From the NCBI GenBank assembly GCA_965207065.1, contig OZ242260.1, positions 288,001-352,000 on the forward strand: 64,000 nt of DNA, written 5' to 3'. The notes under the pieces were generated by a model that was not told the origin of the DNA, ran no database searches, and saw nothing but the letters and a program-made list of their open reading frames with translations. Positions within the stretch are counted from its first letter, which is position 1. Each line of letters begins with the position of its first letter. The DNA is from a bacterium (GTDB lineage: Bacteria; UBA8248). The position numbers were made by a program, and so were the translations under genes. Below are positions 1 through 64,000 of the stretch, piece after piece.

Positions 1-1
1 C

Positions 2-766
2 CGCACGGCGCCGGGCAGTTTCGCCGTTCTGGCAAGGCGGTATTTCGAGGAATTCGGCGCGGACAAGGAAGACCTGGCCGAGGTGGCGGTGAAGAACCAC
101 TACCACGGGAGCCTGAACTCGCGCGCGCACTTCAGGAAGGAGATCACCAAGGAGCAGGTCCTGAAGGCCCCGCCGGTCACCGAACCGTTGGGCCTGTACG
201 ATTGCTGCCCCACGACGGACGGCGCCGCTGCGGTCGTGCTCTGCCGGGCGGAGCTGGCCGAGAAGCGCTTCGACAAGAAAGACTACGTCTTGATCGACGG
301 CATGGGTCTCTCGTGCGCTACGGGCTACATCACCACGGCGTTCAACCCCAGGTTCAGCTTCATCGGCTTCGAGGCCACCCAGGAAGCGGCCCGCCAGGCC
401 TATGAACAGGCCGGCGTCACGAACCCCCGCGAGGAGATAGACCTGGCGGAAGTGCATGATTGTTTTACGATTACGGAGATTCTGAACTATGAGGACTTGG
501 GCTTCGTCAAGAAGGGCGAGGGTCCCGATTTCGTCAAGAGCGGCGCGAGCAGACTCGGCGGCGAGCTCCCCGTGAACACCTCGGGCGGCCTCAAAAGCTG
601 CGGCCATCCCATCGGCGCCACGGGCGCGCGCGTGGTGGCCGACTTGACGCACCAGCTCCTGGGGCGCTGCGGTGACCGCCAGGTCAAGGGCGCGAAACGA
701 GCGCTCGGCCACACCCTGGGCGGCCCCGGCGCCGTCTCCAGCGTCTTCGTCCTGAGCAAGAATTAA
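2..766 (+). CDS. Thiolase (SCP-x/archaeal-type acetyl-CoA acetyltransferase family), 5'-truncated by the window edge
   Basis: Frame is open from base 2; motifs AVKNH, DCCPTTDGAAAVVL, AEVHDCFT, VNTSGGLKSCGHPIGATG. Confidence 0.9.
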   Translation, partial: RTAPGSFAVLARRYFEEFGADKEDLAEVAVKNHYHGSLNSRAHFRKEITKEQVLKAPPVTEPLGLYDCCPTTDGAAAVVLCRAELAEKRFDKKDYVLIDGMGLSCATGYITTAFNPRFSFIGFEATQEAARQAYEQAGVTNPREEIDLAEVHDCFTITEILNYEDLGFVKKGEGPDFVKSGASRLGGELPVNTSGGLKSCGHPIGATGARVVADLTHQLLGRCGDRQVKGAKRALGHTLGGPGAVSSVFVLSKN

Positions 767-778
767 GCATGTTCTGAC

Positions 779-806
779 TCCCCCGGGCGCTCGCCCGGGG
801 GATTTT
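779..806 (+). terminator. Intrinsic terminator-like hairpin after the thiolase
   Basis: TCCCCCGGGCG/CGCCCGGGGGA perfect inverted repeat followed by TTTT, 13 nt after the stop. Confidence 0.7.
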
Positions 807-1393
807 CAACCCCGCAATTCCCCGCATTTACAGTTATTGCGCGAGGCGCGAACCATGGCAGACTTCCCCTGCGCCCGGATTTCGCGGCGTCATTTCCCAA
901 GCAAATAAATTGCAGGATATTTACCGAATTACCCCGTGAATTTATCTAATTTTATCGGAATTTACGGAAATTATTATTTACATTATTCATGATCGGCGCC
1001 TAAACGGAGCGGAGACCCGGCTCCAGCGATCGGCGCCTGATTCGACACCTGAAAAACCGAAGGCCGACGGAGGGCCTTCCCATCATACCCCGCCGCCCCG
1101 AGAACACGATCACCGCAAATGCGGGCAGATGCGCGAGCTGTCCCCGACCGGGGAGGTCGATACCTGGTGATGGAGGAGGAACTGCGCCGCCCCGCGACGG
1201 GAAATTCCTGCTGTATACCAACCTTTCAGGATACGCCCGCGCGCCTCGTCTCCCGCCACCGCAATTGCGGGCAAATGCGTACGCGGCGTCAACCGGGGCG
1301 GGAGGAAATGCGGTTTTGACCGTCATTCCGGCGGAACGATCAAGTCCGGGCGAGGAGAGGTTGTTGAAAAGTCCCTCAATGCAGGAAAACCAT

Positions 1394-1420
1394 CGTCATT
1401 CCGGCGAAAGCCGGAATCCA
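1394..1420. repeat. CGTC-type REP palindrome
   Basis: CGTCATTCCGGCGAAAGCCGGAATCCA; a partial copy CGTCATTCCGGCG lies at 1321. Confidence 0.7.
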
Positions 1421-1486
1421 TTTTATGATTTTGCTTTCGTTTTCGCATTTGCTTCCGATTCGCGGGAGGTCAAACACGACCGAGGA

Positions 1487-1757
1487 GGGCCTGTTGAAAA
1501 AGCTCTTACGGATCGCGCCAAACCATTCTCCCCTTGCAGAGTCCCCGAACAACCACTCCCCCCTTGAGGGGGAGTCGAAGAGGCCGAGCGGTTTATGCGA
1601 AGGCCGATTCGGTGGGGGGTGAATCGCGTTTTATCGCCACTCCGAGTTATACCCCCCACCGAATCGCTTTCGGGCTTACGCCCTCAGCTCTTCGACTCCC
1701 CCTCAAGGGGGGAGTGAAATTCACCGCGCTCCTTTTGTGAGGTTTTTCAACAGGCCC
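1487..1757. mobile_element. Putative inner MITE nested in the outer one
   Basis: TIRs GGGCCTGTTGAAAAAGCTC (1487-1505) and GAGGTTTTTCAACAGGCCC (1739-1757). Confidence 0.6.
1554..1716. repeat. REPIN-like long hairpin (inverted doublet of palindromic units)
   Basis: 29-bp perfect arms CACTCCCCCCTTGAGGGGGAGTCGAAGAG and its reverse complement; inner 16-bp arms CGATTCGGTGGGGGGT/ACCCCCCACCGAATCG. Confidence 0.8.
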
Positions 1758-2136
1758 GACAAGGGGGGTTGGGGGTCAAACGCGAGCGAAGAGCGAGTGT
1801 TTGCAGCTTTTTCCAGTCGAGAGGGGCGTCCCCTCTACCACCCGAAATCGGGTCTTTTTCAACAACCCCGATGAACGAGTGTTCGCCGCGCCCGAAGAAG
1901 GAGCGATTGCCGCGTTTTGAATCTAGCGAAGGCGCCGTCGGCGCAATCCGGCTGCGCTTTTGTCTCGGTGCAGGCGATTTCGGGTACGCCCGCTCAAGGC
2001 TCGAGAAGCGCCCCTGAAAAAGAAGCGTCTCCCCCAATCATGCTTCCGTTCGCAAATCCCTTGTTCTCCTGTAATCTTTTTGCGAGACCCATCTGCTGCA
2101 CGAGGACACCACACGAGGAACACGAGGAGACCCGAG

Positions 2137-2574
2137 ATGCGCTACCAGACCCGTTTCATCACATGCGGAATCATCACCTTGGCCCTTGCCCTCGCGGCCA
2201 ACGCGGCGGCGTTCGAGCAGCGCGTGCCCGCGCGGGTGACGAGAGTGCTCGACGGCGACACCGTGAAGGTCGAGGCCAGGGTTTGGCCGGGCCTCATCGC
2301 GCAGACCAATGTGCGGGTGCGCGGCGTCGACACGCCCGAGATCAGGCGGCCCAAGTGCGGCGAGTACGAGCGCCGGAGGGGCCTCGCCGCGCGCGATTTC
2401 GTGCGGGGCGTCATCGGCGAGCAGGTCTGGCTCGTCAACGTAACGCACGGCAAGTTCGGCCGCCGCGTCGTGGCGAGCGTACTGCTGGCGGACGGGCGCG
2501 ACCTCGCCACGCTGCTCCTCGCCACCGGCCACGCCCTCCCCTACCGCGGCGGACGCCGCCCGAAATGGTGTTGA
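2137..2574 (+). CDS. Secreted thermonuclease (SNase-like) family protein
   Basis: AGGAG RBS before ATG 2137; signal peptide; motifs VLDGDT, RVRGVDTPE, KFGR. Confidence 0.85.
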   Translation: MRYQTRFITCGIITLALALAANAAAFEQRVPARVTRVLDGDTVKVEARVWPGLIAQTNVRVRGVDTPEIRRPKCGEYERRRGLAARDFVRGVIGEQVWLVNVTHGKFGRRVVASVLLADGRDLATLLLATGHALPYRGGRRPKWC

Positions 2575-2580
2575 GGTCAA

Positions 2581-2652
2581 ACGCGAGTGATGAACGAGGG
2601 TTTGACGCGAGTGATGAACGAGGGTTTGACGCGAGTGAAGAACGAGCGTTTG
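2581..2652. repeat. 3 x 24-bp tandem repeat
   Basis: ACGCGAGTGATGAACGAGGGTTTG twice, then a third copy with two mismatches; no spacers. Confidence 0.9.
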
Positions 2653-2758
2653 CAGGTTTCCCGACTGATGAAATAGCGGTTCCGTAGGGGTGTCGAACTT
2701 CCCGAAGAGGGGGAGTGCGAGTGAGCTGGCCTTTGCCACTCTGAATCGACTGGGACAG

Positions 2759-3679
2759 CTATTTGTCTTTGAGAGGATTGTCACGCCAGACCAGTTGCTC
2801 GCCCGTGTCTGCGTCAAAAGTATGATATAGAATCGGCGGGTTGTCATCACTCGCTTTCGCCTCGTCGAGTTGCTCTTGGGTTAGCCCTTTGCAACCCCTG
2901 AAATTAGCGCCGGTAAGATTCGAATTACTCAGATCGACACTCATTAGATCTGCACCAGACATATCTACAGCTATGAGGTCAGCATCGTTCATAACCGCGC
3001 CAACCAAATTCGCACCGGATAGATTCAAGCCGGACAGATTCGCACCTACCAGAAACACCCCGGGTAGTTCCGCGTAGCGCAAATCCAGTCTGCTGTAATC
3101 CTCTTGTTGTAGTTCATCTATCTCGATTTGCGCATCGCTCCGCTGTCCAATCTCTCTCATGATTTCCTGAAGGTCAGAGCGCAATTTCTGAGGTCGCCAA
3201 TTCTCATCCACATAAGTAACTTCGTCACGTTCCAGAGGTGGGTGGCGTACAAAAGTGCAGAGAAGACGAATAATCTGTGCGTGATATTCCTCGGGATGCT
3301 CACGCGCCAGACGCGCGAAAGCATAGATTCCGCTCAGACGAACCGAAAGTGCCTCGCTGCCAAGCATCTCCGCGCCCTTCTGATAGCGCTCATTCAGTAA
3401 ACTGCCCTTCGACGTAACCACTTGCGTATGCGCCGCTTCGGCCTGACGATCGGCTACTCTGGCGCGCCATATGGCAAGCCCCAGAGCAATCGGCGCGGCA
3501 AGGAACAACCCGAGATTGCGAATCGTCGTCGAAGGTGATTCATAACCAGCTTGGGTGTTGCGCAACCAATCCCAAAACCACCAGATCACACCGCTGGAAA
3601 GCAGCGCTACGATTAGACCCGTTGCATACCATCCCGCATTTGTTCGAACATGAGTCATGAAAGCTTGATTCCTTACCAA
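2759..3679 (-). CDS. Membrane-anchored pentapeptide-repeat protein (start may be ATG 3658)
   Basis: Two N-terminal TM segments, ERYQKGAEMLGS..VRLSGIYA block, A(N/D)LxG repeats, GCKGLTQEQL tail. Confidence 0.85.
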   Translation of the reverse strand: MVRNQAFMTHVRTNAGWYATGLIVALLSSGVIWWFWDWLRNTQAGYESPSTTIRNLGLFLAAPIALGLAIWRARVADRQAEAAHTQVVTSKGSLLNERYQKGAEMLGSEALSVRLSGIYAFARLAREHPEEYHAQIIRLLCTFVRHPPLERDEVTYVDENWRPQKLRSDLQEIMREIGQRSDAQIEIDELQQEDYSRLDLRYAELPGVFLVGANLSGLNLSGANLVGAVMNDADLIAVDMSGADLMSVDLSNSNLTGANFRGCKGLTQEQLDEAKASDDNPPILYHTFDADTGEQLVWRDNPLKDK

Positions 3680-3702
3680 CTCTTATAAAGAAAATCTCTA
3701 CT

Positions 3703-4200
3703 TCACATAGTTGGACGCAACTTGTTAATGGGAATCCACTCTTCATCGCCAGGTCGTTTGACTTGCCAGTATATCCAGCCATTCAGCTGGGGATGTTTCC
3801 CATCCTTAGTGATAACAACGCCGCCGGCAGCCTTGGAGGGGCTCCCAAAACGTTCGCCTTCCACCAACCATCTGCCATTTTGGATGATTCCCTTGTATCG
3901 GCGTCCCCGGTACTCCATCTGCAATTCCGTCCCGTGAGGCAAAGTTACGCCCTTCCCCCACCATGGCTGTTCCGAGTCTTCGGCCACTGACGATCGACCG
4001 CTCATATATCCCAAGTTTTCTCCCGAAAGTGCTTGATCTGTGTTCGACTGTGGCAAGTGCTGCGAAGATGTATTGTCGTCAACGATCTTCAAAAGTCGAC
4101 GCAAAACGGCGTTTGGCGAATCATCGAAGCTCAGCCTCGCTTCTTCAATCTTTTTGTGAACGGCAAAATCGATCTCTATGTTGCGTAACTTTGGCATCAT
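3703..4200 (-). CDS. SeqA-N/RHH-like domain fused to a RAMA/DUF4357-like domain
   Basis: N-term IEIDFAVHKKIE..DSPNAVLRRLL; C-term FGSPSKAA...NGWIYW; AGGAGG RBS. Confidence 0.6.
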   Translation of the reverse strand: MMPKLRNIEIDFAVHKKIEEARLSFDDSPNAVLRRLLKIVDDNTSSQHLPQSNTDQALSGENLGYMSGRSSVAEDSEQPWWGKGVTLPHGTELQMEYRGRRYKGIIQNGRWLVEGERFGSPSKAAGGVVITKDGKHPQLNGWIYWQVKRPGDEEWIPINKLRPTM

Positions 4201-4243
4201 GGGTCCTCCTTTTGAATGGCACGGAACTCAACATCGGAGGAAC

Positions 4244-4290
4244 AATATATGGCATAGATAGGAGTTGTCAAGAAATAGTAGTATAGTAGT
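4244..4290 (-). promoter_or_regulatory. Sigma70-like promoter of the RAMA-like gene, with an adjacent tandem repeat
   Basis: Minus strand TTGACA (4271-4266), 16 nt, TATATT; ATAGTAGT x2 at 4275-4290. Confidence 0.55.
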
Positions 4291-4459
4291 AATATAGATA
4301 ATACAGTTTTTGAGCAAACGAGAGAAGCCCATCTGAATTTCTATATCTCGCACAGGCGAAACGACCCCATTACCAATCCGCGAACTGCGACGAACTTGGA
4401 AAGAGTCTGCCCTACAAGGACTTCTTTTCTCTGGAAATCGTGCAGGAGGTTGCTCCCCC

Positions 4460-6832
4460 CTACCCTAAAACCTCCCGACACGCCGCCTCGATATGCGCTT
4501 GTCCGATTTGTAAGGCGTCGTAGACTTCGTGCGGAAGGCCGCTCTGGCCGAACTGGTCGGTGCCCAGGCATCTTTGATCCGCGCCCAGCGCGCCGCCCAG
4601 GAACGAGAGGGCGAGCGAGTGGCCGTCCAGCACGGATACTATGGGGTTGTCGCGGTGTTCGTCTCCCACCATCATCTCGAGGCGCGAGGGGCGGCCCGCT
4701 TTTTTCGCCTGCTTGTGCTCGGCGTAAATCCTGTCCGCGCTCGTCAAGACGAACACGTTCGCGTATACCCCCTCCCCCGCCAGCGCGCGGGCGGCGGCGA
4801 GGGCCTCGGGCGTCATCACCCCGCTCACGAAGAGGTTCACCGCGTTCACGCCCGCGCGGTAGCCGGGCGCCTCTTTCGCCGAGTGAAGCAGGTAGCCGCC
4901 GCCCAGTACGTTCCCTCTCAATACCTCGCGCTTCAGGGGGTCCGTGAGCCACTCTGCGGGCAGGAGGTTCTGATCCACCTGCTTCGTGCTCAGGCGGAGA
5001 TAAAACGCCGGGCAGTCGGCATCCCCCAGAACGCGGCCGATGGCCGACAGGAGCAGCCACTCGACCTCGACGGCGAAGGTCGGCTCATAGGCTTCCAGCC
5101 CCGGCATCTCAAGCGAAATGGCCGGCGTCAGGATGCTCTGGTGCGCGCCGCCTTCCGGCGAGAGGCTCGTGCCGCTCGGCGTCGCCACCACGATGAAGCG
5201 CCCGCCGTTATAGACCGCGTAGCGGAGCGCATCCAGACAGCGGCTGATGAAGGTGTCGTACACCGTGCCGATGGGGCATACCCGCACCCCGCAAAGCTCC
5301 TTCGATACGCCGAAGGCGGCGAGCAACAACATTAAATTGTTCTCGGAAATCCCCAGTTCGATGTGCTGGCCCGCAGGCGACTCCTCCCATTTGAGGAGCC
5401 GCTGCACCTGCTGGAGTGCGAAGAAATCCGCCTTCCCCTCGGGGTGATACACGCCGCGGCGGTTGATCCAGCCGCCCAGGTTCGTGCTCACGGCCACGTC
5501 GGGCGAGGTCGTGACGATGTGCTTCGCGAGCGCATCCTCCCGCGCCAGGTTCGTCATGATGGCGCCGAACGCCTCCTGCGTGGAGGTGGTGGAGGCGAAG
5601 TTCGCGCCCACTTCCTCCGGCATGGAACCGGGGACGACCTCTTCTCTGGCGAGGGCCGCTCTCGCGTCGTATCGCGCCACCGCCGCCTCGACCGCGCGGG
5701 CCTCTGCGCTATCTCCCGCCAGGGGCGCCAGTTCCTCGCCCTCGCCCAGGCCCGCGGAATCGCGCAGTTCGGCGATTTGCGCCTCGGTCAGGAGCTGGGA
5801 GTGGTTCATCGGGTCGCCTGCGATGGGAAGCCCCCAGCCCTTGATGGTGTAGGCCAGGATCATCACGGGCTTATCCCTTACCCCGTCCGCCTCTTCGAGC
5901 GCTTCCAGGATGCACTCGATGTCGTGGCCGCCCAGGTCGGACAGGAGCGCGGGCAACTCCTCGTCCGGGTAGCGATCCAGAAGACCCGCCAGGCCCTTGT
6001 ACTCGCCCGCCTCACCGCGCATGAGGCCCTCTCTTATCTCGCCCCCGCTTCTCCCGATGAGCATCTGGTACTCGCTGTTCGACATGTCGTCGATGCGCTT
6101 TCTGAGAGATTCCCCGTTCCTTTGCGCGAAAGCGGTTTGGAGGCGCTTTCCGTACTTGAGCTCCACCACGTGCCAGCCGTGCAGTCGGAACTGGTCGCGA
6201 ATCTGCTGCGCCTTGCCGTCGGGCACGACGCGGTCGAGGCTCTGGCGGTTCAGGTCCACCACCCAGATCACATTGCCGAGATGCGCGACGTATTCCTCCG
6301 CCAGCGCCTCCCAGATGTTCCCCTCATCGAGTTCGGCGTCCCCCACCAGGGAGATGAAGCGCTGCCGCGGGCCTTCGCCGAAATGATCGTCGATGTAGGA
6401 TTGCATGAGCGCGGCGAACGAGGCGGCCACCGAGGGCAGCCCGAGCGAGCCGGTGGAGAAATCGACGGGGAATTCATCCTTCGAGCGGCTCGGATAGGCC
6501 TGGAGGCCGCCGAAGGCGCGCAGGTCGTGCAGGCGCTCCATCGGCAAATCGCCCCGCAAGGCATGGGCCGCATGCAGTACGGGCGAGGCGTGGGGCTTGA
6601 TGGCCAGTCTGTCTCCCGTCTTGAGCCAGCGGAAGAACATGGCCGTCATCAGGCTCACGATGGAGGAAGAACTCGCCTGGTGGCCGCCTATCTTGATGCT
6701 CTCCGAACCTGCGCGCAGGTTGTTCGCGTAATGAACGCTGTAGGTGGAAAGCCACAGGAGCCGCTTCTCGATGCGCCGCAGAATATCGGCTTCGTCCTGC
6801 TTGATGGCGTTCGTCTCTGGCGGGGGAGTCAC
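4460..6832 (-). CDS. Pyruvate dehydrogenase E1 (AceE-like homodimeric ThDP enzyme)
   Basis: GGHQASS, KPHASP, FSTGSLG, ThDP motif GDAELDEGN..N, EGGAHQS. Confidence 0.8.
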   Translation of the reverse strand: MTPPPETNAIKQDEADILRRIEKRLLWLSTYSVHYANNLRAGSESIKIGGHQASSSSIVSLMTAMFFRWLKTGDRLAIKPHASPVLHAAHALRGDLPMERLHDLRAFGGLQAYPSRSKDEFPVDFSTGSLGLPSVAASFAALMQSYIDDHFGEGPRQRFISLVGDAELDEGNIWEALAEEYVAHLGNVIWVVDLNRQSLDRVVPDGKAQQIRDQFRLHGWHVVELKYGKRLQTAFAQRNGESLRKRIDDMSNSEYQMLIGRSGGEIREGLMRGEAGEYKGLAGLLDRYPDEELPALLSDLGGHDIECILEALEEADGVRDKPVMILAYTIKGWGLPIAGDPMNHSQLLTEAQIAELRDSAGLGEGEELAPLAGDSAEARAVEAAVARYDARAALAREEVVPGSMPEEVGANFASTTSTQEAFGAIMTNLAREDALAKHIVTTSPDVAVSTNLGGWINRRGVYHPEGKADFFALQQVQRLLKWEESPAGQHIELGISENNLMLLLAAFGVSKELCGVRVCPIGTVYDTFISRCLDALRYAVYNGGRFIVVATPSGTSLSPEGGAHQSILTPAISLEMPGLEAYEPTFAVEVEWLLLSAIGRVLGDADCPAFYLRLSTKQVDQNLLPAEWLTDPLKREVLRGNVLGGGYLLHSAKEAPGYRAGVNAVNLFVSGVMTPEALAAARALAGEGVYANVFVLTSADRIYAEHKQAKKAGRPSRLEMMVGDEHRDNPIVSVLDGHSLALSFLGGALGADQRCLGTDQFGQSGLPHEVYDALQIGQAHIEAACREVLG

Positions 6833-6866
6833 GCCCTTCCCTCCCTCGGGATCGCGGGGCCTGCGA

Positions 6867-7577
6867 TTACTCGCGCACCCCGGTGTGAAGCTCGGCGATG
6901 CCGCCAGTCATCGGGCGGTGGCTCACATCGCGAAAGCCCGCATCGCGCATCATCGCCGAGAGCCTCTCGGCTTCGGGAAATTCGTATACCGTGTTTGGGA
7001 GGTAATTATACGCGCTTCGGTGCGCGGAGACGAGCCGCCCCACGACCGGGAGGAGCACCCGGAAGTAAAAGGCGTACAACAGCCCGAACACTCCTTCGGG
7101 GTGCCCGAACTCCAGCACGGCGAGCCTGCCGCCCGCTCTCAGAACGCGCCCCATCTCGGCCAGGCCCGCCTCTCTATCCTCGAAATTGCGAAGGCCGAAC
7201 GCGATGATCACCCCGTCGAACGCGCCGTCCTGGAAGGGGAGGCTCAGCCCGTCTCCCTGGATGAGGGAAAGCGTAGCGCCTTTCGCCGCCGCCTTCGCCT
7301 TGCCGCGCGCGAGCATGGGGTATGCGAAATCGACGCCGAATATGCTTGCGCCGCTATCGGCCTGCCGGTAGACCTCCAGAGCCACGTCCGCCGTGCCCGT
7401 CGCCAGGTCGAGAAAGCGGGCTCCCGTATCCCCCGAACCGGCCAGAAGGCTCGCCACGGCGCGCTTGCGCCAGAGGCGGTCCACGCCGAAGCTCAGAAGT
7501 CGGTTCAGGAGGTCGTAGGTGGGCGCGATGTCCGAGAACATCGCCTGCACTTCTTTTTTCTCGATGCGGGTCGGCAC
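6867..7577 (-). CDS. menG: Demethylmenaquinone methyltransferase (MenG/UbiE family); start uncertain
   Basis: MFSDIAPTYDLLNRLLSFG, LDLATGTAD, FGLRN, EMGRVLRAGG. Confidence 0.85.
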   Translation of the reverse strand: MPTRIEKKEVQAMFSDIAPTYDLLNRLLSFGVDRLWRKRAVASLLAGSGDTGARFLDLATGTADVALEVYRQADSGASIFGVDFAYPMLARGKAKAAAKGATLSLIQGDGLSLPFQDGAFDGVIIAFGLRNFEDREAGLAEMGRVLRAGGRLAVLEFGHPEGVFGLLYAFYFRVLLPVVGRLVSAHRSAYNYLPNTVYEFPEAERLSAMMRDAGFRDVSHRPMTGGIAELHTGVRE

Positions 7578-7585
7578 AGCCGCGC

Positions 7586-8446
7586 TCAGCCCGCGCCGAT
7601 GAGCACGTCGGCGACCGCGCCCGTTGCGATGACCACGGACACCCAGGCGTTGAGGTTGAAGAAAGATATGTCCACGCGGCTCAGGTCGTCCGGCCGCACG
7701 ATCCAGTGCTCCCAGAACAGGAGGCACCCCGCCGCCGCGAGCGATATCCAGTAAAGCGCGCCCATACCGAACGCCAGTCCCGTCGCGTAGAAACAGGCCA
7801 TCGTCCCCAGGTGGGCGAGCGCCGATACGATGAGCGCGCCTTTAATGCCTAACAGACGCGGCAGGGAGTAAATGTCCTCCTCAACGTCGAAATCCACGTC
7901 CAGGCAGGCATAGATGAGGTCGAACCCGCCCACCCAGAGGGTGACGCCACAGAAAAGCAGAACGGCCACGGGGTCCAGATCGCCGCGCACGGCCACCCAC
8001 GCGCCCGCAGGTGCTGCGCCCAGCACAAAGCCCAGGAACAAGTGCGTCGAGGAGGTGAAGCGCTTGGAATAGCTGTAGAAGACGATGCACGCCGCCACGG
8101 CGAAGGAGAGCGCGAACGCGAGCGGATTCAGCATCCAGGCCGAGAGTAAGAAGAGCGCCAGAAAGCCCGCCAGCATCGCGAGGATGGATTTCGAGTGGAG
8201 CAGCGCCTGGAACTCGGCGCGGTCTTTCGTCCTCGGGTTTTTGGGGTCGATGTCCCTGTCGGCGAAGCGGTTGAGCGACATGGCGAAATTCCGCGCGCCC
8301 ACCGCCGCCATCACCATCCAGAACAGAACCCACGCGGAAGGGATCCCGCCGGCCGCCATCACGCCGCCCATCAGCACGAAGGGGAGGCCGAAGATGGTGT
8401 GCTCGAATTTCACCATGCGCAGGAACTGCCGGAAGCTTCTCGCCAT
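7586..8446 (-). CDS. mqnP: UbiA-family prenyltransferase, futalosine pathway
   Basis: VKFEHTIFGLPF, NRFADRDIDPKNPRT, YSYSKRF, GFDLIYACLD, FFNLN. Confidence 0.8.
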   Translation of the reverse strand: MARSFRQFLRMVKFEHTIFGLPFVLMGGVMAAGGIPSAWVLFWMVMAAVGARNFAMSLNRFADRDIDPKNPRTKDRAEFQALLHSKSILAMLAGFLALFLLSAWMLNPLAFALSFAVAACIVFYSYSKRFTSSTHLFLGFVLGAAPAGAWVAVRGDLDPVAVLLFCGVTLWVGGFDLIYACLDVDFDVEEDIYSLPRLLGIKGALIVSALAHLGTMACFYATGLAFGMGALYWISLAAAGCLLFWEHWIVRPDDLSRVDISFFNLNAWVSVVIATGAVADVLIGAG

Positions 8447-8453
8447 CGACGCC

Positions 8454-9917
8454 TCAGCCGCCAAGGCCGTACTCCTCCCAGCGCCTCGTGACCCGCTCCT
8501 TAATCTCGTCCGTCATCACGATCTCGGGCGGCCATTCGCGCTCGAAACCCTCCGACGCCCATTTCCTCGTGCCGTCCACGCCCACCTTGCTGCCCACGTG
8601 GAGGCGCGGGGCGGCGTGTTCGAGCGCGTCCACGGGGCCGTCAACGAACACCATGTCGCGCCTCGGGTCGATGCTGCCGAGCACCTTCCAGGAGACCTCG
8701 CTGATGTCGTGCACGTTCACGTCCTCATCCACGATCACGATCACCTTCGCCAGCGCCATCTGCCCCATCCCCCACAGGGCGTACATCACCTTCCGCGCGT
8801 GGTAGGGATAGGCCTTGCGGATCGAGACGATCACCATGTTGTGGAACACGCCTTCGGCGGGCATGTGCACGTCCACGATTTCGGGCAACTGCATCTTCAT
8901 CAGCGGCAGGAATATGCGCCCCGTCGCCCCGCCGAGCCAGTAGTCCTCCATCGGCGGGCGGCCCACGATGGTGGTGGGGTAGATGGCCTCGCGCTTCCTC
9001 GTGATGGCCGTGACGTGAAAGACGGGGTAGTCGTCCGCCAGGGAATACCAGCCTGTGTGATCGCCGAAGGGACCCTCTTCCCTGAGTTCGCCGGGGTTCA
9101 GGTAGCCCTCCACCACGATGTCCGAATCCGCGGGCACCTCCACGTCCACCGTCCTGCACTTCACAAGCTCGGCGCTCTTTCTTCGCAGGAAACCGGCGAG
9201 GTTCAACTCGTCTATCGCGGGCGGCAGCGGCGCGCTCGCCGCGTAGACGTAGACGGGGTCGCCCCCCAATGCTATCGCCATCTCCATGCGCGCGCCCATC
9301 TTCGAGCTTTCCTGAAAGTTCTGCGCCCCGTCATGGTGTAAGTGCATGTGCATGCCGGCGGTGGTCTCGTCAAAGAACTGCACGCGGTAGAGGCCCACGT
9401 TCCGCCTGCCCGTCCGGGGGTTTCGCGAGTAGATGTGCCCGAAGGTGATGTAGCGTCCCGCATCCTCCGGCCAGCACTTGATGGCGGGAATCGAGAAGAG
9501 GTTCGGGTTCTCGGTCTCGACGATCTCCTGGCACGGGGCCACGCTCACCGTCTTGGGCGAGAAAGACGCGAGCCGCGCGAGCTTGGGCAGCATCTTCACC
9601 TTCTCGATGATGCCCTCGGGCGGTTTGATTTCCAGAAGCTCCGCCACCTCGTCCGCCACCGCGTCCATGCTCTCGACGCCGAGCGCCAGCTTCATCCGCT
9701 CCTCGGAAGCATAGGCGTTGATGAGTACGGGAACGTCGTATTCATGCCCGTCGGGAGTGACCGGCTTTTCGAACAAGAGGGCGGGGCCGCCGCTCTTCAC
9801 CGATCGGTCGGCGATCTCGGTGATTTCGAGTTCCACGTCGACCGGAACCTTGACGCGGCGCAACTCGCCCGCGCGCTCCAGGGCGTCGACGAATTCTTTA
9901 AGGGAGGCGTACGCCAT
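8454..9917 (-). CDS. mqnL: Menaquinone biosynthesis decarboxylase (UbiD family)
   Basis: LEITEIADR, GGPALLFE, RNVGLYR, EGPFGDHTG, GRPPMED; next to mqnP. Confidence 0.85.
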   Translation of the reverse strand: MAYASLKEFVDALERAGELRRVKVPVDVELEITEIADRSVKSGGPALLFEKPVTPDGHEYDVPVLINAYASEERMKLALGVESMDAVADEVAELLEIKPPEGIIEKVKMLPKLARLASFSPKTVSVAPCQEIVETENPNLFSIPAIKCWPEDAGRYITFGHIYSRNPRTGRRNVGLYRVQFFDETTAGMHMHLHHDGAQNFQESSKMGARMEMAIALGGDPVYVYAASAPLPPAIDELNLAGFLRRKSAELVKCRTVDVEVPADSDIVVEGYLNPGELREEGPFGDHTGWYSLADDYPVFHVTAITRKREAIYPTTIVGRPPMEDYWLGGATGRIFLPLMKMQLPEIVDVHMPAEGVFHNMVIVSIRKAYPYHARKVMYALWGMGQMALAKVIVIVDEDVNVHDISEVSWKVLGSIDPRRDMVFVDGPVDALEHAAPRLHVGSKVGVDGTRKWASEGFEREWPPEIVMTDEIKERVTRRWEEYGLGG

Positions 9918-9932
9918 GACTTTCGGGGGAAA

Positions 9933-10217
9933 CTACTCGATGACCTTGGGGACGCGGAAATGGCCCTTTGCGAAATCGGGCGCCATTTTTTCCATGTTCT
10001 CGATGGGGGATTCGGTGACCGCATCCTCGCGGAACACGTTCGTGATGTCGAGAACGTGCGATGTGGGCGCAACACCCTCGGTGTCTACCTCGTTCAGCTT
10101 GGCGATGTGCTCCAGTATCGCACTGAGCTGTTCGGTGAATTTCCCGATCTCATCCTCGCTCAGATTCAGCCGCGCCAGCCTGGACACGTGAATCACGTCT
10201 TCTCGCGAAATCGACAT
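9933..10217 (-). CDS. gatC: Asp/Glu-tRNA amidotransferase subunit C
   Basis: ISREDVIHVSRLARL..VDTEGVAPTSH..NVFRED..FRVPKVIE; AAGGAGG RBS. Confidence 0.92.
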   Translation of the reverse strand: MSISREDVIHVSRLARLNLSEDEIGKFTEQLSAILEHIAKLNEVDTEGVAPTSHVLDITNVFREDAVTESPIENMEKMAPDFAKGHFRVPKVIE

Positions 10218-10236
10218 CACTTCCTCCTTTGCGCCC

Positions 10237-12546
10237 TTATACAGCCGGGTTCTCTCCCCCGTCAACGCCCTCATCCGCAGGCGAGAGCGGCGCAGAGCTC
10301 AATACCAGTTTTTTCATCCCCGCCTTCTCGAACTCCACGCTCACCGTCGTGCGGTTTCCCGTCCCCTCGCGCTTGCGGATGACGCCCAGGCCGAATTTCT
10401 TGTGCTTGACGCGCGCGCCGGGCGCAAAGGGGCCGAGCGCTTCGGCGGGTACGACGGGCGCACTCTTTTTCCTGGGACGATTGCCGGTCGTGGCTTCGGA
10501 TAAAATCTCCGCATAGCGCGAGTCGGTGGAATCGCGCGGCGCCCTGAAATCGCGCGGCGCGCGCCTCCTCGTCGGGGCATGATCGCCCACCCGCTTTATG
10601 AGTTCTGGCCCCAGCCCTTTTATAAAGCGGCTCGGGTGCGACTCCCAGCTTTCTTTTTTGCCATCGGGCCGCCGCTCCTTCGCCCTAGAGAGACACAAGA
10701 ACTCCTTCGCCCGCGTGACGCCCACGTAGAGGAGCCTTCTCTCCTCATCCAGAGAAGCCGGCTCGTCCCGCGAGCGGCTGTGCGGAACCAACCCCTCCTC
10801 CATGCCGACGATACCCACCGCGGCGAACTCCAGCCCCTTCGCCGCATGAAGGGTCATCAGGGAAAGCGCGCCGCTTTCTCCGGACATTTCATCCGACTCG
10901 CCCATGAGCGCCAACTCCTCCAGAAACAATATCTTGGCCTCATCTGATTCGGGCGATACGCCTTCTTCCTCCTGAAACCGCTCTTCGAACGCACGGGCGG
11001 CGGCGACGAACTCGCTAGCACCCTCCATCGCGCGCGCGGCGGCGCGGCGGCGCTCCGGCGACGTGCTTCTCTGCGCAGCTCCCTCCATCCAGGCCCGGTA
11101 GCCCGTCCGCTCCAGCGCCTCTTCTATCAGGCGCGCGGGGCCCGCCTTCAGGGAAGCGAGCGCTTTGATCGTCTCAAGCAAGTCCCCGAGACTTTGCGCG
11201 GCGTTTCCCCGGATACGGCCCTGGGTAAGGGCGGCCTCCGCATCGGCCACCGTGACGCCCTGCGCCCCTTCTCCCGCTATCGCCTTCAGGCGTTCGGCCC
11301 CCAGCCCCCGTGGCGGGCGGTTGATGACCCGCGAGAAGGCCTCGCCATCCTCGGGCCGGATGAGCAGCCGTAAATAAGCGGCCAAGTCCTGCACTTCGGC
11401 GCGGTCGAAAAACCGCTGGCCCTTCACCACCTGGTAGGGAATCCCCTGTCTTCGGGCCGCTTGCTCCAGCGGACGCGACTGCGTGTTGATGCGGTAGAAG
11501 ACGGCGGCCTCGCCCCAGGGAATCGCACCACCCGCCCCTGCATCCATGAGGAGTTTGATGACGCCTTCCGCCTCCTCTTCGGGGTTCGCCGCCGCCAGGT
11601 AGCGGACGGCCTCCCCCGGGGGGTTCCGGGTGAAAAGGCGCTTCTCGTGGCGCGCCCCGGCTCCGCCCACAATGCGCGAGGCGACGCCGAGTATCGCCCC
11701 GCTCGAGCGGTAGTTCTCCTCCAGGCGGAACACCTGAGCGCCTGCGAATCTGCGCTCGAATTGCAGGATGTTCTCCACCTGCGCGCCCCGCCAGCCGTAG
11801 ATGCCCTGATCGTCATCCCCCACGGCGAACACGCGCCCGTGAGCGCGCGAGAGCAGGGCCACGAGTTCGTCCTGCACCGGGTTGGTGTCCTGGTATTCAT
11901 CGACGAGTATTTCCTGGAATCTCTCCTGATATTTCCTGAGAACGTCGGGATGCCGCCGGAACAGGCTTAATGGTCGCGCCAGCAGATCATCGAAATCCAC
12001 CGCGCCCGCCTCACGCAGGGCGCGTTCATAGGCGGGGGTGATTTTCCGGGCGGTGGCTTCGATGCTGAACGGAGACGATTCCGAATCATCCGCCTCCGAC
12101 AGCGAGGTCTTGCGGCGTCCTATCTGCTCCAGAACCGCTCTGGGCGCGTAGCGCTCCTCGCTGATATTCGCCGCTGCCAGGCACCGCTTTATGAGCGTGA
12201 GGCACTCCCCGCGCGAGAAAATGGTGAAGCTCGGCGACAGGCCCGCCGCTTCGGCTTCCGCCCTCAGGATTCTTGCGCAGACGGCGTGAAAGGTGCCCAC
12301 CCAGATGCCCCTCGCGCCCGTGCCCGGGGATGCGAAAAGACGCGCCCGCATCTCGCCCGCCGCCTTGTTCGTGAACGTGATGGCCAGGATACGGTCAGGT
12401 GCCATGCCCTCGTCGAGCAGGCGCAGGATGCGGTGGACGATCACCCGCGTCTTGCCCGAACCCGCGCCGGCCAGCACGAGGTTCGCGCCCGGCGGCGCCA
12501 GCACCGCCTCTTTCTGTTGGGGATTCAAGTCTTTCAGATAGTCCAC
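10237..12546 (-). CDS. pcrA: UvrD/PcrA superfamily 1 DNA helicase
   Basis: AGAGSGKT, TFTNKAA, VDEYQD, VGDDDQ, LEENYRS, TLHAAKGLEF, EERRLLYVGVTRA, Tudor-like tail. Confidence 0.92.
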   Translation of the reverse strand: MDYLKDLNPQQKEAVLAPPGANLVLAGAGSGKTRVIVHRILRLLDEGMAPDRILAITFTNKAAGEMRARLFASPGTGARGIWVGTFHAVCARILRAEAEAAGLSPSFTIFSRGECLTLIKRCLAAANISEERYAPRAVLEQIGRRKTSLSEADDSESSPFSIEATARKITPAYERALREAGAVDFDDLLARPLSLFRRHPDVLRKYQERFQEILVDEYQDTNPVQDELVALLSRAHGRVFAVGDDDQGIYGWRGAQVENILQFERRFAGAQVFRLEENYRSSGAILGVASRIVGGAGARHEKRLFTRNPPGEAVRYLAAANPEEEAEGVIKLLMDAGAGGAIPWGEAAVFYRINTQSRPLEQAARRQGIPYQVVKGQRFFDRAEVQDLAAYLRLLIRPEDGEAFSRVINRPPRGLGAERLKAIAGEGAQGVTVADAEAALTQGRIRGNAAQSLGDLLETIKALASLKAGPARLIEEALERTGYRAWMEGAAQRSTSPERRRAAARAMEGASEFVAAARAFEERFQEEEGVSPESDEAKILFLEELALMGESDEMSGESGALSLMTLHAAKGLEFAAVGIVGMEEGLVPHSRSRDEPASLDEERRLLYVGVTRAKEFLCLSRAKERRPDGKKESWESHPSRFIKGLGPELIKRVGDHAPTRRRAPRDFRAPRDSTDSRYAEILSEATTGNRPRKKSAPVVPAEALGPFAPGARVKHKKFGLGVIRKREGTGNRTTVSVEFEKAGMKKLVLSSAPLSPADEGVDGGENPAV

Positions 12547-12561
12547 GGATCCAATTTCGTA

Positions 12562-13338
12562 TTAAAACCTTCGTCGGCCCACACTCGGCTTGGGAGCGCG
12601 GATGAGCGTTCCTTCGGGATACACTCCCTTGGAGACGGTTACGTTCGGCGCGATCCAGGAGCCGGGCCCCAGCAATACGCCAGGTGAGGTCACCGTGTTG
12701 CAGCCGATCTCGACGTCATCGCCGATCACGGCGCCGAACTTCGTGAGGCCGGTATCGATCCGCTCTCCCGCTGCGCGAAGGACGATGTTTTTCACCGCGC
12801 CCGTTCTTTTCTCTTCTTCTGTCCTGAGCTCGAGGTTCGCGAGCTTCACACCCGCGCCCAGGTTCGCCTCGAACCCCAGAATGCTGTCCCCCACGTAGGC
12901 GAAATGCCCCGCGTGCGCGCCGTTCAGAAAGGCGCTGTTCTTGACTTCCGTCGCATGACCCACGACGGCGCCCGGCCCGATGAGGCAGCCGCCCCGGAGA
13001 TACGCGCCATGCCGCACCTCGGCGCCCGCGCTAAGCACCGTCGGCCCCTTGATGACGACGCCGGGCTCCACCCGCGCGCCCGCCTCGATGAGCAGGCCGA
13101 CCGAGGCAATTTTCAGGTTCTCTTCCGTGACGAGCAGCCCTTCGCTCACCACGAGGCCCTCCTCCACCCGAAGTGCTGCGGCTTCGCTTGCAGGCGCGTC
13201 GGCTTCATCCACCAGTTTTTGGACGAAATCCGTAAGGCGCCCGACCGCCTCCCAGGCGTGCGTCACGCTTTTGAGGAAGGCGGCGTGGGGAAACTCGCCG
13301 AGCTTTCCGAAATAGGTTTCCGGCGTCGTCGCGCTCAT
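12562..13338 (-). CDS. Hexapeptide-repeat acetyltransferase (stand-alone GlmU C-terminal-like domain)
   Basis: EVRHGAYLRG, GHATEVKNS, HFAYVGDSILG, NLGAGVKLAN, KFGAVIGD; ATGA overlap with the upstream mutase. Confidence 0.85.
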   Translation of the reverse strand: MSATTPETYFGKLGEFPHAAFLKSVTHAWEAVGRLTDFVQKLVDEADAPASEAAALRVEEGLVVSEGLLVTEENLKIASVGLLIEAGARVEPGVVIKGPTVLSAGAEVRHGAYLRGGCLIGPGAVVGHATEVKNSAFLNGAHAGHFAYVGDSILGFEANLGAGVKLANLELRTEEEKRTGAVKNIVLRAAGERIDTGLTKFGAVIGDDVEIGCNTVTSPGVLLGPGSWIAPNVTVSKGVYPEGTLIRAPKPSVGRRRF

Positions 13339-15266
13339 TTTTTCTGCTCCAGATACCACTCGCCCAGCGGCGTGATGCTGAATGTTCCGGCTTCTTCCCG
13401 CGCCAAGCCGCCGCGCAGAACCTCTTTTCGTATGCTCGTTACGCTAACGGACGCGCCGAAGCGGGCTTCTGAGTCCAAATCCAAAAGCACATCCGCCGCA
13501 ACAGCGTCCATCTCGCGCTCGCGCAAGGCCTCCAGCAAGCACGCCTCCGCCCGCGCGCCGGGAGCGTCATGGTCCTTCATTCGCATGATAATCTCGCGCA
13601 ACACCCCATCCCCCACGGCGCAGAGCTTTTCTTCCCATTCGGCGGGACCTCGCATCACCACGCCCGTCCTGCTCTCGGTCCCTGAGTTCCTCACGTAGAC
13701 CGCGCCCAGCGGCCCGCCCGCCTCATCTTCCAGGGCCAGATACATCATGCCCGCGTCGTCCTCCAAAGGCGCAAAGCGCGGGGCGGCTATGCCCTGGAAA
13801 GCGCTCTCTGCATCCGCCATGAGTTTCTTGGCGATGGCCTCCCACCCCTCCGTCCCCGTCGCGAAGCGGCTCCGCTCCACGTGATAGGCATAATAAGACC
13901 TCTTGAATCCCCTGGGAAACGGCGCGGCGATAGTCGCATAGGCTTCTTCGGGTTTTGCGTCTTCAAAAAGGCTCCGCACTGCAGCAATTGTGTTGAGATA
14001 ACTCTTGAAACCGTCTCCCACCGCGATTCTGAGTCCCTCGCCCACCGCGTTCACGAGCAGGCCCGGCGCGATTGTATGGCCTGACTCCTCACCGCCCAGC
14101 GCGAAACGGTCCCCCCATCTCCGCGCCTCGTTCAATATCCACTTGTCCCCCACGGGAGTGAAGACGACCCGAAGCCCCGTCTCGGCCAGGGCCGCCGCCG
14201 CGCCCGAATCGCTCTCTATCGTAATGGCGGCCACGCCTCCCTCGGGCAATTCGCCCTCTCCTTTCAGGAAACGGGCTTGCAGGACGAGCGCATCGTCGCC
14301 ATCGAGGACGTGAAGCGCATCGAGAAACGGATTGTAGACGAGGGCGTAGCCCCTGTCGCCGTCGGCGTCCAGGACGCAGGCCGCCGCCATGCCGTCGCCT
14401 CTTCTCAGTTCCTCGCGCCGCTCGCGGCCCGCCTCAAAAAGCGCGCGCGCGCCAGCGTGGCCGGCGATAAATTCGGCATCCTCTCCTTCGACGATGCGCC
14501 TGCCCTCGAGCGCGACAACGCCGCCGTTCTCGTTCACGCGGCCCTCACTCAAACCGTTCACCTCACACACGCTCAGAGGGCCTGACTCCTCCAGCACCCC
14601 TGCGGCCACACCGCTCCAGGCCCCTGCCGCCGGGTCCACCACGAGGCTCCACCGGGCGAGGTCGCCCTCGCGCAGCCAGCAGTTGGGAAGCCGGGTGACG
14701 TAATCAACATAAAACGCGCGCGCCTCGGCGGCTGCTTCCACCCCGTGTCCGCTCTCGGGCGTCTGCGCCACCGCGCTCCACTCGCTCGCCCAGACGCGGT
14801 CGCTTAACGCCGCGTCCTCATCCGGCAAGGGCTTCATCGAGTCGGGGGAGAGCAGGATTTTCACGCCGTTTTGTTCCGCAGGGTTATGGGAGGCGGTGAG
14901 GATCACCGCGCCCGCCCCGCCCACGCCCGCCAGATAGGCCGCGGCCGCAGGCGTCGGCATCACCCCGAGCGAGAGAGCGTGCGCGCCCGCGCGCAGGAGG
15001 CCGTTCACGCACGCGGCGGATAATTCTCCGCCTGTGTCCCGGGGGTCCCAGGCCAGCACAACCGCAGTGGGAGAGATGAGTTGCTCGGATGCTCGCTCCA
15101 GAAGCCATTTACCGGCTTCAAAGACATAGTGCTCGATGAACCGGGGCGTCAGGACCCCGTTTTCCAGATATGCCGCGCGTGGGTCGACCCCCGCCACCAG
15201 GGGGTGCTCCTCCCCCACGGCGAGGCCGCGAACCCCGTCCGTTCCCTGAAACTTCGCGTTCGGCAT
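13335..15266 (-). CDS. glmM: Phosphoglucosamine mutase-like phosphohexomutase, 643 aa
   Basis: FQGTDGVRG, TASHNP, DADGDR, VGDK, GGEESGH, RNSGTE; glm operon context. Confidence 0.8.
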   Translation of the reverse strand: MPNAKFQGTDGVRGLAVGEEHPLVAGVDPRAAYLENGVLTPRFIEHYVFEAGKWLLERASEQLISPTAVVLAWDPRDTGGELSAACVNGLLRAGAHALSLGVMPTPAAAAYLAGVGGAGAVILTASHNPAEQNGVKILLSPDSMKPLPDEDAALSDRVWASEWSAVAQTPESGHGVEAAAEARAFYVDYVTRLPNCWLREGDLARWSLVVDPAAGAWSGVAAGVLEESGPLSVCEVNGLSEGRVNENGGVVALEGRRIVEGEDAEFIAGHAGARALFEAGRERREELRRGDGMAAACVLDADGDRGYALVYNPFLDALHVLDGDDALVLQARFLKGEGELPEGGVAAITIESDSGAAAALAETGLRVVFTPVGDKWILNEARRWGDRFALGGEESGHTIAPGLLVNAVGEGLRIAVGDGFKSYLNTIAAVRSLFEDAKPEEAYATIAAPFPRGFKRSYYAYHVERSRFATGTEGWEAIAKKLMADAESAFQGIAAPRFAPLEDDAGMMYLALEDEAGGPLGAVYVRNSGTESRTGVVMRGPAEWEEKLCAVGDGVLREIIMRMKDHDAPGARAEACLLEALREREMDAVAADVLLDLDSEARFGASVSVTSIRKEVLRGGLAREEAGTFSITPLGEWYLEQKK

Positions 15267-15283
15267 TTTGGGAGTGCGCGTCC

Positions 15284-17107
15284 TTAGGCGACGGTGACGG
15301 ACTTCGCCAGGGCGCGCGGCCTGTCGACGTCTCGCTTCAAGGCAACCGCGAGGAAATACGCCAGCAACTGTCCCGAGACCAGGTGCAGGAAAGGCGCAAG
15401 CAGGGGGGATACCCTCGGAAGCACAATCTCCTCGCTGAACAGCCCCTCCACCACCTCGTCTCCCTCGAAGCGGTAGCCCAGCACGAAGCCGCCGCGCGCG
15501 CGGACTTCCTCCGCGCTGCTCCTGGTGAGCGCGTGCAGCTCGGCCTCTTCGGGCGTGGGCATCAGGACGATGGTGTACATGTTCTCGTCGATGAGGGAGA
15601 TGGTGCCGTGCTTGAGGAAGCCCGCGCTCATTCCCTCCGCGTGGAGGTAGGTGACTTCCTTCATCTTGAGCGCGCATTCGAGCGCCGCGGGGTAATAGAT
15701 GCCCCGGCCCAGGTAGAGCCAGTTCTTCATGTGCTGATGCGCGTGCGCCGCCGTGTGGAAATAGCCCGAGCGTTCGTTGAGCGTCTCGAGCACGAGGTCG
15801 GACAAGGTGGCGACCTCTTCCCTCAGCGCCGCGACTTCCGCCTCGCTCAGACGCCCCGCGAGCAGGCCCAGCTCCATCGAGGCGAGCAGCAACACCACCG
15901 CCTGGCTCAGGGCCGTCTTGGTGCTGATGACGCATTTTTCGGGTCCCGCGCCCTGGAGAATCGGCACGTCCACCGAGCGCACCAAGGTGGAACCCATCAC
16001 GTTCACGATGCCCGCCGTCCTCGCGCCACCCGATTTCGCATGGCGCAGGGCGCTCAGTGTGTCGTAGGTCTCTCCCGACTGGCTGATGGCGCAAAAGCCG
16101 TCCTCGGGCCCGACCTCCGCGATGTGGGCGAACTCGTCCGTGCTGACGACGGGCAGATACCGCCCCCCCAGGCGGCTGAAGAAGTACTGCCCCATCGACG
16201 CGATGTAGTAGGTCGTCCCCACGCCGCCCAGGTAGCATTGCCGCGATTCGTGAATCATCGCCGCCAGCGCCTGGATATCCTCTCTGGGTATCTGGAGGGC
16301 GGCCTGGACGGTGCTTGGCTGGTCGTAAATTTCCTTCAGCATGAAATGGGGATAACCGCCCCGGCGGGCCTTTTCCGCGTCCCACTCGATCTCGGTGACT
16401 TCCTTGTCGACGCGCTCTCTGGTGAGCAGGCTCTTGACCGCGTAGCTCTCCGGCGTGATGAGCGCGTATTCGCCGTCTTCCATGATGATCGCCCGGCGGG
16501 TGTACTCGAAGAACGCGCTGAAATCCGAACCCACGTAGTTGGCGTCGTCCCCCAGGCCGATGATGAGGGGCGATTCACGCTTCACGCAGAGAATCCGGCC
16601 CGGCGCGTCGACCGATATGACCGCCAGGGCGAAGGTGCCCTCGAGTTCGTCGATCGCCTCGACGAAGCCCTCTTCCACATCCTGGCCGTTTCGCGCGATT
16701 TTCTGCGCCACCAGATGCGCGATGACCTCGGAATCCGTCTCGGAGCGGAACGCGGCGCCCTCGCGCGAGAGCTTCTCCCTGAGTTCCTTGTAGTTCGAGA
16801 TGATGCCGTTGTGGACAACGGCCAGGCGGCTCTCGTTGTCCGCGTGGGGGTGCGCGTTCGCCTGCGTCACCCCGCCGTGCGTCGCCCAGCGCGTATGCGC
16901 GATGCCCACGAGGCCCTTCATGTCCGTGAAGCGCTCGATGGCGTTCACCGTCTCCACGGTGCCCACGTTCTTGCGGATGTCTATCGTAGAGTTTCTCTGG
17001 ACGGCCATGCCGCAGGAGTCATACCCCCGGTATTCCAGGGACGCGATGGAGCGCAGGAGCTTTTGCGAGACGTTCGCGCTCGCCGCCATGCCCGCGATGC
17101 CGCACAT
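15284..17107 (-). CDS. glmS: Glutamine-fructose-6-phosphate aminotransferase
   Basis: MCGI, LEYRGYDS, HTRWATHG, ISQSGET, LAKSVTV. Confidence 0.95.
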   Translation of the reverse strand: MCGIAGMAASANVSQKLLRSIASLEYRGYDSCGMAVQRNSTIDIRKNVGTVETVNAIERFTDMKGLVGIAHTRWATHGGVTQANAHPHADNESRLAVVHNGIISNYKELREKLSREGAAFRSETDSEVIAHLVAQKIARNGQDVEEGFVEAIDELEGTFALAVISVDAPGRILCVKRESPLIIGLGDDANYVGSDFSAFFEYTRRAIIMEDGEYALITPESYAVKSLLTRERVDKEVTEIEWDAEKARRGGYPHFMLKEIYDQPSTVQAALQIPREDIQALAAMIHESRQCYLGGVGTTYYIASMGQYFFSRLGGRYLPVVSTDEFAHIAEVGPEDGFCAISQSGETYDTLSALRHAKSGGARTAGIVNVMGSTLVRSVDVPILQGAGPEKCVISTKTALSQAVVLLLASMELGLLAGRLSEAEVAALREEVATLSDLVLETLNERSGYFHTAAHAHQHMKNWLYLGRGIYYPAALECALKMKEVTYLHAEGMSAGFLKHGTISLIDENMYTIVLMPTPEEAELHALTRSSAEEVRARGGFVLGYRFEGDEVVEGLFSEEIVLPRVSPLLAPFLHLVSGQLLAYFLAVALKRDVDRPRALAKSVTVA

Positions 17108-17108
17108 G

Positions 17109-18314
17109 CTAGTTCTCTCCCCGCGGATAGGTGTAGTGATGCGGGACTACCTCGCCGGGCGGGACGACGGTTCCCGATGCCAGCGTGTTCGAGGCGCCGA
17201 CCAGCGCTCCGTCGCCCAGGAAAGACCCCACCTTGTCGAGGCCGGAATCGACCTTACCCTCCGGCATGCGCACCACGATTTTGGACTGGTCGAGATTCTG
17301 AATCAGCGTCATCGTCCCCGAACCCACCACGGCGTCCTCGCCGACGACGCTGTCGCCCACGAAGGAGAGGCGCCCCACGCGAACGCCATTGAACAGGATG
17401 CAATTCTTCAACTCAACGCCGAACCCGATGGTCGCGTTCGCGCCGATGGCCGTGTAGGGGCGCACCAGAACCCCGTTGCCCAGAAACGTGTTCTCCCCGA
17501 TGAAGCACGGCCCGAATATGGAGGCGCCCGATTCGATCACCACGTTTTTCTCGATCACCACGGGTCCGCGAAACTGTACCGCGCCCCTGAGCCGAACGCT
17601 GCCGTCCACGCGGGCCTCGCTCCAGGTGTCCATGACCATCTGGTTCCCCTTGAGCAGATCCCAGGGATGCTGGGCGTCCAGCCAGGGTTCCTCCCAGATC
17701 GAGGAGCGCAGCCCCTCGCCCGCGCACAACTCGTTGAGCGCCTCGTCCATCTCTAAGCTCTCCAGCAGATCGAACAGCCGATAGGGCATGACGAACACGC
17801 CGGCCAGAACGTAATTGCCCACCTCGCGCTCCACGGGCTTCTCCACCAGGCGCTCTATCTGCATGTCCTGGCCGAGATAGACCGTGCCGTAGTTCTGGGC
17901 GTGGGGCGTGTGGCAAATCGCCGCCACGGGCTGATGAAAAGTGCCGAACGCCTGCACGACCTGGCGGTACATGTTCTCGGACGCCAGCACGTCCGCATAA
18001 ACCAGCAGAAACGACTCATCCTCCTGGAAATGCCCTTTCGCGAGACTGATGGCGTTTCGGATTCCCGAGGGCTCCTCCTGGCGGATGTACTGAATCGTCA
18101 TTCCGTAGCGCGAACCCTGCCCGAATTCGTTGATGATCCTGTCGGCGCGGTGCCCGACGACGACGACCAGGTCGCTCACGCCGGCGGCGCGTATCTTCTT
18201 GAGCGCCGAATGCAGGAGCATCTCGCCCGCCATCGGCAGCATCGCCTTCGGCCGGGTATTCGTAAACGGATATAGACCGGCCCCGCGGCCGGCCGCCAGA
18301 ATCAACGCTCTCAC
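17109..18314 (-). CDS. Sugar-phosphate nucleotidyltransferase with a left-handed beta-helix domain (archaeal GlmU-like)
   Basis: ALILAAGRGAGLYPFTNTRPKAM, LVEKP, PWDLL, ELKNC, SFVGDSVVG. Confidence 0.8.
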   Translation of the reverse strand: MRALILAAGRGAGLYPFTNTRPKAMLPMAGEMLLHSALKKIRAAGVSDLVVVVGHRADRIINEFGQGSRYGMTIQYIRQEEPSGIRNAISLAKGHFQEDESFLLVYADVLASENMYRQVVQAFGTFHQPVAAICHTPHAQNYGTVYLGQDMQIERLVEKPVEREVGNYVLAGVFVMPYRLFDLLESLEMDEALNELCAGEGLRSSIWEEPWLDAQHPWDLLKGNQMVMDTWSEARVDGSVRLRGAVQFRGPVVIEKNVVIESGASIFGPCFIGENTFLGNGVLVRPYTAIGANATIGFGVELKNCILFNGVRVGRLSFVGDSVVGEDAVVGSGTMTLIQNLDQSKIVVRMPEGKVDSGLDKVGSFLGDGALVGASNTLASGTVVPPGEVVPHHYTYPRGEN

Positions 18315-18419
18315 GAGATACCTTCCTGAAATTCGCTCAATATAGCCCCGAAACGGGCGTTTCTCTCGTTTTTCTAACTTGCGCGGGAAATTATAGCAAA
18401 TCAGACGCCTCAGCGCGCA

Positions 18420-19181
18420 TCAGGCCTTGCGTTTGCGCTCTTCATGGATTTCCTCCGCCCGGCGCAAGTCCGCTCTCGTGTTCACCCCCAAAGCCTCTTC
18501 GGGCGACGCCAATTCAAGGCCCAGGATCACGCGTCCCCCGGCGCGCGCGATGGGGAAAACGTCGGGCAGGTAGAACTCCCCCTGGTTGTTCTCGGCCCTG
18601 ATCCTCGGCAGGGCATCCCGCAGGAAAGCGGCCTCGAAGACGTAGGCGCCCGTGTTGATCTCGGTAATTTTCTTCTGCGCCTCCGTCGCGTCCGCCTCTT
18701 CCACCACGCCGATAAGCTGCGCGCCATCGCGCACCACGCGGCCATATCCCCGGGGTTCTCCGGCGGTTGCCGTAAGCATGGTGGCCGCCGCGCCCGCCTC
18801 TTCATGCAGGCGGGCCAACTGCCCCAGGGTGGCGGTTCGTATCAGGGGCGCGTCGCCGCACAGGAGATATAGATGCTTCACCTCGGCCGACAAGGCCGAC
18901 AAGCCGACCTCCGCAGCATGGCCCGTTCCGAGTTGCTCTTCCTGAAGGGCGAAAACGATATCCCCATCATCGCCCGCAAACGCCTCTTGAACGTCGCGGG
19001 CCCGGTGACCCACGACGATGACGACGGGCGCGGCGCCCGCCTCTCTCGCGCTGGTGACGACATGGCGGATCATGGGTTCTCCACCCACGGGATGCAGAAC
19101 CTTCGCCAGCGGGGATTCCATGCGCCTGCCCTGTCCGGCGGCAAGGATGACGGCGGAGAATCCATCGCCTTGATGCGCCAA
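18420..19181 (-). CDS. GlmU N-terminal (uridyltransferase) domain only
   Basis: ILAAGQGRRM..KVLH, QEEQLGTGHA, GDAPL, GYGRVVR, EINTGAY, NNQGEFYLPD, GVN; ends after 253 aa. Confidence 0.85.
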   Translation of the reverse strand: MAHQGDGFSAVILAAGQGRRMESPLAKVLHPVGGEPMIRHVVTSAREAGAAPVVIVVGHRARDVQEAFAGDDGDIVFALQEEQLGTGHAAEVGLSALSAEVKHLYLLCGDAPLIRTATLGQLARLHEEAGAAATMLTATAGEPRGYGRVVRDGAQLIGVVEEADATEAQKKITEINTGAYVFEAAFLRDALPRIRAENNQGEFYLPDVFPIARAGGRVILGLELASPEEALGVNTRADLRRAEEIHEERKRKA

Positions 19182-19186
19182 AAAAA

Positions 19187-20575
19187 TTATCTCCGGCGGG
19201 AGGGGGAAGATTTGGTAAGGCCGAATTCCAGGAGTTTTCTTCGCAGCGTGTTGCGGTTCATGCCCAGCAGACGCGACGCCTGCACCTGGTTCCCGCCCGC
19301 TTCGCGGAGCACCAGTTCGAGCAGGGGTTTTTCGACGCTGCGGATGGTGTGGTCATAGAAGTCGCTGCTCTCCCCGTCGCCCAGGGCGGTGACTACCGAG
19401 GAGAGCCTGTCACGGAAAAATTTCTCGATATCGCCGTTTTTCTTCTTTTGGGGAGAGGGGCTCAAATCATCGAGTGAAATCGAGTTGCCCTCGCTCACGA
19501 GGAAGGCGCGACAAACGGCCATCTCGAGTTCGGATTCATTTCCCCACCACTCCTGTCCGGAGAACCAATCCATCGCCGCCGGCGTAATGCGCCTTCTTGA
19601 TTGTCCGACCCGGCCCGAGAATTCATCCAGAATCCCCTGGGCCACGAGCGAGATGTCCTTTTTCCTCTCGCGCAGTGGGGGAATCTTGATGAGTCGGGTC
19701 GTCTCTTTGCGATAAAGACGCTTGAGAATATTGTCCTGTATCAGCCTTTCCGGGTCGTGCGTACACCCGAATATCACCCGAAACTCCTGCGAGAGGCTTT
19801 TCTTTCGCAAAACCCTGGCCAGCGCCTTCTGGAGATCCCTGTTGATGAGTTGGGCGTCTTCGATAAAGAGCGTACCCCCCTTTTCGACGATGTCGCCCTC
19901 TTCGCCGCGATTTTCTTCCATGCGATTGATGGCTTTGTCCAGCGTCGAGGCGCGCCGCATTTTCGGCCCCCAATGCAAAAACGGGTGCCGCGCCCCAGGA
20001 TACTGGGAATGAAGCGCGCGGGCGACGAGCCTGAAATTCAACCCCTTCTCCCCCTCCAGGAGAATGGACCGATATTTCTGCCCCGCAAGCTGAATCGAAC
20101 GCCTGAGCCTCTCGGCGGCCGCGCTTGTTCCCACGAACCGCCATCCGCCGGACTCTTCCCTCGCCTCGGTGCGAAGCCACCTGAGCTCCCTGCGAAGATT
20201 TCCCTCCTCGCTCAACGTCCGGGAGAACTGGAACACTTCCTCGGGATGCACTTCGTCGACGAAAACGGCCCGCGCGCCGGAGCGGATGCTCAAGGGAGTG
20301 AATCCCTTGTCCTCGGGGCGCAGCACTGCGGCGAAGGGCTTGCCCGTATCCGCGATTCTCCGCATCGGAGCCGCCTCGGCGGGAGCCGAAGCCCCGTAAA
20401 GAATGAAATCGCACCAATTCATGCGCGCGCGCGCCTTATGCGGCGTATCGAAATATAGCGTCTCCATGCCGATATTCCGCAAGCCGCCGAGCAAACCCTC
20501 TCTTTCCGGAGTAATGTGGCCTACGAAGAGCGCCTTGGCGCGTATCGCTTCCTTGTTGATTGCATTCACCCGCAC
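19187..20575 (-). CDS. Degenerate NtrC-like activator (REC-like, AAA+-like, Fis HTH)
   Basis: GGTLFIED, IPPLRERKKDI, WWGNESELE, GNQVQASRLLGMNRNTLRRKL; Walker A and GAFTGA are missing. Confidence 0.75.
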   Translation of the reverse strand: MRVNAINKEAIRAKALFVGHITPEREGLLGGLRNIGMETLYFDTPHKARARMNWCDFILYGASAPAEAAPMRRIADTGKPFAAVLRPEDKGFTPLSIRSGARAVFVDEVHPEEVFQFSRTLSEEGNLRRELRWLRTEAREESGGWRFVGTSAAAERLRRSIQLAGQKYRSILLEGEKGLNFRLVARALHSQYPGARHPFLHWGPKMRRASTLDKAINRMEENRGEEGDIVEKGGTLFIEDAQLINRDLQKALARVLRKKSLSQEFRVIFGCTHDPERLIQDNILKRLYRKETTRLIKIPPLRERKKDISLVAQGILDEFSGRVGQSRRRITPAAMDWFSGQEWWGNESELEMAVCRAFLVSEGNSISLDDLSPSPQKKKNGDIEKFFRDRLSSVVTALGDGESSDFYDHTIRSVEKPLLELVLREAGGNQVQASRLLGMNRNTLRRKLLEFGLTKSSPSRRR

Positions 20576-20581
20576 AACCCC

Positions 20582-20893
20582 TCAAAACATCCGAAAAACC
20601 GGCCCGGTATCCGAAAGACCGGAAAAGACCACTTTGCCGCCGATAGACGGCTGACTTTCGTCATCATCCGCCAGGCGGGCGAGAATCCGCCCCCCCTCAT
20701 CCAATTCAACCAACACGAGAAAATAAGGCGTCGGCATCCCCTGGGCACCCATGTGAACTGATGAGAAGCTGTAAACGATTCCACGACCGGAGGCTGGTCT
20801 CTGCTCCATCTCCCCGCCGCAATGCCCGCAACGCTCCGACTTCTCGAGATATATCCGCCCGCATCCGGCGCAAAAAAACGTCTCCATGCGCAA
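20582..20893 (-). CDS. DUF35-type Zn-ribbon/OB-fold thiolase partner
   Basis: CAGCG..CGHCG, SGRGIVYSFS, PYFLVLVELDEG. Confidence 0.85.
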   Translation of the reverse strand: MRMETFFCAGCGRIYLEKSERCGHCGGEMEQRPASGRGIVYSFSSVHMGAQGMPTPYFLVLVELDEGGRILARLADDDESQPSIGGKVVFSGLSDTGPVFRMF

Positions 20894-20912
20894 TCATCCA
20901 ACCTTTCTGCGC

Positions 20913-22073
20913 TCAGCCGGTCGCTCCGAGGATGTGCACGGCGCACGTGGCGCCCGAACCCCCGAGATTGTGGGCCAGGGCCACTTCGGCGCCTGGAACC
21001 TGGCGTGCGCGCGCCTCTCCGCGCAACTGAAGCGTGAGTTCATGAATCTGAGCCACGCCCGTCGCCCCCACCGGATGGCCTTTCGCTTTCAGGCCGCCGC
21101 TGGTGTTCACCGGCATCGCGCCGCCAAGCTTCGTCATTCCCTCGAGCGCGCCGCGGCCTCCCTCGCCTTTGGCGAAAAATCCCAGGTCCTCGAGCGCGAT
21201 GATCTCGGCGACCGTGAAACAATCATGTATCTCGGCCAGGTCGACGTCTTCGCGACTCAGCCCCGCCTGGGAGAATGCCTCCTCTCCCGCTTTTTGCGTG
21301 GCGTAAAACGAGGTGATGTCGCGCTTGTCAGAGAGAGCCGGTGAATCAGAAGCCTGCGCCGACGCCAGAACCTCGACCGGCTTATCGTGGTGAGCTGAAG
21401 CCATTTCGGTGGGGCACAGCACCACGGCCGCCGCCCCGTCGCTGATGAGCGAGCAATCGAAAAGCCCGAGCGGTTCGGCTACGGGCTTGGCGTCCATGAC
21501 CTGGGGGAGCGTCACGTCCTTTTGCATGTGCGCGTTCGGGTTGAGTTTGCCGTGGGCGTGGTTTTTCACCGCCACGTGGGCGATCTCCTCGCGCGTCGTC
21601 CCGTGCTCGTACATGTGGCGTCTGGCGATGAGACCGAAAAGGGCGGGAAACGTGGAGCCGACGCTTGCCTCCACCGCCACGTCCCCGGCGGCGGCGAGGA
21701 TGGAGGCCGTCTCGTCCGTCTCGGCGGAAGTCATCTTCTCCACCCCCGCGATGAGGGCGAAATCCACCTGCCCCGAAGCCACGGCCAGCACCCCCTGGCG
21801 CATGGCGAGCCCCCCCGAGGCGCAAGCGCCCTCGAGACGGGTGCAGGGTATTGCGCCCAGCCCCGCCGCGTGCGCCACCATGGGCGCGATGTGGTTCTGT
21901 CCGACGAAGGCCTGACCGGCGAAATTCCCCAGGAAAAACGCCTCGATTCGCTCGGGCGTGAGACCTGCATCCCCTAGCGCGTCCTTACAGGCGATAGCGC
22001 CCAGTGCGACCAGGCTCTCCGCCCGCACGCCAAATGGCGTGATGCCCGCTCCGATGATCGATACGCCTCGCAC
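20913..22073 (-). CDS. Thiolase (SCP-x/archaeal-type)
   Basis: EGACASGG, GVEKMT, AVKNH, DCSLISDGAAAV, EIHDCFT, GHPVGATG. Confidence 0.92.
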   Translation of the reverse strand: MRGVSIIGAGITPFGVRAESLVALGAIACKDALGDAGLTPERIEAFFLGNFAGQAFVGQNHIAPMVAHAAGLGAIPCTRLEGACASGGLAMRQGVLAVASGQVDFALIAGVEKMTSAETDETASILAAAGDVAVEASVGSTFPALFGLIARRHMYEHGTTREEIAHVAVKNHAHGKLNPNAHMQKDVTLPQVMDAKPVAEPLGLFDCSLISDGAAAVVLCPTEMASAHHDKPVEVLASAQASDSPALSDKRDITSFYATQKAGEEAFSQAGLSREDVDLAEIHDCFTVAEIIALEDLGFFAKGEGGRGALEGMTKLGGAMPVNTSGGLKAKGHPVGATGVAQIHELTLQLRGEARARQVPGAEVALAHNLGGSGATCAVHILGATG

Positions 22074-22093
22074 TTTTCACCCCCTCGCTGTAT

Positions 22094-23422
22094 TCATACG
22101 CGCGATTCGCGCATATCCACGAACCTTTTCGCCTTGAACGTCGTTCTCTCGAAAGAACCCGCGGGCAAGACCTCCACTTCGGGCGTCACCAGGAGTTCCG
22201 TCCCGAGTCTGTCTCGCAATTTATCGCTCAGGCCCGAGTTCGCCTCCCCCTCGGCGGCTTCGGCCACGACGACGCAGCGGTCCCGTCCCGTCGATTCATC
22301 CGGGTGCAGTTCCACGCGGAACTCGTTGCTGAGGCCAGAGAAACTTCGTACCACTTCTTCCACCTGAACCGGGTAGAACTTCGCCCCCTTGTAGATGACG
22401 AGGTCGTCATGACGCCCGAGTATCCCCCCGGGCGAGCGCAGGTGCGTTCTTCCGCAAGGGCTCGGGGAAGAGTCGACGCGCGCGAAATCGTTCGTCCAGT
22501 AGCGCAGCATGGGCGTTGCCTCGCGCGTGAGATGCGTGATGACGAGTATGCCCACCTCGCCTTCGGGCGTCGGCTCTCTCGTCTCGGGGTCGACCACCTC
22601 GATGACGTGGTGGTCCTCCGCCCAGATGAGGCCCGACTTCGCCGCCGATTCACTCGCAAAGGTCGGCCCGATCTCGCCGAGACCGTAATAATCATAGGCA
22701 TCGACGCCCAAGGCGGCCTCGATCCGGGAGCGCGTGGAGGGGTTCTGCGCGCCCGCCTCTCCACCGAAAGAACCGATTTTGAGTGGGATATCGCCGGGCT
22801 CCACGCCGCTTTCGCTTAGTTTCTCGCCGATGTACAGACCATAGCTCGGCGTGCTCAGGAGCACCGTCGAGCCGATAGTGGTGAGGTAGAGTATCTGCCG
22901 CTCAGTCATGGCGGCGCCGATGGGGATCACGAAGCAGCCAATCTTCTGGGTAGCGTAGTGCACGCTCATCCCGGCGACCCACAGGCCGTAGCTGAACGCG
23001 TTCTGGACGACGTCGCCCGGCCGCACCCCGAAGCTCCACATCGTTCGCGCCGTGAAATCCGCGATGTTCTCGACGTCTTGCTTGCTCCAGATCGTGCTCA
23101 CGGGGACGCCGGTCGTGCCTGTCGAGGGGTGGAGTTCGCCCCATGCCGAAGGCTCGGCGACGGTGTATCGCCCGAACGGCGGATGCGCCTTCTGCTCGTC
23201 TCTGAGTTCTTGCTTCGTGACGAAAGGAATTTTCCGCAGGTCATCGAGCGTGCGGATCGAATCGGGGCCTACGCCCGCCGCCTCTAAGCGTTCACGATAG
23301 AATTCGGATTCCTGATAGCAACGGCGGACTTGCCATTTGAGGCGTTCGAGTTGCAGGGAGGCGAGTTCATCGCGCGCCATGCGTTCGATGCGCTGATCCC
23401 AAAAATCGCCGTTTCCCACCAT
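22094..23422 (-). CDS. Phenylacetate-CoA ligase family (PaaK-like)
   Basis: PFVTKQELRD, HPSTGTTG, YDYYGLGEIG, LRYWTND, GRHDD, KAKRFVD. Confidence 0.85.
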   Translation of the reverse strand: MVGNGDFWDQRIERMARDELASLQLERLKWQVRRCYQESEFYRERLEAAGVGPDSIRTLDDLRKIPFVTKQELRDEQKAHPPFGRYTVAEPSAWGELHPSTGTTGVPVSTIWSKQDVENIADFTARTMWSFGVRPGDVVQNAFSYGLWVAGMSVHYATQKIGCFVIPIGAAMTERQILYLTTIGSTVLLSTPSYGLYIGEKLSESGVEPGDIPLKIGSFGGEAGAQNPSTRSRIEAALGVDAYDYYGLGEIGPTFASESAAKSGLIWAEDHHVIEVVDPETREPTPEGEVGILVITHLTREATPMLRYWTNDFARVDSSPSPCGRTHLRSPGGILGRHDDLVIYKGAKFYPVQVEEVVRSFSGLSNEFRVELHPDESTGRDRCVVVAEAAEGEANSGLSDKLRDRLGTELLVTPEVEVLPAGSFERTTFKAKRFVDMRESRV

Positions 23423-23612
23423 GGCCGCGGAACCTTCTAGTAGAGGGAAAAGCGAACAAACCCGTCCCGCACCCCACAACAAGTATTCAATTCACTGTCG
23501 AAAATCCCGGAAAGAGATGATAGAAAAAATAGCACACCAAGAAGTGGCGCGCAAGAAAAGTATTTTCAGGCAACCCCCGAAAATCCGCTTCGAGAGGCCA
23601 ATAAATGACAAA

Positions 23613-25535
23613 TCAAAAGGTTATCGTCGTTCCAGCCGCCTGCGGGTCGTCGAGCGCGCCGAGGAAAGCCTCCATCACCCGGGCCGGGCCGGGTCGGCCC
23701 TCGAGATTCAGCATGAAGCCATCCATCAGCTCCCGCCTCATCCATCCGGCGAACACCGCCGCCACGTCCAAATCCATCGGTTCCGGCATTGGCCCCTCGA
23801 GGTTTTCGTCCAGAAATATCTCGTTTACCTTATCTTCCAGGGCGCGAACGGGCGGTTCGCCTTTCTCGAAGGATACTTCATGGGCCAGGAGCCCGTCCTT
23901 GATGAAATAACAATATCGCTCCTCGCGCGTCTGCCCGGGTTCGACGATGATGAGCCTTCTCCTCTCGACGGACGGCCCTGACAGGGAATACATCTTCACC
24001 AGGTGATGAAGACGGGAGATATAACGCCTCAGCTTGCCGGGCGAAGGGCCTTCATCTCCCCAGGCTCTCTGCAGAAGTGAAAATACGCCCTCATCCTCTT
24101 TCGGGAGACGACCCTCCAGAAGATTCTTCAACGTATCGAACAGTTCCGCATATACCGAGTCCTGCAGACGGGGCCGTTTTCTGACACCCCGGGACCCGCC
24201 GCGCTTCTTGGCGTCGCGGAACCCATCCGGCGCTTCATAGGGGAGCGGAAAGGCGGCGCAAATGGCCTCCAGCAAATCGGAGAGCTGCGCTTTTTTCCGG
24301 AACGGGCCATAGTAACTGGCGCCGTCTCGATCGAGACGGGACACAAATGCTATCCCGGGCCGGTCGCCATTGCCGGAGAGCCTCAGAAACCCCCCGCCCG
24401 CTACGGCAAGGTTCCCGTTCACGAGGCTGGATTTTCGCATCGCTCGGAAGGCCTCGACGTTCATGGCCAGTTCGCTTCGCAGGCTCTTCGACTCCACATG
24501 GCGCACGCCCTTCAGCCTGAGGGCAAACCGGCCGGCGGAACGATTCTTGGGATAGAACATATCACGCACCGTTCGCTGTATGTCGTTGGCCTTGCCCGCG
24601 AACAGGAGTCTTTCGTCCTTGTCATACAAGCGAAAAACGCCGCGATCACGAGGGAGAGATTCAATCTTCGCCGGGTCAAGCCGAACCCCCTCCGCCATCG
24701 GTGGAGGAACACCTTCTTCGGGTTGCTGAAACTCAAGCAGGGATTCGAGGCTGTCCATTCCGCGCAATCGGCACATCTGCATGAAGCGGATGAAAATCTG
24801 CGCCGTCGCCTCGGCGTCGCTCAAGGCGCGGTGTCTCCCCTCCTCCGAGTCGGGAATCCCCAGGGTCGCGCTCAACTCTCCCAGATTGAAGCGTTTTTGG
24901 CCCGGCAGAAGCCGGTTCGCCAATTCAAAAGTGCAAAGAACCTGAGGCGAGAAATCGCGCTCCAGGAACTCCCGGGCGTAATACTGAAGAAAATGGAGGT
25001 CGAAATTCGCGCAATGGGCGACGAACACGCACCCGTCGATGAAGTCCAGAAACCCGGGCAGCGCTTCCATCAACCCCGGCTTGTCCGCCACCATGGCGTC
25101 GGTAATGCCCGTCAGGCGAACGACGTTCCAGGGAATCTCCCGGCCCGGGTTGACCAGGACGTCCCGGGAATCCACCACTTCGCCGGCGCGAACCTTGACG
25201 GCGGCCAATTCCGTAATCCGGTGCTGGGGGGGACGCCCGCCCGTGGTCTCGATATCGACGACGGCGAAGGTGGTATCGGGAAGAAACGGCGTGGAGAGCA
25301 AACGAGCGGCCTCATCCGCACTGATGGGGGCGCTCTTGCCGCTCCCGGCGCTTTTCTCAAGGAGCGGCTCCAGGATATCGAGCGCTGCCGAAGCTTCCAT
25401 CTCCTTGAGGTTCAAGGCTTTGCGGAGATATTGAAATGCGGCTGAATCTTGAATCGCCACCCGTTTCTCTTGTCTCGTTTCCTGAGCCATAATCCTGCGT
25501 TCTTGTGAAGACATGGGCCGTGATTCGAACAACAT
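23613..25535 (-). CDS. DEDDh (DnaQ-like) exonuclease fused to a UvrC/Cho-like GIY-YIG region (start may be 25490)
   Basis: VVDIETTG, AHCANFD, HRALSDA, followed by LPRDRGVFRLY..LFAGKAND and YYGPF. Confidence 0.8.
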   Translation of the reverse strand: MLFESRPMSSQERRIMAQETRQEKRVAIQDSAAFQYLRKALNLKEMEASAALDILEPLLEKSAGSGKSAPISADEAARLLSTPFLPDTTFAVVDIETTGGRPPQHRITELAAVKVRAGEVVDSRDVLVNPGREIPWNVVRLTGITDAMVADKPGLMEALPGFLDFIDGCVFVAHCANFDLHFLQYYAREFLERDFSPQVLCTFELANRLLPGQKRFNLGELSATLGIPDSEEGRHRALSDAEATAQIFIRFMQMCRLRGMDSLESLLEFQQPEEGVPPPMAEGVRLDPAKIESLPRDRGVFRLYDKDERLLFAGKANDIQRTVRDMFYPKNRSAGRFALRLKGVRHVESKSLRSELAMNVEAFRAMRKSSLVNGNLAVAGGGFLRLSGNGDRPGIAFVSRLDRDGASYYGPFRKKAQLSDLLEAICAAFPLPYEAPDGFRDAKKRGGSRGVRKRPRLQDSVYAELFDTLKNLLEGRLPKEDEGVFSLLQRAWGDEGPSPGKLRRYISRLHHLVKMYSLSGPSVERRRLIIVEPGQTREERYCYFIKDGLLAHEVSFEKGEPPVRALEDKVNEIFLDENLEGPMPEPMDLDVAAVFAGWMRRELMDGFMLNLEGRPGPARVMEAFLGALDDPQAAGTTITF

Positions 25536-25653
25536 GCTCCAAATGTAGCAGAAAGCGCATGAGGATCATAGCCGGTTACCCGTAAGCTCGTTCACCATGC
25601 GCGTCTGATTTGGTATAAACCAGATAACTGGTCTTTTCCTGAGGAGAGAAGCC

Positions 25654-26088
25654 TTGTTCGGAAGTATCGGTATGACGGAGTTGATTGTGATCATGGTGGT
25701 CGCCCTGGTCGTCATCGGACCCAAGCGTCTGCCGGAGTTGGCCCGCACGCTCGGAAAGGCCCTGGGCGACTTCAAGCGCGCCACGTCGGATTTTCAGAGC
25801 AGCTTCAGCATGGAAGACGACTACGATCTCGACGTGCTCGATGAGGAAGTAAAGGAAAAGGATAAAAAAGCCGGCTCCGAAGATTCGGACGAAGACAACG
25901 CCGACGAAGTAGACCACGACGAAACCGACGACGCGGCGGAGCAAACCGCCGAACCGAAACAGACCGAGGCGGACGAACCTGCTCCAGAGCCGGGCGACGC
26001 GAAGCCTGAGGCCGAGACCGCCGCCACGGAGAGCGAAGCGGCTGAGGATAAGACCGGGGCCGCGCGAGAGGACGACAAGCAGACGTGA
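25654..26088 (+). CDS. tatB: Twin-arginine translocase TatB/TatA family subunit
   Basis: IGMTELIVIMVVALVVIGPKRLPELARTLGK, long acidic tail, directly before tatC. Confidence 0.85.
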   Translation: MFGSIGMTELIVIMVVALVVIGPKRLPELARTLGKALGDFKRATSDFQSSFSMEDDYDLDVLDEEVKEKDKKAGSEDSDEDNADEVDHDETDDAAEQTAEPKQTEADEPAPEPGDAKPEAETAATESEAAEDKTGAAREDDKQT

Positions 26089-26852
26089 GCGGCGAATCTT
26101 CCATGCCCCTCACCGGGCACCTGACGGAGTTGCGCAACAGAATACTCTACATCCTGGGCACGATTCTCGTCGTGTTTCTGGGCGCCTATTTTTTTTCTGC
26201 CGAACTGCTGAACTTCATGCAGCGTCCCATCGCCGGTCAGAAACTCGTTTTCCTCTCGCCGACGGAAGCCTTTTTCGCGCACATCAAGGTCTCCTTCTTC
26301 GGCTCGGTGTTCATCAGCCTTCCCATCATCCTGTTTCAGATTTGGCGCTTCTGCGCCCCGGGGCTGCTGCACAGGGAGAAACGCTACATCGTGCCCTTCG
26401 TGTTTTTCTCGACGCTGAGCTTCATCGTCGGCGCCCTTTTCTGTTACTTCCTGATTCTGCCTTACGGACTTGCTTTTCTGTTGAGCTTCGCCACCGAAAA
26501 CCTGACGCCCCAGATTTCGATAGGTTTTTACATCTCCTTCGCCTTCAAGCTTATCTTTACGTTCGGTCTGGTGTTCGAAGTGCCGATCGTCACCATCCTG
26601 CTTGTGCAGATCGGCGTCATCACACCCGAATTCCTCTCGAAAAACCGCGGGTACGTCTTCGTCGGCGCATTCGTCCTCTCCGCTTTGCTAACGCCGCCCG
26701 ACGTGGTGACGCAGGTATTTCTCGCAGGCCCCGTCATCGTGTTGTTCGAGATCAGCATCATCGTCTCGAAAATCATCATGAAGCGAAAGAAAAAGCGCGA
26801 GGAAGAAAGGGAGAAGGAATGGGAAGACGACGATGACGATGATTCGGATTAG
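26085..26852 (+). CDS. tatC: Twin-arginine translocase TatC
   Basis: MPLTGHLTELRNR, QIWRFCAPGL, FEVP, LTPPD. Confidence 0.95.
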   Translation: MSGESSMPLTGHLTELRNRILYILGTILVVFLGAYFFSAELLNFMQRPIAGQKLVFLSPTEAFFAHIKVSFFGSVFISLPIILFQIWRFCAPGLLHREKRYIVPFVFFSTLSFIVGALFCYFLILPYGLAFLLSFATENLTPQISIGFYISFAFKLIFTFGLVFEVPIVTILLVQIGVITPEFLSKNRGYVFVGAFVLSALLTPPDVVTQVFLAGPVIVLFEISIIVSKIIMKRKKKREEEREKEWEDDDDDDSD

Positions 26853-27031
26853 TCCCTTGCGGGCGCCCCGCCCATAAAGACGGATTACGTCCCCGGACGC
26901 GTATAAGGAGCCCATCTTGAATTCCCCGGACTCCCGCGCCGAGTTAGCCTCCGCCCATAGAATCAACTACTCACTGGATATGCCCAATCTACCCGAAACC
27001 TGCGCGCAACCCGAGTGAGCGCCGCCTCAAT

Positions 27032-27313
27032 ATGAAAGAAGAGACGCGGCGGATCCGCCTCATCATCCGTGGCCGGGTGCAGGGCGTCTGGTACCGGGGC
27101 AGCGCTCAGGAGGTCGCCGGTGAACTCGGCCTCACAGGATGGGTGAGAAACTTGAGCGACGGGAGCGTGGAACTGGTCGCCGAAGGTGTGAGTTCTGCGC
27201 TCGAAGCCCTCAAGGTCTGGTGCCGTGAGGGGCCGCCTTTAGCGAGAGTCCATGACATCTTTGAGGAGCAATTGACGCCTTGCGGGAAACCGGCCACGTT
27301 CGAGGTGCGCTGA
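27032..27313 (+). CDS. acyP: Acylphosphatase
   Basis: GRVQGVWYR, GWVRNLSDGSVE, GPPLARV. Confidence 0.92.
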   Translation: MKEETRRIRLIIRGRVQGVWYRGSAQEVAGELGLTGWVRNLSDGSVELVAEGVSSALEALKVWCREGPPLARVHDIFEEQLTPCGKPATFEVR

Positions 27314-27317
27314 TTCG

Positions 27318-28214
27318 CTAGATGCCTGCAAATCCCGTCCAGAAGATGAGATAAGAGGAAATGGCGTTCAGGTAGTTCGTGATCAGCAGGCCGCCCACGA
27401 GCAGAAGCATGGCGCTGCTCGCGATTTCCACCCCGCGGAAATAGCGCCGGAACGACTGATAAAACCGGAAAAAATACCCCACGCACAGGCCGCTCAGGAG
27501 AAACGGAACGCCCAGACCGGCGGAATAGCTCGCCAGGAGAATGACACCCTGCCCTGCCGTTTGCTGCGTTCCGGCGAACAGGAGAATGCTGCCCAGAATC
27601 GGGCCGACGCAGGGCGTCCAGCCCGCGGCGAAGGTGACGCCGACCAGCATGCTGCCGAGCCAGCCTGCGGGCTTGCTTTTCAGCATGATGCGGCTCTCCG
27701 AGGAGAGCACGGGCGCGAAAACGGCCACGAACACATAGAGCGCGATGGCCGAGAGCACCCCGCCCAGCGCGGGGTAGCCCATTTGCAGGCCCGCCAAGCC
27801 CGCCAGAAAAACCAGGGCGGCGAACGCGCCGCTCACGCCGGTCGGTTTTTCGGAGAAAAACCTCTGTACCCTGAATTCAAAAGCTCTATCGCCGACATAA
27901 AGACCGAACATGGTGATCATGATGCCGCCCAGCAGCCTGACGTGATCCTGATACTGAAACAATATATTTCCCACATAGGACACGCTGGCGCCCAACATGA
28001 TGAAGACGATAGAAAACCCTGCCACGAAGAACAGGGAATTCACCAGGATAACGCTTCTCACGCGGGCGGCCTCTCCGCTCTCTCTGATTTCCTCATAGGA
28101 CAAACCCGTTAAGTAGGAAAGATAACTGGGGACCAGCGGGAGGATGCACGGGGAGGCGAAACTGAGCACCCCCGCCGCGAAAGCCAGGCTCAAGGACACA
28201 TTTTCCGGGGCCAT
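27318..28214 (-). CDS. ccdA: Cytochrome c biogenesis protein CcdA, with an extra hydrophobic insertion
   Basis: SFASPCILPLVP and GWTPCVGPILG. Confidence 0.88.
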   Translation of the reverse strand: MAPENVSLSLAFAAGVLSFASPCILPLVPSYLSYLTGLSYEEIRESGEAARVRSVILVNSLFFVAGFSIVFIMLGASVSYVGNILFQYQDHVRLLGGIMITMFGLYVGDRAFEFRVQRFFSEKPTGVSGAFAALVFLAGLAGLQMGYPALGGVLSAIALYVFVAVFAPVLSSESRIMLKSKPAGWLGSMLVGVTFAAGWTPCVGPILGSILLFAGTQQTAGQGVILLASYSAGLGVPFLLSGLCVGYFFRFYQSFRRYFRGVEIASSAMLLLVGGLLITNYLNAISSYLIFWTGFAGI

Positions 28215-28342
28215 TGTTTTTCCTTATGAAAATCGCCGGCGGCCATGCGGATGATTCGGTTGATTCTACACAAGCCCAACAGGGTATTTTATCACAACAA
28301 AACTATGGACGAGATGTATTTGCCGGGATGAGGGAAACTCGA

Positions 28343-29665
28343 TCAGTTTCCACGCACCCCGTCCCCATCGAAGGGATTGTGGATACATATCGTATCATCA
28401 CGGCTCGGCCCCGTGGATATCAGCCATACCGGCCTGTCGGTCAACTCCTCGAGACCCTTGATGTAATCCTTCGCCCTGGAGGGCAGGGCGTCAAAATCCC
28501 TCATCCCCCCGGTGGTGGACATCCAGCCGGGAAATTCCGTATATACGGGCTTGCATTGTTCCAGAATCGAGGTCTCCGCCGGGAAGATCGTGACGCGCTC
28601 GCCCTCGTATTCATAGCCCACGCAAACCCGAATCGTCTCCTGATTATCGAGCACATCGAGCTTCGTCACCGCTATCGCGTCCATCCCGGCCACCTGGATG
28701 CAGTGGCGGGCCGCCACGGCGTCGAACCACCCGCACCGCCTGGGCCTGCCCGTCGTGGCGCCGAACTCACCACCCTCCTCACGCAGCTTCCCCGCTTCCA
28801 CATCTCCCATTTCGGAGGGAAACGGGCCTTGCCCCACCCGCGTGCAATACGCTTTCATGATCCCGAACACCGTGTTCAGCCGCCTGTAGGGCAGTCCCAG
28901 CCCGCTCATCGCCCCGCCCACGCCGGTGTTGCTCGACGTCACATAGGGATACGTGCCCATATCCAGGTCGAGGAGGATTCCCTGCGCGCCCTCGAGCAGG
29001 ATTTTCTTGTTCCCGTTCAACGCGTCGTTGATCTCCGCATCCGTGTTCCGCACATGGGGGCTCAGCTTTTTCCGCACCTGGGAGCACACGTCCAGGATAT
29101 GTGCCTCATCGAGTGCCTTCGTTTCCTCCTCATTCAGGTCGATACCGCCCAGAAGCCGCTTCTTGATGGCCAGGCTGACGCGGATGCGATCCCTCAGAAT
29201 CTTCTCATCGAACAGATCCGAAATCCGCACACCCAGCCTCGCCGCCTTGTCGGAGTAGGCCGGTCCGATGCCCCGGCCCGTCGTTCCGATGCGGTTGACG
29301 CCCAGGAGCTCTTCCATGTGGGAATCGAGAACCTTGTGGTAGGGCATGATGAGGTGCGCGCGCTTGCCGAGAACGAGATTCTCCCCGATCTCGATACCCA
29401 CGGAGCGGAGGTATTCAATCTCCTCCACCAGACCCAGCGGGTCCACCACCACGCCGGAGCCGATGATGCACTTGACCCTTGCGTGCAATATCCCGGTCGG
29501 TATCAGGTGGAGAATGTATTGATTCCCCTCGACGACCACGGTATGCCCCGCGTTCGCTCCGCCCTGGTAGCGGGCCACTACGTCCGCCTGACTCGCCAGC
29601 CAGTCGATGACTTTTCCTTTACCTTCATCACCCCACTGACCACCCAGAATCGCTAAAACGCTCAT
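28343..29665 (-). CDS. purA: Adenylosuccinate synthetase
   Basis: QWGDEGKGK, GGANAGHT, GTTGRGIGP, EGAQG, TTGRPRRCGW. Confidence 0.97.
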   Translation of the reverse strand: MSVLAILGGQWGDEGKGKVIDWLASQADVVARYQGGANAGHTVVVEGNQYILHLIPTGILHARVKCIIGSGVVVDPLGLVEEIEYLRSVGIEIGENLVLGKRAHLIMPYHKVLDSHMEELLGVNRIGTTGRGIGPAYSDKAARLGVRISDLFDEKILRDRIRVSLAIKKRLLGGIDLNEEETKALDEAHILDVCSQVRKKLSPHVRNTDAEINDALNGNKKILLEGAQGILLDLDMGTYPYVTSSNTGVGGAMSGLGLPYRRLNTVFGIMKAYCTRVGQGPFPSEMGDVEAGKLREEGGEFGATTGRPRRCGWFDAVAARHCIQVAGMDAIAVTKLDVLDNQETIRVCVGYEYEGERVTIFPAETSILEQCKPVYTEFPGWMSTTGGMRDFDALPSRAKDYIKGLEELTDRPVWLISTGPSRDDTICIHNPFDGDGVRGN

Positions 29666-30951
29666 CGGCTCTCATCCCTTCCGCCCATCCGGGCGAGAAT
29701 TTCCTCAATCGGGTATGCGCCCAAATCTTCCCCATCCGGCTCGAGGAGCCTGGCGCGGCCTCCCCTCTTTCCGCCGCGCTCGATGACGAGGCATTTCGAC
29801 ACGCCCGTCTCCCGCGCGTATTCCAGCGAGCCCGCGATGTCGCGGCGAATAATATCGCGCGCCACCCGCCAGCCCCGCGCCCTGAGTTTTCGGGAAAGAA
29901 CAATGCCCGAGCGCTTCTCTCGCGTGAGGTCGATGACGAGGAAATCCGTTCCGTTTCTATTCTCCGCCCCTTGCGTCACGAGTGGAAGCATCTGATTCAG
30001 ATCGACGGCGAAGCCTGTGCCGAGCGCGTCGCCGCCGTATAATCCCAGGAGCTTGTCGTAGCGGCCTCCACCGCATACGGGATATCCCGAACCTTCTACG
30101 AACCCCTCGAATATCACCCCCGTATAGTAGTCAAAATCCTTAAAATCGCACAAATCGAAGATGATGCGCTCAGAGAGGCCATACAACTCCAGTATCCGGA
30201 ATACTTTCAGCAGTTCCCGAACAGCGCCCCTGGCCGCCGGTGTTCTTGTCTTCTCCTCCACGTCTTGGAGCACTTCGACTCCGCCGAAACACTCCGGAAC
30301 CCGCTCGAGCAGTCCGGCGTCCGTCTTTTCGCGCGGCACTCCCTTGAGGAGGCTCGCCACGCCCGAGGAATCTCGGCGCCCAATCGCTTCGAGCAACTCG
30401 GCCCTTTGCGCGCCTTCCAGACCCAGGGCGTTCAGAATCCCGAGCAGGAATGCGCCATGACTCAAGGACATGCGGAAATTTTCCACCCCGTTCGCCTGCA
30501 GGCACTCCACGGCGATGGCTATCATCTCGGCGTCGGCTTCCAGAGAGACCAGGCCGATCAGCTCCACGCCCGCCTGCCAGAATTCACGCTGCAATTCCCC
30601 CGCTACGTGGGCGTAGCGAAAGACGTTCGCCGCATAGGAGAGGCGCAGAGGCCTGGGATGAGCGGCCAGAATCGTTCCGGCCGCTCTTGCGATCTGCGGC
30701 GTCATGTCCGCCCGGAGGGCCAGCAGTCCGCCGCTTTCCAGATCCACCATCCGGTAGGTCTGCGCTTCGAGAATCTCGGACCCCGCCCGGGGAACATAGA
30801 ACTCGAAGGCGGGCGTGAGGAGTTCCCGGAACCCCCACTGCTCGAATACGCCGAGCAGGCTCTCCTCCACCTCCCTCTTGTGTTTCGCTTCACCCGGCAG
30901 GAAAACGCGCGAACCACCCGGAATGGCCCGCGGGGAGGTTATCTGTCTCAT
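29662..30951 (-). CDS. hisZ: ATP phosphoribosyltransferase regulatory subunit
   Basis: LRADMTPQIAR, REFWQAGVELIG, YYTGVIF, GGGRYD; coupled to purA. Confidence 0.9.
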   Translation of the reverse strand: MRQITSPRAIPGGSRVFLPGEAKHKREVEESLLGVFEQWGFRELLTPAFEFYVPRAGSEILEAQTYRMVDLESGGLLALRADMTPQIARAAGTILAAHPRPLRLSYAANVFRYAHVAGELQREFWQAGVELIGLVSLEADAEMIAIAVECLQANGVENFRMSLSHGAFLLGILNALGLEGAQRAELLEAIGRRDSSGVASLLKGVPREKTDAGLLERVPECFGGVEVLQDVEEKTRTPAARGAVRELLKVFRILELYGLSERIIFDLCDFKDFDYYTGVIFEGFVEGSGYPVCGGGRYDKLLGLYGGDALGTGFAVDLNQMLPLVTQGAENRNGTDFLVIDLTREKRSGIVLSRKLRARGWRVARDIIRRDIAGSLEYARETGVSKCLVIERGGKRGGRARLLEPDGEDLGAYPIEEILARMGGRDESR

Positions 30952-32552
30952 GAAAAGCCCAACCTGACGAGGCAGGCGTCATAGACGTGGGGAATGGCGC
31001 GAACCTCTTCCATGACGGGTTCGGGCACCGGATCGTCGAGTATCAGGACGGCGACGGCCATGTCATGCTGCCACACGCGCCCCAGCTGCATGCCGGCGAT
31101 GTTGATGTTGTGATTCCCCAGCAGGGTGCCCATCTTTCCGATCATCCCGGGCCGGTCTTCGTTCCGGAATATGAGAAGATAGCCGCGTAACGCCACGTCG
31201 ACCGAATAGTCGTCTATCCGAACGATTCTGGGATCGTTCTTGCGGAGAAAAGTCCCCGCCACGGATCGCTCGCCCGAGTCGGTCTTCACGCGAAGCTCAA
31301 TCAGGTCCGTATAGAGGAGATTCTCCGTGCGAGTCGTCGTCCTCACATCGATGCCGCGCTCTTTCGCGAGCAGGAGGCCGTTCACCATATTCACGCGGAC
31401 GCTGGAGAGGAACCGGCCCAGCATCCCCTTGATGGCGGAGGCGGCCAGCGCCTTCATGGGTATGTCCACGGAGCCGCCATATACCACTTCGAGCGTCTGC
31501 AATCCCCCGCCCGCGAGCTGGGCCAGAAAATCTCCCAGGCGATCGGCCAGATCCAGATGGGGGCCGATTTGCTCGAGCACCTCGGGACTCAGGGAGGGCA
31601 GGTTCACCGCGTGGCCGACCACCCCTTCGGTCAGATACGCCACAACCTGTTTCGCCACGCTGATCGCCACGTTCTCCTGCGCCTCGGCGGTCGAGGCGCC
31701 CAGATGCGGCGTGCAGACGACGTCGTCTCGCCCGATGAGCGGGTCGTTCGGGTCGGGTGGCTCCTGTTGATACACGTCCACCGCCGCGCCCCCGACCTTT
31801 CCGCTGTCGAGCGCCTCGGCCAGCGCCTCCTCGTTGATGAGCCCCCCGCGCGCGCAGTTGATGATGCGAACGCCGTCTCGCATCAGGGCGATTTCCGCAG
31901 GGCCGATCAGGTTTCCCGTCTCGGTGTTCTTGGGCACATGCAGGGTGATGTAGTCGGACTTGGCCAGAAGCTCCTCGAAGTCCACCGGACTCACCCCGCG
32001 CTGGGAGAGCACTTCGGCGGAGATGTAGGGATCGTAGGCGAGTACGTTCATGCCCAGACTGCGGGCGAACGTCGCCGTCTGTGAACCCACGCGCCCCATC
32101 CCCACGACGCCCAGGGTTTTGGAAGATAGCTCGCTGCCCACAAAGCGGCTGCGCTCCCACTTCCCGCCCTTGAGGGAGGAGACAGCCGAGGGAATCTTGC
32201 GCGCCAGCGAGAACATCATGGCGATGGTGTGCTCCGCCGTGGTGATGACGTTGCCGTCGGGCGCGTTCGCCACCAGAATGCCGCGCATGCTGGCGGCCTC
32301 GAGGTCCACGTTGTCCACCCCGATGCCCGCGCGCGCGACCACCTTGAGCGTCTCGCCAGTACCCAGAAGCTCATCATCCACCTGCGTGCCGCTCCGGACG
32401 ATGAGCGCATCGGCGGTTTTGACGGCTTCGAGTATTTCCTCCCGCGAGGAGGAGGTGTAGTCGAGGACTTCAAAGCCCTCTTGGTCCTCAAGTATCTCAT
32501 GCGCCCTCGGCGAGAGCGGCTCGGCAATCAATACGCGAAACGTCTGGTTCAT
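30948..32552 (-). CDS. serA: D-3-phosphoglycerate dehydrogenase (ASB and ACT domains)
   Basis: RAGIGVDNVD, GMGRVG, INCARGG, TPHLGAST, DRPGMIG..NINIA. Confidence 0.95.
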   Translation of the reverse strand: MNQTFRVLIAEPLSPRAHEILEDQEGFEVLDYTSSSREEILEAVKTADALIVRSGTQVDDELLGTGETLKVVARAGIGVDNVDLEAASMRGILVANAPDGNVITTAEHTIAMMFSLARKIPSAVSSLKGGKWERSRFVGSELSSKTLGVVGMGRVGSQTATFARSLGMNVLAYDPYISAEVLSQRGVSPVDFEELLAKSDYITLHVPKNTETGNLIGPAEIALMRDGVRIINCARGGLINEEALAEALDSGKVGGAAVDVYQQEPPDPNDPLIGRDDVVCTPHLGASTAEAQENVAISVAKQVVAYLTEGVVGHAVNLPSLSPEVLEQIGPHLDLADRLGDFLAQLAGGGLQTLEVVYGGSVDIPMKALAASAIKGMLGRFLSSVRVNMVNGLLLAKERGIDVRTTTRTENLLYTDLIELRVKTDSGERSVAGTFLRKNDPRIVRIDDYSVDVALRGYLLIFRNEDRPGMIGKMGTLLGNHNINIAGMQLGRVWQHDMAVAVLILDDPVPEPVMEEVRAIPHVYDACLVRLGFS

Positions 32553-33688
32553 TGGTTGAACACCTCTTGCGCTGCGGTGAGGCCGCGCCCTCTATCCAGT
32601 GAATAGCCCAGATCGGCCAGGGTCGACTCCAGCGCGCCGACCGCGGCCAGCACGTCGGAGGAATCCACGTAACCCAGGTGACCGATACGGAAAATTCTGC
32701 CGCTCAGGACATCCTGACCGCCGGCGATGGTCACCCCGTGCGCATCCTGCATCCTCAGGGGAATCGCCTTCCCGTCCACTCCCTCCGGCACGCAAACGGC
32801 GGTGAGGGACTCGCTCTTCAAGTCCCGTGGGAATATGGTCATCCCCAATGCCTCGACGGCCGCCCCCGTCGCCCGCGCCAGCAGCGCATGCCGCGCGAAG
32901 ACGTTCTCCAGCCCCTCCTCGCGCATCATGTCGAGCGCGACCGCCAGACCCGCCAGAAGCGAGATCGCAGGGGTCCAGGCGGTGGTGTTCTTCATCTGGC
33001 TCTTTCGCTCGATTTCGAGGTCGAAGTAATACTTCGGCGAGGTCGATTCCGAAGCGGCGCGCCAAGCCCGCTCGCTCAGCCAGACGAAGGCCAGCCCCGG
33101 CGGGAGCATGAGCGCCTTCTGGCTCCCCGTGATCACGGCGTCCAGGTCCCAATCCTCGGTCTTGAGATCGTACACGCCAAGAGCCGTGATGGCGTCCACC
33201 ACCACAAGCGTATCGGGCGATCGCTCGCGCACCACTCTCGCGACGGCCTGCGTGTCGTGCTTGGCGCCCGTGGAGGTCTCGCTCGCCTGCATCAGCAGGG
33301 CCTTGTGCCCTCCCCGCTCGAGGCGCGCCTCCAGAACATTCAGATCGACCGAACGGCCCCATTCCACCTCCAGGACGTCCGCCTCGACCCCGTACGCCGC
33401 GCAAAGCTCCGTCCAGCGCTCGCCGAACTTGCCGCCCTCGATCACGAGCGCGGAATCGCCCGGCGAGAGAAGGTTCGCCACCGCCGCCTCCATGCCGCCC
33501 GTACCCGAAGCGGCGAGGGTGATGACGTCGCCGCTCGTCTGGAAGAGCCATTCGAGGCCGCGCCGCGCCCCTTCGAAGTGCGCCTCGAACTCCCGTGTCC
33601 GGTGGTGAATCAGGGGCCGCGCCATCGCTTCGAGCACCCGGTGGGGAACCGGCGTGGGACCGGGGGCCATGAGGTGGTGCTTGTTCAT
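32549..33688 (-). CDS. Alanine-glyoxylate/serine-pyruvate family PLP aminotransferase
   Basis: PGPTP, SGTGGMEAA, ETSTG, DAIT, GSQKALMLPPG, FRIGHLG. Confidence 0.9.
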   Translation of the reverse strand: MNKHHLMAPGPTPVPHRVLEAMARPLIHHRTREFEAHFEGARRGLEWLFQTSGDVITLAASGTGGMEAAVANLLSPGDSALVIEGGKFGERWTELCAAYGVEADVLEVEWGRSVDLNVLEARLERGGHKALLMQASETSTGAKHDTQAVARVVRERSPDTLVVVDAITALGVYDLKTEDWDLDAVITGSQKALMLPPGLAFVWLSERAWRAASESTSPKYYFDLEIERKSQMKNTTAWTPAISLLAGLAVALDMMREEGLENVFARHALLARATGAAVEALGMTIFPRDLKSESLTAVCVPEGVDGKAIPLRMQDAHGVTIAGGQDVLSGRIFRIGHLGYVDSSDVLAAVGALESTLADLGYSLDRGRGLTAAQEVFNQ

Positions 33689-33892
33689 TTCTCGCTCTTT
33701 CCCAAATGTGTGTCGTTTCGGACGGACGCGCGGCTACGCCCCAAGGATATACCATCCCCCGCCAAACCCCTCAAGCGATATCGTCTGGAAAGCGGGGCTA
33801 TGCGTAAAGGAACGAGCGCAAGAAACGGATAAACGCGCCTCTTTTCGTGAATATTTATAAGGCTGTTCGTGAACGTCCTTGCCACAGGAAGC

Positions 33893-34023
33893 GGGCGCTT
33901 CACGACGCGCCCCTATGGGAGAATCGTCGTAGGGGCAAGGCCCCTGTGCCTGCCCGGCCCTGCGTCTTTCCTACGAGGGACAACCACGGGGGGCAAGACA
34001 ACCCAGAAAGGTTGTCCTGCTAC
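33893..34023. repeat. Degenerate GTAG-type REP cluster
   Basis: GGGCGCTTCACGACGCGCCCCTAT, GTAGGGGCAAGGCCCCTGTGCCTGCCC (33929), GACAACCCAGAAAGGTTGTCCTGCTAC. Confidence 0.6.
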
Positions 34024-34049
34024 AAAACCACCACAACATATCCACACAC

Positions 34050-34104
34050 AAAAAAACCGGGGGGCCGAAGCCCCCCGGTCGTCGTCGCGTCAGGTAAGGA
34101 CGCG
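34050..34104 (-). terminator. Intrinsic terminator of porin A
   Basis: ACCGGGGGG-CTTCGG-CCCCCCGGT followed by a U tract on the minus strand, preceded by a CGCGTC/GACGCG hairpin. Confidence 0.9.
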
Positions 34105-34120
34105 TACGTCCTTCGTGCTG

Positions 34121-35338
34121 CTAGAAGATGTGGCGCAGCGTCCAGCCGACCGCCCAGCCGTCTTCCGCTTCAGGACCATCGACCGCTCTGCCGTAATCGC
34201 CGCGCAGAATAACGGCGCCCACACCGCGAAGCTCGAGATTCGAGTGGATCTTCCACTTGAAGCCGGCGTTGAGCTCGGTGCCGTATTCCTTCGCGTCCAT
34301 CGTGTCCGCCGCGAGGGAAGGTTCGGCGGAATTGTAAAGGGATACGCCGCCACCCAGCGTCAAGGTCTTGCTGACTTTGAAATCGGCCAGCCCCTCGATC
34401 ACGGTCGCGCCGTTCAAGCTGCGCAGATGCACGCTTCTGATGTTATTGCCCAGAGTCGTCCAGCGGCGCGAAGTCATGATGTGGCCGCCCACGAACCAGC
34501 CGGAGCCACCTTCCTGTGGCGTATTGAAGCGGCCGTCTTCGTTGGCTTTGGTGCCGTCATTGCCGGAGAGCATGGTGAGGTTGCCGCTCAGCTTCAGCTT
34601 GCCGAGACTCGCGGAAGTCCTCAGCAGGACCGCCCAACCAGAGAGTTCTGCGCCGCTTGAGAGGTCACCCTCCTGGATGACGACAGAACCGTTCACGTTG
34701 AGGATGCCCACCTTGGTCTTGGCGTTCAAACCGAGGAAGCTGTAGTCATAGCCGCCGGCCGCTGCGTCTCTCGAGTTGGCCACCCACGGCGAAACCGTGA
34801 GAGTGGGGGACAATTTAAAGCTCAGGCTGGCGTAATAATCCTTCGCATCGTCGTTTTCTGGGCCGGCGTCTTCATTCGCGCTGGTCATGAATGCGCTCAG
34901 CGAGATGTTCTTGCTCAGCTTGCCGTAGAGCGCAATGCCAGGCTCACGATGACGGCCGCTGCTGTCGTAAATTTCCTTGTCCGGAGAGAAGTAGTCCGTC
35001 CGGCCCATGCGGATGCGGAGCGCGCTGCCCGGAACCGCGAAGTCGAGCACCCAGCGGTTGACGCCGACGGTCTGCCGGCCGGGGCCGATTGCGAAGCCAC
35101 CGTTCGCGCTTACGAACTCGGGCTCCCACACGGCCGTAACGGCGCCGTTCTTCGCCGTGAAGCGCGGACGAATGAGCGCGTCCAGGTATCTATCCTTGTC
35201 TCCATCGTCTCCTTCAACGGCTTCACTGGAGCCACGCACCCGGTAGAAGCCGCTGAACTTCAGATCGGCAGCGTACGTGGGCGCAGTAAATGATACGACG
35301 AGCGCCAGCGCAAATAGAGCTAACAGAATTTTCCTCAT
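34121..35338 (-). CDS. Outer-membrane porin-like beta-barrel (porin A)
   Basis: Signal peptide ..AAD, amphipathic beta strands, terminal LRHIF, GAGGAG RBS. Confidence 0.8.
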   Translation of the reverse strand: MRKILLALFALALVVSFTAPTYAADLKFSGFYRVRGSSEAVEGDDGDKDRYLDALIRPRFTAKNGAVTAVWEPEFVSANGGFAIGPGRQTVGVNRWVLDFAVPGSALRIRMGRTDYFSPDKEIYDSSGRHREPGIALYGKLSKNISLSAFMTSANEDAGPENDDAKDYYASLSFKLSPTLTVSPWVANSRDAAAGGYDYSFLGLNAKTKVGILNVNGSVVIQEGDLSSGAELSGWAVLLRTSASLGKLKLSGNLTMLSGNDGTKANEDGRFNTPQEGGSGWFVGGHIMTSRRWTTLGNNIRSVHLRSLNGATVIEGLADFKVSKTLTLGGGVSLYNSAEPSLAADTMDAKEYGTELNAGFKWKIHSNLELRGVGAVILRGDYGRAVDGPEAEDGWAVGWTLRHIF

Positions 35339-35405
35339 GTGTATTTCTCCTCATCGAGGTTTCAAAAAAATGTTGCCGCCTTCCTTCGATTTAATGTCTT
35401 GGTTG

Positions 35406-35462
35406 TTAAATGCTTCTGCATCTGTGCTTCGTCGTCTGCAACAGGGCTTCCCGTTCTCGCAT
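35406..35462 (-). CDS. Putative leader peptide MREREALLQTTKHRCRSI
   Basis: GGAGAGGGGGTG SD-like sequence before ATG; homologous to the uORF at 38527. Confidence 0.5.
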   Translation of the reverse strand: MREREALLQTTKHRCRSI

Positions 35463-35554
35463 CACCCCCTCTCCTCAATGCTGCCCCGTACGTCGACAAG
35501 TTTCTATCGAGCGATCTGATTATTGCCGCTTATATAGACACTATCCCGCTAAAG

Positions 35555-35584
35555 AAAATAGTCATTCCATTCCCCATTTCTCAA
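35555..35584 (-). promoter_or_regulatory. Putative porin A promoter
   Basis: Minus strand TTGAGA, 18 nt, TATTTT, at the position homologous to the porin B promoter. Confidence 0.45.
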
Positions 35585-35869
35585 AGAATAGAGATGATAT
35601 GATTTAAAAGCTAAAACGCCGACAATCATGCGCATGGATGCGCTCATATAATATAAATATATGTTTTTAATTGATTTATAATTACATTTTCTTCCGCGTT
35701 GCCCCTTGCGCCATCGCCAGATTTGTGCTGGAATGCGCTCTCAGTTGATGCAGGACGTATGCGTTTTGATGACGTATTTTGACGGGAGCGCCGCGCCGGA
35801 GCATGCGGATGGGCGTTCCCGCAGACCGCCGCAGGCATGCGGTTTGATGACACACCGGAGGGAGGAACC

Positions 35870-37054
35870 ATGCCGAGGAGAAGCGAATTCAGGCTCACCA
35901 AGCGCGCCGTAGACGCGCTCGAAACCGAACGCCGCGACGCCCTGTTCTGGGACCGGGATCTGGCCGGATTCGGGGTGCGCGTCCATGCCACGGGACGGAA
36001 GGCTTTTGTCGCGCAATCGAGAGGCCCCGGGGGGATAAAACGCGTGACCCTGGGCCGTGACGGGGAGATGTCGTGCGAGGAGGCGAGGAGGCAGGCCGCC
36101 ATCGTCATCGACCGCATTAAAAGCGGCGAGGACCCGGTCCCGAAGCCGCCTGCGGCGGAGCCGACAGTGGCCGTGCTCGCCGAGCGCTTCATGCGCACTT
36201 ACGTGGAGAGACGCCTCAAGCCGGGCAGCGTCGTGGAGTACCGCACCATGCTGGACAAATATATCCTGCCGGCCCTGGGGGGGATGGCGCTGTCCGGGGT
36301 CAGGCGGGCGCAAATCTCCGCGTTTCATCACGGCATGCGCGGCATGCCGAGCCGGGCGAACACGTCGCTCCACGTCCTCTCCCGGATGTTCAGCCTGGCC
36401 GAGGCGTGGGACCTCGTCCCGCCCGGACGGAATCCGTGCAGGGGAGTGCCGCTATACAGAACGCGCTCGCGCGAGCGGTTCCTGACGACGGAGGAATACC
36501 GCCGCCTGGGCCGGACGTTAAAAGAGGCCGAGGCGGACGGCTCGATCTGGCCGCCCGCGATCAAGGCGATCCGGCTGCTCATGCTGACCGGATGCCGGAG
36601 GAACGAGATACTGAACCTTAAGTGGGACGATGTGGACCGCACGGCGGGCGTTCTGAGGCTGAAGGACGCCAAGGCGGGCCCCCGCATGGTTCCCCTGACG
36701 AATCCCGTGCGCAGGGTTCTCGAGACGCTGCCCCGGAAGCGGGGCGAGCCGTGGGTGATCCTCGGGCAAAAACCGGGCCGGAACCTGCAGAGCCTCTATT
36801 ACTACTGGCGGCCCATACGGGAGCGGGCGGGTCTCTCCGACGTGCGGATCCATGACCTTCGCCACTCGTTCGCTTCGCGTGCGCTGGCGCTGGGCGAGAG
36901 CCTCTACACGATCGGCAAGCTGTTGGGACACGCGACGGTGCCGACGACGGCGCGCTACACGCATCTGATGCTCCGGGCCGAGAAGGATGCGGCCTCCCGT
37001 GTGGGGGGAAGCATCGGCGTTCACCTGACGAACGAGAAGGAGGAACTTGAATGA
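35870..37054 (+). CDS. Tyrosine recombinase/integrase 1 with N-terminal arm-binding (DUF4102-like) domain
   Basis: GGAGG RBS; WDRDLAGFGVRV; TGCRRNE, DAKAG, HDLRHSFAS, LGH, TARY. Confidence 0.92.
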   Translation: MPRRSEFRLTKRAVDALETERRDALFWDRDLAGFGVRVHATGRKAFVAQSRGPGGIKRVTLGRDGEMSCEEARRQAAIVIDRIKSGEDPVPKPPAAEPTVAVLAERFMRTYVERRLKPGSVVEYRTMLDKYILPALGGMALSGVRRAQISAFHHGMRGMPSRANTSLHVLSRMFSLAEAWDLVPPGRNPCRGVPLYRTRSRERFLTTEEYRRLGRTLKEAEADGSIWPPAIKAIRLLMLTGCRRNEILNLKWDDVDRTAGVLRLKDAKAGPRMVPLTNPVRRVLETLPRKRGEPWVILGQKPGRNLQSLYYYWRPIRERAGLSDVRIHDLRHSFASRALALGESLYTIGKLLGHATVPTTARYTHLMLRAEKDAASRVGGSIGVHLTNEKEELE

Positions 37055-38220
37055 AGAAGCCGGGCACGATGGTGCTGTCGAGCCGGATGGTGGAGAAGTT
37101 TGTCGTGGAAAAAGACACGGTGTACTGGGATAGTTACGTCACCGGCTTCGGCGTCAGGGTGTATCCGAGCGGGAGCAAGGTCTACATCGCCCAGGCGCGG
37201 GGGCCCGGGGGGCCGAAGCGCGTGACGATAGGCCGCCACGGGGTGATCAACGCGGATGAGGCGAGGAGGCGCGCGGCGCTCGTCGTCAATCGCATCAAGT
37301 CGGGCGAGGAAGCGGTTCCGAAACCGATGAAGCCCGTGGCCGGTCCCACGGTGGCCGAAGCCGCCGCGCGGTATCTCGCCGAGTACGTGGAGGTGCGCTG
37401 TAAGCCGCACACCGCCGCCATGACCCGGTCTCTGCTCGGAAGGCGCATCCTGCCCGCCCTGGGCGGGACGCCGCTCGTGGTGGTGGAGCGCGCGCAGGTG
37501 GCGGAACTGCACCAGAGCATGCACGAGACGCCCCCGACGGCGAACAGGACAGTCGGCATCCTCTCCGCGCTATACCGGTATGCCGAGAGGTGGGGCCTCA
37601 TTCCCGAGGGAGCGCCGAACCCTTGCCGCGCCGTCGTCAAATTCCCCAAGCGGCAGGGGGAGCGTTTTTTGACGGATGAGGAGTTCATCCGCCTGGGACG
37701 CACGCTCGACGAGGTGGAGAGCGGTAAGCCGAAGTGCGCGAACGCGGTGGCGGCGATCAGGCTTCTGGCCCTGACGGGTTGCCGGAAGAGCGAGATACTC
37801 ACCCTGCGCTGGGAGAACGTGGCGCTGGAAGAAGGTGAATTGAGACTGCCCGATTCCAAGACGGGCGCCCGCGTGGTCTCGCTCCCGCCGCAGGCGGTCG
37901 CGCTCCTGGCCGCCCTTCCCCGGGAGGAGGGGAATCCCTGGGTAATTCGCGGCAGGAAGCCTGGCGTGCGCCTGAGGAACATCTACGGCGTCTGGTACTC
38001 CGTCCGCGCTCGGGCGGATCTCGATGACGTGCGGCTCCACGATCTCCGCCATTCGTTCGCGTCGCGGGCGCTCGCGCTGGGCGAGAGTCTTCCGATGATC
38101 GGCAGGCTCCTGGGGCACAGCCGGATCGAGACCACGGCGCGCTACGCGCACCTCGCGCGCGATACCGCCCACGAGGCGGCCGAGCGGGTTGCGGCGAGCA
38201 TCGAGAAAGACATACTATGA
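37051..38220 (+). CDS. Tyrosine recombinase/integrase 2, paralog of integrase 1
   Basis: 4-bp overlap with int1; TGCRKSE, DSKTG, HDLRHSFAS, LGH, TARY. Confidence 0.92.
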   Translation: MKKPGTMVLSSRMVEKFVVEKDTVYWDSYVTGFGVRVYPSGSKVYIAQARGPGGPKRVTIGRHGVINADEARRRAALVVNRIKSGEEAVPKPMKPVAGPTVAEAAARYLAEYVEVRCKPHTAAMTRSLLGRRILPALGGTPLVVVERAQVAELHQSMHETPPTANRTVGILSALYRYAERWGLIPEGAPNPCRAVVKFPKRQGERFLTDEEFIRLGRTLDEVESGKPKCANAVAAIRLLALTGCRKSEILTLRWENVALEEGELRLPDSKTGARVVSLPPQAVALLAALPREEGNPWVIRGRKPGVRLRNIYGVWYSVRARADLDDVRLHDLRHSFASRALALGESLPMIGRLLGHSRIETTARYAHLARDTAHEAAERVAASIEKDIL

Positions 38221-38400
38221 GAGGCAATCGACGGGGTGGACGAAAAAGAATTGATTTGCCTGACCGGATTCGTGGCTCGTTTTTTGGAAAATTTCTGGAT
38301 TCGGGGTTTGACAAATCAGGGTATCTTCGCTAATGCTATTGATATGGGGAATAGGACGACTGATTCCGAAAATTTTTTGCGAATTCACATGGGAAGTTTG

Positions 38401-38430
38401 TTGACAAAACATGAATTTTCCGTCTATTCT
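38401..38430 (+). promoter_or_regulatory. Sigma70-like promoter of porin B
   Basis: TTGACA, 18 nt, TATTCT; a second TTGACA lies at 38308. Confidence 0.65.
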
Positions 38431-38526
38431 TTTGTGAAGTAATGAATATCACATAAGCGGGAAACTGCTGGTTCGCTCGATAGAACCTTAGTCGAATTAC
38501 GGGGTGGTGCTTACGGAGAGGGGGTG

Positions 38527-38598
38527 ATGCGGGAGAGGGAAGCCCTGTTGCAGACGACGAAGCACGGATACAGAAGCATTGGACAACCAGGACATTAA
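38527..38598 (+). CDS. Putative leader peptide MREREALLQTTKHGYRSIGQPGH
   Basis: SD-like GGAGAGGGGGTG; synonymous differences relative to the copy at 35406-35462. Confidence 0.5.
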   Translation: MREREALLQTTKHGYRSIGQPGH

Positions 38599-38652
38599 AT
38601 CGAAGGAATACGGCAACATTTTTTTGTGAAACCTCAATGAGGAGAAATACAC

Positions 38653-39936
38653 ATGAAGAAACTTCTGTTAGCACTATTCGCGATTGCGCTCGTCGTGGCG
38701 TTTACCGCGCCCTCGTATGCGGCCGACTTCAAAATGAAAGGTTTCTACCGTGTTCGCGCTTTCAGTGGCAGCCTCAATCAGGCCGATAATGATAACGATG
38801 ACGGATCCGCCAGTGGTATCGACTCGCTGATAAGGCCGAACTTCTTGACGAGTGTCGATGGCGGCAAAATCAAGGCCAGATGGGAAATCGACTGGTATGA
38901 AAACGATAACTCCGCGAACGCGAATGCGGTCTGGGGACAAAACGGCGGCAGCCGCATCGGCGTGGGAACGAACCGCTGGCATATCGATTTCGCGATTCCG
39001 GGCAGTGCGCTCCGCATGCGCTTGGGCCGCGAGGACTACACCTCCCCGGACAAGGAAATTTTCGACTCCGCTGGGGCCAATCGTAAGCCTGGCATCGGGG
39101 TCTATGGCAAGCTCAGCAAGAACATGTCGCTCAGCATGTTCATGGTTCGGGCTGGGGCGAGCGGCTCAAACCGCACAGTCGAGACTGAGGATAAAAACAA
39201 AGACAGCTACTTCGCGGCTTTGGGCATCAAGGTTTCCCCGACGACCACTCTTACTCCTTGGGTGGCCCTGCACCGCGACGGCGAGCATAAATCCCTCACG
39301 TACGCTGCCCTGCACGCCAAGGCGAAAGTCGGCATCTTCAGCGTGAACGCCACCGGCGTTACGGTGGGTGGTGATTATTCAGATACAATGGATGCTTCCG
39401 GCTGGGCGTTTCTGTTGAGAAACACAGCCAGCCTGGGCAAATTGAAGCTCATGGCCAACCTGACGATGCTCTCGGGCGATGACAACGAAACTGACAAAGA
39501 AGTAGGCGAGTTCAGTCTATTGTTTCCCAACGCGGGCGATATCGTCAGTGGTGTTCTCATTTCGGGCCGCGGCAACATCATGCTCATTGACGCGAATGAA
39601 CGCATCAGGGGGAACACAAGCAATGGGAAGCTGACGAAGAACAAAGGAAAAATGGGGTTGACAAACGGCGCGGTCATCGGCGAACTCGGACTTAAGTATC
39701 AGGTCAGCAAGACCTTGAATCTGGGCGCCGGGATATACATCTACCAGTCTGCGGAAGATGACAGTGAAGGCGACAGTGACTTCGGCACCGAGTTCGACTT
39801 CGGCATGCAATGGAAGATTTATTCCAATCTGGCGCTTCGCGCGGGATTCGCGTACTTGGCGGCCGGCGACTACGGCACGAACAACGACAAGGAAGACTCC
39901 TGGATGACCGCAGTTTCTCTGCGCCACATCTTCTAG
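38653..39936 (+). CDS. Outer-membrane porin-like beta-barrel (porin B), paralog of porin A
   Basis: Near-identical signal peptide; shared blocks GFYRVR, PGSALR, SPDKEI, YGKLSKN, LTMLSG; terminal LRHIF. Confidence 0.8.
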   Translation: MKKLLLALFAIALVVAFTAPSYAADFKMKGFYRVRAFSGSLNQADNDNDDGSASGIDSLIRPNFLTSVDGGKIKARWEIDWYENDNSANANAVWGQNGGSRIGVGTNRWHIDFAIPGSALRMRLGREDYTSPDKEIFDSAGANRKPGIGVYGKLSKNMSLSMFMVRAGASGSNRTVETEDKNKDSYFAALGIKVSPTTTLTPWVALHRDGEHKSLTYAALHAKAKVGIFSVNATGVTVGGDYSDTMDASGWAFLLRNTASLGKLKLMANLTMLSGDDNETDKEVGEFSLLFPNAGDIVSGVLISGRGNIMLIDANERIRGNTSNGKLTKNKGKMGLTNGAVIGELGLKYQVSKTLNLGAGIYIYQSAEDDSEGDSDFGTEFDFGMQWKIYSNLALRAGFAYLAAGDYGTNNDKEDSWMTAVSLRHIF

Positions 39937-39951
39937 GAGCTTGATTGACTT

Positions 39952-40009
39952 CGCGTCCTCACCTGACGCGACCATAACCGGGGGGCTTCGGCCCCCCGGT
40001 TTTTTTTTT
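39952..40009 (+). terminator. Intrinsic terminator of porin B
   Basis: Same hairpin as porin A (cUUCGg loop) followed by a long T run. Confidence 0.9.
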
Positions 40010-40199
40010 GTGTGTGGACAACTGTCATAATCGAGTACAAGAGCAGAAAATTCTCCGTCTCTCGCTCCTGTGCCGCTTATGCCTTTTCTTATTCGTGCCT
40101 GTCTGTCGCTGGATCACCATGTACCGTTTTCGGTACGCGCGGGGCATGGGGACGCCGCCATTATTGAGTCGTCGGTTATCCCGACAAAAAACCGGCCGC

Positions 40200-40930
40200 G
40201 ACGCCCTCCATTGGCGCCGGCGATGTCTCCACGGCAGACGCCAGAACCTGATCGCTGGCTTCCGCGTCACGACGCAGATGGCCTTTTGTGCGATTCCCGC
40301 AATCTGGCGAGATGGCGGTTGAAGAGTGCTTTCGTCTCCCTCGTTCCACCAGTTCCATTGCCAGACGCCTTCAATCAGGATGGAACGCAGGCGCTTCTGT
40401 CCGACAGGCCGGAGCTGGGCGCGGACCAAGCTGTCGCCGCTATGGCGGACGACGGGCGAAAGGCTCAGACAGGAGGCCACCTTCTTGACGCGGTTGAAGC
40501 GCTCCGGCGCAAATATCTCGGCCAAGAACCTCGCCGACCCCGCCAGGTTGCATCAAGCATTCGTAACGGTCCGGATGCAGACGCTTCGTCTCTCGCCTGA
40601 CCTCACGTTTCAAGAACCGATGTTCTTCCTGGCAATACTCGCGGATCATTGATATTCAGGGCATCGTTCATGCTTAGGCGCCAGGGGTAGCGCCTCAAGA
40701 TCGTCCCCTACGGTACTTACCCATTGCCTCGTGCCCAGCGGCTCCTCGATGCCCGATGTCGGCAGAAATTCCTTTATCTTCTGCTTGATCCCTGGTCCCG
40801 GCCTAGGACATCCGCTTGCAACGCCGTACAAGTGCTCGATTACCTTCTTCATTGAGAGAGGAAACAGCTACGGACTCCCGGCGAAGCAAATGGCCGGTTG
40901 CTCCGCGTCGATTCGGTCGTTTCAACCTGC
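40200..40930 (-). pseudogene. Heavily frameshifted IS110-family transposase remnant
   Basis: Fragments NDRIDAEQ, PGGVG, AEIFAPERF..LSPVVRHSG..GQKRLRSILIEGVW, KAICVVTRK. Confidence 0.7.
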
Positions 40931-41712
40931 CGCCGCGGTAGGAGCTTCATACCTGAGACATATAAAAAATCGACAGGGAAACCAGACGGCGGCTGGGCCT
41001 TTGTGCCGGGATTACTTGCTGGATGAGTCACCACTGGATGATGCGCGAAATCGTGGAGACCGTCCCGAAACCGCCGCGATTCGGGAGGACGACGCCGGGC
41101 TCTCGACATCTCCCGGCAGCGCCGGATTCGCTCGAAATGAAGGCCGTTCTCCTTAGGAGCCGTGAAGCTGAACCGGCGCTCGCAGAACTTTCATTCCCTG
41201 CGAATAACTCGGGACGGGGCGCAAGATCGGGCGAGCGCGTTGCCACGACCAGGACGGCGAAGGACCGGCAAGTCCACACGGGCTATGTAATATTATTCAG
41301 ACTTGCCGTTACGGGCAGACGATGAAAACCAGCGATCGAGCCGTCGATACGTTCAAACAGTTCTGAGGGAAGACAGCCTGGACAGATTCCAGGGAGGGAA
41401 CGCCCGCTCGACATTTCCGGGAGCGAACGTCTCGAGCAAACCTGCGCGCATGGTCAGTGATTTCTGATTACATGATTGATTTTACGATATCCACGCCTGG
41501 AGACGGGTATGTTACACGGCGCCTTCCGGGATTTCGAGAGATAATCCGGGCGCAACCTGGGAGATTCAGGAAAAACTGAAGCGAACTTCTTTCCCCATTC
41601 GGCTGATTGAGGCACGAGAAAAAATTCTTCCTTCCAGGCTTCCCGAACCCCGCAAATTCGTCTCACACCCCGGATAACCGGACGAAGCCTCAAACCTTTA
41701 AAGCAGGGAATT

Positions 41713-43656
41713 CTATTCCCCGATCCTATAGAAAAATATCTGGCTCCTCACTCCGGCGAACGGGCCCGAACTCGCCGTCGCCACCACCAGATCGTCGGAA
41801 CCGTCGTTGTCCGCGTCGCCGAATGCGAAATCCACGACCCCGCTGTTCAACTTCCTGGTGCGCCAGGTTTCACTTAACCCGCCACCCTCCCAGAGCAGAC
41901 TCGCTATTTGTCCCCCGGAAACGCCTAACCCTGGCGCAATGGCAGTACTGTATTCGTTGCGAATCACCAGAACTTCATCCACACCGTCCCCCTCGACGTC
42001 TTCGATCATCACGCGCGAGCGTATTGGGAGGTCCGGCGTGTCCGCCTGTTCTTCGCTGCGCTCGGCACCGGCCTGGGAGAAGAACTTATGGACCGCCGCG
42101 CCGTATTTTTCAGAGCTTGAGTAGACCTCTGCGCCGCTCCTCGAGAACACCCGCAGCCTGTCGTCGTTGCCCACCTCAATGACCTCCTGCGCGCCATCCT
42201 TGTTGATGTCCCACAAGCCGAAACCCAGTATCGTCAAATCGGGCGGAAGCGGATAAGGAGCGGCGGACATGAGTTTCCCGCCCGACCAGCGATAGCTGCG
42301 GATGGGACCCTCGAAAGCCTCGTTGAGTCCCTCGCTCTGGCCCAGGAGCAGGTAGGTTTCCGAGTCAGGAAACTTCTCTCCCCTCTTTGGCCGCCGCACC
42401 CGTATCAGGCGATAAAAAGTCCTGTCGTTCCTGACGAGGGGCGTGAACTTACCATTTTTGAACTGCAGGATCATCGAGAACAACTCGTTCGAGCGGTAAG
42501 AGGCGAGGTAGAACTCGGGCGCACCGTCACCGTTCATGTCGGCGACGTCGATCCATCTGAAATCGTTCGCCGCTCCCCCTTCGAAACGCGCGATCTCGCG
42601 CAATCGATTCCCATCGAAGCGGTTGACTATGACCTGAGTCTGCGTGATGAGGACGATTTCGTTCTTCCCGTCTCCGTCCACGTCCGTGAGGGACAACCCG
42701 CGCAAAGCGACCTTGTCGAACGAGTAGCTCTTCATGCCGTCGGCCTTGCCGGGCGAGCCCTCTCGGGCAAACACGAAACTCTCGTTCGCAGGTCCCGCGC
42801 GTTCTCGGCCCCCGCGCCTCAGTTCCTGCACCCTGGGCGCAAGACCCTGATCGAAGGGCAACTCGTCCGCAATCGCCACAGCCTTGAAGAGTTCCTCCTT
42901 CGTGGTGAGGGATAAAAGGCGGGTGGAGAATATCTTCCTCCCCCGGATCTCGCGCAGTTCGTTCTGGAGCGCCATGTCGCCCCGCACCTGGTTCCGCAAG
43001 TGTATGGGGTTTTTGTTTTCAAGAATTTGATGAGAAGCGATGCCCGTCTCGAGGAGCCATACCTGCAGCCTGTCCATGTCGTAAACATCGAAGCGTCCGC
43101 TCCTCAGGAGTTGACGACTCAGCTCCCTCGTAAGCGTTTCCGTGCTGACGGCCTCTTTCGTTCGGTTGACGAAAGGAAGTATCGCCAGGCGGATTTTCGC
43201 GGCGGACATGCGCACCGTGTCCCTGACGCGCGGGGAGAGTCGTCCGCCAGGCGCCAGGCGGACCAGACGCGCGATGGAAAATTTCTCCCGCACCTCGACG
43301 ACTTCGATCTCGCCGATCTCCTCTTCCAGCTTGCCGAGTATGACGCCGCTCGCCGGGTGCCGGAACGGCGCGCCCTCGCGGTAGACACCCAGCTTGACGC
43401 CCTTGACCACCTCATCCTTCTCGCCGAGGCTCAGGTAGAGATCCGCCCCCTTGACGGCAACCACCGAGCCGCTCAGATTCGGAAACTTCCGGTTCAGCTT
43501 TTCGCTGATGAGGCCTAAGGCCTTGCGGTAATCGTTCTCCTGGGCGTGAGTCAAGCCGCCGGATCCACCGAGGAAGATTATAAAAAACAACAGGACGAGC
43601 GGCGCCTTCGCGACGATGCGAGAGAACATGAAAAACCTCATTATAGGGATACTCAC
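41713..43656 (-). CDS. Exported FG-GAP/VCBS-repeat protein (start may be 43641 or 43629)
   Basis: Signal-like N-term; DVDGDGKNEI, DMNGDGAPE, DINKDGAQE, DVEGDGVDE, DADNDGSDD repeats. Confidence 0.8.
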   Translation of the reverse strand: MSIPIMRFFMFSRIVAKAPLVLLFFIIFLGGSGGLTHAQENDYRKALGLISEKLNRKFPNLSGSVVAVKGADLYLSLGEKDEVVKGVKLGVYREGAPFRHPASGVILGKLEEEIGEIEVVEVREKFSIARLVRLAPGGRLSPRVRDTVRMSAAKIRLAILPFVNRTKEAVSTETLTRELSRQLLRSGRFDVYDMDRLQVWLLETGIASHQILENKNPIHLRNQVRGDMALQNELREIRGRKIFSTRLLSLTTKEELFKAVAIADELPFDQGLAPRVQELRRGGRERAGPANESFVFAREGSPGKADGMKSYSFDKVALRGLSLTDVDGDGKNEIVLITQTQVIVNRFDGNRLREIARFEGGAANDFRWIDVADMNGDGAPEFYLASYRSNELFSMILQFKNGKFTPLVRNDRTFYRLIRVRRPKRGEKFPDSETYLLLGQSEGLNEAFEGPIRSYRWSGGKLMSAAPYPLPPDLTILGFGLWDINKDGAQEVIEVGNDDRLRVFSRSGAEVYSSSEKYGAAVHKFFSQAGAERSEEQADTPDLPIRSRVMIEDVEGDGVDEVLVIRNEYSTAIAPGLGVSGGQIASLLWEGGGLSETWRTRKLNSGVVDFAFGDADNDGSDDLVVATASSGPFAGVRSQIFFYRIGE

Positions 43657-43984
43657 TTAAAGTGGAAACTCCGGCCGTGCATCCTCCACCCGGCAACGGA
43701 GCATGGCTCCCGTTTATCAATCAGCCGTCATATGAAATCGAAGACACAAAGCCCCGAATCATCAAAAAGAACTATACCGCATAATAAGCAGAAAACATAT
43801 CGATTCTCACCATGCGGAAAGCGATTTCGTCTAACGCAGGAGGTGTTTCGCCTCGAAGCCGGGCAAGTCCCGCCTCCCTTTGAACTTTTGGTGAAGAGGC
43901 AAGTCGAACCCGCAGGTCTATCTCGCGTGTTTTCGCGCTCCGGATACAAGGCCGGTGAAATTAAAGAACATCGGATTACAAACT

Positions 43985-44592
43985 GTCGAAGATGAGTCAT
44001 AGTCCTCGGACAACGATTTGGTGTGGTGACATTCAATGAAACCATCCCCTCGTTCACAATACATCGTTGAGAAGTCAAAATCGCACACCTCACACTGAAG
44101 TTTTCTGCTTCTTTGATGACAAGAGCCTTCTTACGTTTAACTAGTTTCGTGTCTCGCTCACGGTAACGATGCATCCTTGTGAGGAGTTGACCTTCCTCAC
44201 CCTCTTCTTCCCCATCGGACAGGACTTCTTTGGAAGGAATCGGATCTTCTGACGCAACTAAAGATCGAATGCTTTCTGTCACACTTGTGAGTTCTGAACG
44301 ATTTGAGATGTAAAGGTTTCCAGACGATCTCCTCGTCTTTGTTTCCTCGTTGGAGACCCTTTCCTTCGTAGTTTGGATCGAACCGACGAAAGTTCATCAG
44401 TTTCATATACACCCCGTTTGTGTTCCGAAATGTATCCGAGGGATTCCCCCTTAACTTTACTGCTAAAGAATTTAAGGAATCGCTGAGGTCCCTAATTTCA
44501 ACAGATTGATTGCCAGGAATAGAGGGGGTGTAACGGACATAAAAATCAAGGGCGAGGATGAGTTCGTCACGTGACCAAGGAGGATTCCTCAT
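43985..44592 (-). pseudogene. McrA-like HNH endonuclease, frameshifted and truncated
   Basis: RNPPWSRDELILAL, FRNTNGVYMKLMNF, HRYRERD, then CEVCDFDF..IECHH in another frame. Confidence 0.75.
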
Positions 44593-44696
44593 GATTAGCT
44601 CCATCGATTGGCTCAGTTCGAATGCTAGTGTGGGTAAACAATTGTATGTGTCTACGTGATTACCAGCTTTCCTTTTGGATTCATTTTAGCAATTTC

Positions 44697-45410
44697 CTAC
44701 TTCACAACATATGGATTCTTCCAACCCATTTCACAGGAAATCATGTCATGCCGCAGTTTTTCGTTCGTATCGACCGGATCGTCTTTGTCCCATTGTTTCA
44801 TCAGATCGATAAAATCATCACTTAACTTCAGATGATACTTCTCAAGCATATACAGCCAAACACGGGCAATATCTCCTCGGATAGATTCCATAGGTTCCGC
44901 TTTTGTATTGGATACCTCAAAGTCACACGCGCCGTATTTCCGTTCTTCTTTGGGGATTACACCATGAAGCTTGTCGATACGATCCCCATTAAGTTCGCCA
45001 ATAGCAGGGACAAGGTTAAACAAATCACCTTCGGCTTTCTTATACCCGTCAACTTTCCTGCATTCTTTACGCGTTAGGTCTTTGCAATTGAACCCTGACG
45101 CGATCCATTCAGCAGGAACGATATGTTCCCATTCAATTCGTAATGCCCTTGCGTTTGGTTTACCTTTCTTTGTTACAAGCCGCTTTGCTTTGTACCCACA
45201 GGCGAAACCAATCACCCAGAGGTTTCCCTTCCGTATCAATTTTTCTTCTTTCGTGGCTTTACGGTAAGGACATCTACAGTAGAAGCTGGATGGCCCTATC
45301 TCCCACCAAAGTTTTTGGGCGGTATTTTTAGCATGTTCAAAACTTGTTGGTGGTTCAGCAAATGCCGGCATGGCAACTAGGGCAATCATAATGAACGTCA
45401 AGAAATACAT
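44697..45410 (-). CDS. endA: Endonuclease I (EndA/Vvn family), secreted
   Basis: Signal peptide; FYCRC, RIEWEHIVPA, DLFNLVPAIGELNGDR, YGACDF, RGDIAR, NPYV. Confidence 0.88.
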   Translation of the reverse strand: MYFLTFIMIALVAMPAFAEPPTSFEHAKNTAQKLWWEIGPSSFYCRCPYRKATKEEKLIRKGNLWVIGFACGYKAKRLVTKKGKPNARALRIEWEHIVPAEWIASGFNCKDLTRKECRKVDGYKKAEGDLFNLVPAIGELNGDRIDKLHGVIPKEERKYGACDFEVSNTKAEPMESIRGDIARVWLYMLEKYHLKLSDDFIDLMKQWDKDDPVDTNEKLRHDMISCEMGWKNPYVVK

Positions 45411-45463
45411 TGTGTCTTCCTCCAATGATAGTCAGTGCCGCTTAGCCAAACTGGAATATATTT

Positions 45464-45580
45464 ATCCAAACCGGCGACGACGTGGGCGAGGTGACGGGCG
45501 CGTTCTTTGGAGCACAGCACGAAGGAATTGGCGGTGTTGTCGAGAGAGACGATATGTCCGCTGGATTCGGAGAACGCGGC
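45464..45580 (+). pseudogene. C-terminal fragment of a TbpB-like beta-barrel surface lipoprotein
   Basis: VTGAFFGAQHEGIGGVVERDDMSAGFG, with no start codon. Confidence 0.4.
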
Positions 45581-45692
45581 AGGAAATACAAGAATGCCGG
45601 AGTGGGGACGGCCAGATATAATGCCCGATTTGCAACTTTTTCACTCCAATAATCAAGCCTGGAGTATGTCGATTATTCCTGGTCCTTATCGT

Positions 45693-45875
45693 TCATGATC
45701 TCTCCCGGTTCATGAAACCGTCAAATGCTCCTTCGATTTTCGCTATACGCTCTATTACGTTGGACACCTCACCCCGAAGACCGGATATGTCCTGATGAAT
45801 CCACCTATATGCCGTTCCAGTTGCACCCAGAATAGTGATCAGGATTATGATAACACCAATCCATGTATCGGCCAT
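45693..45875 (-). CDS. Small TM plus coiled-coil protein (60 aa)
   Basis: AGGGGAG RBS; hydrophobic N-term followed by ISGLRGEVSNVIERIAKIEG. Confidence 0.6.
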   Translation of the reverse strand: MADTWIGVIIILITILGATGTAYRWIHQDISGLRGEVSNVIERIAKIEGAFDGFMNRERS

Positions 45876-46213
45876 TTCACAATCTCCCCTTGTCCGGTTC
45901 CATACTCCCGATTATGTCATTATTTATCAAGACCCTTTTCAATACTTGCGATATTTCTACTTATCGAGAAGGTGTTAAGAATTTCCCGTATCGGGATAAT
46001 CCTGGATGGTGTTTTTGAGGTTTATCCCATGCTTGTCAACTCAAAGTTAGAGGGCAGCACCAAAATCGAGTGCGGCTACACCCCCAATCCTTTAAGAGAT
46101 GTTTCTAGCCTCTTCATCTCCCTTATAGAAACAGAAAGAATGTCTCCGCCGCATGTTGTCCAGCCCACGCGATCGTAAAAACGTCGGCGCCATACCCGTC
46201 CGGATATTCGATC

Positions 46214-48500
46214 TCACGTTGTATCCGGGATACCGGGCCGCTCGACCGTGTAGCCGAGGCTCTCGTAACCCTTGACGCGCTTGCCGCCCATACGCCTGAG
46301 TGCCAGCACGGCGTCGTCGATATAGTCGTAGACCAGCACTTCGCGTTTTTCCGGATGAAGCCTGTGCAGGCGGCCGATGTACTGGGCCAGCGTCCCTTTC
46401 CACGACACGGGCATAGCCAGAAACAGCGTGTCGAGGCGGGCATCGTCGAATCCCTCTCCGATATAGCGGCCGGCCGCGACGAGTACCCGTTCCTCGCCGT
46501 CGGGAATATCTTCCAGGCGCTTCATGATCTCGCGGCGCCCTCTCGTCCCCATTCCGCCTCTGAGAAGCAGGACATTTCGCGCGAAGCGCCGGAGCCTCCC
46601 GGCAAGTTCGCCGGCGTGGTCCTTGCGCTCTGTGACAACGAGGGGGGAGCGTCGCGCCTCAAGCGCCGCCAGCAAGTCATCGATGATTAGTGCGTTGCGC
46701 TCTTCATCACCTGCCAGCGCGGAATATACCTCCTGGATCGGCGGGTGCTCGGCTTCGATGCCCGCCGGCAGGCGGAACCGCGTCGGACGCAGGATGGCCC
46801 AGTGCCGGAAAGGGTGGCGACGCGCCTCAGATTTGGCGCTCGCCCGGTAGCGGATGGGACCGCACTGCATGAAGACGACCGGGTGATGCCCGTCCTTGCG
46901 CGTGAGGGTCGCAGAGAGCCCGAGCACGTACTTGGCCCTGGCGCGTCGCGCCACCGCCTCGAAACTGACCGCCGAGAGGTGATGGCACTCATCAATCACG
47001 AGATGCCCGTAGTCGGCGACGAGGTCGGCCACCACGTTTTTGCGCTCCAGGCTCTGGAGCGTGGCGACGTCTATGACCCCGCCGCGCTTGCGTACGCCGC
47101 CCCCGATTCGGCCGGTGGCGGACACCGGAATATCCAGAAAAACCCCCATTCGCGCGATCCACTGCTCCATCAGCTGGCGGCGATGAACGAGGACGAGCGT
47201 GTTCACGCCGCGCTCAGCTATCATCGATGCCGCGACGACCGTCTTGCCGAACCCGGTCGCGGCGGCGAGCACGCCGGTCTCGTGCACGAGCAGGGAACCT
47301 GCGGCTTTCCGCTGCTCCCGGGTCAATTCTCCGGGAAACGCCGTCTCGACGGGGCGGCCGGGGTTTCGCTCATCACACAGCGTCAGGCCGACTCCGGGCT
47401 CTTCGAGCAATTGCCGCATCGCCTCGAGGCAGCCGCGCGGAAGCGCGACGTGACGGGAGAGAAGCTCCGCGCAGGCGACTATGTGGGGTATACCGAAAAT
47501 GGAGAGCCGCATCGCCTGCGCCCTGTAGAACCCGGAGTTCTGGAACGCCGCCAGGCGAACGAGCCGGTTGATAAGACCCGCCGGCAGTCCGGCGCACGGG
47601 ATGTAGAGCTGATCCGCCAGGACGGTTTTTATCCGCTCGGGCAGCGTGCCTGCGATCGGAAGCGCAGGCCTTCGCCGCGAGGGCGGCGCGCTCCAGGGCT
47701 CCTCATCCTCCTCATCCATCGGCAGGCGCAGACCGAGGACCCGGCCCTGGAAGCCTGCCGCCTCCACGATGGCCGCGGTCTCCTCAGGCGTCAGGCGGCG
47801 GAGCGAGGAGAAGAACGCCCATTGGTCCTTATGGCGCAAAATCATCATCAAGGAACACGCTGTTGCCGTGCTTGCGCGGACCGCCCTGTAAGGGCAGCGC
47901 GATGAGGTTCCCGAAACCCCCCTCGGGCAGGGTGTCCTGGCTGGGAAATAACCGGTCGTAGGAAGAAAACCCGATATCGGGGTTGTTCTCCATCGCTTCG
48001 GTCAGGAGATGTGAACCCAGCCTGCGGGCCAGTGGCGCGGGCACGGGTTCGGTGAAGAATATCCAGACGTGTCAGCCGTTTCCAGAACGCGAACGCTCGA
48101 GCGCCGCGGGCGCCCCCTTCGAGCAGCAGGCGGCCAGGAACGCGCCCGCATCGCTACGCCAGGTCGCTTTATCGAAATCGACGGCCAGAAACCTGCATTT
48201 ACTGTCCGCCAGCATGGGATGGACGCCCAGCGTCTCGCGGCCGCGCAGGTGAGAATCGGTCGCCTCATCGGTGACGAGGCGAAAAGCCTGGTTCGGGCAG
48301 GCGCCGCACCTCATCCTGGGCTTCTCGCACAGGCGCGGATTCCATTCATTCTCGCATACCGGCGCTTAGCCGGCTCTTCGGGTGCGGGCGTTCTCCCAGC
48401 GCCTGGGATAGACGTCGTCCCTGTCGCGAACCCGCGCGGCTTCTTCGGCCTTGCAGACTTCGGGGGTCAAAGGGGTTTCCCTCTATCTTGCCGCTCATAG
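46214..48500 (-). pseudogene. AEP primase (TOTE-like)-SF2 helicase fusion, disrupted
   Basis: FLAVDFD, ERSRSGNG*HVWIFF, DRLFPSQD..GNLIALPLQ, then ATGFGKT, DECHH, GLSAT, QYIGRLHR; stops and frameshifts in the 5' half. Confidence 0.8.
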
Positions 48501-48562
48501 CGGTTTGGGGCCGTGAGACCCGGGCGTGTACGTAACCACATGATTCCCTGCCATAACGGGCG

Positions 48563-49710
48563 CTACCGGTACAACTTCGCCAACCGCTCGATGAATCGCT
48601 TCTTCCGGGCATGCCGCAACCGGAGCGCGTCCACTCGCTCGAAAAAGCGCGGTGTCGCGCCGGCCTCCTCCGCCAGTGCTCTTAGGTCGTAAAGCAACGC
48701 CGCCGCCCGGTCGTAGCCGTGGAAGTCGCGTTTGTCGATTTCATCCTCGACCTCGCGCCACACTGCTTCTCCCCTCGCAAGAAGGGCGTCGAGACGCACG
48801 CGCCTCTCCTCTTGCGCCTGCCGTTCCTTCCGCGCGCGCTCGTCTTCTCGCCGCTGCGCTTCGGCGGCCTCCCGCTCTTCCCAGATCACAGCCGCGCGCG
48901 CCCGCAACTTGGACACCCTGCGGAATCCCGTCTGCATCATTCCGCTTTCAGGCGACACGGCTTCCCGGACGCGGCTTTGCACCTCCACCCCCACGTGGGG
49001 GTCGCCCCCGGCTAGACGATGAAGCCACTCTGTCTTCTCCGCTTCCGGCATTGACGCCAGGGCGGCGTGTACGGCTTCTGGTGAAATACTCTCCTCAGCG
49101 ACGCCCGCCCGCCGGGGTCTCTGCAGCCGCCCGGACGAGGTCCGGGTCGATGCGGAAGAATTCAGCAAAAGCTTCCAGCCCGCCGCTCAGCGGGCCGATG
49201 CCCGAGAGCGGCTCGAGCTCGTCATCTCACACCCCGTCGCATTCCACCGCATCCAGCCAGAGCAGGTAGGGCATGCGCATGTCCCCGCCGAGCACCTCGG
49301 CCCTGAGCGGAGCCAGGGCGGTGAGCCAACCCGAACCGTCGTCCGGTTCAACGTAACCCGATTCTTCGTCATCCGTGAAAACGTCGAGGATCAGGTTCTC
49401 GCCCGCGTCTATGAGTTCCACGAGGTTCGAGTCGCGCAGAAAAAAAGACGAGCCTGTCCGGAACGACGAGGCGTTTCGGCAGCCGCATCATGAAGTGCCT
49501 CGTTCCCTGGTCCGCGAGGTAGAGATGGAGGTCGAACCAGCGTTCCATGAGGTGTAGCGGATCGCCCCGGAAGTCGCCCCAGTCGTAGGAATTGGTGAAA
49601 CTCGTCGCCGTGATCCGCGCTCGCGTGGACATCGCCCGCAGCGCTTCGATGTCCTCTGCGCCGAGCGGGCGATCTATCGCCTGGAACTCGTAGTATTGGT
49701 ATTCGATCAT
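48563..49710 (-). pseudogene. Conserved hypothetical protein (EYQYYEF..IDRPL family) in three or more frameshifted pieces
   Basis: ORFs 49369-49710, 49227-49421 and 48563-49168 read as one protein ending HARKKRFIERL. Confidence 0.65.
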
Positions 49711-50429
49711 GATTCGACCTACCGGTAGCCAGCCATTGCGTCATCCACCGGAATACGGTTTATATCCCCGGGTTTGCGGTTGATGGCAACTTATGGCGCA
49801 TTCCCGGCGAAAACGGAAGAAATCGCCTGTACAAATCCTGCAATTCCCTTCCGCATTCTCCTGTCGGGTTGGCCGGGTCAAGTTGATCTGCCCAGGTTCT
49901 GTGCCCGAATCACTTAATGAAGTCCACCCTCTCATTATTTTCTCTGAAATTACAGATTACCGCCGAAACCGCTCTGTGCCCAATTTACAGAAGGCCTCCG
50001 CTTCAACCCGGCTCTTTCAAACCAGATTCATGACGATCCTTCCAGCCAGTTGTAGACAAGGCTCGAGATCAATGGCGCCAGTACCACTATGATTTTGTTC
50101 GCAAACAAAAGAATATTCTGATTCGTTGAGCCCCCAGCAAATACGGATTGAAAAGTGTGGCCTGCAGTATGCGCCCTTCGCGCCAATCGCCAGACCGGCC
50201 AAGCGATCACAACCAGAGCGGTCAGTGTATAAGTCATGCCCCCAAAAAGCGTCATCTCATCTCCATAGTTCTGCAGTTTCTGTAATGCAGATCTCTGATG
50301 TTCCTTGATGCCGTCTCCCAATCCGCTTCCAAATATCCGTCTGCCCTTCCCTTGAAATTTCCCCTAAGGTAGGGCAGTGATAATGAAAAATAAATGTTTT
50401 TCGCGTATTTCTTCGGGGTTTTGTCGTGC

Positions 50430-50662
50430 AAATGATCGGGTGGACGCTCCCTTCTGGCAGTATCACACTGTGGCGGGGTGACATCGTTTATCACCCGGAA
50501 GGCACACATGGATCGAGTTTCCATCATAGGTATCGATCTGACAAACCGGAGCTTTCAACTCGACGGAGTACGCGCGGACGGGTCGGTCGCGTTCCGGAAG
50601 AAGTTGAGCAGGGCGGAGGTGTTGGGTTTTCTGGCTTCGCAGTTGAATTGTCTGGTAGCGAC
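50430..50662 (+). pseudogene. Left end and 5' fragment of an IS110 (IS1111-like) transposase
   Basis: ATG 50508: MDRVSIIGIDLTNRSFQLDG..FRKKLSR; truncated before the MEAC motif. Confidence 0.75.
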
Positions 50663-50863
50663 GGATACTCCCTTCTCCATTACCAAGGCAACCTCTGGCA
50701 GTTCGCTATCGCTAACTTGATAAGATTACTCGTGTTCTGCATTTTATAATCTATTGGAACACAAACGATTGTAATGCTGCAAAAAATCATGTAGTGCCTC
50801 ACTTTGAAATTCGGTGGTGTTTCAGGTTGAAAATGACAACAAATATTTCTATCCATTTTTCTG

Positions 50864-50893
50864 TTGACATTTTTACGATGATGCGACTACATT
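50864..50893 (+). promoter_or_regulatory. Sigma70-like promoter
   Basis: TTGACA, 18 nt, TACATT, upstream of a two-gene unit. Confidence 0.55.
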
Positions 50894-50930
50894 TTCGATA
50901 GCAAACGTTATCCACGAGAGAGAACACAAG

Positions 50931-51104
50931 ATGGACTTGTTTGAAATCCTGATTTTAATTCAATCTTATGGCGTTTTGGCTGGTGTATGGTATGGAATAT
51001 ACGTGATGAACGCCAACGCCAAACAGCGTGCAGGCGAGTTTGAGAAAAGGCATGAGGAATCCATGCTTGCCCTCCGAACCCTGATTGAGCGAACAGGAGG
51101 ATGA
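50931..51104 (+). CDS. 57-aa TM plus helical protein (below the ORF-track cutoff)
   Basis: MDLFEILILIQSYGVLAGVWYGIYVMNANAKQRAGEFEKRHEESMLALRTLIERTGG; stop abuts the next start. Confidence 0.55.
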   Translation: MDLFEILILIQSYGVLAGVWYGIYVMNANAKQRAGEFEKRHEESMLALRTLIERTGG

Positions 51105-51105
51105 T

Positions 51106-51465
51106 GTGAAACTGAAACTCACCATTTCATTGCTGATGCTCATCATAGTCAGCGTCATCGCGGTTGCAGCACAGCCGCTTCCAAGCAGAGCGCCTACAAG
51201 TGCGGTTGGTGCGGGAGTTGTGAAACAAAAGGGACTCGATGATACAAAGGGACTTATATTTGTTCCTGTTGATCCTAGAATGCTAAAGAAATGGAAATTA
51301 TCAACTATTTCTGGAGCGGGCAAATTAGTTTACCAGGCGTTAGACGTAGCGACGAAAACTGAGATAACTGTCCTCGAAAGAAGATTGACAGAAATAGAGA
51401 AATCTATCGCTAAAATGCAGGGCTCTCTTGAAGTTATCCTGAATATATTGGCCAATGGGAATTGA
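51106..51465 (+). CDS. Secreted hypothetical protein with a C-terminal coiled coil
   Basis: AGGAGG RBS then GTG; signal peptide; LERRLTEIEKSIAKMQGSLE. Confidence 0.6.
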   Translation: MKLKLTISLLMLIIVSVIAVAAQPLPSRAPTSAVGAGVVKQKGLDDTKGLIFVPVDPRMLKKWKLSTISGAGKLVYQALDVATKTEITVLERRLTEIEKSIAKMQGSLEVILNILANGN

Positions 51466-51800
51466 TATGACTACTGGCCCATAAGGACAGAAAAGACCGA
51501 GCGACGCCATCGGTTACATTGTAACAGTCGCCAAGGTCGCCTCTTCGAGTTCCGCTCTTAGAATTTCGTGAATCTTCGCCAGATCCGCAATGAAATAGGC
51601 ACCATAAAGTCCCGAATTTTCAGGTACGCCACTCCCCTTTCTCGACGTTTGCCAAGACGAGGATTCTCGGTTCATTACAGTCGAACATCAACTCTACTCG
51701 ATCGAAACAGAACGGCCTGACGGAACGTCCCTCCCTCCCGTTTCTTCCGAGGAGGCCGCGACACGTGGTGGGTTGCCTCCTTACGGACGGTTCAGTGGAA

Positions 51801-52553
51801 CTATTTGTCTCGGAACCAATCCTCGACTTCGGTGAAGCCACCATAAGCGATTAGGCCTCCAAAAGAGATCGATGCTGTCGCTAAGGGATTGGCAATTCCG
51901 CTCAGGAAGTTGGCTCCGGCTAGCCCGACTCCTCCGAAGAGCTTCGATAAACCCCATCCCAAGCTTGCAGTACGCTCTTTCAGGTTATTTCCTCTGTTCA
52001 GAGTATTGCTCGCTCTTGAGCAGAGAGATTCAATGCTGCTGCTCAGCTTGTTCGTCTGGTAATCGGCCAGCCATCCACCAGGATTCAAGGCGATGTTATG
52101 GCGGTGGGCGATCATAAGCAGCAGAAGGAGTTCCCGTGACTCATCTGAGAACCCGGCGCGCACAAGAATCAGCTCTTCCTTCACAAGAAAGTCTGCAAAC
52201 CTAACTCCAACCCTCGCGGTTTTTCTTGCATCCGCGACATGCCTCAACACTCTTGAAGAAGCGTGTCTCTCAATGTGCTCGATTACCCGTCGCAAGGCGC
52301 GTTGGGAGGTTTCGCACGAGTGCCGGAGAGCTTCCAACAATTGGGCGTGCTCGAGGTTTCCGAGGCGAAATTGAGCAACAGCAAGTACGCGAGATACCCT
52401 ATTGAACGTGTCAACGACCGATTTAAGCGAATTGATGTCAATGCGGTCTTGCTGGGCCGCCAAGTCTCCGGGTGAGTAGAACAATATGCCGACGAGTAGA
52501 CCCATCATAAGTAGCCTTTTCATCTTGCGGCTTGGCTCGATTTTCATAGTCAC
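51801..52553 (-). CDS. Hypothetical exported helical protein with a Gly-rich hydrophobic C-terminus
   Basis: 250-aa ORF, GGGAG RBS, signal-like N-term. Confidence 0.55.
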   Translation of the reverse strand: MTMKIEPSRKMKRLLMMGLLVGILFYSPGDLAAQQDRIDINSLKSVVDTFNRVSRVLAVAQFRLGNLEHAQLLEALRHSCETSQRALRRVIEHIERHASSRVLRHVADARKTARVGVRFADFLVKEELILVRAGFSDESRELLLLLMIAHRHNIALNPGGWLADYQTNKLSSSIESLCSRASNTLNRGNNLKERTASLGWGLSKLFGGVGLAGANFLSGIANPLATASISFGGLIAYGGFTEVEDWFRDK

Positions 52554-52857
52554 TCTCCCAGAAGGTGGCTGTGGTCAATCCATTTGGAGTTTGCCAGGCC
52601 TCGATCCGTAGGTTGGAGGCTCGGATATACACCCTTCAAGCCGGGGTCAATCACCGGTTTCTTGGTCGGCGATTTCAGAGAGTTTGACTTGAGGACGGTC
52701 GGGAAACCGGTCGATGAGCGAGAGACTGTCTCCCATCGCCTCCACCATCCTACGTAGAGCCAAGGGACCCAGCTTCATACTACACTTCTGCTGCTCCGAT
52801 CAAGGCAGGGCCAGGATATCGACTGCTACCACGAGAGCCATTGACCCGGTTGTTTTT

Positions 52858-53445
52858 TTAGACGGATTTAGACAGAGGGTCGGGGATTTCAAACAGGCAA
52901 TCGCACCCGTCGGTATTAATATAGCTGCGCAAGAGACCGACCTTGCGCCATCTGTGGACTGTAATGCCCGACACCCCAAGTAGGTTCGTCGGTCTCGTCA
53001 CTTCGCAACAACCCGCGTTCGCGCAGCCGTTGATAACGCGACTTGAGAGCGTAGCGCTCTCGCACCACACTGACCAACTTCGGAATAAAGGCATGGCCGT
53101 GACCACTTCGGTATCTGCGCTGGTTGAGGATTCAGGCGACCTCGCCATCGGTGTGGTTCTTTCAACAGCCTTTTGATCTCGGCGACGACCTCCTCTCTGG
53201 TCTTGTAGACCTCGTACCAGAGTGGCTCCGATGTCCAGGTCAGCGTCGGATCGCGCCCCCGCGCACATGCACGCCTAGGTTCCGTGTCGACTTGGTTATT
53301 GTCACGTCCTCGTCAGTAGCCGCGCCATCCGCTTGCGCTCGCGGTACCGCGTCGCCGGATTGTTCCACAGGCGGGGGAAGTCGCTCGCCAGCGCGAGGAT
53401 TCGCTTGCGTTGCCCTTCGTCCAACCCCGGTCTCGGCTCGGCTAC
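52858..53445 (-). pseudogene. C-terminal remnant of a large serine recombinase-family protein
   Basis: RILALASDFPRLWNNPAT..RERKRMARLL, HVRGGA, and HTH LLGVSGITVHRWRKVGLL across frames. Confidence 0.6.
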
Positions 53446-53730
53446 GCTGGAGTTCTCGCCAATCATAGCCAAAGACGAAATAATTAACGTTTCTATCTTG
53501 GAAGAACTTTTTGGTCTCGTCGTAGGGAATGTATATGTCACGCAATGGGCCATCGGCGACGATTACATGGTTATCACGATCACGACCGTTGTTCTCATTT
53601 CGCAACAAGGGCAATAGCCCAAAGAATAGTGTGAGATCAGTGAGCGATGGAACTTGGTTGCGTTGATAGGCTTCGGTTGAGCATTTCAGGTGCTACCCCA
53701 TCCCACCCGGCAGCAACACGATGGGTTAAG
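53446..53730 (-). pseudogene. N-terminal remnant of an LCAT/lipase-like alpha/beta hydrolase
   Basis: IVLLPGGMGS and FGYDWR motifs, frameshifted. Confidence 0.45.
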
Positions 53731-53838
53731 TCCTAAACTTGCTGGAAAATTAAGAGGGGGAGCACCAGGCGAACTGGTGACAGTGCAGCCGGTGAGAGTC
53801 CGGCAGGAGGGGTGCAGCGAGACTCACTGCGGTACTAG

Positions 53839-55439
53839 CAGCCTGTCGGACTTGGCCCTGCCAAGAGGGTTGAAGCGACGTCGTGGGAGCGATTCCCGGG
53901 GCTCACGATCATCGACTCGCCTTGACCGGCGATTCGGCGCCAGGAGTCATGATCGGCCCTCACCAGCCCGGTGGGAGTCGTAATGGCCGCCAACAGGCCG
54001 CGGGACGAGGCGTTTTATCGCCCGATCACGCCAGCGTCAGGTTGTGCAGGCGTTTGCAGTTGTAAGCCAACATCACCAGTACCCACTCGCCTTCCACCTT
54101 GTCGAGACCGCGCAGGAGGAACTGCCGGAAGCCCATCGCCTGCTTGACGATGCTGAACACCGGCTCCACCGTCTGCCGACGCAGGCGATAACGGGCGCGC
54201 TCTTCAGGCAGCGCCATCTTCGCGCGCATCGCCGCAATCCAGTCCGCCCGAACCGCCGGACCCTGCCGGGGCGCCACCGGTGGCCGGAAGTCGTGCCGAC
54301 GGCGTCGCCCTTCGGCTTGCGTGGACACCAGCACCTCGGCGCCCCGTTCCTCGAGTCGTTCCACCTCGCTGCCGCTCGCGTAGTCGCTGTCCGCCAGAAC
54401 CCGGGCCGGAGCGCCAATCCCGGGCGGGACCGCGTCCCCGTCCGCCACCAATTCCCGGCGGTCGCTCGCGTTGTTGCTCACCCGCGCACCCAACACCAAC
54501 TGGCTGCCCTCGGCATCCACCACCGCCTGCGCGTTGTACGCCTGACGGTACTCGTGCCGCTTGCTCTTGCGCATCAAGGCGCTGTCCCCATCCGTCAGGT
54601 TAATCTGCTGCCCCTCTTCGGGCTCCTCCCGCGGAGGCTTGGATGCACGGACCCTTGCCCCGGCCCGTACGACGCTCACGAGACGCCACCTTGCGAGCAT
54701 ATGCCGCCCGACCCGCCTCGGCCGCCGTTCCTGCCCGGCGCTCCAACTCCGCGCACGCCTCGTCCAGCCTCGACTTCAACTCTTCGCGACGCGCGAACTC
54801 CTCCGGCAGCGCCTGCGGGTCCGCCACCTTCTGCGCATCTTCGCTCTCCGCCCGTTCCAGCAACTCCTCGACCTCTCCGCGCAACTGCGCCCGCAACGCC
54901 TGCGCACGGCCATACCGGATGTTTTTGTGCTTGTTCGCGTTCGCGTCCACCTTCGTGCCGTCCACACTCACCGTCCCCACTCGCAACAGCTTCAACTCCT
55001 TCGCCAACAGCAGAACCTGCTCGAACGTCTCCGCTACCGCCTCGAAGTTATTCCGGCGGAACGCGGAGAGCGTGTCGTGGTCCGGGTGAGAGTTCGACGC
55101 CACGTACCGAACCCCGATATCACGGTACGTCGCGCGCTCGATCCGCCGCGAACCGAATATCCCGTTCGCATAGCAGTAAATCAGCAGCGCAAGCATCATC
55201 CGAGGATGGTACTGCGCCGAACCCATGCCGCGCTCGTTCACACGGAATGACCTCACCGGCACCCGTTCCACCGCCTCCACTACGAAGTGCGCCAGATCGT
55301 CCTCCGGCAGCCAATCCCGCATGTCCACAGGCAGCAGATACAACTGCGGCTGATCTCTTTCCACAAACTTCGCCACCGCAAGCCCCTCCATTGAAATATG
55401 GAGCAATTATAATTAACAGGGTCTAAGTCCGACAGACTG
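53839..55439 (-). mobile_element. IS1182-family element with a frameshifted transposase (54026-55376)
   Basis: IRs CAGCCTGTCGGACTT / AAGTCCGACAGACTG (14 of 15 match); flanks CTAG/GTAG; SRRIERA, DGTK, TDGDS, RRQTVEPVF; frameshift near 54650. Confidence 0.88.
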
Positions 55440-56684
55440 GTAGTGCCTGTAGCTGGCACTCCTGCCATGAATCACGGATGTACTCGCAGTGTTGTCGGTT
55501 TCCCTGCTGTACACAATCGGGCCACGGGCAAATCTCTTTCCCCTCGGAATCTGCCCTGATAGGGGTGCACAGAACGTCTCCTTCTGGGCCTCCGAACATC
55601 CTTACCCAGTAAAAAACGTTGGGGTGATGATATAGGAAGACTTTGTGTTCCGTCAGCAGACCCATAATCCAATTTAGCCATTTGGGCACGGATTCCATGT
55701 AGTGTCAGAGGTTAACTCCGATTCCCAGAGGATTCTCCGCGTGGATTATCTTGTTAAGTTGGTCGTAAATAGTGATCAGCCTGTCTTCCGTTAGGACATC
55801 TCCCACCTTCTCCTTAGGCTCGGGGTAGTACCTGGCATGTATCCCTCTCAGGTCTCTCATGATCTTCTTGATGTTCCAGGCCTTCCGGAGTTCATCCCGA
55901 GATTTTCGCCAAGCGTCCTTGTTGGAAACCAGGGAGCTGAAAATAATCAGTTCCAAAACTATCCGGAGTTGAAGGCAAGCTGATTCCAACCGGGTCTGGT
56001 TAATAATTCCGCACATCTCCATGAGCCGTTGGATGGCGTCCACCTTGAGCTTTATCTCCTCCATGAGGTCGGAGTACTGGTTGATGTCGAGTTCCTCGGC
56101 CTGTTTTATTTGCCATCCGCAGCCTGTGCAGACTATCTCCCATCCCCATCCGACTGGGTCGGTTCCCTAGAGTTGGAGCATGTCGTCTCCGCACTCGGGA
56201 CAGATCTGGTACACATTTCCATCTATTCCCTTGACCGGTTCGTTCGATCCGAAGCCCAAGCTCATGCAAACGTCGCTGAACTTAGGCATCTCCCCGCACT
56301 CAGGGCACGGCTTGGTGGGCATAATGCCGTATGTCAGGTACTGGAGGGCAGCTTCTTGATGGCCAAATGGGCATTCCCCCCGGGGCTCTACCTGTCTGGT
56401 TTCCATGAAGATCTCTGATGCCTCCTCACAGGTTCGTACCCCCAGGCATCGGCCAATTTTCTCGACGCTCTCCTCGGTCAGCCGGTACTTTCTCTCAACG
56501 CCAGCTTTCTCCCATTCACCCAGCTTGATCACGTCCCCTGCTCGGTGCCTCTCGGTGTACCTGTTTGCCAGGTACCAGCAGAATCGCCAGTAGGCTTCGG
56601 GGTCTTCTGTCTGCAGAAGTTGCTCCAGGGGATCTACTCTCGGAACTCTCACCCTCTTTCTGAACTTTTTTTCTGCTTGGCCAT
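55440..56684 (-). pseudogene. Multi-CxxC Zn-ribbon plus helical (possibly HEPN-like) protein, inactivated
   Basis: ORFs 56167-56733, 55705-56064 and 55423-55698 share one frame, split by TAG and TGA; A7 slip near the start; IS at the 3' end. Confidence 0.55.
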
Positions 56685-56879
56685 TTCTCGCCTCTTTTTT
56701 CCTGCTCCTCGTCCCTGAATGTTCCAAAAACACTGATTGACGCCAAGTCAGCTTCTATATGAAACGGACTCACATCGTTGGATGCTTTCCCAAGCGGACC
56801 CCGTCTCGAATCGGGCCACGCTGGTCAGGACTTCCCTTCGAAGAGACTGAGGTCTTCGGTTGCGGCCATGCGCCGGCGG

Positions 56880-57241
56880 CTATCGCGATTGGGCTTGGCG
56901 ATGCAGGTCAGTGATTTGCCTGACCCCGTCCTAGAAGTGACGACGAAGTCGGCGCCACCCACGCCCAGTTCAATTGCCTTGCGTTGATGGCGATACAGGG
57001 AGTACCCGTCAAAGATGTGCCGGGTGTCATCATGCAGCAATCCTGCGGTGATTACCTCTTCGACGGTGCCGGCCTGTTCGTAGGCGGGATTGAACTGCAG
57101 CAAAGGCTGTGGCCAGAGGCGCCCCTCGGAGAGCGAGTCTTTGACCGTCCGCTCGATCTCTGGGTCGGAGATGTTGATAAAGCAGCGAATATACTCCGCA
57201 TAGTCACCAACGATCTGCCTGTGCGTGTCGAAGACATTCAT
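56880..57241 (-). pseudogene. N-terminal fragment of a large DEAD/DEAH helicase
   Basis: LWPQPLLQFNPAY, LYRHQRKAI, TGSGKSL, then an abrupt end. Confidence 0.75.
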
Positions 57242-57321
57242 AGCTCAACCTTTTGGGACCGGCGCCATTGTACCTGCCGGGCCATACCAGATCGGTCCTG
57301 CCCGATCTCGATTTTCGTCAC

Positions 57322-58740
57322 TTATTTTGATTCCTGGGTTTGCCTCAGGAATTCGCGCCCCTCAGGTGTCAGGCGATAGCGCTGGTTCCTGCTGCGTGGT
57401 TTGTCCGGGATAGTCATCTCGATCAGCCCTGCCTGTAGGGCGGGAGATAGATACGCCTTGCGAAAGTGCTCGTCGTTCTTCAACCCAAGCGCGTTCCGGA
57501 GGCCTTGCCTGGTCATTTCTCCCGAAATTGCTTGTAGTAGCCGAACTTCCGTGGTGACTTCCGTGGTGACTTCCGTGGTGACTTGTTCCACCGAACGCAC
57601 AACCGCCCTTTCCCGCACCTCTGGGCTGGGCCAAAAGGTGGCGGTGAAGAAGCCGTTGACCTCGAATTCAGGCTCGGGGCAGCCCTGCGCGCGAGTCTCG
57701 TTTCGGATGCGCCGGATACCGGTACCCGCCTTCTCTATGAAGTCGATACGGTGGAGCAGGTCGGCGATCAACGCGTTGCGTCGAACACTCTTGCTCCCCA
57801 GATCGGAGAGCGACAACCCCCGGGGCAGGTTACCCGGGCTCACAACTTCGATGCGGTCGGCGTAGATCTCGACAAAGACGTTGGCCCCGTCAACAAACCA
57901 ATCGCGGTGCATGACGGCATTCGTGATCGCCTCTCGCAGGGCGTTGGTCGGATACTCTGGGACATTCTCACGCTTGAGTCCTTCTATACGGTAGGCGGTG
58001 CGAGTATTCCGCTCAACGAAGCGCAGGGCGTCTTCGATGTCGGCCACGATTCCGCCGTTGAAATCTTTACGATCCAGAATGTGCACCTTGTCAGTGTCCC
58101 TGGCCAGCAGGCAGGTGATGTAGGCCTGCGGAAAGAAGCGGCGCACATTCTTGGCAAAGAAGAGCACTCCCGCGTTCCTGAAGAGCAATGTGCCATCCAC
58201 TCTTTCGGCCGCCTCGATGTTGACCAGCACATCCTCGACCCGGGGCCGACCGGTTATCCCGGAAAGACTGAGCCAATTGTCGAAGTTTTCGCGGTCAAAG
58301 TCCTCCGGATAGGTGAACCGAGGGCAGGGTGTTAGATCAAATCGGACAGCACCTTCGAACCGGAACAAATCGCGGATTTCGTCGCGACTCAGTTTCTGGG
58401 TCACCGCACCTTGACGCCAGAAAAAGCCGTCGCTGCACTGCACTGGCTTGGTAACGCTTTCACTTACATGGACCGCGAACACTCTGCCAACCAGCTCCGC
58501 TCGCACCAGTACCGGCGGATCGCAATTGCGGGCGATGTCCTGGATGCGGGCACGTAAAGCGTTGGAGTCTTTCACGCCGACCACCGTGCCGTTATCACGC
58601 ACACCCAGGAGAATCTTCCCGCCGATAGTGTTGGCAAGCGCCACAAGCTCCCGTGCGAACGACGACGAGAGACTTTCCTTGAATTCAAGTGTCGTACCTT
58701 CCCCCTCCTGGATGAGGATTTCGAGATCATCGAGTGTCAT
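57322..58740 (-). CDS. Schlafen/AlbA_2 domain plus HATPase-like domain plus C-terminal wHTH protein
   Basis: EGTTLEFKES, ALANTIGGKILLGV, LREAITNAVMHRD, SPGNLP, EKAGTGI, PDKPRSRNQRYRLT. Confidence 0.85.
   Translation of the reverse strand: MTLDDLEILIQEGEGTTLEFKESLSSSFARELVALANTIGGKILLGVRDNGTVVGVKDSNALRARIQDIARNCDPPVLVRAELVGRVFAVHVSESVTKPVQCSDGFFWRQGAVTQKLSRDEIRDLFRFEGAVRFDLTPCPRFTYPEDFDRENFDNWLSLSGITGRPRVEDVLVNIEAAERVDGTLLFRNAGVLFFAKNVRRFFPQAYITCLLARDTDKVHILDRKDFNGGIVADIEDALRFVERNTRTAYRIEGLKRENVPEYPTNALREAITNAVMHRDWFVDGANVFVEIYADRIEVVSPGNLPRGLSLSDLGSKSVRRNALIADLLHRIDFIEKAGTGIRRIRNETRAQGCPEPEFEVNGFFTATFWPSPEVRERAVVRSVEQVTTEVTTEVTTEVRLLQAISGEMTRQGLRNALGLKNDEHFRKAYLSPALQAGLIEMTIPDKPRSRNQRYRLTPEGREFLRQTQESK
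57545..57584. repeat. 3.3 x 12-bp in-frame tandem repeat (VTTE linker)
   Basis: ACTTCCGTGGTG x3 followed by ACTT. Confidence 0.9.
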
Positions 58741-59003
58741 GCAAACACCTCGGATATTATGATGACCTCATGGCTCCCGCAGAGCATCTCCTCAATTGTC
58801 AGGTCAGAGATTCCATCCGAAGTGAGCTTGCCCCGGCGGATCTGCCCCGACCGCTTGTCCACGGGGCCTGACCCACAGATGTCGGGACCGTTGGAACTAT
58901 CGGTCTCCACCTGCATCGGTTCGCTGAACAGGGGTCCGGTCAGGAGCTGTCTTTCGTGGATCGGCACGTCAGCACTCAACAAGGCACTCCTGTTCTCAGT
59001 CAT
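58737..59003 (-). pseudogene. N-terminal fragment of an SNF2-type helicase
   Basis: QLLTGPLFSEPMQVET.. resembles N-termini of defence-island SNF2 helicases; no ATPase motifs remain. Confidence 0.5.
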
Positions 59004-59023
59004 TCACGAATTTAGGTCTATTC

Positions 59024-59242
59024 TCAGCCAAGCTTCCCATGTCTCTGTCGATGAGCGAGATGCCGAAACACTCTCGCCCCGACCTTCACCCACTCGTCCA
59101 CTTTGGAGAGCCTAAAGTGCAGCAACCGGCCCACCAGGTGAGATGGAAAGCCTTTCGCATCGACCCAACGATAGATGGATTCCTTGGCCACTTGCAAATG
59201 GGCTGCGACCTCCCCGATACCGACCCAGCCTTCTTCAGCCAT
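59024..59242 (-). CDS. Excisionase-type (HTH_17) DNA-binding protein
   Basis: AGGAG RBS; EVAAHLQVAKESIYRWV..VGRLLHFRLSKVDEWV. Confidence 0.8.
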   Translation of the reverse strand: MAEEGWVGIGEVAAHLQVAKESIYRWVDAKGFPSHLVGRLLHFRLSKVDEWVKVGARVFRHLAHRQRHGKLG

Positions 59243-59480
59243 TGTCGACGGACTCCTATCTAAGCAAGACAATGAAAGGCCATTAGAATATATAAGAATT
59301 GTTTCCTTGGTCAAAATAAGATTCTGCCTTGACTGGGATGGGCAGGCAAGGAACAGCGCGCTCTTGGTGATGGGCGGGGTTGGGGGTAATGCGGTGCCGT
59401 CATGCGGTCCGGCGGCAGGTGAGTTCGAGACATGTATATCGATTAGCAAGCTTGCCAATCCCGATTTCACAATTCTCTGG

Positions 59481-59739
59481 TCGCAGGCGGCGGGTCTTCC
59501 GGGAGGATACGCGGACCCCGAAGCGCGCCTGGACGCCGAGGTGGCTTACGGCCTCGACGTCCCGCGCGCCCTGCTGACGCCCTACGCGGGGGTCTCGCTC
59601 GCGGAGAGCGGCGAGGTCTGGCGCGCGCTGGAAGCTCGGCCCCGTATACGAGGTGAACCTCGAGGTGAGCCTCACTGAGGCCGCGAACGATGAGCGGCCG
59701 GGGGGCGGCGTCCTCCTGCGCGGCTCGAGGAGGTGGTGA
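59481..59739 (+). pseudogene. C-terminal fragment of an autotransporter-like beta-barrel
   Basis: RLDAEVAYGL..LTPYAGVSL..; after a frameshift ends GVLLRGSRRW*. Confidence 0.55.
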
Positions 59740-60248
59740 CCGGCGCCGGTCGGTGGAGGGCGCGGTTCTTCCGTAGGGGCGCTTCCACGGCCCCGGCCAC
59801 GAGGAGGCATGGGGCGTGTTCGACACCGGGGCCTTCGTCGGGGCGTTCGGCGCCAGGCACCAATGAAGGACGCGCGGGCTGTTTCACGAGCCGGTGGAGG
59901 CCTTCCGCCCGTTTTCAGACAATTGGCAGTTTCCAGCGGGCGTGAAATCTTTGTAGTCTGTTGAAACTGTTGTGGATAGTTTTGTTTTCTGGAAGTTTTG
60001 TTGGGGATTCGCTTCCTGTAATGCGTAATCAAGATGGAAGCGGATGAATTCAAACTCCTGCGCATCTCGATACGTCCATGTCGGGCCGATGTGAGAGATC
60101 CTTACCGAGCCCCTCCTACCCGGTCGTTACGCCCACTTTGCCGACGGACATCTTGCCGAGGCAGCGGAAAAAATTGTAACTATCATTTTGCAGGAGGTGG
60201 AGCGTCCTCACCGCACCGATACAGGCAAAGTTTCAAACTCCTCGTAGG

Positions 60249-60932
60249 TTAAGGTCTCTGCAACTTGCAATGGAGCTTTTTTGTTGCATTATTACTAACG
60301 GAAAATACTAGGTTGCAATTTACCCACCCTTTCTTTCGTAGTAGTAAGGAAAGTTCTTTCTTATAATCGCCATAGGATACGGTGTACGAAGATATCGGAG
60401 TTGATAAACGGGTATCGGTTCCATCCAATTCAATCTTTGCACCCCTCGGGTCCGAGTCGACCGAAATTGACATGCTGTGCAAGGGTCGTGACAGCCATAT
60501 TTTCCCAATAGTAGGGCAAAATTCCGATGGCTTCCGCTTCATAAACTGCACGTCTGGCAAATGAACATAATGAACCCTCTCCGCTTTATCCCACGAAGTA
60601 CGAGGTGTTGGCCAATGGGTCCGCCAGTTGTATCGACAGTTTGTGGCCAACACCGTAGAGAAGGAAATTTCCATTCCTTGATTAGTTTTCTTCAATTCGA
60701 TACGAACTTTGTGTTCATGTAAAGTATTAATATAGAAACTATTGATTCCGCTCTCAATTCCGATAAGGTCACCGACATACCCAATCAGAACCCCATCTGC
60801 TGATCTGTACACTCTTCGTCCGTCAAATTGTGTATTTTCTGTCTTGGGGATAAACCGAATAGTATCTGCCGCCATAACATTTCCATAGAGGGATGGAGCA
60901 ATGAGTAGTGCGGCAATGCAAATGAATCTCAT
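60249..60932 (-). CDS. Secreted protein with a C-terminal PEGA-like domain
   Basis: Signal peptide; VDSDPRGAKIELDG..STP..LRKKGW. Confidence 0.65.
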   Translation of the reverse strand: MRFICIAALLIAPSLYGNVMAADTIRFIPKTENTQFDGRRVYRSADGVLIGYVGDLIGIESGINSFYINTLHEHKVRIELKKTNQGMEISFSTVLATNCRYNWRTHWPTPRTSWDKAERVHYVHLPDVQFMKRKPSEFCPTIGKIWLSRPLHSMSISVDSDPRGAKIELDGTDTRLSTPISSYTVSYGDYKKELSLLLRKKGWVNCNLVFSVSNNATKKLHCKLQRP

Positions 60933-61450
60933 TTTCTTTCCCCTTCAATATCCTTCGTTGCCCTATTTGCCATGAGCCGAGTCAACAAGACAACGCACAA
61001 TCCAAAGCAGAACGTGGAAATCAATACTGTCGCATACTGATACCCAAATGTCTTAATGACACCGGTATGTTCGAGTGGGAGCTGACTGACAGCCAACATT
61101 CTCGCGGTTTTTTCGAACCCGATGAGACCAAAATATAGCGAAAGAGCTGAGAATAAAACGATTGAGAAGAGACCATATAGGAGAGATCTGTAGGTAGGGA
61201 TACGTTGTTCGATGATTACGCGTACCAAGAAAGCGGTGGCACCAATGACACTAACAGCCCAAGCGATCATCAAATGCGATAAGTCTAAAGTAATGTCAAT
61301 TGATTTTTCTTGTGCAGGAATAAGATACCCGTTAGGCAGTGTTCGGGCTATAGTTGGGCCTTGTTGAGACAACTCATGGCAAGCAACAAAGATCAAAGCA
61401 GCAATGACTAACGCGCCCATAACAATTTGGTCTATATACTTGCTCATCAT
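60929..61450 (-). CDS. Four-TM hypothetical membrane protein
   Basis: Hydrophobic segments; ATGA overlap with the PEGA gene. Confidence 0.6.
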   Translation of the reverse strand: MMSKYIDQIVMGALVIAALIFVACHELSQQGPTIARTLPNGYLIPAQEKSIDITLDLSHLMIAWAVSVIGATAFLVRVIIEQRIPTYRSLLYGLFSIVLFSALSLYFGLIGFEKTARMLAVSQLPLEHTGVIKTFGYQYATVLISTFCFGLCVVLLTRLMANRATKDIEGERK

Positions 61451-61806
61451 GGAGAGGTCCTCCCAGCTTGAACAGGTCGATGACACCCGGTCGATTTGAT
61501 TCGAACGAGCCTTCGCCCCATCTTATTAAAAATTGAAAACTCCGGGTTTAGCATCTGGGGCTCTCGTGGCGCTATGGTTTTTCTCACTCGCACAAGAGTT
61601 TGTGCTCTCCAGGACGAAGCAAGAAGATGCTACTGGGAAACCTAGACACCTCCCTTGGAACACGTGAAAGAACGTCCAGGTGGGAGTGGCGGGAAACCAG
61701 GCGACGGGCCAAGCGGTCATCCGGGTGGGCCAGGATCTGGCGGTGGCCGCTCTGGAGCAGATGGCGCCGGGCATCGGGGCGGAAGATAACTTCATAAATC
61801 CTAGCC

Positions 61807-62142
61807 CTATTTGTCATGTTCGCGTTGCTCCGATAGCCCTGATTCACTTGAACCTTCCACTGTAAGCTCAGCCTTGAGTCGTACGGGTGGGACATGTTTT
61901 GTTTGCGTAACAATCCTACTTCCGTCCGGCTGTTCTTTATAAGAAGTTGTATCATCGATGTAAGTTTCTTCAGGTTCGCGCCACCAAAACATAAGAAAAA
62001 TAGCTACACCAGCGGCAATCCCAGCAACAATAAACCAAAGCAAAGCTGATTGATCGGGAAACATTACTTCAACCCCGAAGCCAACCGACAGCACAACGAC
62101 TTCGCAAGATACAAGTATGGCGCACTTCCGAAATCTGTCCAT
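61807..62142 (-). CDS. Small two-TM hypothetical protein
   Basis: 111-aa ORF with two hydrophobic helices. Confidence 0.5.
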   Translation of the reverse strand: MDRFRKCAILVSCEVVVLSVGFGVEVMFPDQSALLWFIVAGIAAGVAIFLMFWWREPEETYIDDTTSYKEQPDGSRIVTQTKHVPPVRLKAELTVEGSSESGLSEQREHDK

Positions 62143-62247
62143 GCGCCAACACTACATCTTGCGCATGAGTTATCCAAGCGCATAATCACGACTTAATTCC
62201 CCCTCCCGTCAAGTTTGAGATATAATTCCCAAGGGAAAAGGCATATT

Positions 62248-62580
62248 TCAACTCGCCGAATCTGCCTGATCCCGTAGCTCCTTCGCCAATTTGCTCGGCA
62301 ATTCCGGCGCGACTTTGGAGATATTCCTGCTCATTTGCTTGATTTCTTCCTCTCGTCCGGCCTTCTCCATGTCGCGTATGATGGCCTGCGCGGTGAACAT
62401 GGCGGAGCGAAGCAGGTGAATTTCCGCCTCCGTCCGGGGCCATTTCCGACGCTCCAGGCCCTCCACTGTAAGTTAGACCACCAGTCGGTTCGCCGAAATT
62501 CCCCGTTCGCGCGCTTCTTTTTCGACGCGTTTCCACTCTTTGGACGTGAAACGGATGTTCTTTTGTATCGTCTGCGCCAT
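62248..62580 (-). pseudogene. RHH relaxosome-accessory-like protein with a premature TAA
   Basis: AAGGAG RBS; MAQTIQKNIRFTSKEWKRVEKEARERGISANRLVV*LTVEGLE.. continues in frame. Confidence 0.65.
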
Positions 62581-62949
62581 TCGTTTCGCCACTCCTTTTC
62601 GTGAAGATTTTCATTGATTCCGGTCCCGAAACGCTCGGAAATTCCGGTTTTCCTTCGCCGAATACACTCGCCGCAAACCAGGAAAGACTCGAATCGATGC
62701 CGGAAATCTCAATACCAAATCGGTATCTATCATGCCGCAGCGCGTGTCTGAGTACTACCAATTTGGTATCCTTTGGGGAATCCCCGAATTACGCCGTATT
62801 TCAAATAGCATACGGAATTTATAAGTGTAGGGATTTCAAAGGGTTCAAGTGCTACCAGATTGGTATTACTTTTTTCGGCATGTTGGAGGCGGTATTCGGC
62901 GCCGTTTGAGCAAGGGACTGCATGCCGGGGGCGCACATGGCCTGTACTT

Positions 62950-62975
62950 GCACCGAGGTGCGTCTGGTGTGCTGA
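62950..62975 (+). other. Putative MOBF-type oriT nic site
   Basis: GCACC-GA-GGTGC hairpin followed by GTCTGGTGT|GC, resembling R388 GCACCGAAAGGTGCGTATTGTCT|A. Confidence 0.6.
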
Positions 62976-63303
62976 AAGAAGCGCCGAAGGGCGGCAAGCG
63001 CAGGGATCTTCGGGGATGCGAGTCGGGGGAATTTTTGCCGGCGAGATTGGCGAGCGGGAGCCGTCGCGGCGATTGAGCGGGAAGAAGCGAGAGACAAGAG
63101 AGTGTGAGGGCGCTGGAACTTGTACTTCCCATCACAAGCGAGAGGCGTACGGAGACGCGGGTCTTGCGCATCGAATCACAAGCGGCGGGCGAGCAGGACG
63201 CATTAGCTTGTGTTTTTTTCACAAGCAGACGGACGACACGGGAGGTGAAGGGCCGCGCCGCCATGTTGACGGGAATGGCGACGCGACCCGTTGAGCGTTC
63301 GCG

Positions 63304-64000
63304 TCACGCCACGATTTTCTGGACGGGGATGCCGAGGGTTTTTTGCCTTGTCGACGAGGTTGTCGGTGATGCCCGAGCCGGGGAACGCGATCACGCCCTT
63401 TGGCAGGAGAGCGAGCAGCTCGTCGTTGCGCCTGAAGGGAGCGGCCCGACCGTGCGCTTCCCAGTCGGGCTTGCATACCACCTGATGAACGCCGTTGCGC
63501 TCGGCCCATCCCGCCGCGATTTTCTCGGCGCCGGGGCCGCCGCCGTGGACGAGAACGACGTCGGCGTACTTGGCCTTGACCTTGTCGAGATGCGCGATGA
63601 TAAGACCTGAGTCGTTCGCCTCCTTGCCGCCCGCGACGGCGACGAGGGTTCCCTGGGGTAAGTGGGCCGTGTTCGCGCGGTCCTTTCTGGCGCGCTGGAA
63701 GTCGCGCGCCTCGATGACGGCGGAGGTGAGCTTGCCGGTCTGCGAGACGTGGGAGCCTCGCCTGGGCCGCCATACCTCGCCGGTCTCGATGCGGTAGGCC
63801 TCTGCGGCGGTGTCCCTGAGCCCCTCGAAGGCGTCCCTGCGCTCCGTGAGGTTGTTGGCCCTGTCGGTCATGAGTTCGAGTTCGCGGGAGCGGATCTCGG
63901 AGCCGTCCTGTTCGCGCTGGAGTTCGCGGATGCCGGGGATGAGCCTGTCGGCGGCGCGGTCGAGTCGCTGTGTCTGGGCGTCCAGGGTGTTGACGAAGCC
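63304..64000 (-). CDS. DUF2493 (SLOG-like) plasmid protein, 5' end outside the window; +1 A slip near the C-terminus
   Basis: VAVAGG, LVHGGGPGAEKIA, KPDW..GRAAPFRRND, FPGSGITDNLVDKA; removing one A gives KTLGIPVQKIVA*. Confidence 0.75.

Follow-up and report, generated by a model that had tools for sequence, protein, structure and literature searches.

The window, that is, the whole stretch of 64,000 nucleotides that was analyzed, carries two divergent, paralogous porin genes (porA and porB) and, between them, two intact tyrosine recombinase genes (int1 and int2). All of these features, which an earlier note on this DNA had described, were found in place. The locus is laid out as follows (coordinates of the window).

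34041..34104, unstranded: terminator-side outer end of the inverted duplication at porA; contains the porA intrinsic terminator stem-loop (34055-34080, minus strand; terminator scan) and forms inverted repeats with 39952-40018
34121..35338, minus strand: porA, open reading frame for a porin-like beta-barrel
35339..35582, minus strand: fixed leader A, the presumed porA 5' UTR of about 240 nt, which holds the 29-bp block
35583..35592, unstranded: left recombination core, AAAGAATAGA on the plus strand and TCTATTCTTT read towards porA, with the -10 hexamer TATTCT inside
35593..38422, unstranded: invertible segment of 2830 bp, composed of the int1-end region, int1, int2 and the int2-end region with the -35 hexamer
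35837..37054, plus strand: int1, tyrosine recombinase with an arm-binding N-terminal domain
37051..38220, plus strand: int2, paralog of int1, tyrosine recombinase with an arm-binding N-terminal domain
38401..38406, plus strand: -35 hexamer TTGACA at the int2 end of the invertible segment (promoter scan)
38423..38432, unstranded: right recombination core TCTATTCTTT, with the -10 hexamer TATTCT at 38425-38430
38433..38652, plus strand: fixed leader B, the presumed porB 5' UTR, with a length of about 216 nt when counted from where transcription is predicted to start
38653..39936, plus strand: porB, open reading frame for a diverged porA paralog
39952..40018, unstranded: terminator-side outer end of the inverted duplication at porB, with the porB terminator at 39976-40001 on the plus strand

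Among the long open reading frames tested in the 3314-bp spacer between the porins, only int1 and int2 gave a family match. Inverted homology links the two arms of the locus: 35363-35474 matches 38515-38626 (112 nt, 91%) and 35224-35370 matches 38621-38767 (147 nt, 80%). The homology runs on in patches through both porin genes up to the terminators, where 34050-34104 matches 39952-40006 (93%) and 34041-34056 matches 40003-40018 (100%). A 20-bp identical block spans the start codons of porA and porB, and the identical 29-bp block reported in the earlier note is present at 35424-35452 and 38537-38565. The leader is conserved at the nucleotide level across the genus; since a search of the whole 4.48-Mb genome yielded two copies only, both at this locus, it is not a dispersed repeat.

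The porins and the integrase pair

PorA and PorB are 46% identical (E 9e-101), and both end in ...RHIF. PorA has a signal peptide, an 18-stranded outer-membrane beta-barrel and a C-terminal Phe. An AlphaFold (AF2) model of the porin had 18-19 strands (pLDDT 85.8, pTM 0.83), and Foldseek matched it to AlgE (TM 0.69), C. jejuni MOMP (0.63) and OccK (about 0.6). Both proteins are thus predicted to adopt a porin-like outer-membrane beta-barrel channel fold, with a signal peptide, about 18 antiparallel strands and a C-terminal aromatic residue. Scores against NF033939 (DESULF_POR1, a homotrimeric porin family) were 38.7 and 77 bits, below the cut-off of 250, making the porins distant relatives of that family at most. 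The suggestion that the paralogs keep their strand blocks and differ in the loops held in direction, but weakly: identity was 49% in strands versus 42% elsewhere, and 39 of the 42 gap columns of the alignment, mapped on the AlphaFold model, fell outside strands. PorA shares 84-88% identity with the aminotransferase-side porin of relatives and is the ortholog of the lone porin that relatives have at the same position.

Int1 and Int2 are 52% identical and share a domain make-up of Arm-DNA-bind_3, SAM-like and catalytic domains. The Pfam matches were PF00589 (Phage_integrase; 1.3e-22 for Int1 and 2.5e-20 for Int2) and PF13356 (Arm-DNA-bind_3; 1.9e-11 and 1.3e-07, respectively). Reading the translations by eye, we found the motifs TGCR..E, HDLRH, GH and RY in both proteins, which we take to be the catalytic residues of tyrosine recombinases (Arg, Lys, His-x-x-Arg, His and Tyr). 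Alignments of Int1 to its relatives start at residues 6-10, and the true start of int1 is likely the ATG at 35870, behind GGAGG. Six genomes contain the module (G000, which is the genome of this window, and G011, G012, G013, G014 and G017), and both genes are intact in all six, with dN/dS values of 0.14-0.44 for int1 and 0.14-0.37 for int2.

Including the pair at the porin locus, the genome encodes ten integrase pairs in island-like contexts. In a tree that set the porin-locus proteins against the nine other pairs of the same genome, porin-locus Int1 was monophyletic (support 100/99), as was porin-locus Int2 (support 88/88); the two probably descend from this family of integrase pairs. We considered several other classes of recombinase. 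For the FimB/FimE-type model NF007371, Int1 gave E 0.0077 and 15.8 bits against a cut-off of 222, and Int2 gave no match at E up to 0.01. A serine invertase of the Hin/Gin type was rejected, as no gene of the segment other than int1 and int2, both tyrosine recombinases, gave a family match. RITs (recombinases in trio) are characterized by three adjacent overlapping recombinase genes (PMC3414803); all ten copies here have two genes, not three. Short ATGCGCATGG-like repeats are present in 3-4 copies near the int1 end in this genome and are unconserved in the other lineage, and around the cores neither dyad-symmetric recombinase binding sites nor conserved arm-type sites could be defined.

Recombination cores and segment orientation

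The perfect 10-bp inverted core TCTATTCTTT (35583-35592 and 38423-38432) lies about 220-245 nt upstream of the porin starts, and all 12 leaders in the six module genomes have it without a single change. Collinear alignments of G000 to five related species end at 35592-35598. In all five relatives with the module, the aminotransferase-side porin is faced by the int2 end, whereas in G000 it is faced by the int1 end, so that the cassette is oriented oppositely to G000 in each of them. The int1-adjacent leaders of G000 and G014 match end to end (93%), on opposite sides of the locus. The body of G000 porA is 90-98% identical to the same-side porin of G014, versus 66-79% to the other porin, and leader A remains with porA in both orientations.

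Run evidence was taken from Logan contigs of X1, the probable source run, and X3, another sample with the same organism label. In X1, the contigs branch on either side of each core: contig ends fall at 35592 and contig starts at 35583, and the same pattern occurs at 38432/38423. Each of the four 30-mers at the break points occurs only once in the genome, so that genomic repeats do not explain the breaks. Neighbors of depth 16-18.5 enclose two pieces of 50 nt each, 35563-35612 at depth 10 and 38403-38452 at depth 9, and the 40 orientation-specific 31-mers are exactly those of these two pieces. No base differences were listed across 6.8 kb. The X1 contigs point to the inverted state through graph breaks and half-depth reference junctions only, with the inverted junctions not directly seen. 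In X3, a 376-nt contig (depth 4.1) runs from 38422 on one strand into 35592 on the other, with 10 letters common to both parts.

These data indicate both orientations in runs of one organism label, at a contig level at which switching inside one clone and the coexistence of strains look alike. With both orientations also found among related species, they bear out the proposal that the integrase cassette inverts. At the contig level, the breakpoints (35592/38422) fall within the range of about 35.45-38.55 kb over which the earlier note had suggested looking for two orientations. The crossover itself, which the earlier note had expected in the leaders, maps neither to the 29-bp block nor to the signal-peptide codons but to the 10-bp core that marks the inner edge of each leader. 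The results support an invertible unit of 2830 bp, 35593-38422, bounded by that core. A RecA-dependent inversion of the Campylobacter fetus sap type was rejected, because the breakpoints seen in X1, in X3 and in the species comparison coincide at a single 10-bp core and are not spread over long conserved 5' regions.

The split promoter and a proposed porin switch

A promoter scan on the porB side detected TTGACA and TATTCT separated by 18 nt (10/12 matches). Among the module genomes, TTGACA is present at 6/6 int2 ends and 0/6 int1 ends, at 17-18 nt from TATTCT in every int2 end. TTGACA also precedes the core, or a version of it with 1-2 mismatches, at 13 of 14 other porin loci examined; the spacing is unchanged, and the hexamer lies 254-314 nt ahead of the porin ATG. 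These 13 are single-porin loci and one tandem-porin locus, none of which adjoins integrases, indicating that TTGACA-17/18-TATTCT is the native porin promoter; it is kept even in species whose porins are about 50% identical. Because the core contains the -10 hexamer, the crossover would split this promoter, and because the -35 is at the int2 end only, a flip should move the promoter between the porins. Thus, rather than two promoters being exchanged, as had been proposed, the -35 and upstream half of a single native promoter would move.

We consider it probable that the locus is a site-specific inversion switch, in which the 2830-bp int1/int2 segment flips between the 10-bp cores and moves the -35 half of the native promoter between porA and porB. 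This explanation builds on the observed anatomy of the locus, on a core and a split promoter that are conserved, on relatives that carry the segment the other way round with the breakpoint at the core, and on contig-level evidence for both orientations. In such a switch, segment 35593-38422 would flip between the two TCTATTCTTT cores upstream of the divergent genes. The core would provide the -10 TATTCT of a native sigma-70-type porin promoter, and the segment, at its int2 end only, would provide the -35 TTGACA and the DNA upstream of it. The porin facing the int2 end would gain the complete promoter, and the other would be left with a poor -35, which in this genome resembles TTAGCT. The two porins would be expressed in alternation, with porB predicted to have the promoter in the assembled orientation. 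Int1 and Int2, encoded within the segment, are the likely catalysts, probably acting together. From this scheme we infer promoter activity, differential porin expression, catalysis by Int1/Int2 and a biological benefit, which may lie in phage receptor variation or in host interaction.

Host-associated bacteria offer well-known cases of programmed inversion by which surface proteins are varied. The host lineage of this locus is environmental and known largely from metagenome-assembled genomes, and we found no description of a comparable porin switch in open-access papers or bioRxiv. The combination is unusual: the core is the -10 of a native promoter, the segment has its own arm-domain integrase pair, and a target gene adjoins it at either end. 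If the switch is real, two porins of such low identity (46%) would be expressed either/or. If confirmed, it would show how a mobile-element integrase pair can become an invertase; it would also be a compact switch with two states and a means of learning how a major outer-membrane channel is varied in uncultured bacteria. The varied porin, a predicted channel, is a likely phage receptor and permeability determinant, and a flip would most likely let the bacterium change a major surface protein.

Origin of the module, rival explanations and known systems

Compared with single-porin relatives, G011 and G012 have the integrase pair and the second porin as one block of about 5 kb, on either side of which the 3' end of the neighboring FG-GAP gene occurs as a direct repeat. 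These repeats indicate that the integrase pair has or had a role in integration, and its nine other copies in island-like contexts indicate that it is or was mobile. The integration repeat TATTCCCTGA and the inversion core region TATTCTTTGA match at 8/10 positions, a likeness that would fit one enzyme recognizing both sites. A divergent porin pair without integrases, which the earlier note had named as counting against a switch, was found in 0 of the 17 genomes examined. The co-occurrence of the integrases with the module is not independent evidence of function, because they are physically linked by descent.

Several other readings of the locus were weighed. The segment might invert without switching the porins, if the fixed leader of each porin had its own promoter and the flip were a side reaction, neutral or regulating the integrases. 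A second promoter-like site in leader A, which partly overlaps the core (TTGAGA, 18 nt, TATTTT; 9/12 matches), could allow such orientation-independent expression; however, G011, G012 and leader B of G000 have a degraded -10 or -35 at this site, and TTGACA-17/18-TATTCT is kept in all six int2 ends and the 13 of 14 other loci, making this reading unlikely. Slightly less likely still is that general homologous recombination across the leader/porin repeats, or a recombinase from another locus, makes the inversion, with the integrase pair only integrating or excising the 5-kb element. The inverted repeats are hundreds of bases long, and the block in G011/G012 is flanked like an integrated element. 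Homologous exchange would nevertheless be expected inside the 91% or 29-bp-identical stretches, yet the breakpoints lie at the core, at the inner edge of homology, and the same point was used in X1, in X3 and between species. Directly outside the core, the arms of G000 differ, and the well-matched repeat starts 40-70 nt further out. The 8/10 match of the two sites also argues against a pair confined to integration.

Improbable, in our judgment, is an absence of ongoing switching, with rare ancient flips fixed by lineage and the run signal coming from two coexisting strains. The data are at the contig level, X1 may be a mixed culture or metagenome, and the minority orientation occurs in one of six assemblies. 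Against this, X1 has no listed base differences over 6.8 kb and about half depth at both junctions, X3 has the other orientation under the same organism label, and the perfectly conserved cores, with purifying selection on both integrases, suggest continued use. The chance landing of an unrelated integrase pair between the copies of an old inverted porin duplication, the alternative raised in the earlier note, is the least credible explanation. The nine other pairs in island-like contexts would be compatible with it, but integrases and second porin form one inserted block relative to single-porin relatives, the porin-locus pairs form their own clade, and the divergent porins do not occur alone in the 17 genomes.

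As for how the proposed switch arose, it is conceivable, though we hold it only tentatively, that the 5-kb block, an integrase pair plus a porin allele without its own -35, is a small integrative element. Its insertion site would be the 3' end of the FG-GAP gene, next to the major porin of the host, and the same pair would then act on a look-alike of its attachment core, namely the host porin -10, so that resident and imported porins share a promoter. Such an element would be a portable and self-contained surface-switch module that could spread receptor variation, e.g., against phages, among species of the genus, and its porin cargo would be exchangeable by recombination in the conserved leader and terminator.

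Parts of this arrangement are familiar. The Hin-controlled H-segment of Salmonella has the recombinase gene within the invertible segment and an outward promoter at one end, as here. Hin is a serine recombinase, and its promoter lies wholly inside the segment and acts one-sidedly, ON or OFF, with the alternative flagellin controlled via a repressor; unlike it, the porin locus has tyrosine recombinases and a target gene on both sides. The sap locus of C. fetus likewise has one invertible promoter, placed before either of two oppositely oriented surface-protein homologs. Its inversion is RecA-dependent and uses long conserved 5' regions, and its segment carries secretion genes, whereas the porin locus has a fixed core of 10 bp as its point of exchange and two site-specific recombinases in its segment. 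In E. coli fimS, the short recombinases FimB and FimE lack an arm-binding domain and are encoded outside a 0.3-kb element that turns one operon ON or OFF. For E. coli ipuS, which switches UpaE, the published account describes promoter inversion, short inverted repeats and an adjacent tyrosine recombinase pair, IpuA/IpuB (PMC6083910). Both systems thus resemble the porin locus in their paired tyrosine recombinase genes, short inverted repeats and promoter inversion; unlike them, Int1 and Int2 have an arm-binding domain and lie inside the 2830-bp segment.

In Mycoplasma agalactiae, a single promoter serves the Vpma family of lipoprotein genes through inversions at short upstream sites (within 72 nt of the start codons), with one Xer-like tyrosine recombinase, Xer1, encoded beside the locus (PMC2268961). 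This system, like M. bovis Vsp and M. pulmonis Vsa, shares with the porin locus the one promoter, the short upstream sites and the locus-encoded tyrosine recombinase. The porin locus differs in having two target genes, two arm-domain integrases inside the flipped DNA, and a site that is the promoter -10. Tandem and trio tyrosine recombinases are described as mobile elements in the accessible part of a review, which mentions no role for them in promoter inversion (PMC3414803). Compared by layout, P4-type integrases, Tn554 TnpA/TnpB, RIT trios and BIM resemble Int1/Int2 in domain make-up and in their tandem adjacent or overlapping genes. The likeness to genomic-island integrases extends to the ten pairs in island-like contexts and to the 3'-end direct repeats that flank the inserted block.

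Two porin-like genes around an integrase pair

The feature of two porin-like genes and two integrase genes in the window is real. It comprises the following genes, listed with their neighbors.

32549-33688, minus strand: class-V aminotransferase gene
34121-35338, minus strand: porA (ORF)
35837-37054, plus strand: int1 (ORF; catalytic and Arm-DNA-bind_3 domains)
37051-38220, plus strand: int2 (ORF; catalytic and Arm-DNA-bind_3 domains)
38653-39936, plus strand: porB (ORF)
40025-40525, minus strand: IS110/IS116/IS902-family transposase fragment (C-terminal domain only, E 1.1e-10)
41713-43656, minus strand: FG-GAP/LpoB-like gene (domain match)

porA and porB are 46% identical, and int1 and int2 are 52% identical. 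In both Int1 and Int2 the catalytic domain is of the tyrosine-recombinase type, and the Arm-DNA-bind_3 domain is N-terminal. The earlier note described inverted homology around the spacer, and sequence comparison confirmed it: over the leaders and the codons of the signal peptides two stretches match (112 nt, 91%; 147 nt, 80%), further patches lie within the porin genes, and the terminators are 93-100% identical, the homology ending sharply at 34041 on one side and 40018 on the other. The identical blocks of 29 bp and about 19 bp were likewise found where they had been placed. Only two copies of the leader sequence are present in the 4.48-Mb genome. A search for dsrA gave no match above the cut-off. 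The transposase fragment lies immediately outside the inverted duplication, on its right.

In a search against Pfam, porB gave beta-barrel matches below threshold only, and the porins matched the NCBIfam homotrimeric porin family weakly (38.7 and 77 bits; cut-off 250). The AlphaFold model of porA, based on an alignment of 26 genus homologs, had 18-19 strands (pLDDT 85.8, pTM 0.83), and Foldseek matched it to the 18-stranded channels AlgE (TM 0.69), C. jejuni MOMP (0.63) and OccK (~0.6). Because of this modeled barrel and these matches, "porin-like outer-membrane channel" is justified as a label for porA and porB; assignment to any named porin family is not justified. The proposal that the strand blocks are kept and the loops differ held weakly: on the model, porA/porB identity is 49% for strand positions and 42% for the rest, with 39 of the 42 gap columns outside strands.

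Orientation of the integrase cassette

porA-like genes were found in all 22 other genomes of the genus. Marker genes were mapped on 20 loci fetched from 17 genomes, turned so that the aminotransferase gene lay on the left. The commonest layout was a single porin between the aminotransferase and FG-GAP genes, all on the same strand (G001, G002, G004, G006, G007, G008, G015, G016, G018, G019 and G022). In G020 two porins stand in tandem, and the G010 locus has no aminotransferase gene within range. Divergent porins with int1-int2 between them, as in the window, were present in five relatives (G011, G012, G013, G014 and G017); no divergent porins without integrases were found in these 20 loci of 17 genomes. 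Int1 at an identity of at least 76% occurs in 7 of 23 genus genomes, namely the six with this module and G015. Scans of genome and metagenome contigs with Int1 yielded a single new close locus, L130, the others being known relatives or distant integrases.

The end of the segment next to the left porin is the int2 end in all five module relatives and the int1 end in the window's own genome, G000; in L130, a metagenome contig, the FG-GAP-side porin adjoins the int1 end, as in the five relatives. G014 has integrases 95-96% identical to those of G000. The int1-adjacent leaders, on the left in G000 and on the right in G014, are 93% identical over the whole 528 nt. In a sliding comparison, the first ~250 nt beside int1 matched the right side of G014 only (90-97% vs 22-58%), the next ~250 nt matched both sides, and from ~650 nt the porA body fitted the left porin of G014 (mostly 84-98% vs 58-86%). 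Since the int1-adjacent leaders match across sides while the porin bodies match on the same side, alignment indicates that the cassette is flipped between the two species and the porins have not moved. When G000 is aligned forward with the five relatives, every alignment ends at 35592-35598. Thus synteny in relatives bears out the proposal that the integrase cassette inverts.

Evidence from sequencing runs came entirely from Logan contigs. The probable source run, X1, contains all sampled words, with no base differences listed, and divides the locus into the following pieces.

Pieces of the locus in run X1
33600-35592: depth 18
35563-35612 (50 nt): depth 10
35583-38158: depth 18.5
38133-38432: depth 16.9
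38403-38452 (50 nt): depth 9
38423-40400: depth 16

The reference junctions thus have only about half the depth in their favor. Each of the four 30-mers at the breaks occurs once in the genome, and in-silico inversion of 35593-38422 creates exactly 40 new 31-mers (starts 35563-35582 and 38403-38422), which correspond to the two 50-nt pieces. Therefore, the X1 graph branches on either side of both 10-bp cores, and the cause is not in the reference. No inverted-junction pieces are listed for X1; 50-nt records fitting over 30 nt were presumably omitted. Run X3 comes from a second sample that bears this organism label. One of its contigs (376 nt, depth 4.1) spans 38133-38422 and then switches strand, continuing for 86 nt from 35592; the two parts share 10 letters where they meet. 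An inverted junction of this form was predicted, with the int2 end beside porA. The expectation that reads would contain both orientations was therefore borne out at contig level, and inversion of the segment is well supported, directly by species comparison and at contig level within one organism.

Two further runs, X4 (an RNA library labelled sponge metagenome) and X7 (DNA, other organism label), contain a porA-like gene 98-99% identical to window 34074-35590, on contigs that end at 35590, at the core. The X4 contig continues into sequence with a TTGACA promoter end; these contigs show neither transcript starts nor levels. The X4 contig may come from a single-porin relative. Parts of the stretch lack coverage in X3, X4 and X7.

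The recombination core and the porin promoter

The segment is bounded by a 10-bp inverted repeat, AAAGAATAGA (35583-35592) and TCTATTCTTT (38423-38432), which is identical in 12 of 12 leaders of the six module genomes. A consensus promoter scan predicted TTGACA at 38401-38406 and, after 18 nt, TATTCT at 38425-38430 (10 of 12 positions matching), placing the -35 within the invertible segment and the -10 within the core. All six int2 ends have TTGACA and a 17-18-nt spacer, and none of the six int1 ends does; as assembled, the -35 facing porA is TTAGCT-like. Among 14 further porin loci (single-porin loci, one tandem-porin locus and an orphan porin in G013), TTGACA precedes the core, or a version of it with 1-2 mismatches, at an unchanged distance in 13, the exception being the orphan. 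The promoter, tttgTTGACAaa..., lies 254-314 nt before the ATG in 11 of 12 loci displayed, which leave out G006 and G016 for their unreliable start coordinates. Because it is kept at the same place in porin loci, including those of porins only ~50% identical, TTGACA/TATTCT is, as judged by conservation, probably the native porin promoter, with a long 5' leader.

The core would then be the -10 region of this promoter, and a crossover there would move the -35 half. Since the final two spacer bases and the hexamer lie within the core, inversion would rebuild the spacer and the -10 exactly. Conserved sequence strongly suggests that the porins share the promoter through inversion, and we infer that Int1 and Int2 catalyze it. 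No binding half-sites or conserved arm sites could be defined around the cores.

Crossover in the 29-bp block can be discarded: the breakpoints lie at the 10-bp core, 130-170 nt further in, and the block is part of a leader conserved in all genus members, including those lacking integrases. RecA-type exchange in long repeats is also unlike what we see, because the breakpoints are fixed at the core. As anticipated, the recombinases are neither FimB/FimE- nor Hin-type: by the NCBIfam model Int1 and Int2 are not members of the FimB/FimE family, and they are not serine invertases. The layout is akin to the Hin segment, in which the flipped DNA contains the recombinase and an outward promoter. Full-text searches of open-access papers and bioRxiv turned up no account of such a porin switch. 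Closest in logic are the mycoplasma Vpma/Vsp/Vsa systems, in which a unique promoter is set before alternative surface-protein genes by inversion at short sites upstream of each gene, with a tyrosine recombinase encoded at the locus (PMC2268961).

We compared the leaders in the window (35339-35582 and 38433-38652) with the same region of 23 further porin loci. Several blocks of this 220-245-nt leader are conserved genus-wide at the nucleotide level, among them the 29-bp block and a purine-rich GGGGGTGAT. An upstream ORF of 17-23 codons across the 29-bp block was rejected, its frame being lost by eye in L027 and L030. Rfam gave no match to the leader at the gathering score, and RNAalifold on 25 leaders gave only 8 weak pairs (-2.5 kcal/mol).

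Origin of the block and its relatives

In G011 and G012, compared with the single-porin genomes G018 and G019, the entire ancestral porin-FG-GAP intergenic region is retained beside the left porin, reaching to ~87 nt from the int2 stop. The extra ~5.0 kb contains int2, int1, core, leader, second porin, terminator and ~690 nt of repeat-rich DNA, and is bracketed by direct repeats of the FG-GAP gene 3' end, TATTCCCTGATC plus ~20 similar bases (turned frames: 4400 and 9426 in G011, L021; 4088 and 9537 in G012, L023). G017 has the left copy, and its contig ends before the right one; the repeats were not found in G000, G014 or G013. The ~5-kb block thus looks like an integrated element with attachment sites. 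If so, the orientation in the five relatives would be ancestral, and the promoter would there occupy its original position. Between TATTCCCTGA and the core region TATTCTTTGA, 8 of 10 positions are equal (rough chance ~1-2% with offsets allowed), which is suggestive of a relationship between attachment repeat and inversion core. The stretch from the second porin terminator to the FG-GAP gene in G011 (8739-9430) contains short hairpin-forming repeats, which have well over 100 partial copies in G000 and resemble small dispersed repeat elements.

The distal porin is very unlike even among close relatives (porB of G000 vs that of G014), between a conserved leader and terminator, which suggests that porin alleles may be swapped as cassettes. 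In G015, inverted cores lie 20.8 kb apart (L028:11064, minus; L029:8864, plus). Between them lie the int pair, the FG-GAP gene and further genes, and int1 is 3.6 kb from the core of the second porin; the arrangement may be a far larger invertible segment or a disrupted module. The third porin of G013 (L037:10989) lies beside a second FG-GAP gene, ~1.6 Mb from the module; it is an orphan "off" half, with int1-end-like sequence and no TTGACA before its core, which hints at a large rearrangement via cores.

G000 has ten int1-int2 pairs, 60-70% identical in protein and 71-74% in DNA, the latter in the coding region only. The nine further pairs, L121-L129, each consist of two genes and start at 13990, 70295, 898241, 1131188, 1557635 (minus), 1925757, 2371258 (minus), 3128227 and 4432466. 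The family occurs in 16 of 23 genus genomes, with up to 11 copies per genome. A maximum-likelihood tree was built from the 32 proteins of all 16 pairs, without omissions. It splits into an Int1 and an Int2 clade (100/100), and in each of these the porin-locus proteins, from seven genomes, are monophyletic (100/99 for Int1, 88/88 for Int2). Both genes are intact in all six module genomes, with dN/dS of 0.14-0.44 in ten comparisons. Because the pairing is ancient and constant, we infer that Int1 and Int2 act jointly, like XerC/XerD, rather than as two directional specialists from a local duplication.

The nine other pairs were rejected as similar switches: they lack core-like sequence, and their flanking inverted repeats are only chance 9-12-mers. 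Pair d lies in an island-like context with a CBASS-like SMODS/SAVED pair and an HTH/ImmA pair; other island-like surroundings include HU, helicase and an additional integrase gene, and two copies lie by enoyl-CoA hydratase genes. Two pairs adjoin three 849-aa TonB-dependent receptor genes (L121:1268-3817, minus; L121:7569-10118, minus; L123:2243-4792, plus), at least two of which are ~98% identical in DNA, and one pair has receptor genes on either side in direct orientation. The receptor genes may belong to the cargo of this element family or reflect a different rearrangement of surface proteins.

Follow-up and report, generated by a model that had tools for sequence, protein, structure and literature searches.

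The short ORF in two porin leaders looks like a by-product of a conserved untranslated leader adjoining a DNA inversion switch

Introduction

Two porin-like genes, porL and porR, diverge from each other in the window (the whole analysed stretch of 64,000 nt of contig OZ242260.1), with two tandem recombinase genes between them. The sequence GGAGAGGGGGTGATG is common to the leaders of both genes, and each leader contains a short ORF beginning with MREREALLQTTKH. In an earlier note, made from the letters of the sequence, this ORF was taken for a translated uORF under purifying selection, acting as a regulatory leader peptide, a ribosome-based mRNA stabiliser or a small protein. The question raised by the locus is whether the conservation of the leader belongs to the peptide, to the RNA or to the DNA. 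The features considered are listed in Table 1.

Table 1. Features of the two-porin locus (positions in the window)
Feature	Position	Strand	Remarks
porL, porin-like	34121..35338	-	405 aa; NCBIfam DESULF_POR1 38.7 bits, below cut-off; orthologues 84-88%; transcribed
Left porin 5' UTR	35339..35578	-	Putative start; RNA contigs reach 35565/35566
Left short ORF	35406..35462	-	18 codons + TAA; translation MREREALLQTTKHRCRSI*; inside porin mRNA according to RNA contigs
Anti-SD complement GGAGAGGGGGTGAT, left leader	35461..35474	-	Same basis as the right copy
Left inversion core TCTATTCTTT	35583..35592	-	Same joint as the right core
Invertible segment	35593..38422	.	2,830 bp; inverted junction contig in X3; orientation opposite to 6 related genomes
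int1, putative tyrosine recombinase	35837..37054	+	Pfam Phage_integrase + Arm-DNA-bind_3; syntenic, 72-95% identity
int2, putative tyrosine recombinase	37051..38220	+	Pfam Phage_integrase + Arm-DNA-bind_3; syntenic, 70-96% identity
Putative sigma-70-like promoter	38401..38430	+	-35 TTGACA 38401-38406 in the segment; -10 TATTCT 38425-38430 in the core
Right inversion core TCTATTCTTT	38423..38432	+	Joint 35592/38422 on opposite strands; X1 contigs break here
Right porin 5' UTR	38437..38652	+	Start predicted from the -10 box; aligned with 26 other leaders
Anti-SD complement GGAGAGGGGGTGAT, right leader	38515..38528	+	Pairs with 16S 3' tail; 14-pair run, G.U allowed
Right short ORF	38527..38598	+	23 codons + TAA; translation MREREALLQTTKHGYRSIGQPGH*
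Porin's own SD GAGGAG	38639..38644	+	8 nt before porR ATG; AGGAGAAA invariant in 27/27
porR, porin-like	38653..39936	+	427 aa; NCBIfam DESULF_POR1 77 bits, below cut-off; 145 homologues
3' UTR and terminator module	39952..40018	+	Mirrored at 34041-34104; 55 nt, 93% identical

Results

The two leader copies of the window

Reading of both copies confirmed that each leader carries an SD-like sequence, an ATG and a short ORF, with GGAGAGGGGGTG located directly 5' of both ORFs (38515-38526 on the plus strand and 35463-35474 on the minus strand). According to their translations, the two copies agree in their first 13 residues, as described earlier; CGG/CGA, GAG/GAA and AGG/CGG are the only differences in the first 13 codons, and all three are synonymous. 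The common downstream in-frame TAA was likewise found, the second in-frame TAA of the left copy being aligned with the stop of the right one.

The leaders show 91% identity across 112 nt, whereas for porL and porR the identity is 49% at aligned residues and 58% at 103 four-fold sites; thus, the likeness of the leaders is far above chance. The short ORF adds nothing past this nucleotide identity. No further leader copies were found in the genome that contains the window (G000), which has these two only. The right leader of this genome is devoid of approximately 31 nt present in other leaders. In addition, the strand opposite the leaders contains ORFs of 65-112 codons (35339-35602 and 35410-35607 on the plus strand, 38336-38674 on the minus strand) that mirror one another because of the inverted repeat. 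Indels of lengths other than multiples of three in the genus alignment argue against these ORFs being genes.

Fate of the short ORF in related genomes

A DNA search for the leader was performed in 61 genomes, including 22 of the same genus and 14 from other genera of the family. The leader was present in 17 of the 22 genomes of the genus and in none of the 14 genomes of the other genera. The sole matches outside the family (G051 and G057) were 20-30 nt long and at chance level, and were rejected. The same applies to two extra matches from a motif scan of 42 family genomes, neither of which is a porin leader: one represents an ordinary SD before an rpsD-like gene, and the other is located within a CDS.

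The leader alignment comprised 27 copies, orthologous or paralogous, from 18 genomes of the genus. An ATG occupies the aligned start position in 22 copies and is replaced in the other five by ACG (G006 and G004), ACC (both G015 copies) or GTT (G022). The ATG is followed immediately by TGA in both G014 copies, the frame is shifted after codon 3 in G008 and G003, and a premature stop is found at codon 9 in G017b. Furthermore, a 21-nt in-frame deletion has removed 7 codons in G010. The 13-codon pattern MRER[EG][AV]L[LS]Q[TA]TK[HY] is kept in 16 of the 27 copies; past codon 13 the sequences are unrelated, and the total ORF length varies from 1 to 37 codons across the copies. Nucleotide conservation continues through the frameshifts in the 27-copy alignment.

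The selection on codons was assessed in the 19 copies that have the ATG and an unbroken stretch of 39 nt. The 13 distinct variants in these copies include 5 synonymous, 7 non-synonymous and 1 stop, with an expected synonymous share of 0.26-0.32 (P(5 or more of 13) = 0.21-0.35). They are distributed over the codon positions as 5:3:5, and in the other two reading frames 4 and 3 variants would be "synonymous". A metagenome scan with a conserved 24-mer yielded 2 contigs only, both of which keep the ORF start and contain further amino-acid changes; these copies were picked by exact match and are hence close relatives.

The suggestion that MREREALLQTTKH... opens a small protein or a regulatory leader peptide under purifying selection draws on the two G000 copies, with their identical first 13 residues and three synonymous differences, and on the similar 13-residue start in 16 of the 27 genus copies. 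However, 10 of the 27 copies have suffered start loss, frameshift or stop, with the 7-codon deletion in an eleventh; the nucleotides are conserved where the frame is not, and the C-terminal parts are wholly different. Five ATG losses and two frameshifts, changes that the earlier note itself had named as contrary to its reading, were thus found in orthologous or paralogous leaders, and the codon analysis revealed no synonymous excess and no third-position bias or other codon periodicity, so a peptide under purifying selection is unsupported. It is considered very improbable. As judged from the aligned copies, the short ORF appears to be incidental to an untranslated porin leader that is itself conserved, and it does not constitute a conserved coding unit.

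A complement of the 16S rRNA 3' end is the most invariant part of the leader

The longest invariant runs of the 27-copy alignment are GAGGGGG and AGGAGAAA. The latter is the porin's own SD, the spacing of which falls in the usual peak of the genome. GAGGGGG, invariant in 27 of 27 copies, is part of GAGAGGGGGTGA(T), the most invariant block of the leader. The 3' end of the 16S rRNA of the same genome, read directly, is ...GGATCACCTCCTTTCT, and GGAGAGGGGGTGAT forms 13-14 consecutive pairs with this tail, 2-3 of them G.U. Runs of at least 14 pairs occur at 16 places in 4.48 Mb (both strands), both leaders included; many of the remaining places fall in G-rich repeats, in IS copies or in the rRNA gene. 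The complement is located approximately 125 nt upstream of the porin ATG, within the transcribed leader.

The scan for such runs also surfaced a repeated G-rich element, GGGGGTAGGGGGGGGTGGTTTT..., at several places of the same genome, and a stretch TGGCGAAGGGGGAGGTGGTTCACG... repeated at five or more places, which looks like IS copies. Examples of the repeat positions are G000:C1 about 2148704, 3210171, 3937824 and 524122.

The leader is better conserved than the silent sites of its genes, with an identity of 0.79 vs 0.62 at four-fold sites in 193 pairs whose porins have less than 55% shared residues, and of 0.86 vs 0.79 in 66 orthologue-like pairs. Porins with only 44-50% shared residues have this leader in common.

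The 16S complement includes the A and T of the short-ORF ATG, with 2 nt separating the G-run from this codon. For comparison, 2,201 likely true starts were collected (an ATG followed by 200 or more codons and preceded, within 15 codons, by an in-frame stop). GGAGG is found at most 2 nt before the ATG in 7 of 208 of such starts (~3%), with a peak at 4-10 nt, and GGGGG is found at this distance in 6 of 75. AGGAG lies 8 nt upstream of the short-ORF ATG, an ordinary spacing, in 7 of the 27 copies.

These data bear on the reading in which translation of the short ORF matters as a process and its peptide does not: a mini-ORF or start-stop would load ribosomes on the leader and in this way protect the mRNA or feed ribosomes to the porin start. 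Real initiation at this ATG is possible given its presence in 22 of 27 copies and in both metagenome copies and the well-spaced AGGAG in 7. The ATG-TGA of both G014 copies would then be a minimal start-stop, the spread of 1-37 codons is what is expected for an irrelevant sequence, and the leader is transcribed. It may be the start codon, rather than 16S pairing, that maintains the conserved GAT. On the other hand, the ATG is missing in five copies, where ACG, ACC and GTT are poor starts, most copies lack the upstream AGGAG, and the 2 nt from the invariant core to the ATG is a spacing seen in approximately 3% of the likely true starts. On balance, translation of a mini-ORF is regarded as rather unlikely.

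Transcription and folding of the leader

The conserved porin 5' UTR has a length of approximately 215-240 nt. RNA contigs of two metatranscriptome studies (X4 and X8) cover 34339-35566 and 34539-35565 and are ~99% identical to the window. They span from the porL CDS through the whole left leader and end without a loose end, which is solid evidence that the left leader, including the ORF, is part of the porin mRNA. The contigs end approximately 20 nt downstream of the -10-like TATTCT at 35590-35585, giving a weak hint that the 5' end of the left mRNA lies just downstream of this box. No RNA contigs were found on porR, the right leader or the integrase genes in X4 or X8. The RNA runs that hold the left porin carry the label sponge metagenome. 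Another promoter-like site of the left leader (TTGAGA-18-TATTTT, 35584-35555) was rejected: it is not conserved in the genus, and the RNA contigs reach upstream of its -10 box.

An Rfam search of 33500-40500 in E-value mode revealed no match in the leaders. Single-sequence folding compared with shuffles gave z-scores of -1.71 and +0.33, no better than shuffled sequences. The consensus proposed by RNAalifold is weak, comprising 23 pairs, and its covariation term is -0.26 kcal/mol; compensatory changes were observed in 3 of the 23 pairs and come mostly from the two G015 copies. In this consensus, ACGGGGC/GCCCUGU and GUCG/CGAC close a large loop that contains the SD-like block. According to these predictions, the leader is not a strongly folded RNA. 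CsrA and Hfq homologues were not found in the genome, which weakens the best-known protein-based alternatives.

The leader could also be a platform for another trans-acting factor, such as a small RNA or an RNA-binding protein co-regulating all porin paralogues, or a structured RNA element, with the SD likeness being incidental. Conserved blocks outside the SD-like core, e.g., GGTTCGCTCGATAGAACCTTGTCGAC and GGCAACATTTTTT, are consistent with this, as are the predicted loop around the SD-like block with its three compensated pairs and the use of one leader for porins with 44-50% shared residues. The folding energy equal to that of shuffles, the near-zero covariation, the lack of an Rfam match in the searched region and of CsrA or Hfq homologues, and the rarity in the genome of a 14-nt match to the 16S rRNA argue against it, and such a platform appears unlikely.

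Porin genes and their 3' module

No Pfam match was obtained for porL or porR, and the names given to homologous proteins point to uncultured Nitrospinae. Behind the porin genes, a 3' module of approximately 56-65 nt consists of a small hairpin and a GC-rich terminator, AACCGGGGGGC-loop-GCCCCCCGGTT-T-run. Most porin copies of the genus (L002-L057) are followed by this module at 89-96% identity, irrespective of their barrel variant, which means that very different barrels are bracketed by the same expression signals. In the window, the 3' modules enclose the entire two-porin unit as an outer inverted repeat. In both X1 and X3, a high-depth contig (depth 71-84) contains an extra A behind 38959 in porR; it probably represents a related porin of another, more abundant strain.

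An inversion switch between the porins

The two leaders adjoin the inversion cores from outside and thus flank the invertible segment. The homology of the two ends of the segment starts exactly at TCTATTC. In X3, a DNA run of another sample, a 376-nt contig with a depth of 4.1 covers 38133-38422 and continues from 35592 on the opposite strand; the 10 letters that fit both sides of this joint are the core TCTATTCTTT. In X1, which covers 99% of the window, the contigs are interrupted at each core, where 50-nt pieces with depths of 10 and 9 form the bridge; the adjacent sequence has depths of 16-18.5. These contig depths suggest that X1 represents a population of mixed orientation.

The int1-int2 pair is located between two divergent porins in G011, G012, G013, G014 and G017, and in G021 as far as its contigs reach; the sequence of G005 contains int2 and one porin only. 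In total, seven genomes are syntenic, G005 and G021 in part. The 3' end of int2 faces the flank with homologues of the window genes 27318-33755 in all six related genomes for which a flank is available, but faces the opposite flank in G000. The junction contig and this difference in orientation among species indicate that the segment 35593-38422 inverts through site-specific recombination, moving a -35 box between porL and porR.

The TTGACA-18-TATTCT before the right leader has 10 of 12 matches and is a putative promoter. Among the 27 copies, an outward-facing TTGACA is located 17-18 nt before TATTCT in 8 of 8 ends on the int2 side, whereas on the int1 side no such -35 box is present in 7 of 7 ends; it is also missing from one further int1-side end on a metagenome contig. 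The switch would carry the -35 box from one porin to the other, and the -10 box would stay with each porin. The inversion switch is well supported; its inverted form is directly represented by one contig, and the recombinase and promoter activities are putative, being assigned from sequence features. Since the switch moves the -35 box between the porins, the leader may be viewed as a common expression module for it to dock on.

Several other observations were made in this region. A degenerate second promoter module, TTGACA-17-TAATGC followed by a GGGGAATAGG block, is found inside the segment (38308-38363); in other copies this block is located downstream of the core, in correspondence with the ~31 nt lacking from the right leader of G000. 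G017 contains a third integrase homologue just past the second porin (L033, 13848-14387), 67% identical to int1 over 180 aa and cut by the contig end. The contigs of X1 and X3 in the region 36450-37900 have depths of 79-236, probably because other community members carry related integrases. Several high-depth joints within the integrase genes (e.g., 37185 to 36469), with 90% likeness, were rejected as probably derived from integrases of other organisms.

With cores and recombinases so close, the conservation might reside in the DNA, either as accessory (arm-type) integrase sites or as stretches of homology that permit gene conversion among porin cassettes. Both recombinases contain Arm-DNA-bind_3, the leaders directly adjoin the cores, each cassette has a conserved 3' module, and the ORF-region variants are all common to the two G014 leaders and, likewise, to the two G015 leaders. 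Nevertheless, 10 of the 27 leaders have no integrase homologue in ~1.4 kb upstream and keep the leader, so it is not merely a recombination site; the observed junction falls at the 10-bp core and not inside the long repeat, and the two SD-like sequences are the most invariant blocks. An explanation at the DNA level is therefore thought highly unlikely. The variants shared by L004/L022 (G014, including ATG-TGA) and by L018/L028 (G015) suggest gene conversion between copies within G014 and within G015. The G015 copies are separated by 21 kb, and the sequence examined shows no integrase.

Discussion

A 30S-capturing leader as the favoured reading

The preferred reading, to which we assign about even chances, is that the leader is a 30S-capturing element similar to STAB-SD, with 30S binding and its effect deduced from the pairing and its conservation. 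The core of the leader would be the 13-14-nt complement of the organism's own 16S 3' tail, the ATG being merely its 3' end. This complement may capture 30S subunits, or whole ribosomes that hardly move on, and the captured subunits would shield or activate the long, largely unstructured, purine-rich leader of the porin mRNA, in a mode of action like that of a STAB-SD 5' stabiliser or a standby site. Many further conserved blocks of the leader are unexplained by 30S capture. Of the interpretation offered in the earlier note, the peptide part has fallen, and the ribosome-based mRNA stabiliser remains as the best fit, the invariant part of the leader being the anti-SD complement.

A search for the RNase_J_C domain (PF17770) in the single-contig genome, which is 96% complete, gave no hit, whereas homologues of RNase E/G and RNase Y are present. 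As no RNase J was found, the nuclease hindered by such an element would have to differ from RNase J1. Obstacles in the 5' UTR also hinder RNase E.

Comparison with known systems

The STAB-SD of cry3A in Bacillus thuringiensis is described as an SD-like sequence located ~129 nt upstream that binds 30S and directs no initiation (PMC4113751). The mechanism given there is a block of RNase J1 (PMC4113751, citing Agaisse & Lereclus 1996, Mathy et al. 2007). On this description, the porin leader is similar in having an SD-like sequence that lies deep in a long 5' UTR (here ~125 nt from the true start codon), can pair with the 16S 3' end and is apparently not placed for productive initiation, as its atypical spacing from the short-ORF ATG and the loss of this ATG in five copies suggest, and in preceding a very highly expressed gene. 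Unlike cry3A as described there, the porin leader belongs to a diderm without a detected RNase J, its function is deduced, and its complement is longer (13-14 nt) and overlapped by an ATG.

[quoted passage not shown] By this account, they are the closest described systems, in which a promoter is placed before another variable surface-protein gene. The porin locus differs from them, so far as they are described in that source, in comprising two porin genes and not lipoprotein families, in having two tandem arm-domain integrases inside the segment and a crossover between the -35 and -10 boxes, and in a host that appears to be sponge-associated, unlike the Mycoplasma pathogens.

Invertible promoter elements are also known in E. 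coli fimS (FimB/FimE) and Salmonella Hin/fljBA, where they act as an ON/OFF switch for one operon. The fim system has two paralogous tyrosine recombinases, FimB and FimE, which are not known to have arm-binding domains, and hin sits inside its own invertible segment. Unlike both, the porin locus would toggle two divergent genes with a split promoter. In the sap S-layer locus of Campylobacter fetus, a promoter lies on an invertible segment between opposed cassettes with conserved 5' regions, and inversion proceeds by RecA-dependent homologous recombination in long 5' repeats, whereas the junction of the porin locus is at a 10-bp core beside dedicated recombinases. Attenuator leaders, such as trpL and ermCL, likewise place a short ORF, equipped with an SD, ahead of the gene under control. 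In contrast to the porin leaders, which conserve none of these features, they retain the reading frame, the key codons and a coupled alternative RNA structure.

A narrow search of the open-access literature found nothing that joins an invertible promoter, a porin and a tyrosine recombinase, and, among the papers listed, none that joins Nitrospinota and phase variation.

Conclusions

Taken together, the data allow a tentative joint reading, which we hold to be possible: a sponge-associated Nitrospinae-like genus would possess a two-porin toggle with a sigma-70 promoter split by the inversion core, a common 5' leader and 3' terminator, and a 30S-parking complement. In this scheme, the -35 box would ride on a 2.8-kb segment encoding two arm-domain integrases, and 30S parking would protect the mRNA in a cell with RNase E/G and RNase Y and without RNase J. 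Both features, the leader element and the inversion switch, are of known kinds; the novelty lies in the lineage, in porins as the targets, in the splitting of the promoter and in the lack of a detected RNase J. If the joint reading is true, the STAB-SD-like principle would operate outside Firmicutes and against a different nuclease.

The locus also calls for caution in that two copies with only synonymous differences do not prove a coding uORF; the 27 relatives place the constraint on the RNA or DNA. It provides a candidate ribosome-capturing leader element in a phylum without genetics, and the leader and terminator modules offer precise handles (the core, the -35 box and the SD-like block) for assays in a surrogate host. 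In addition, there is direct metagenomic evidence that an uncultured symbiont flips a putative promoter between two very different outer-membrane channels, the identity of which is 44-49%. Such flipping of porins plausibly varies a target of phage or host recognition, or alters permeability.
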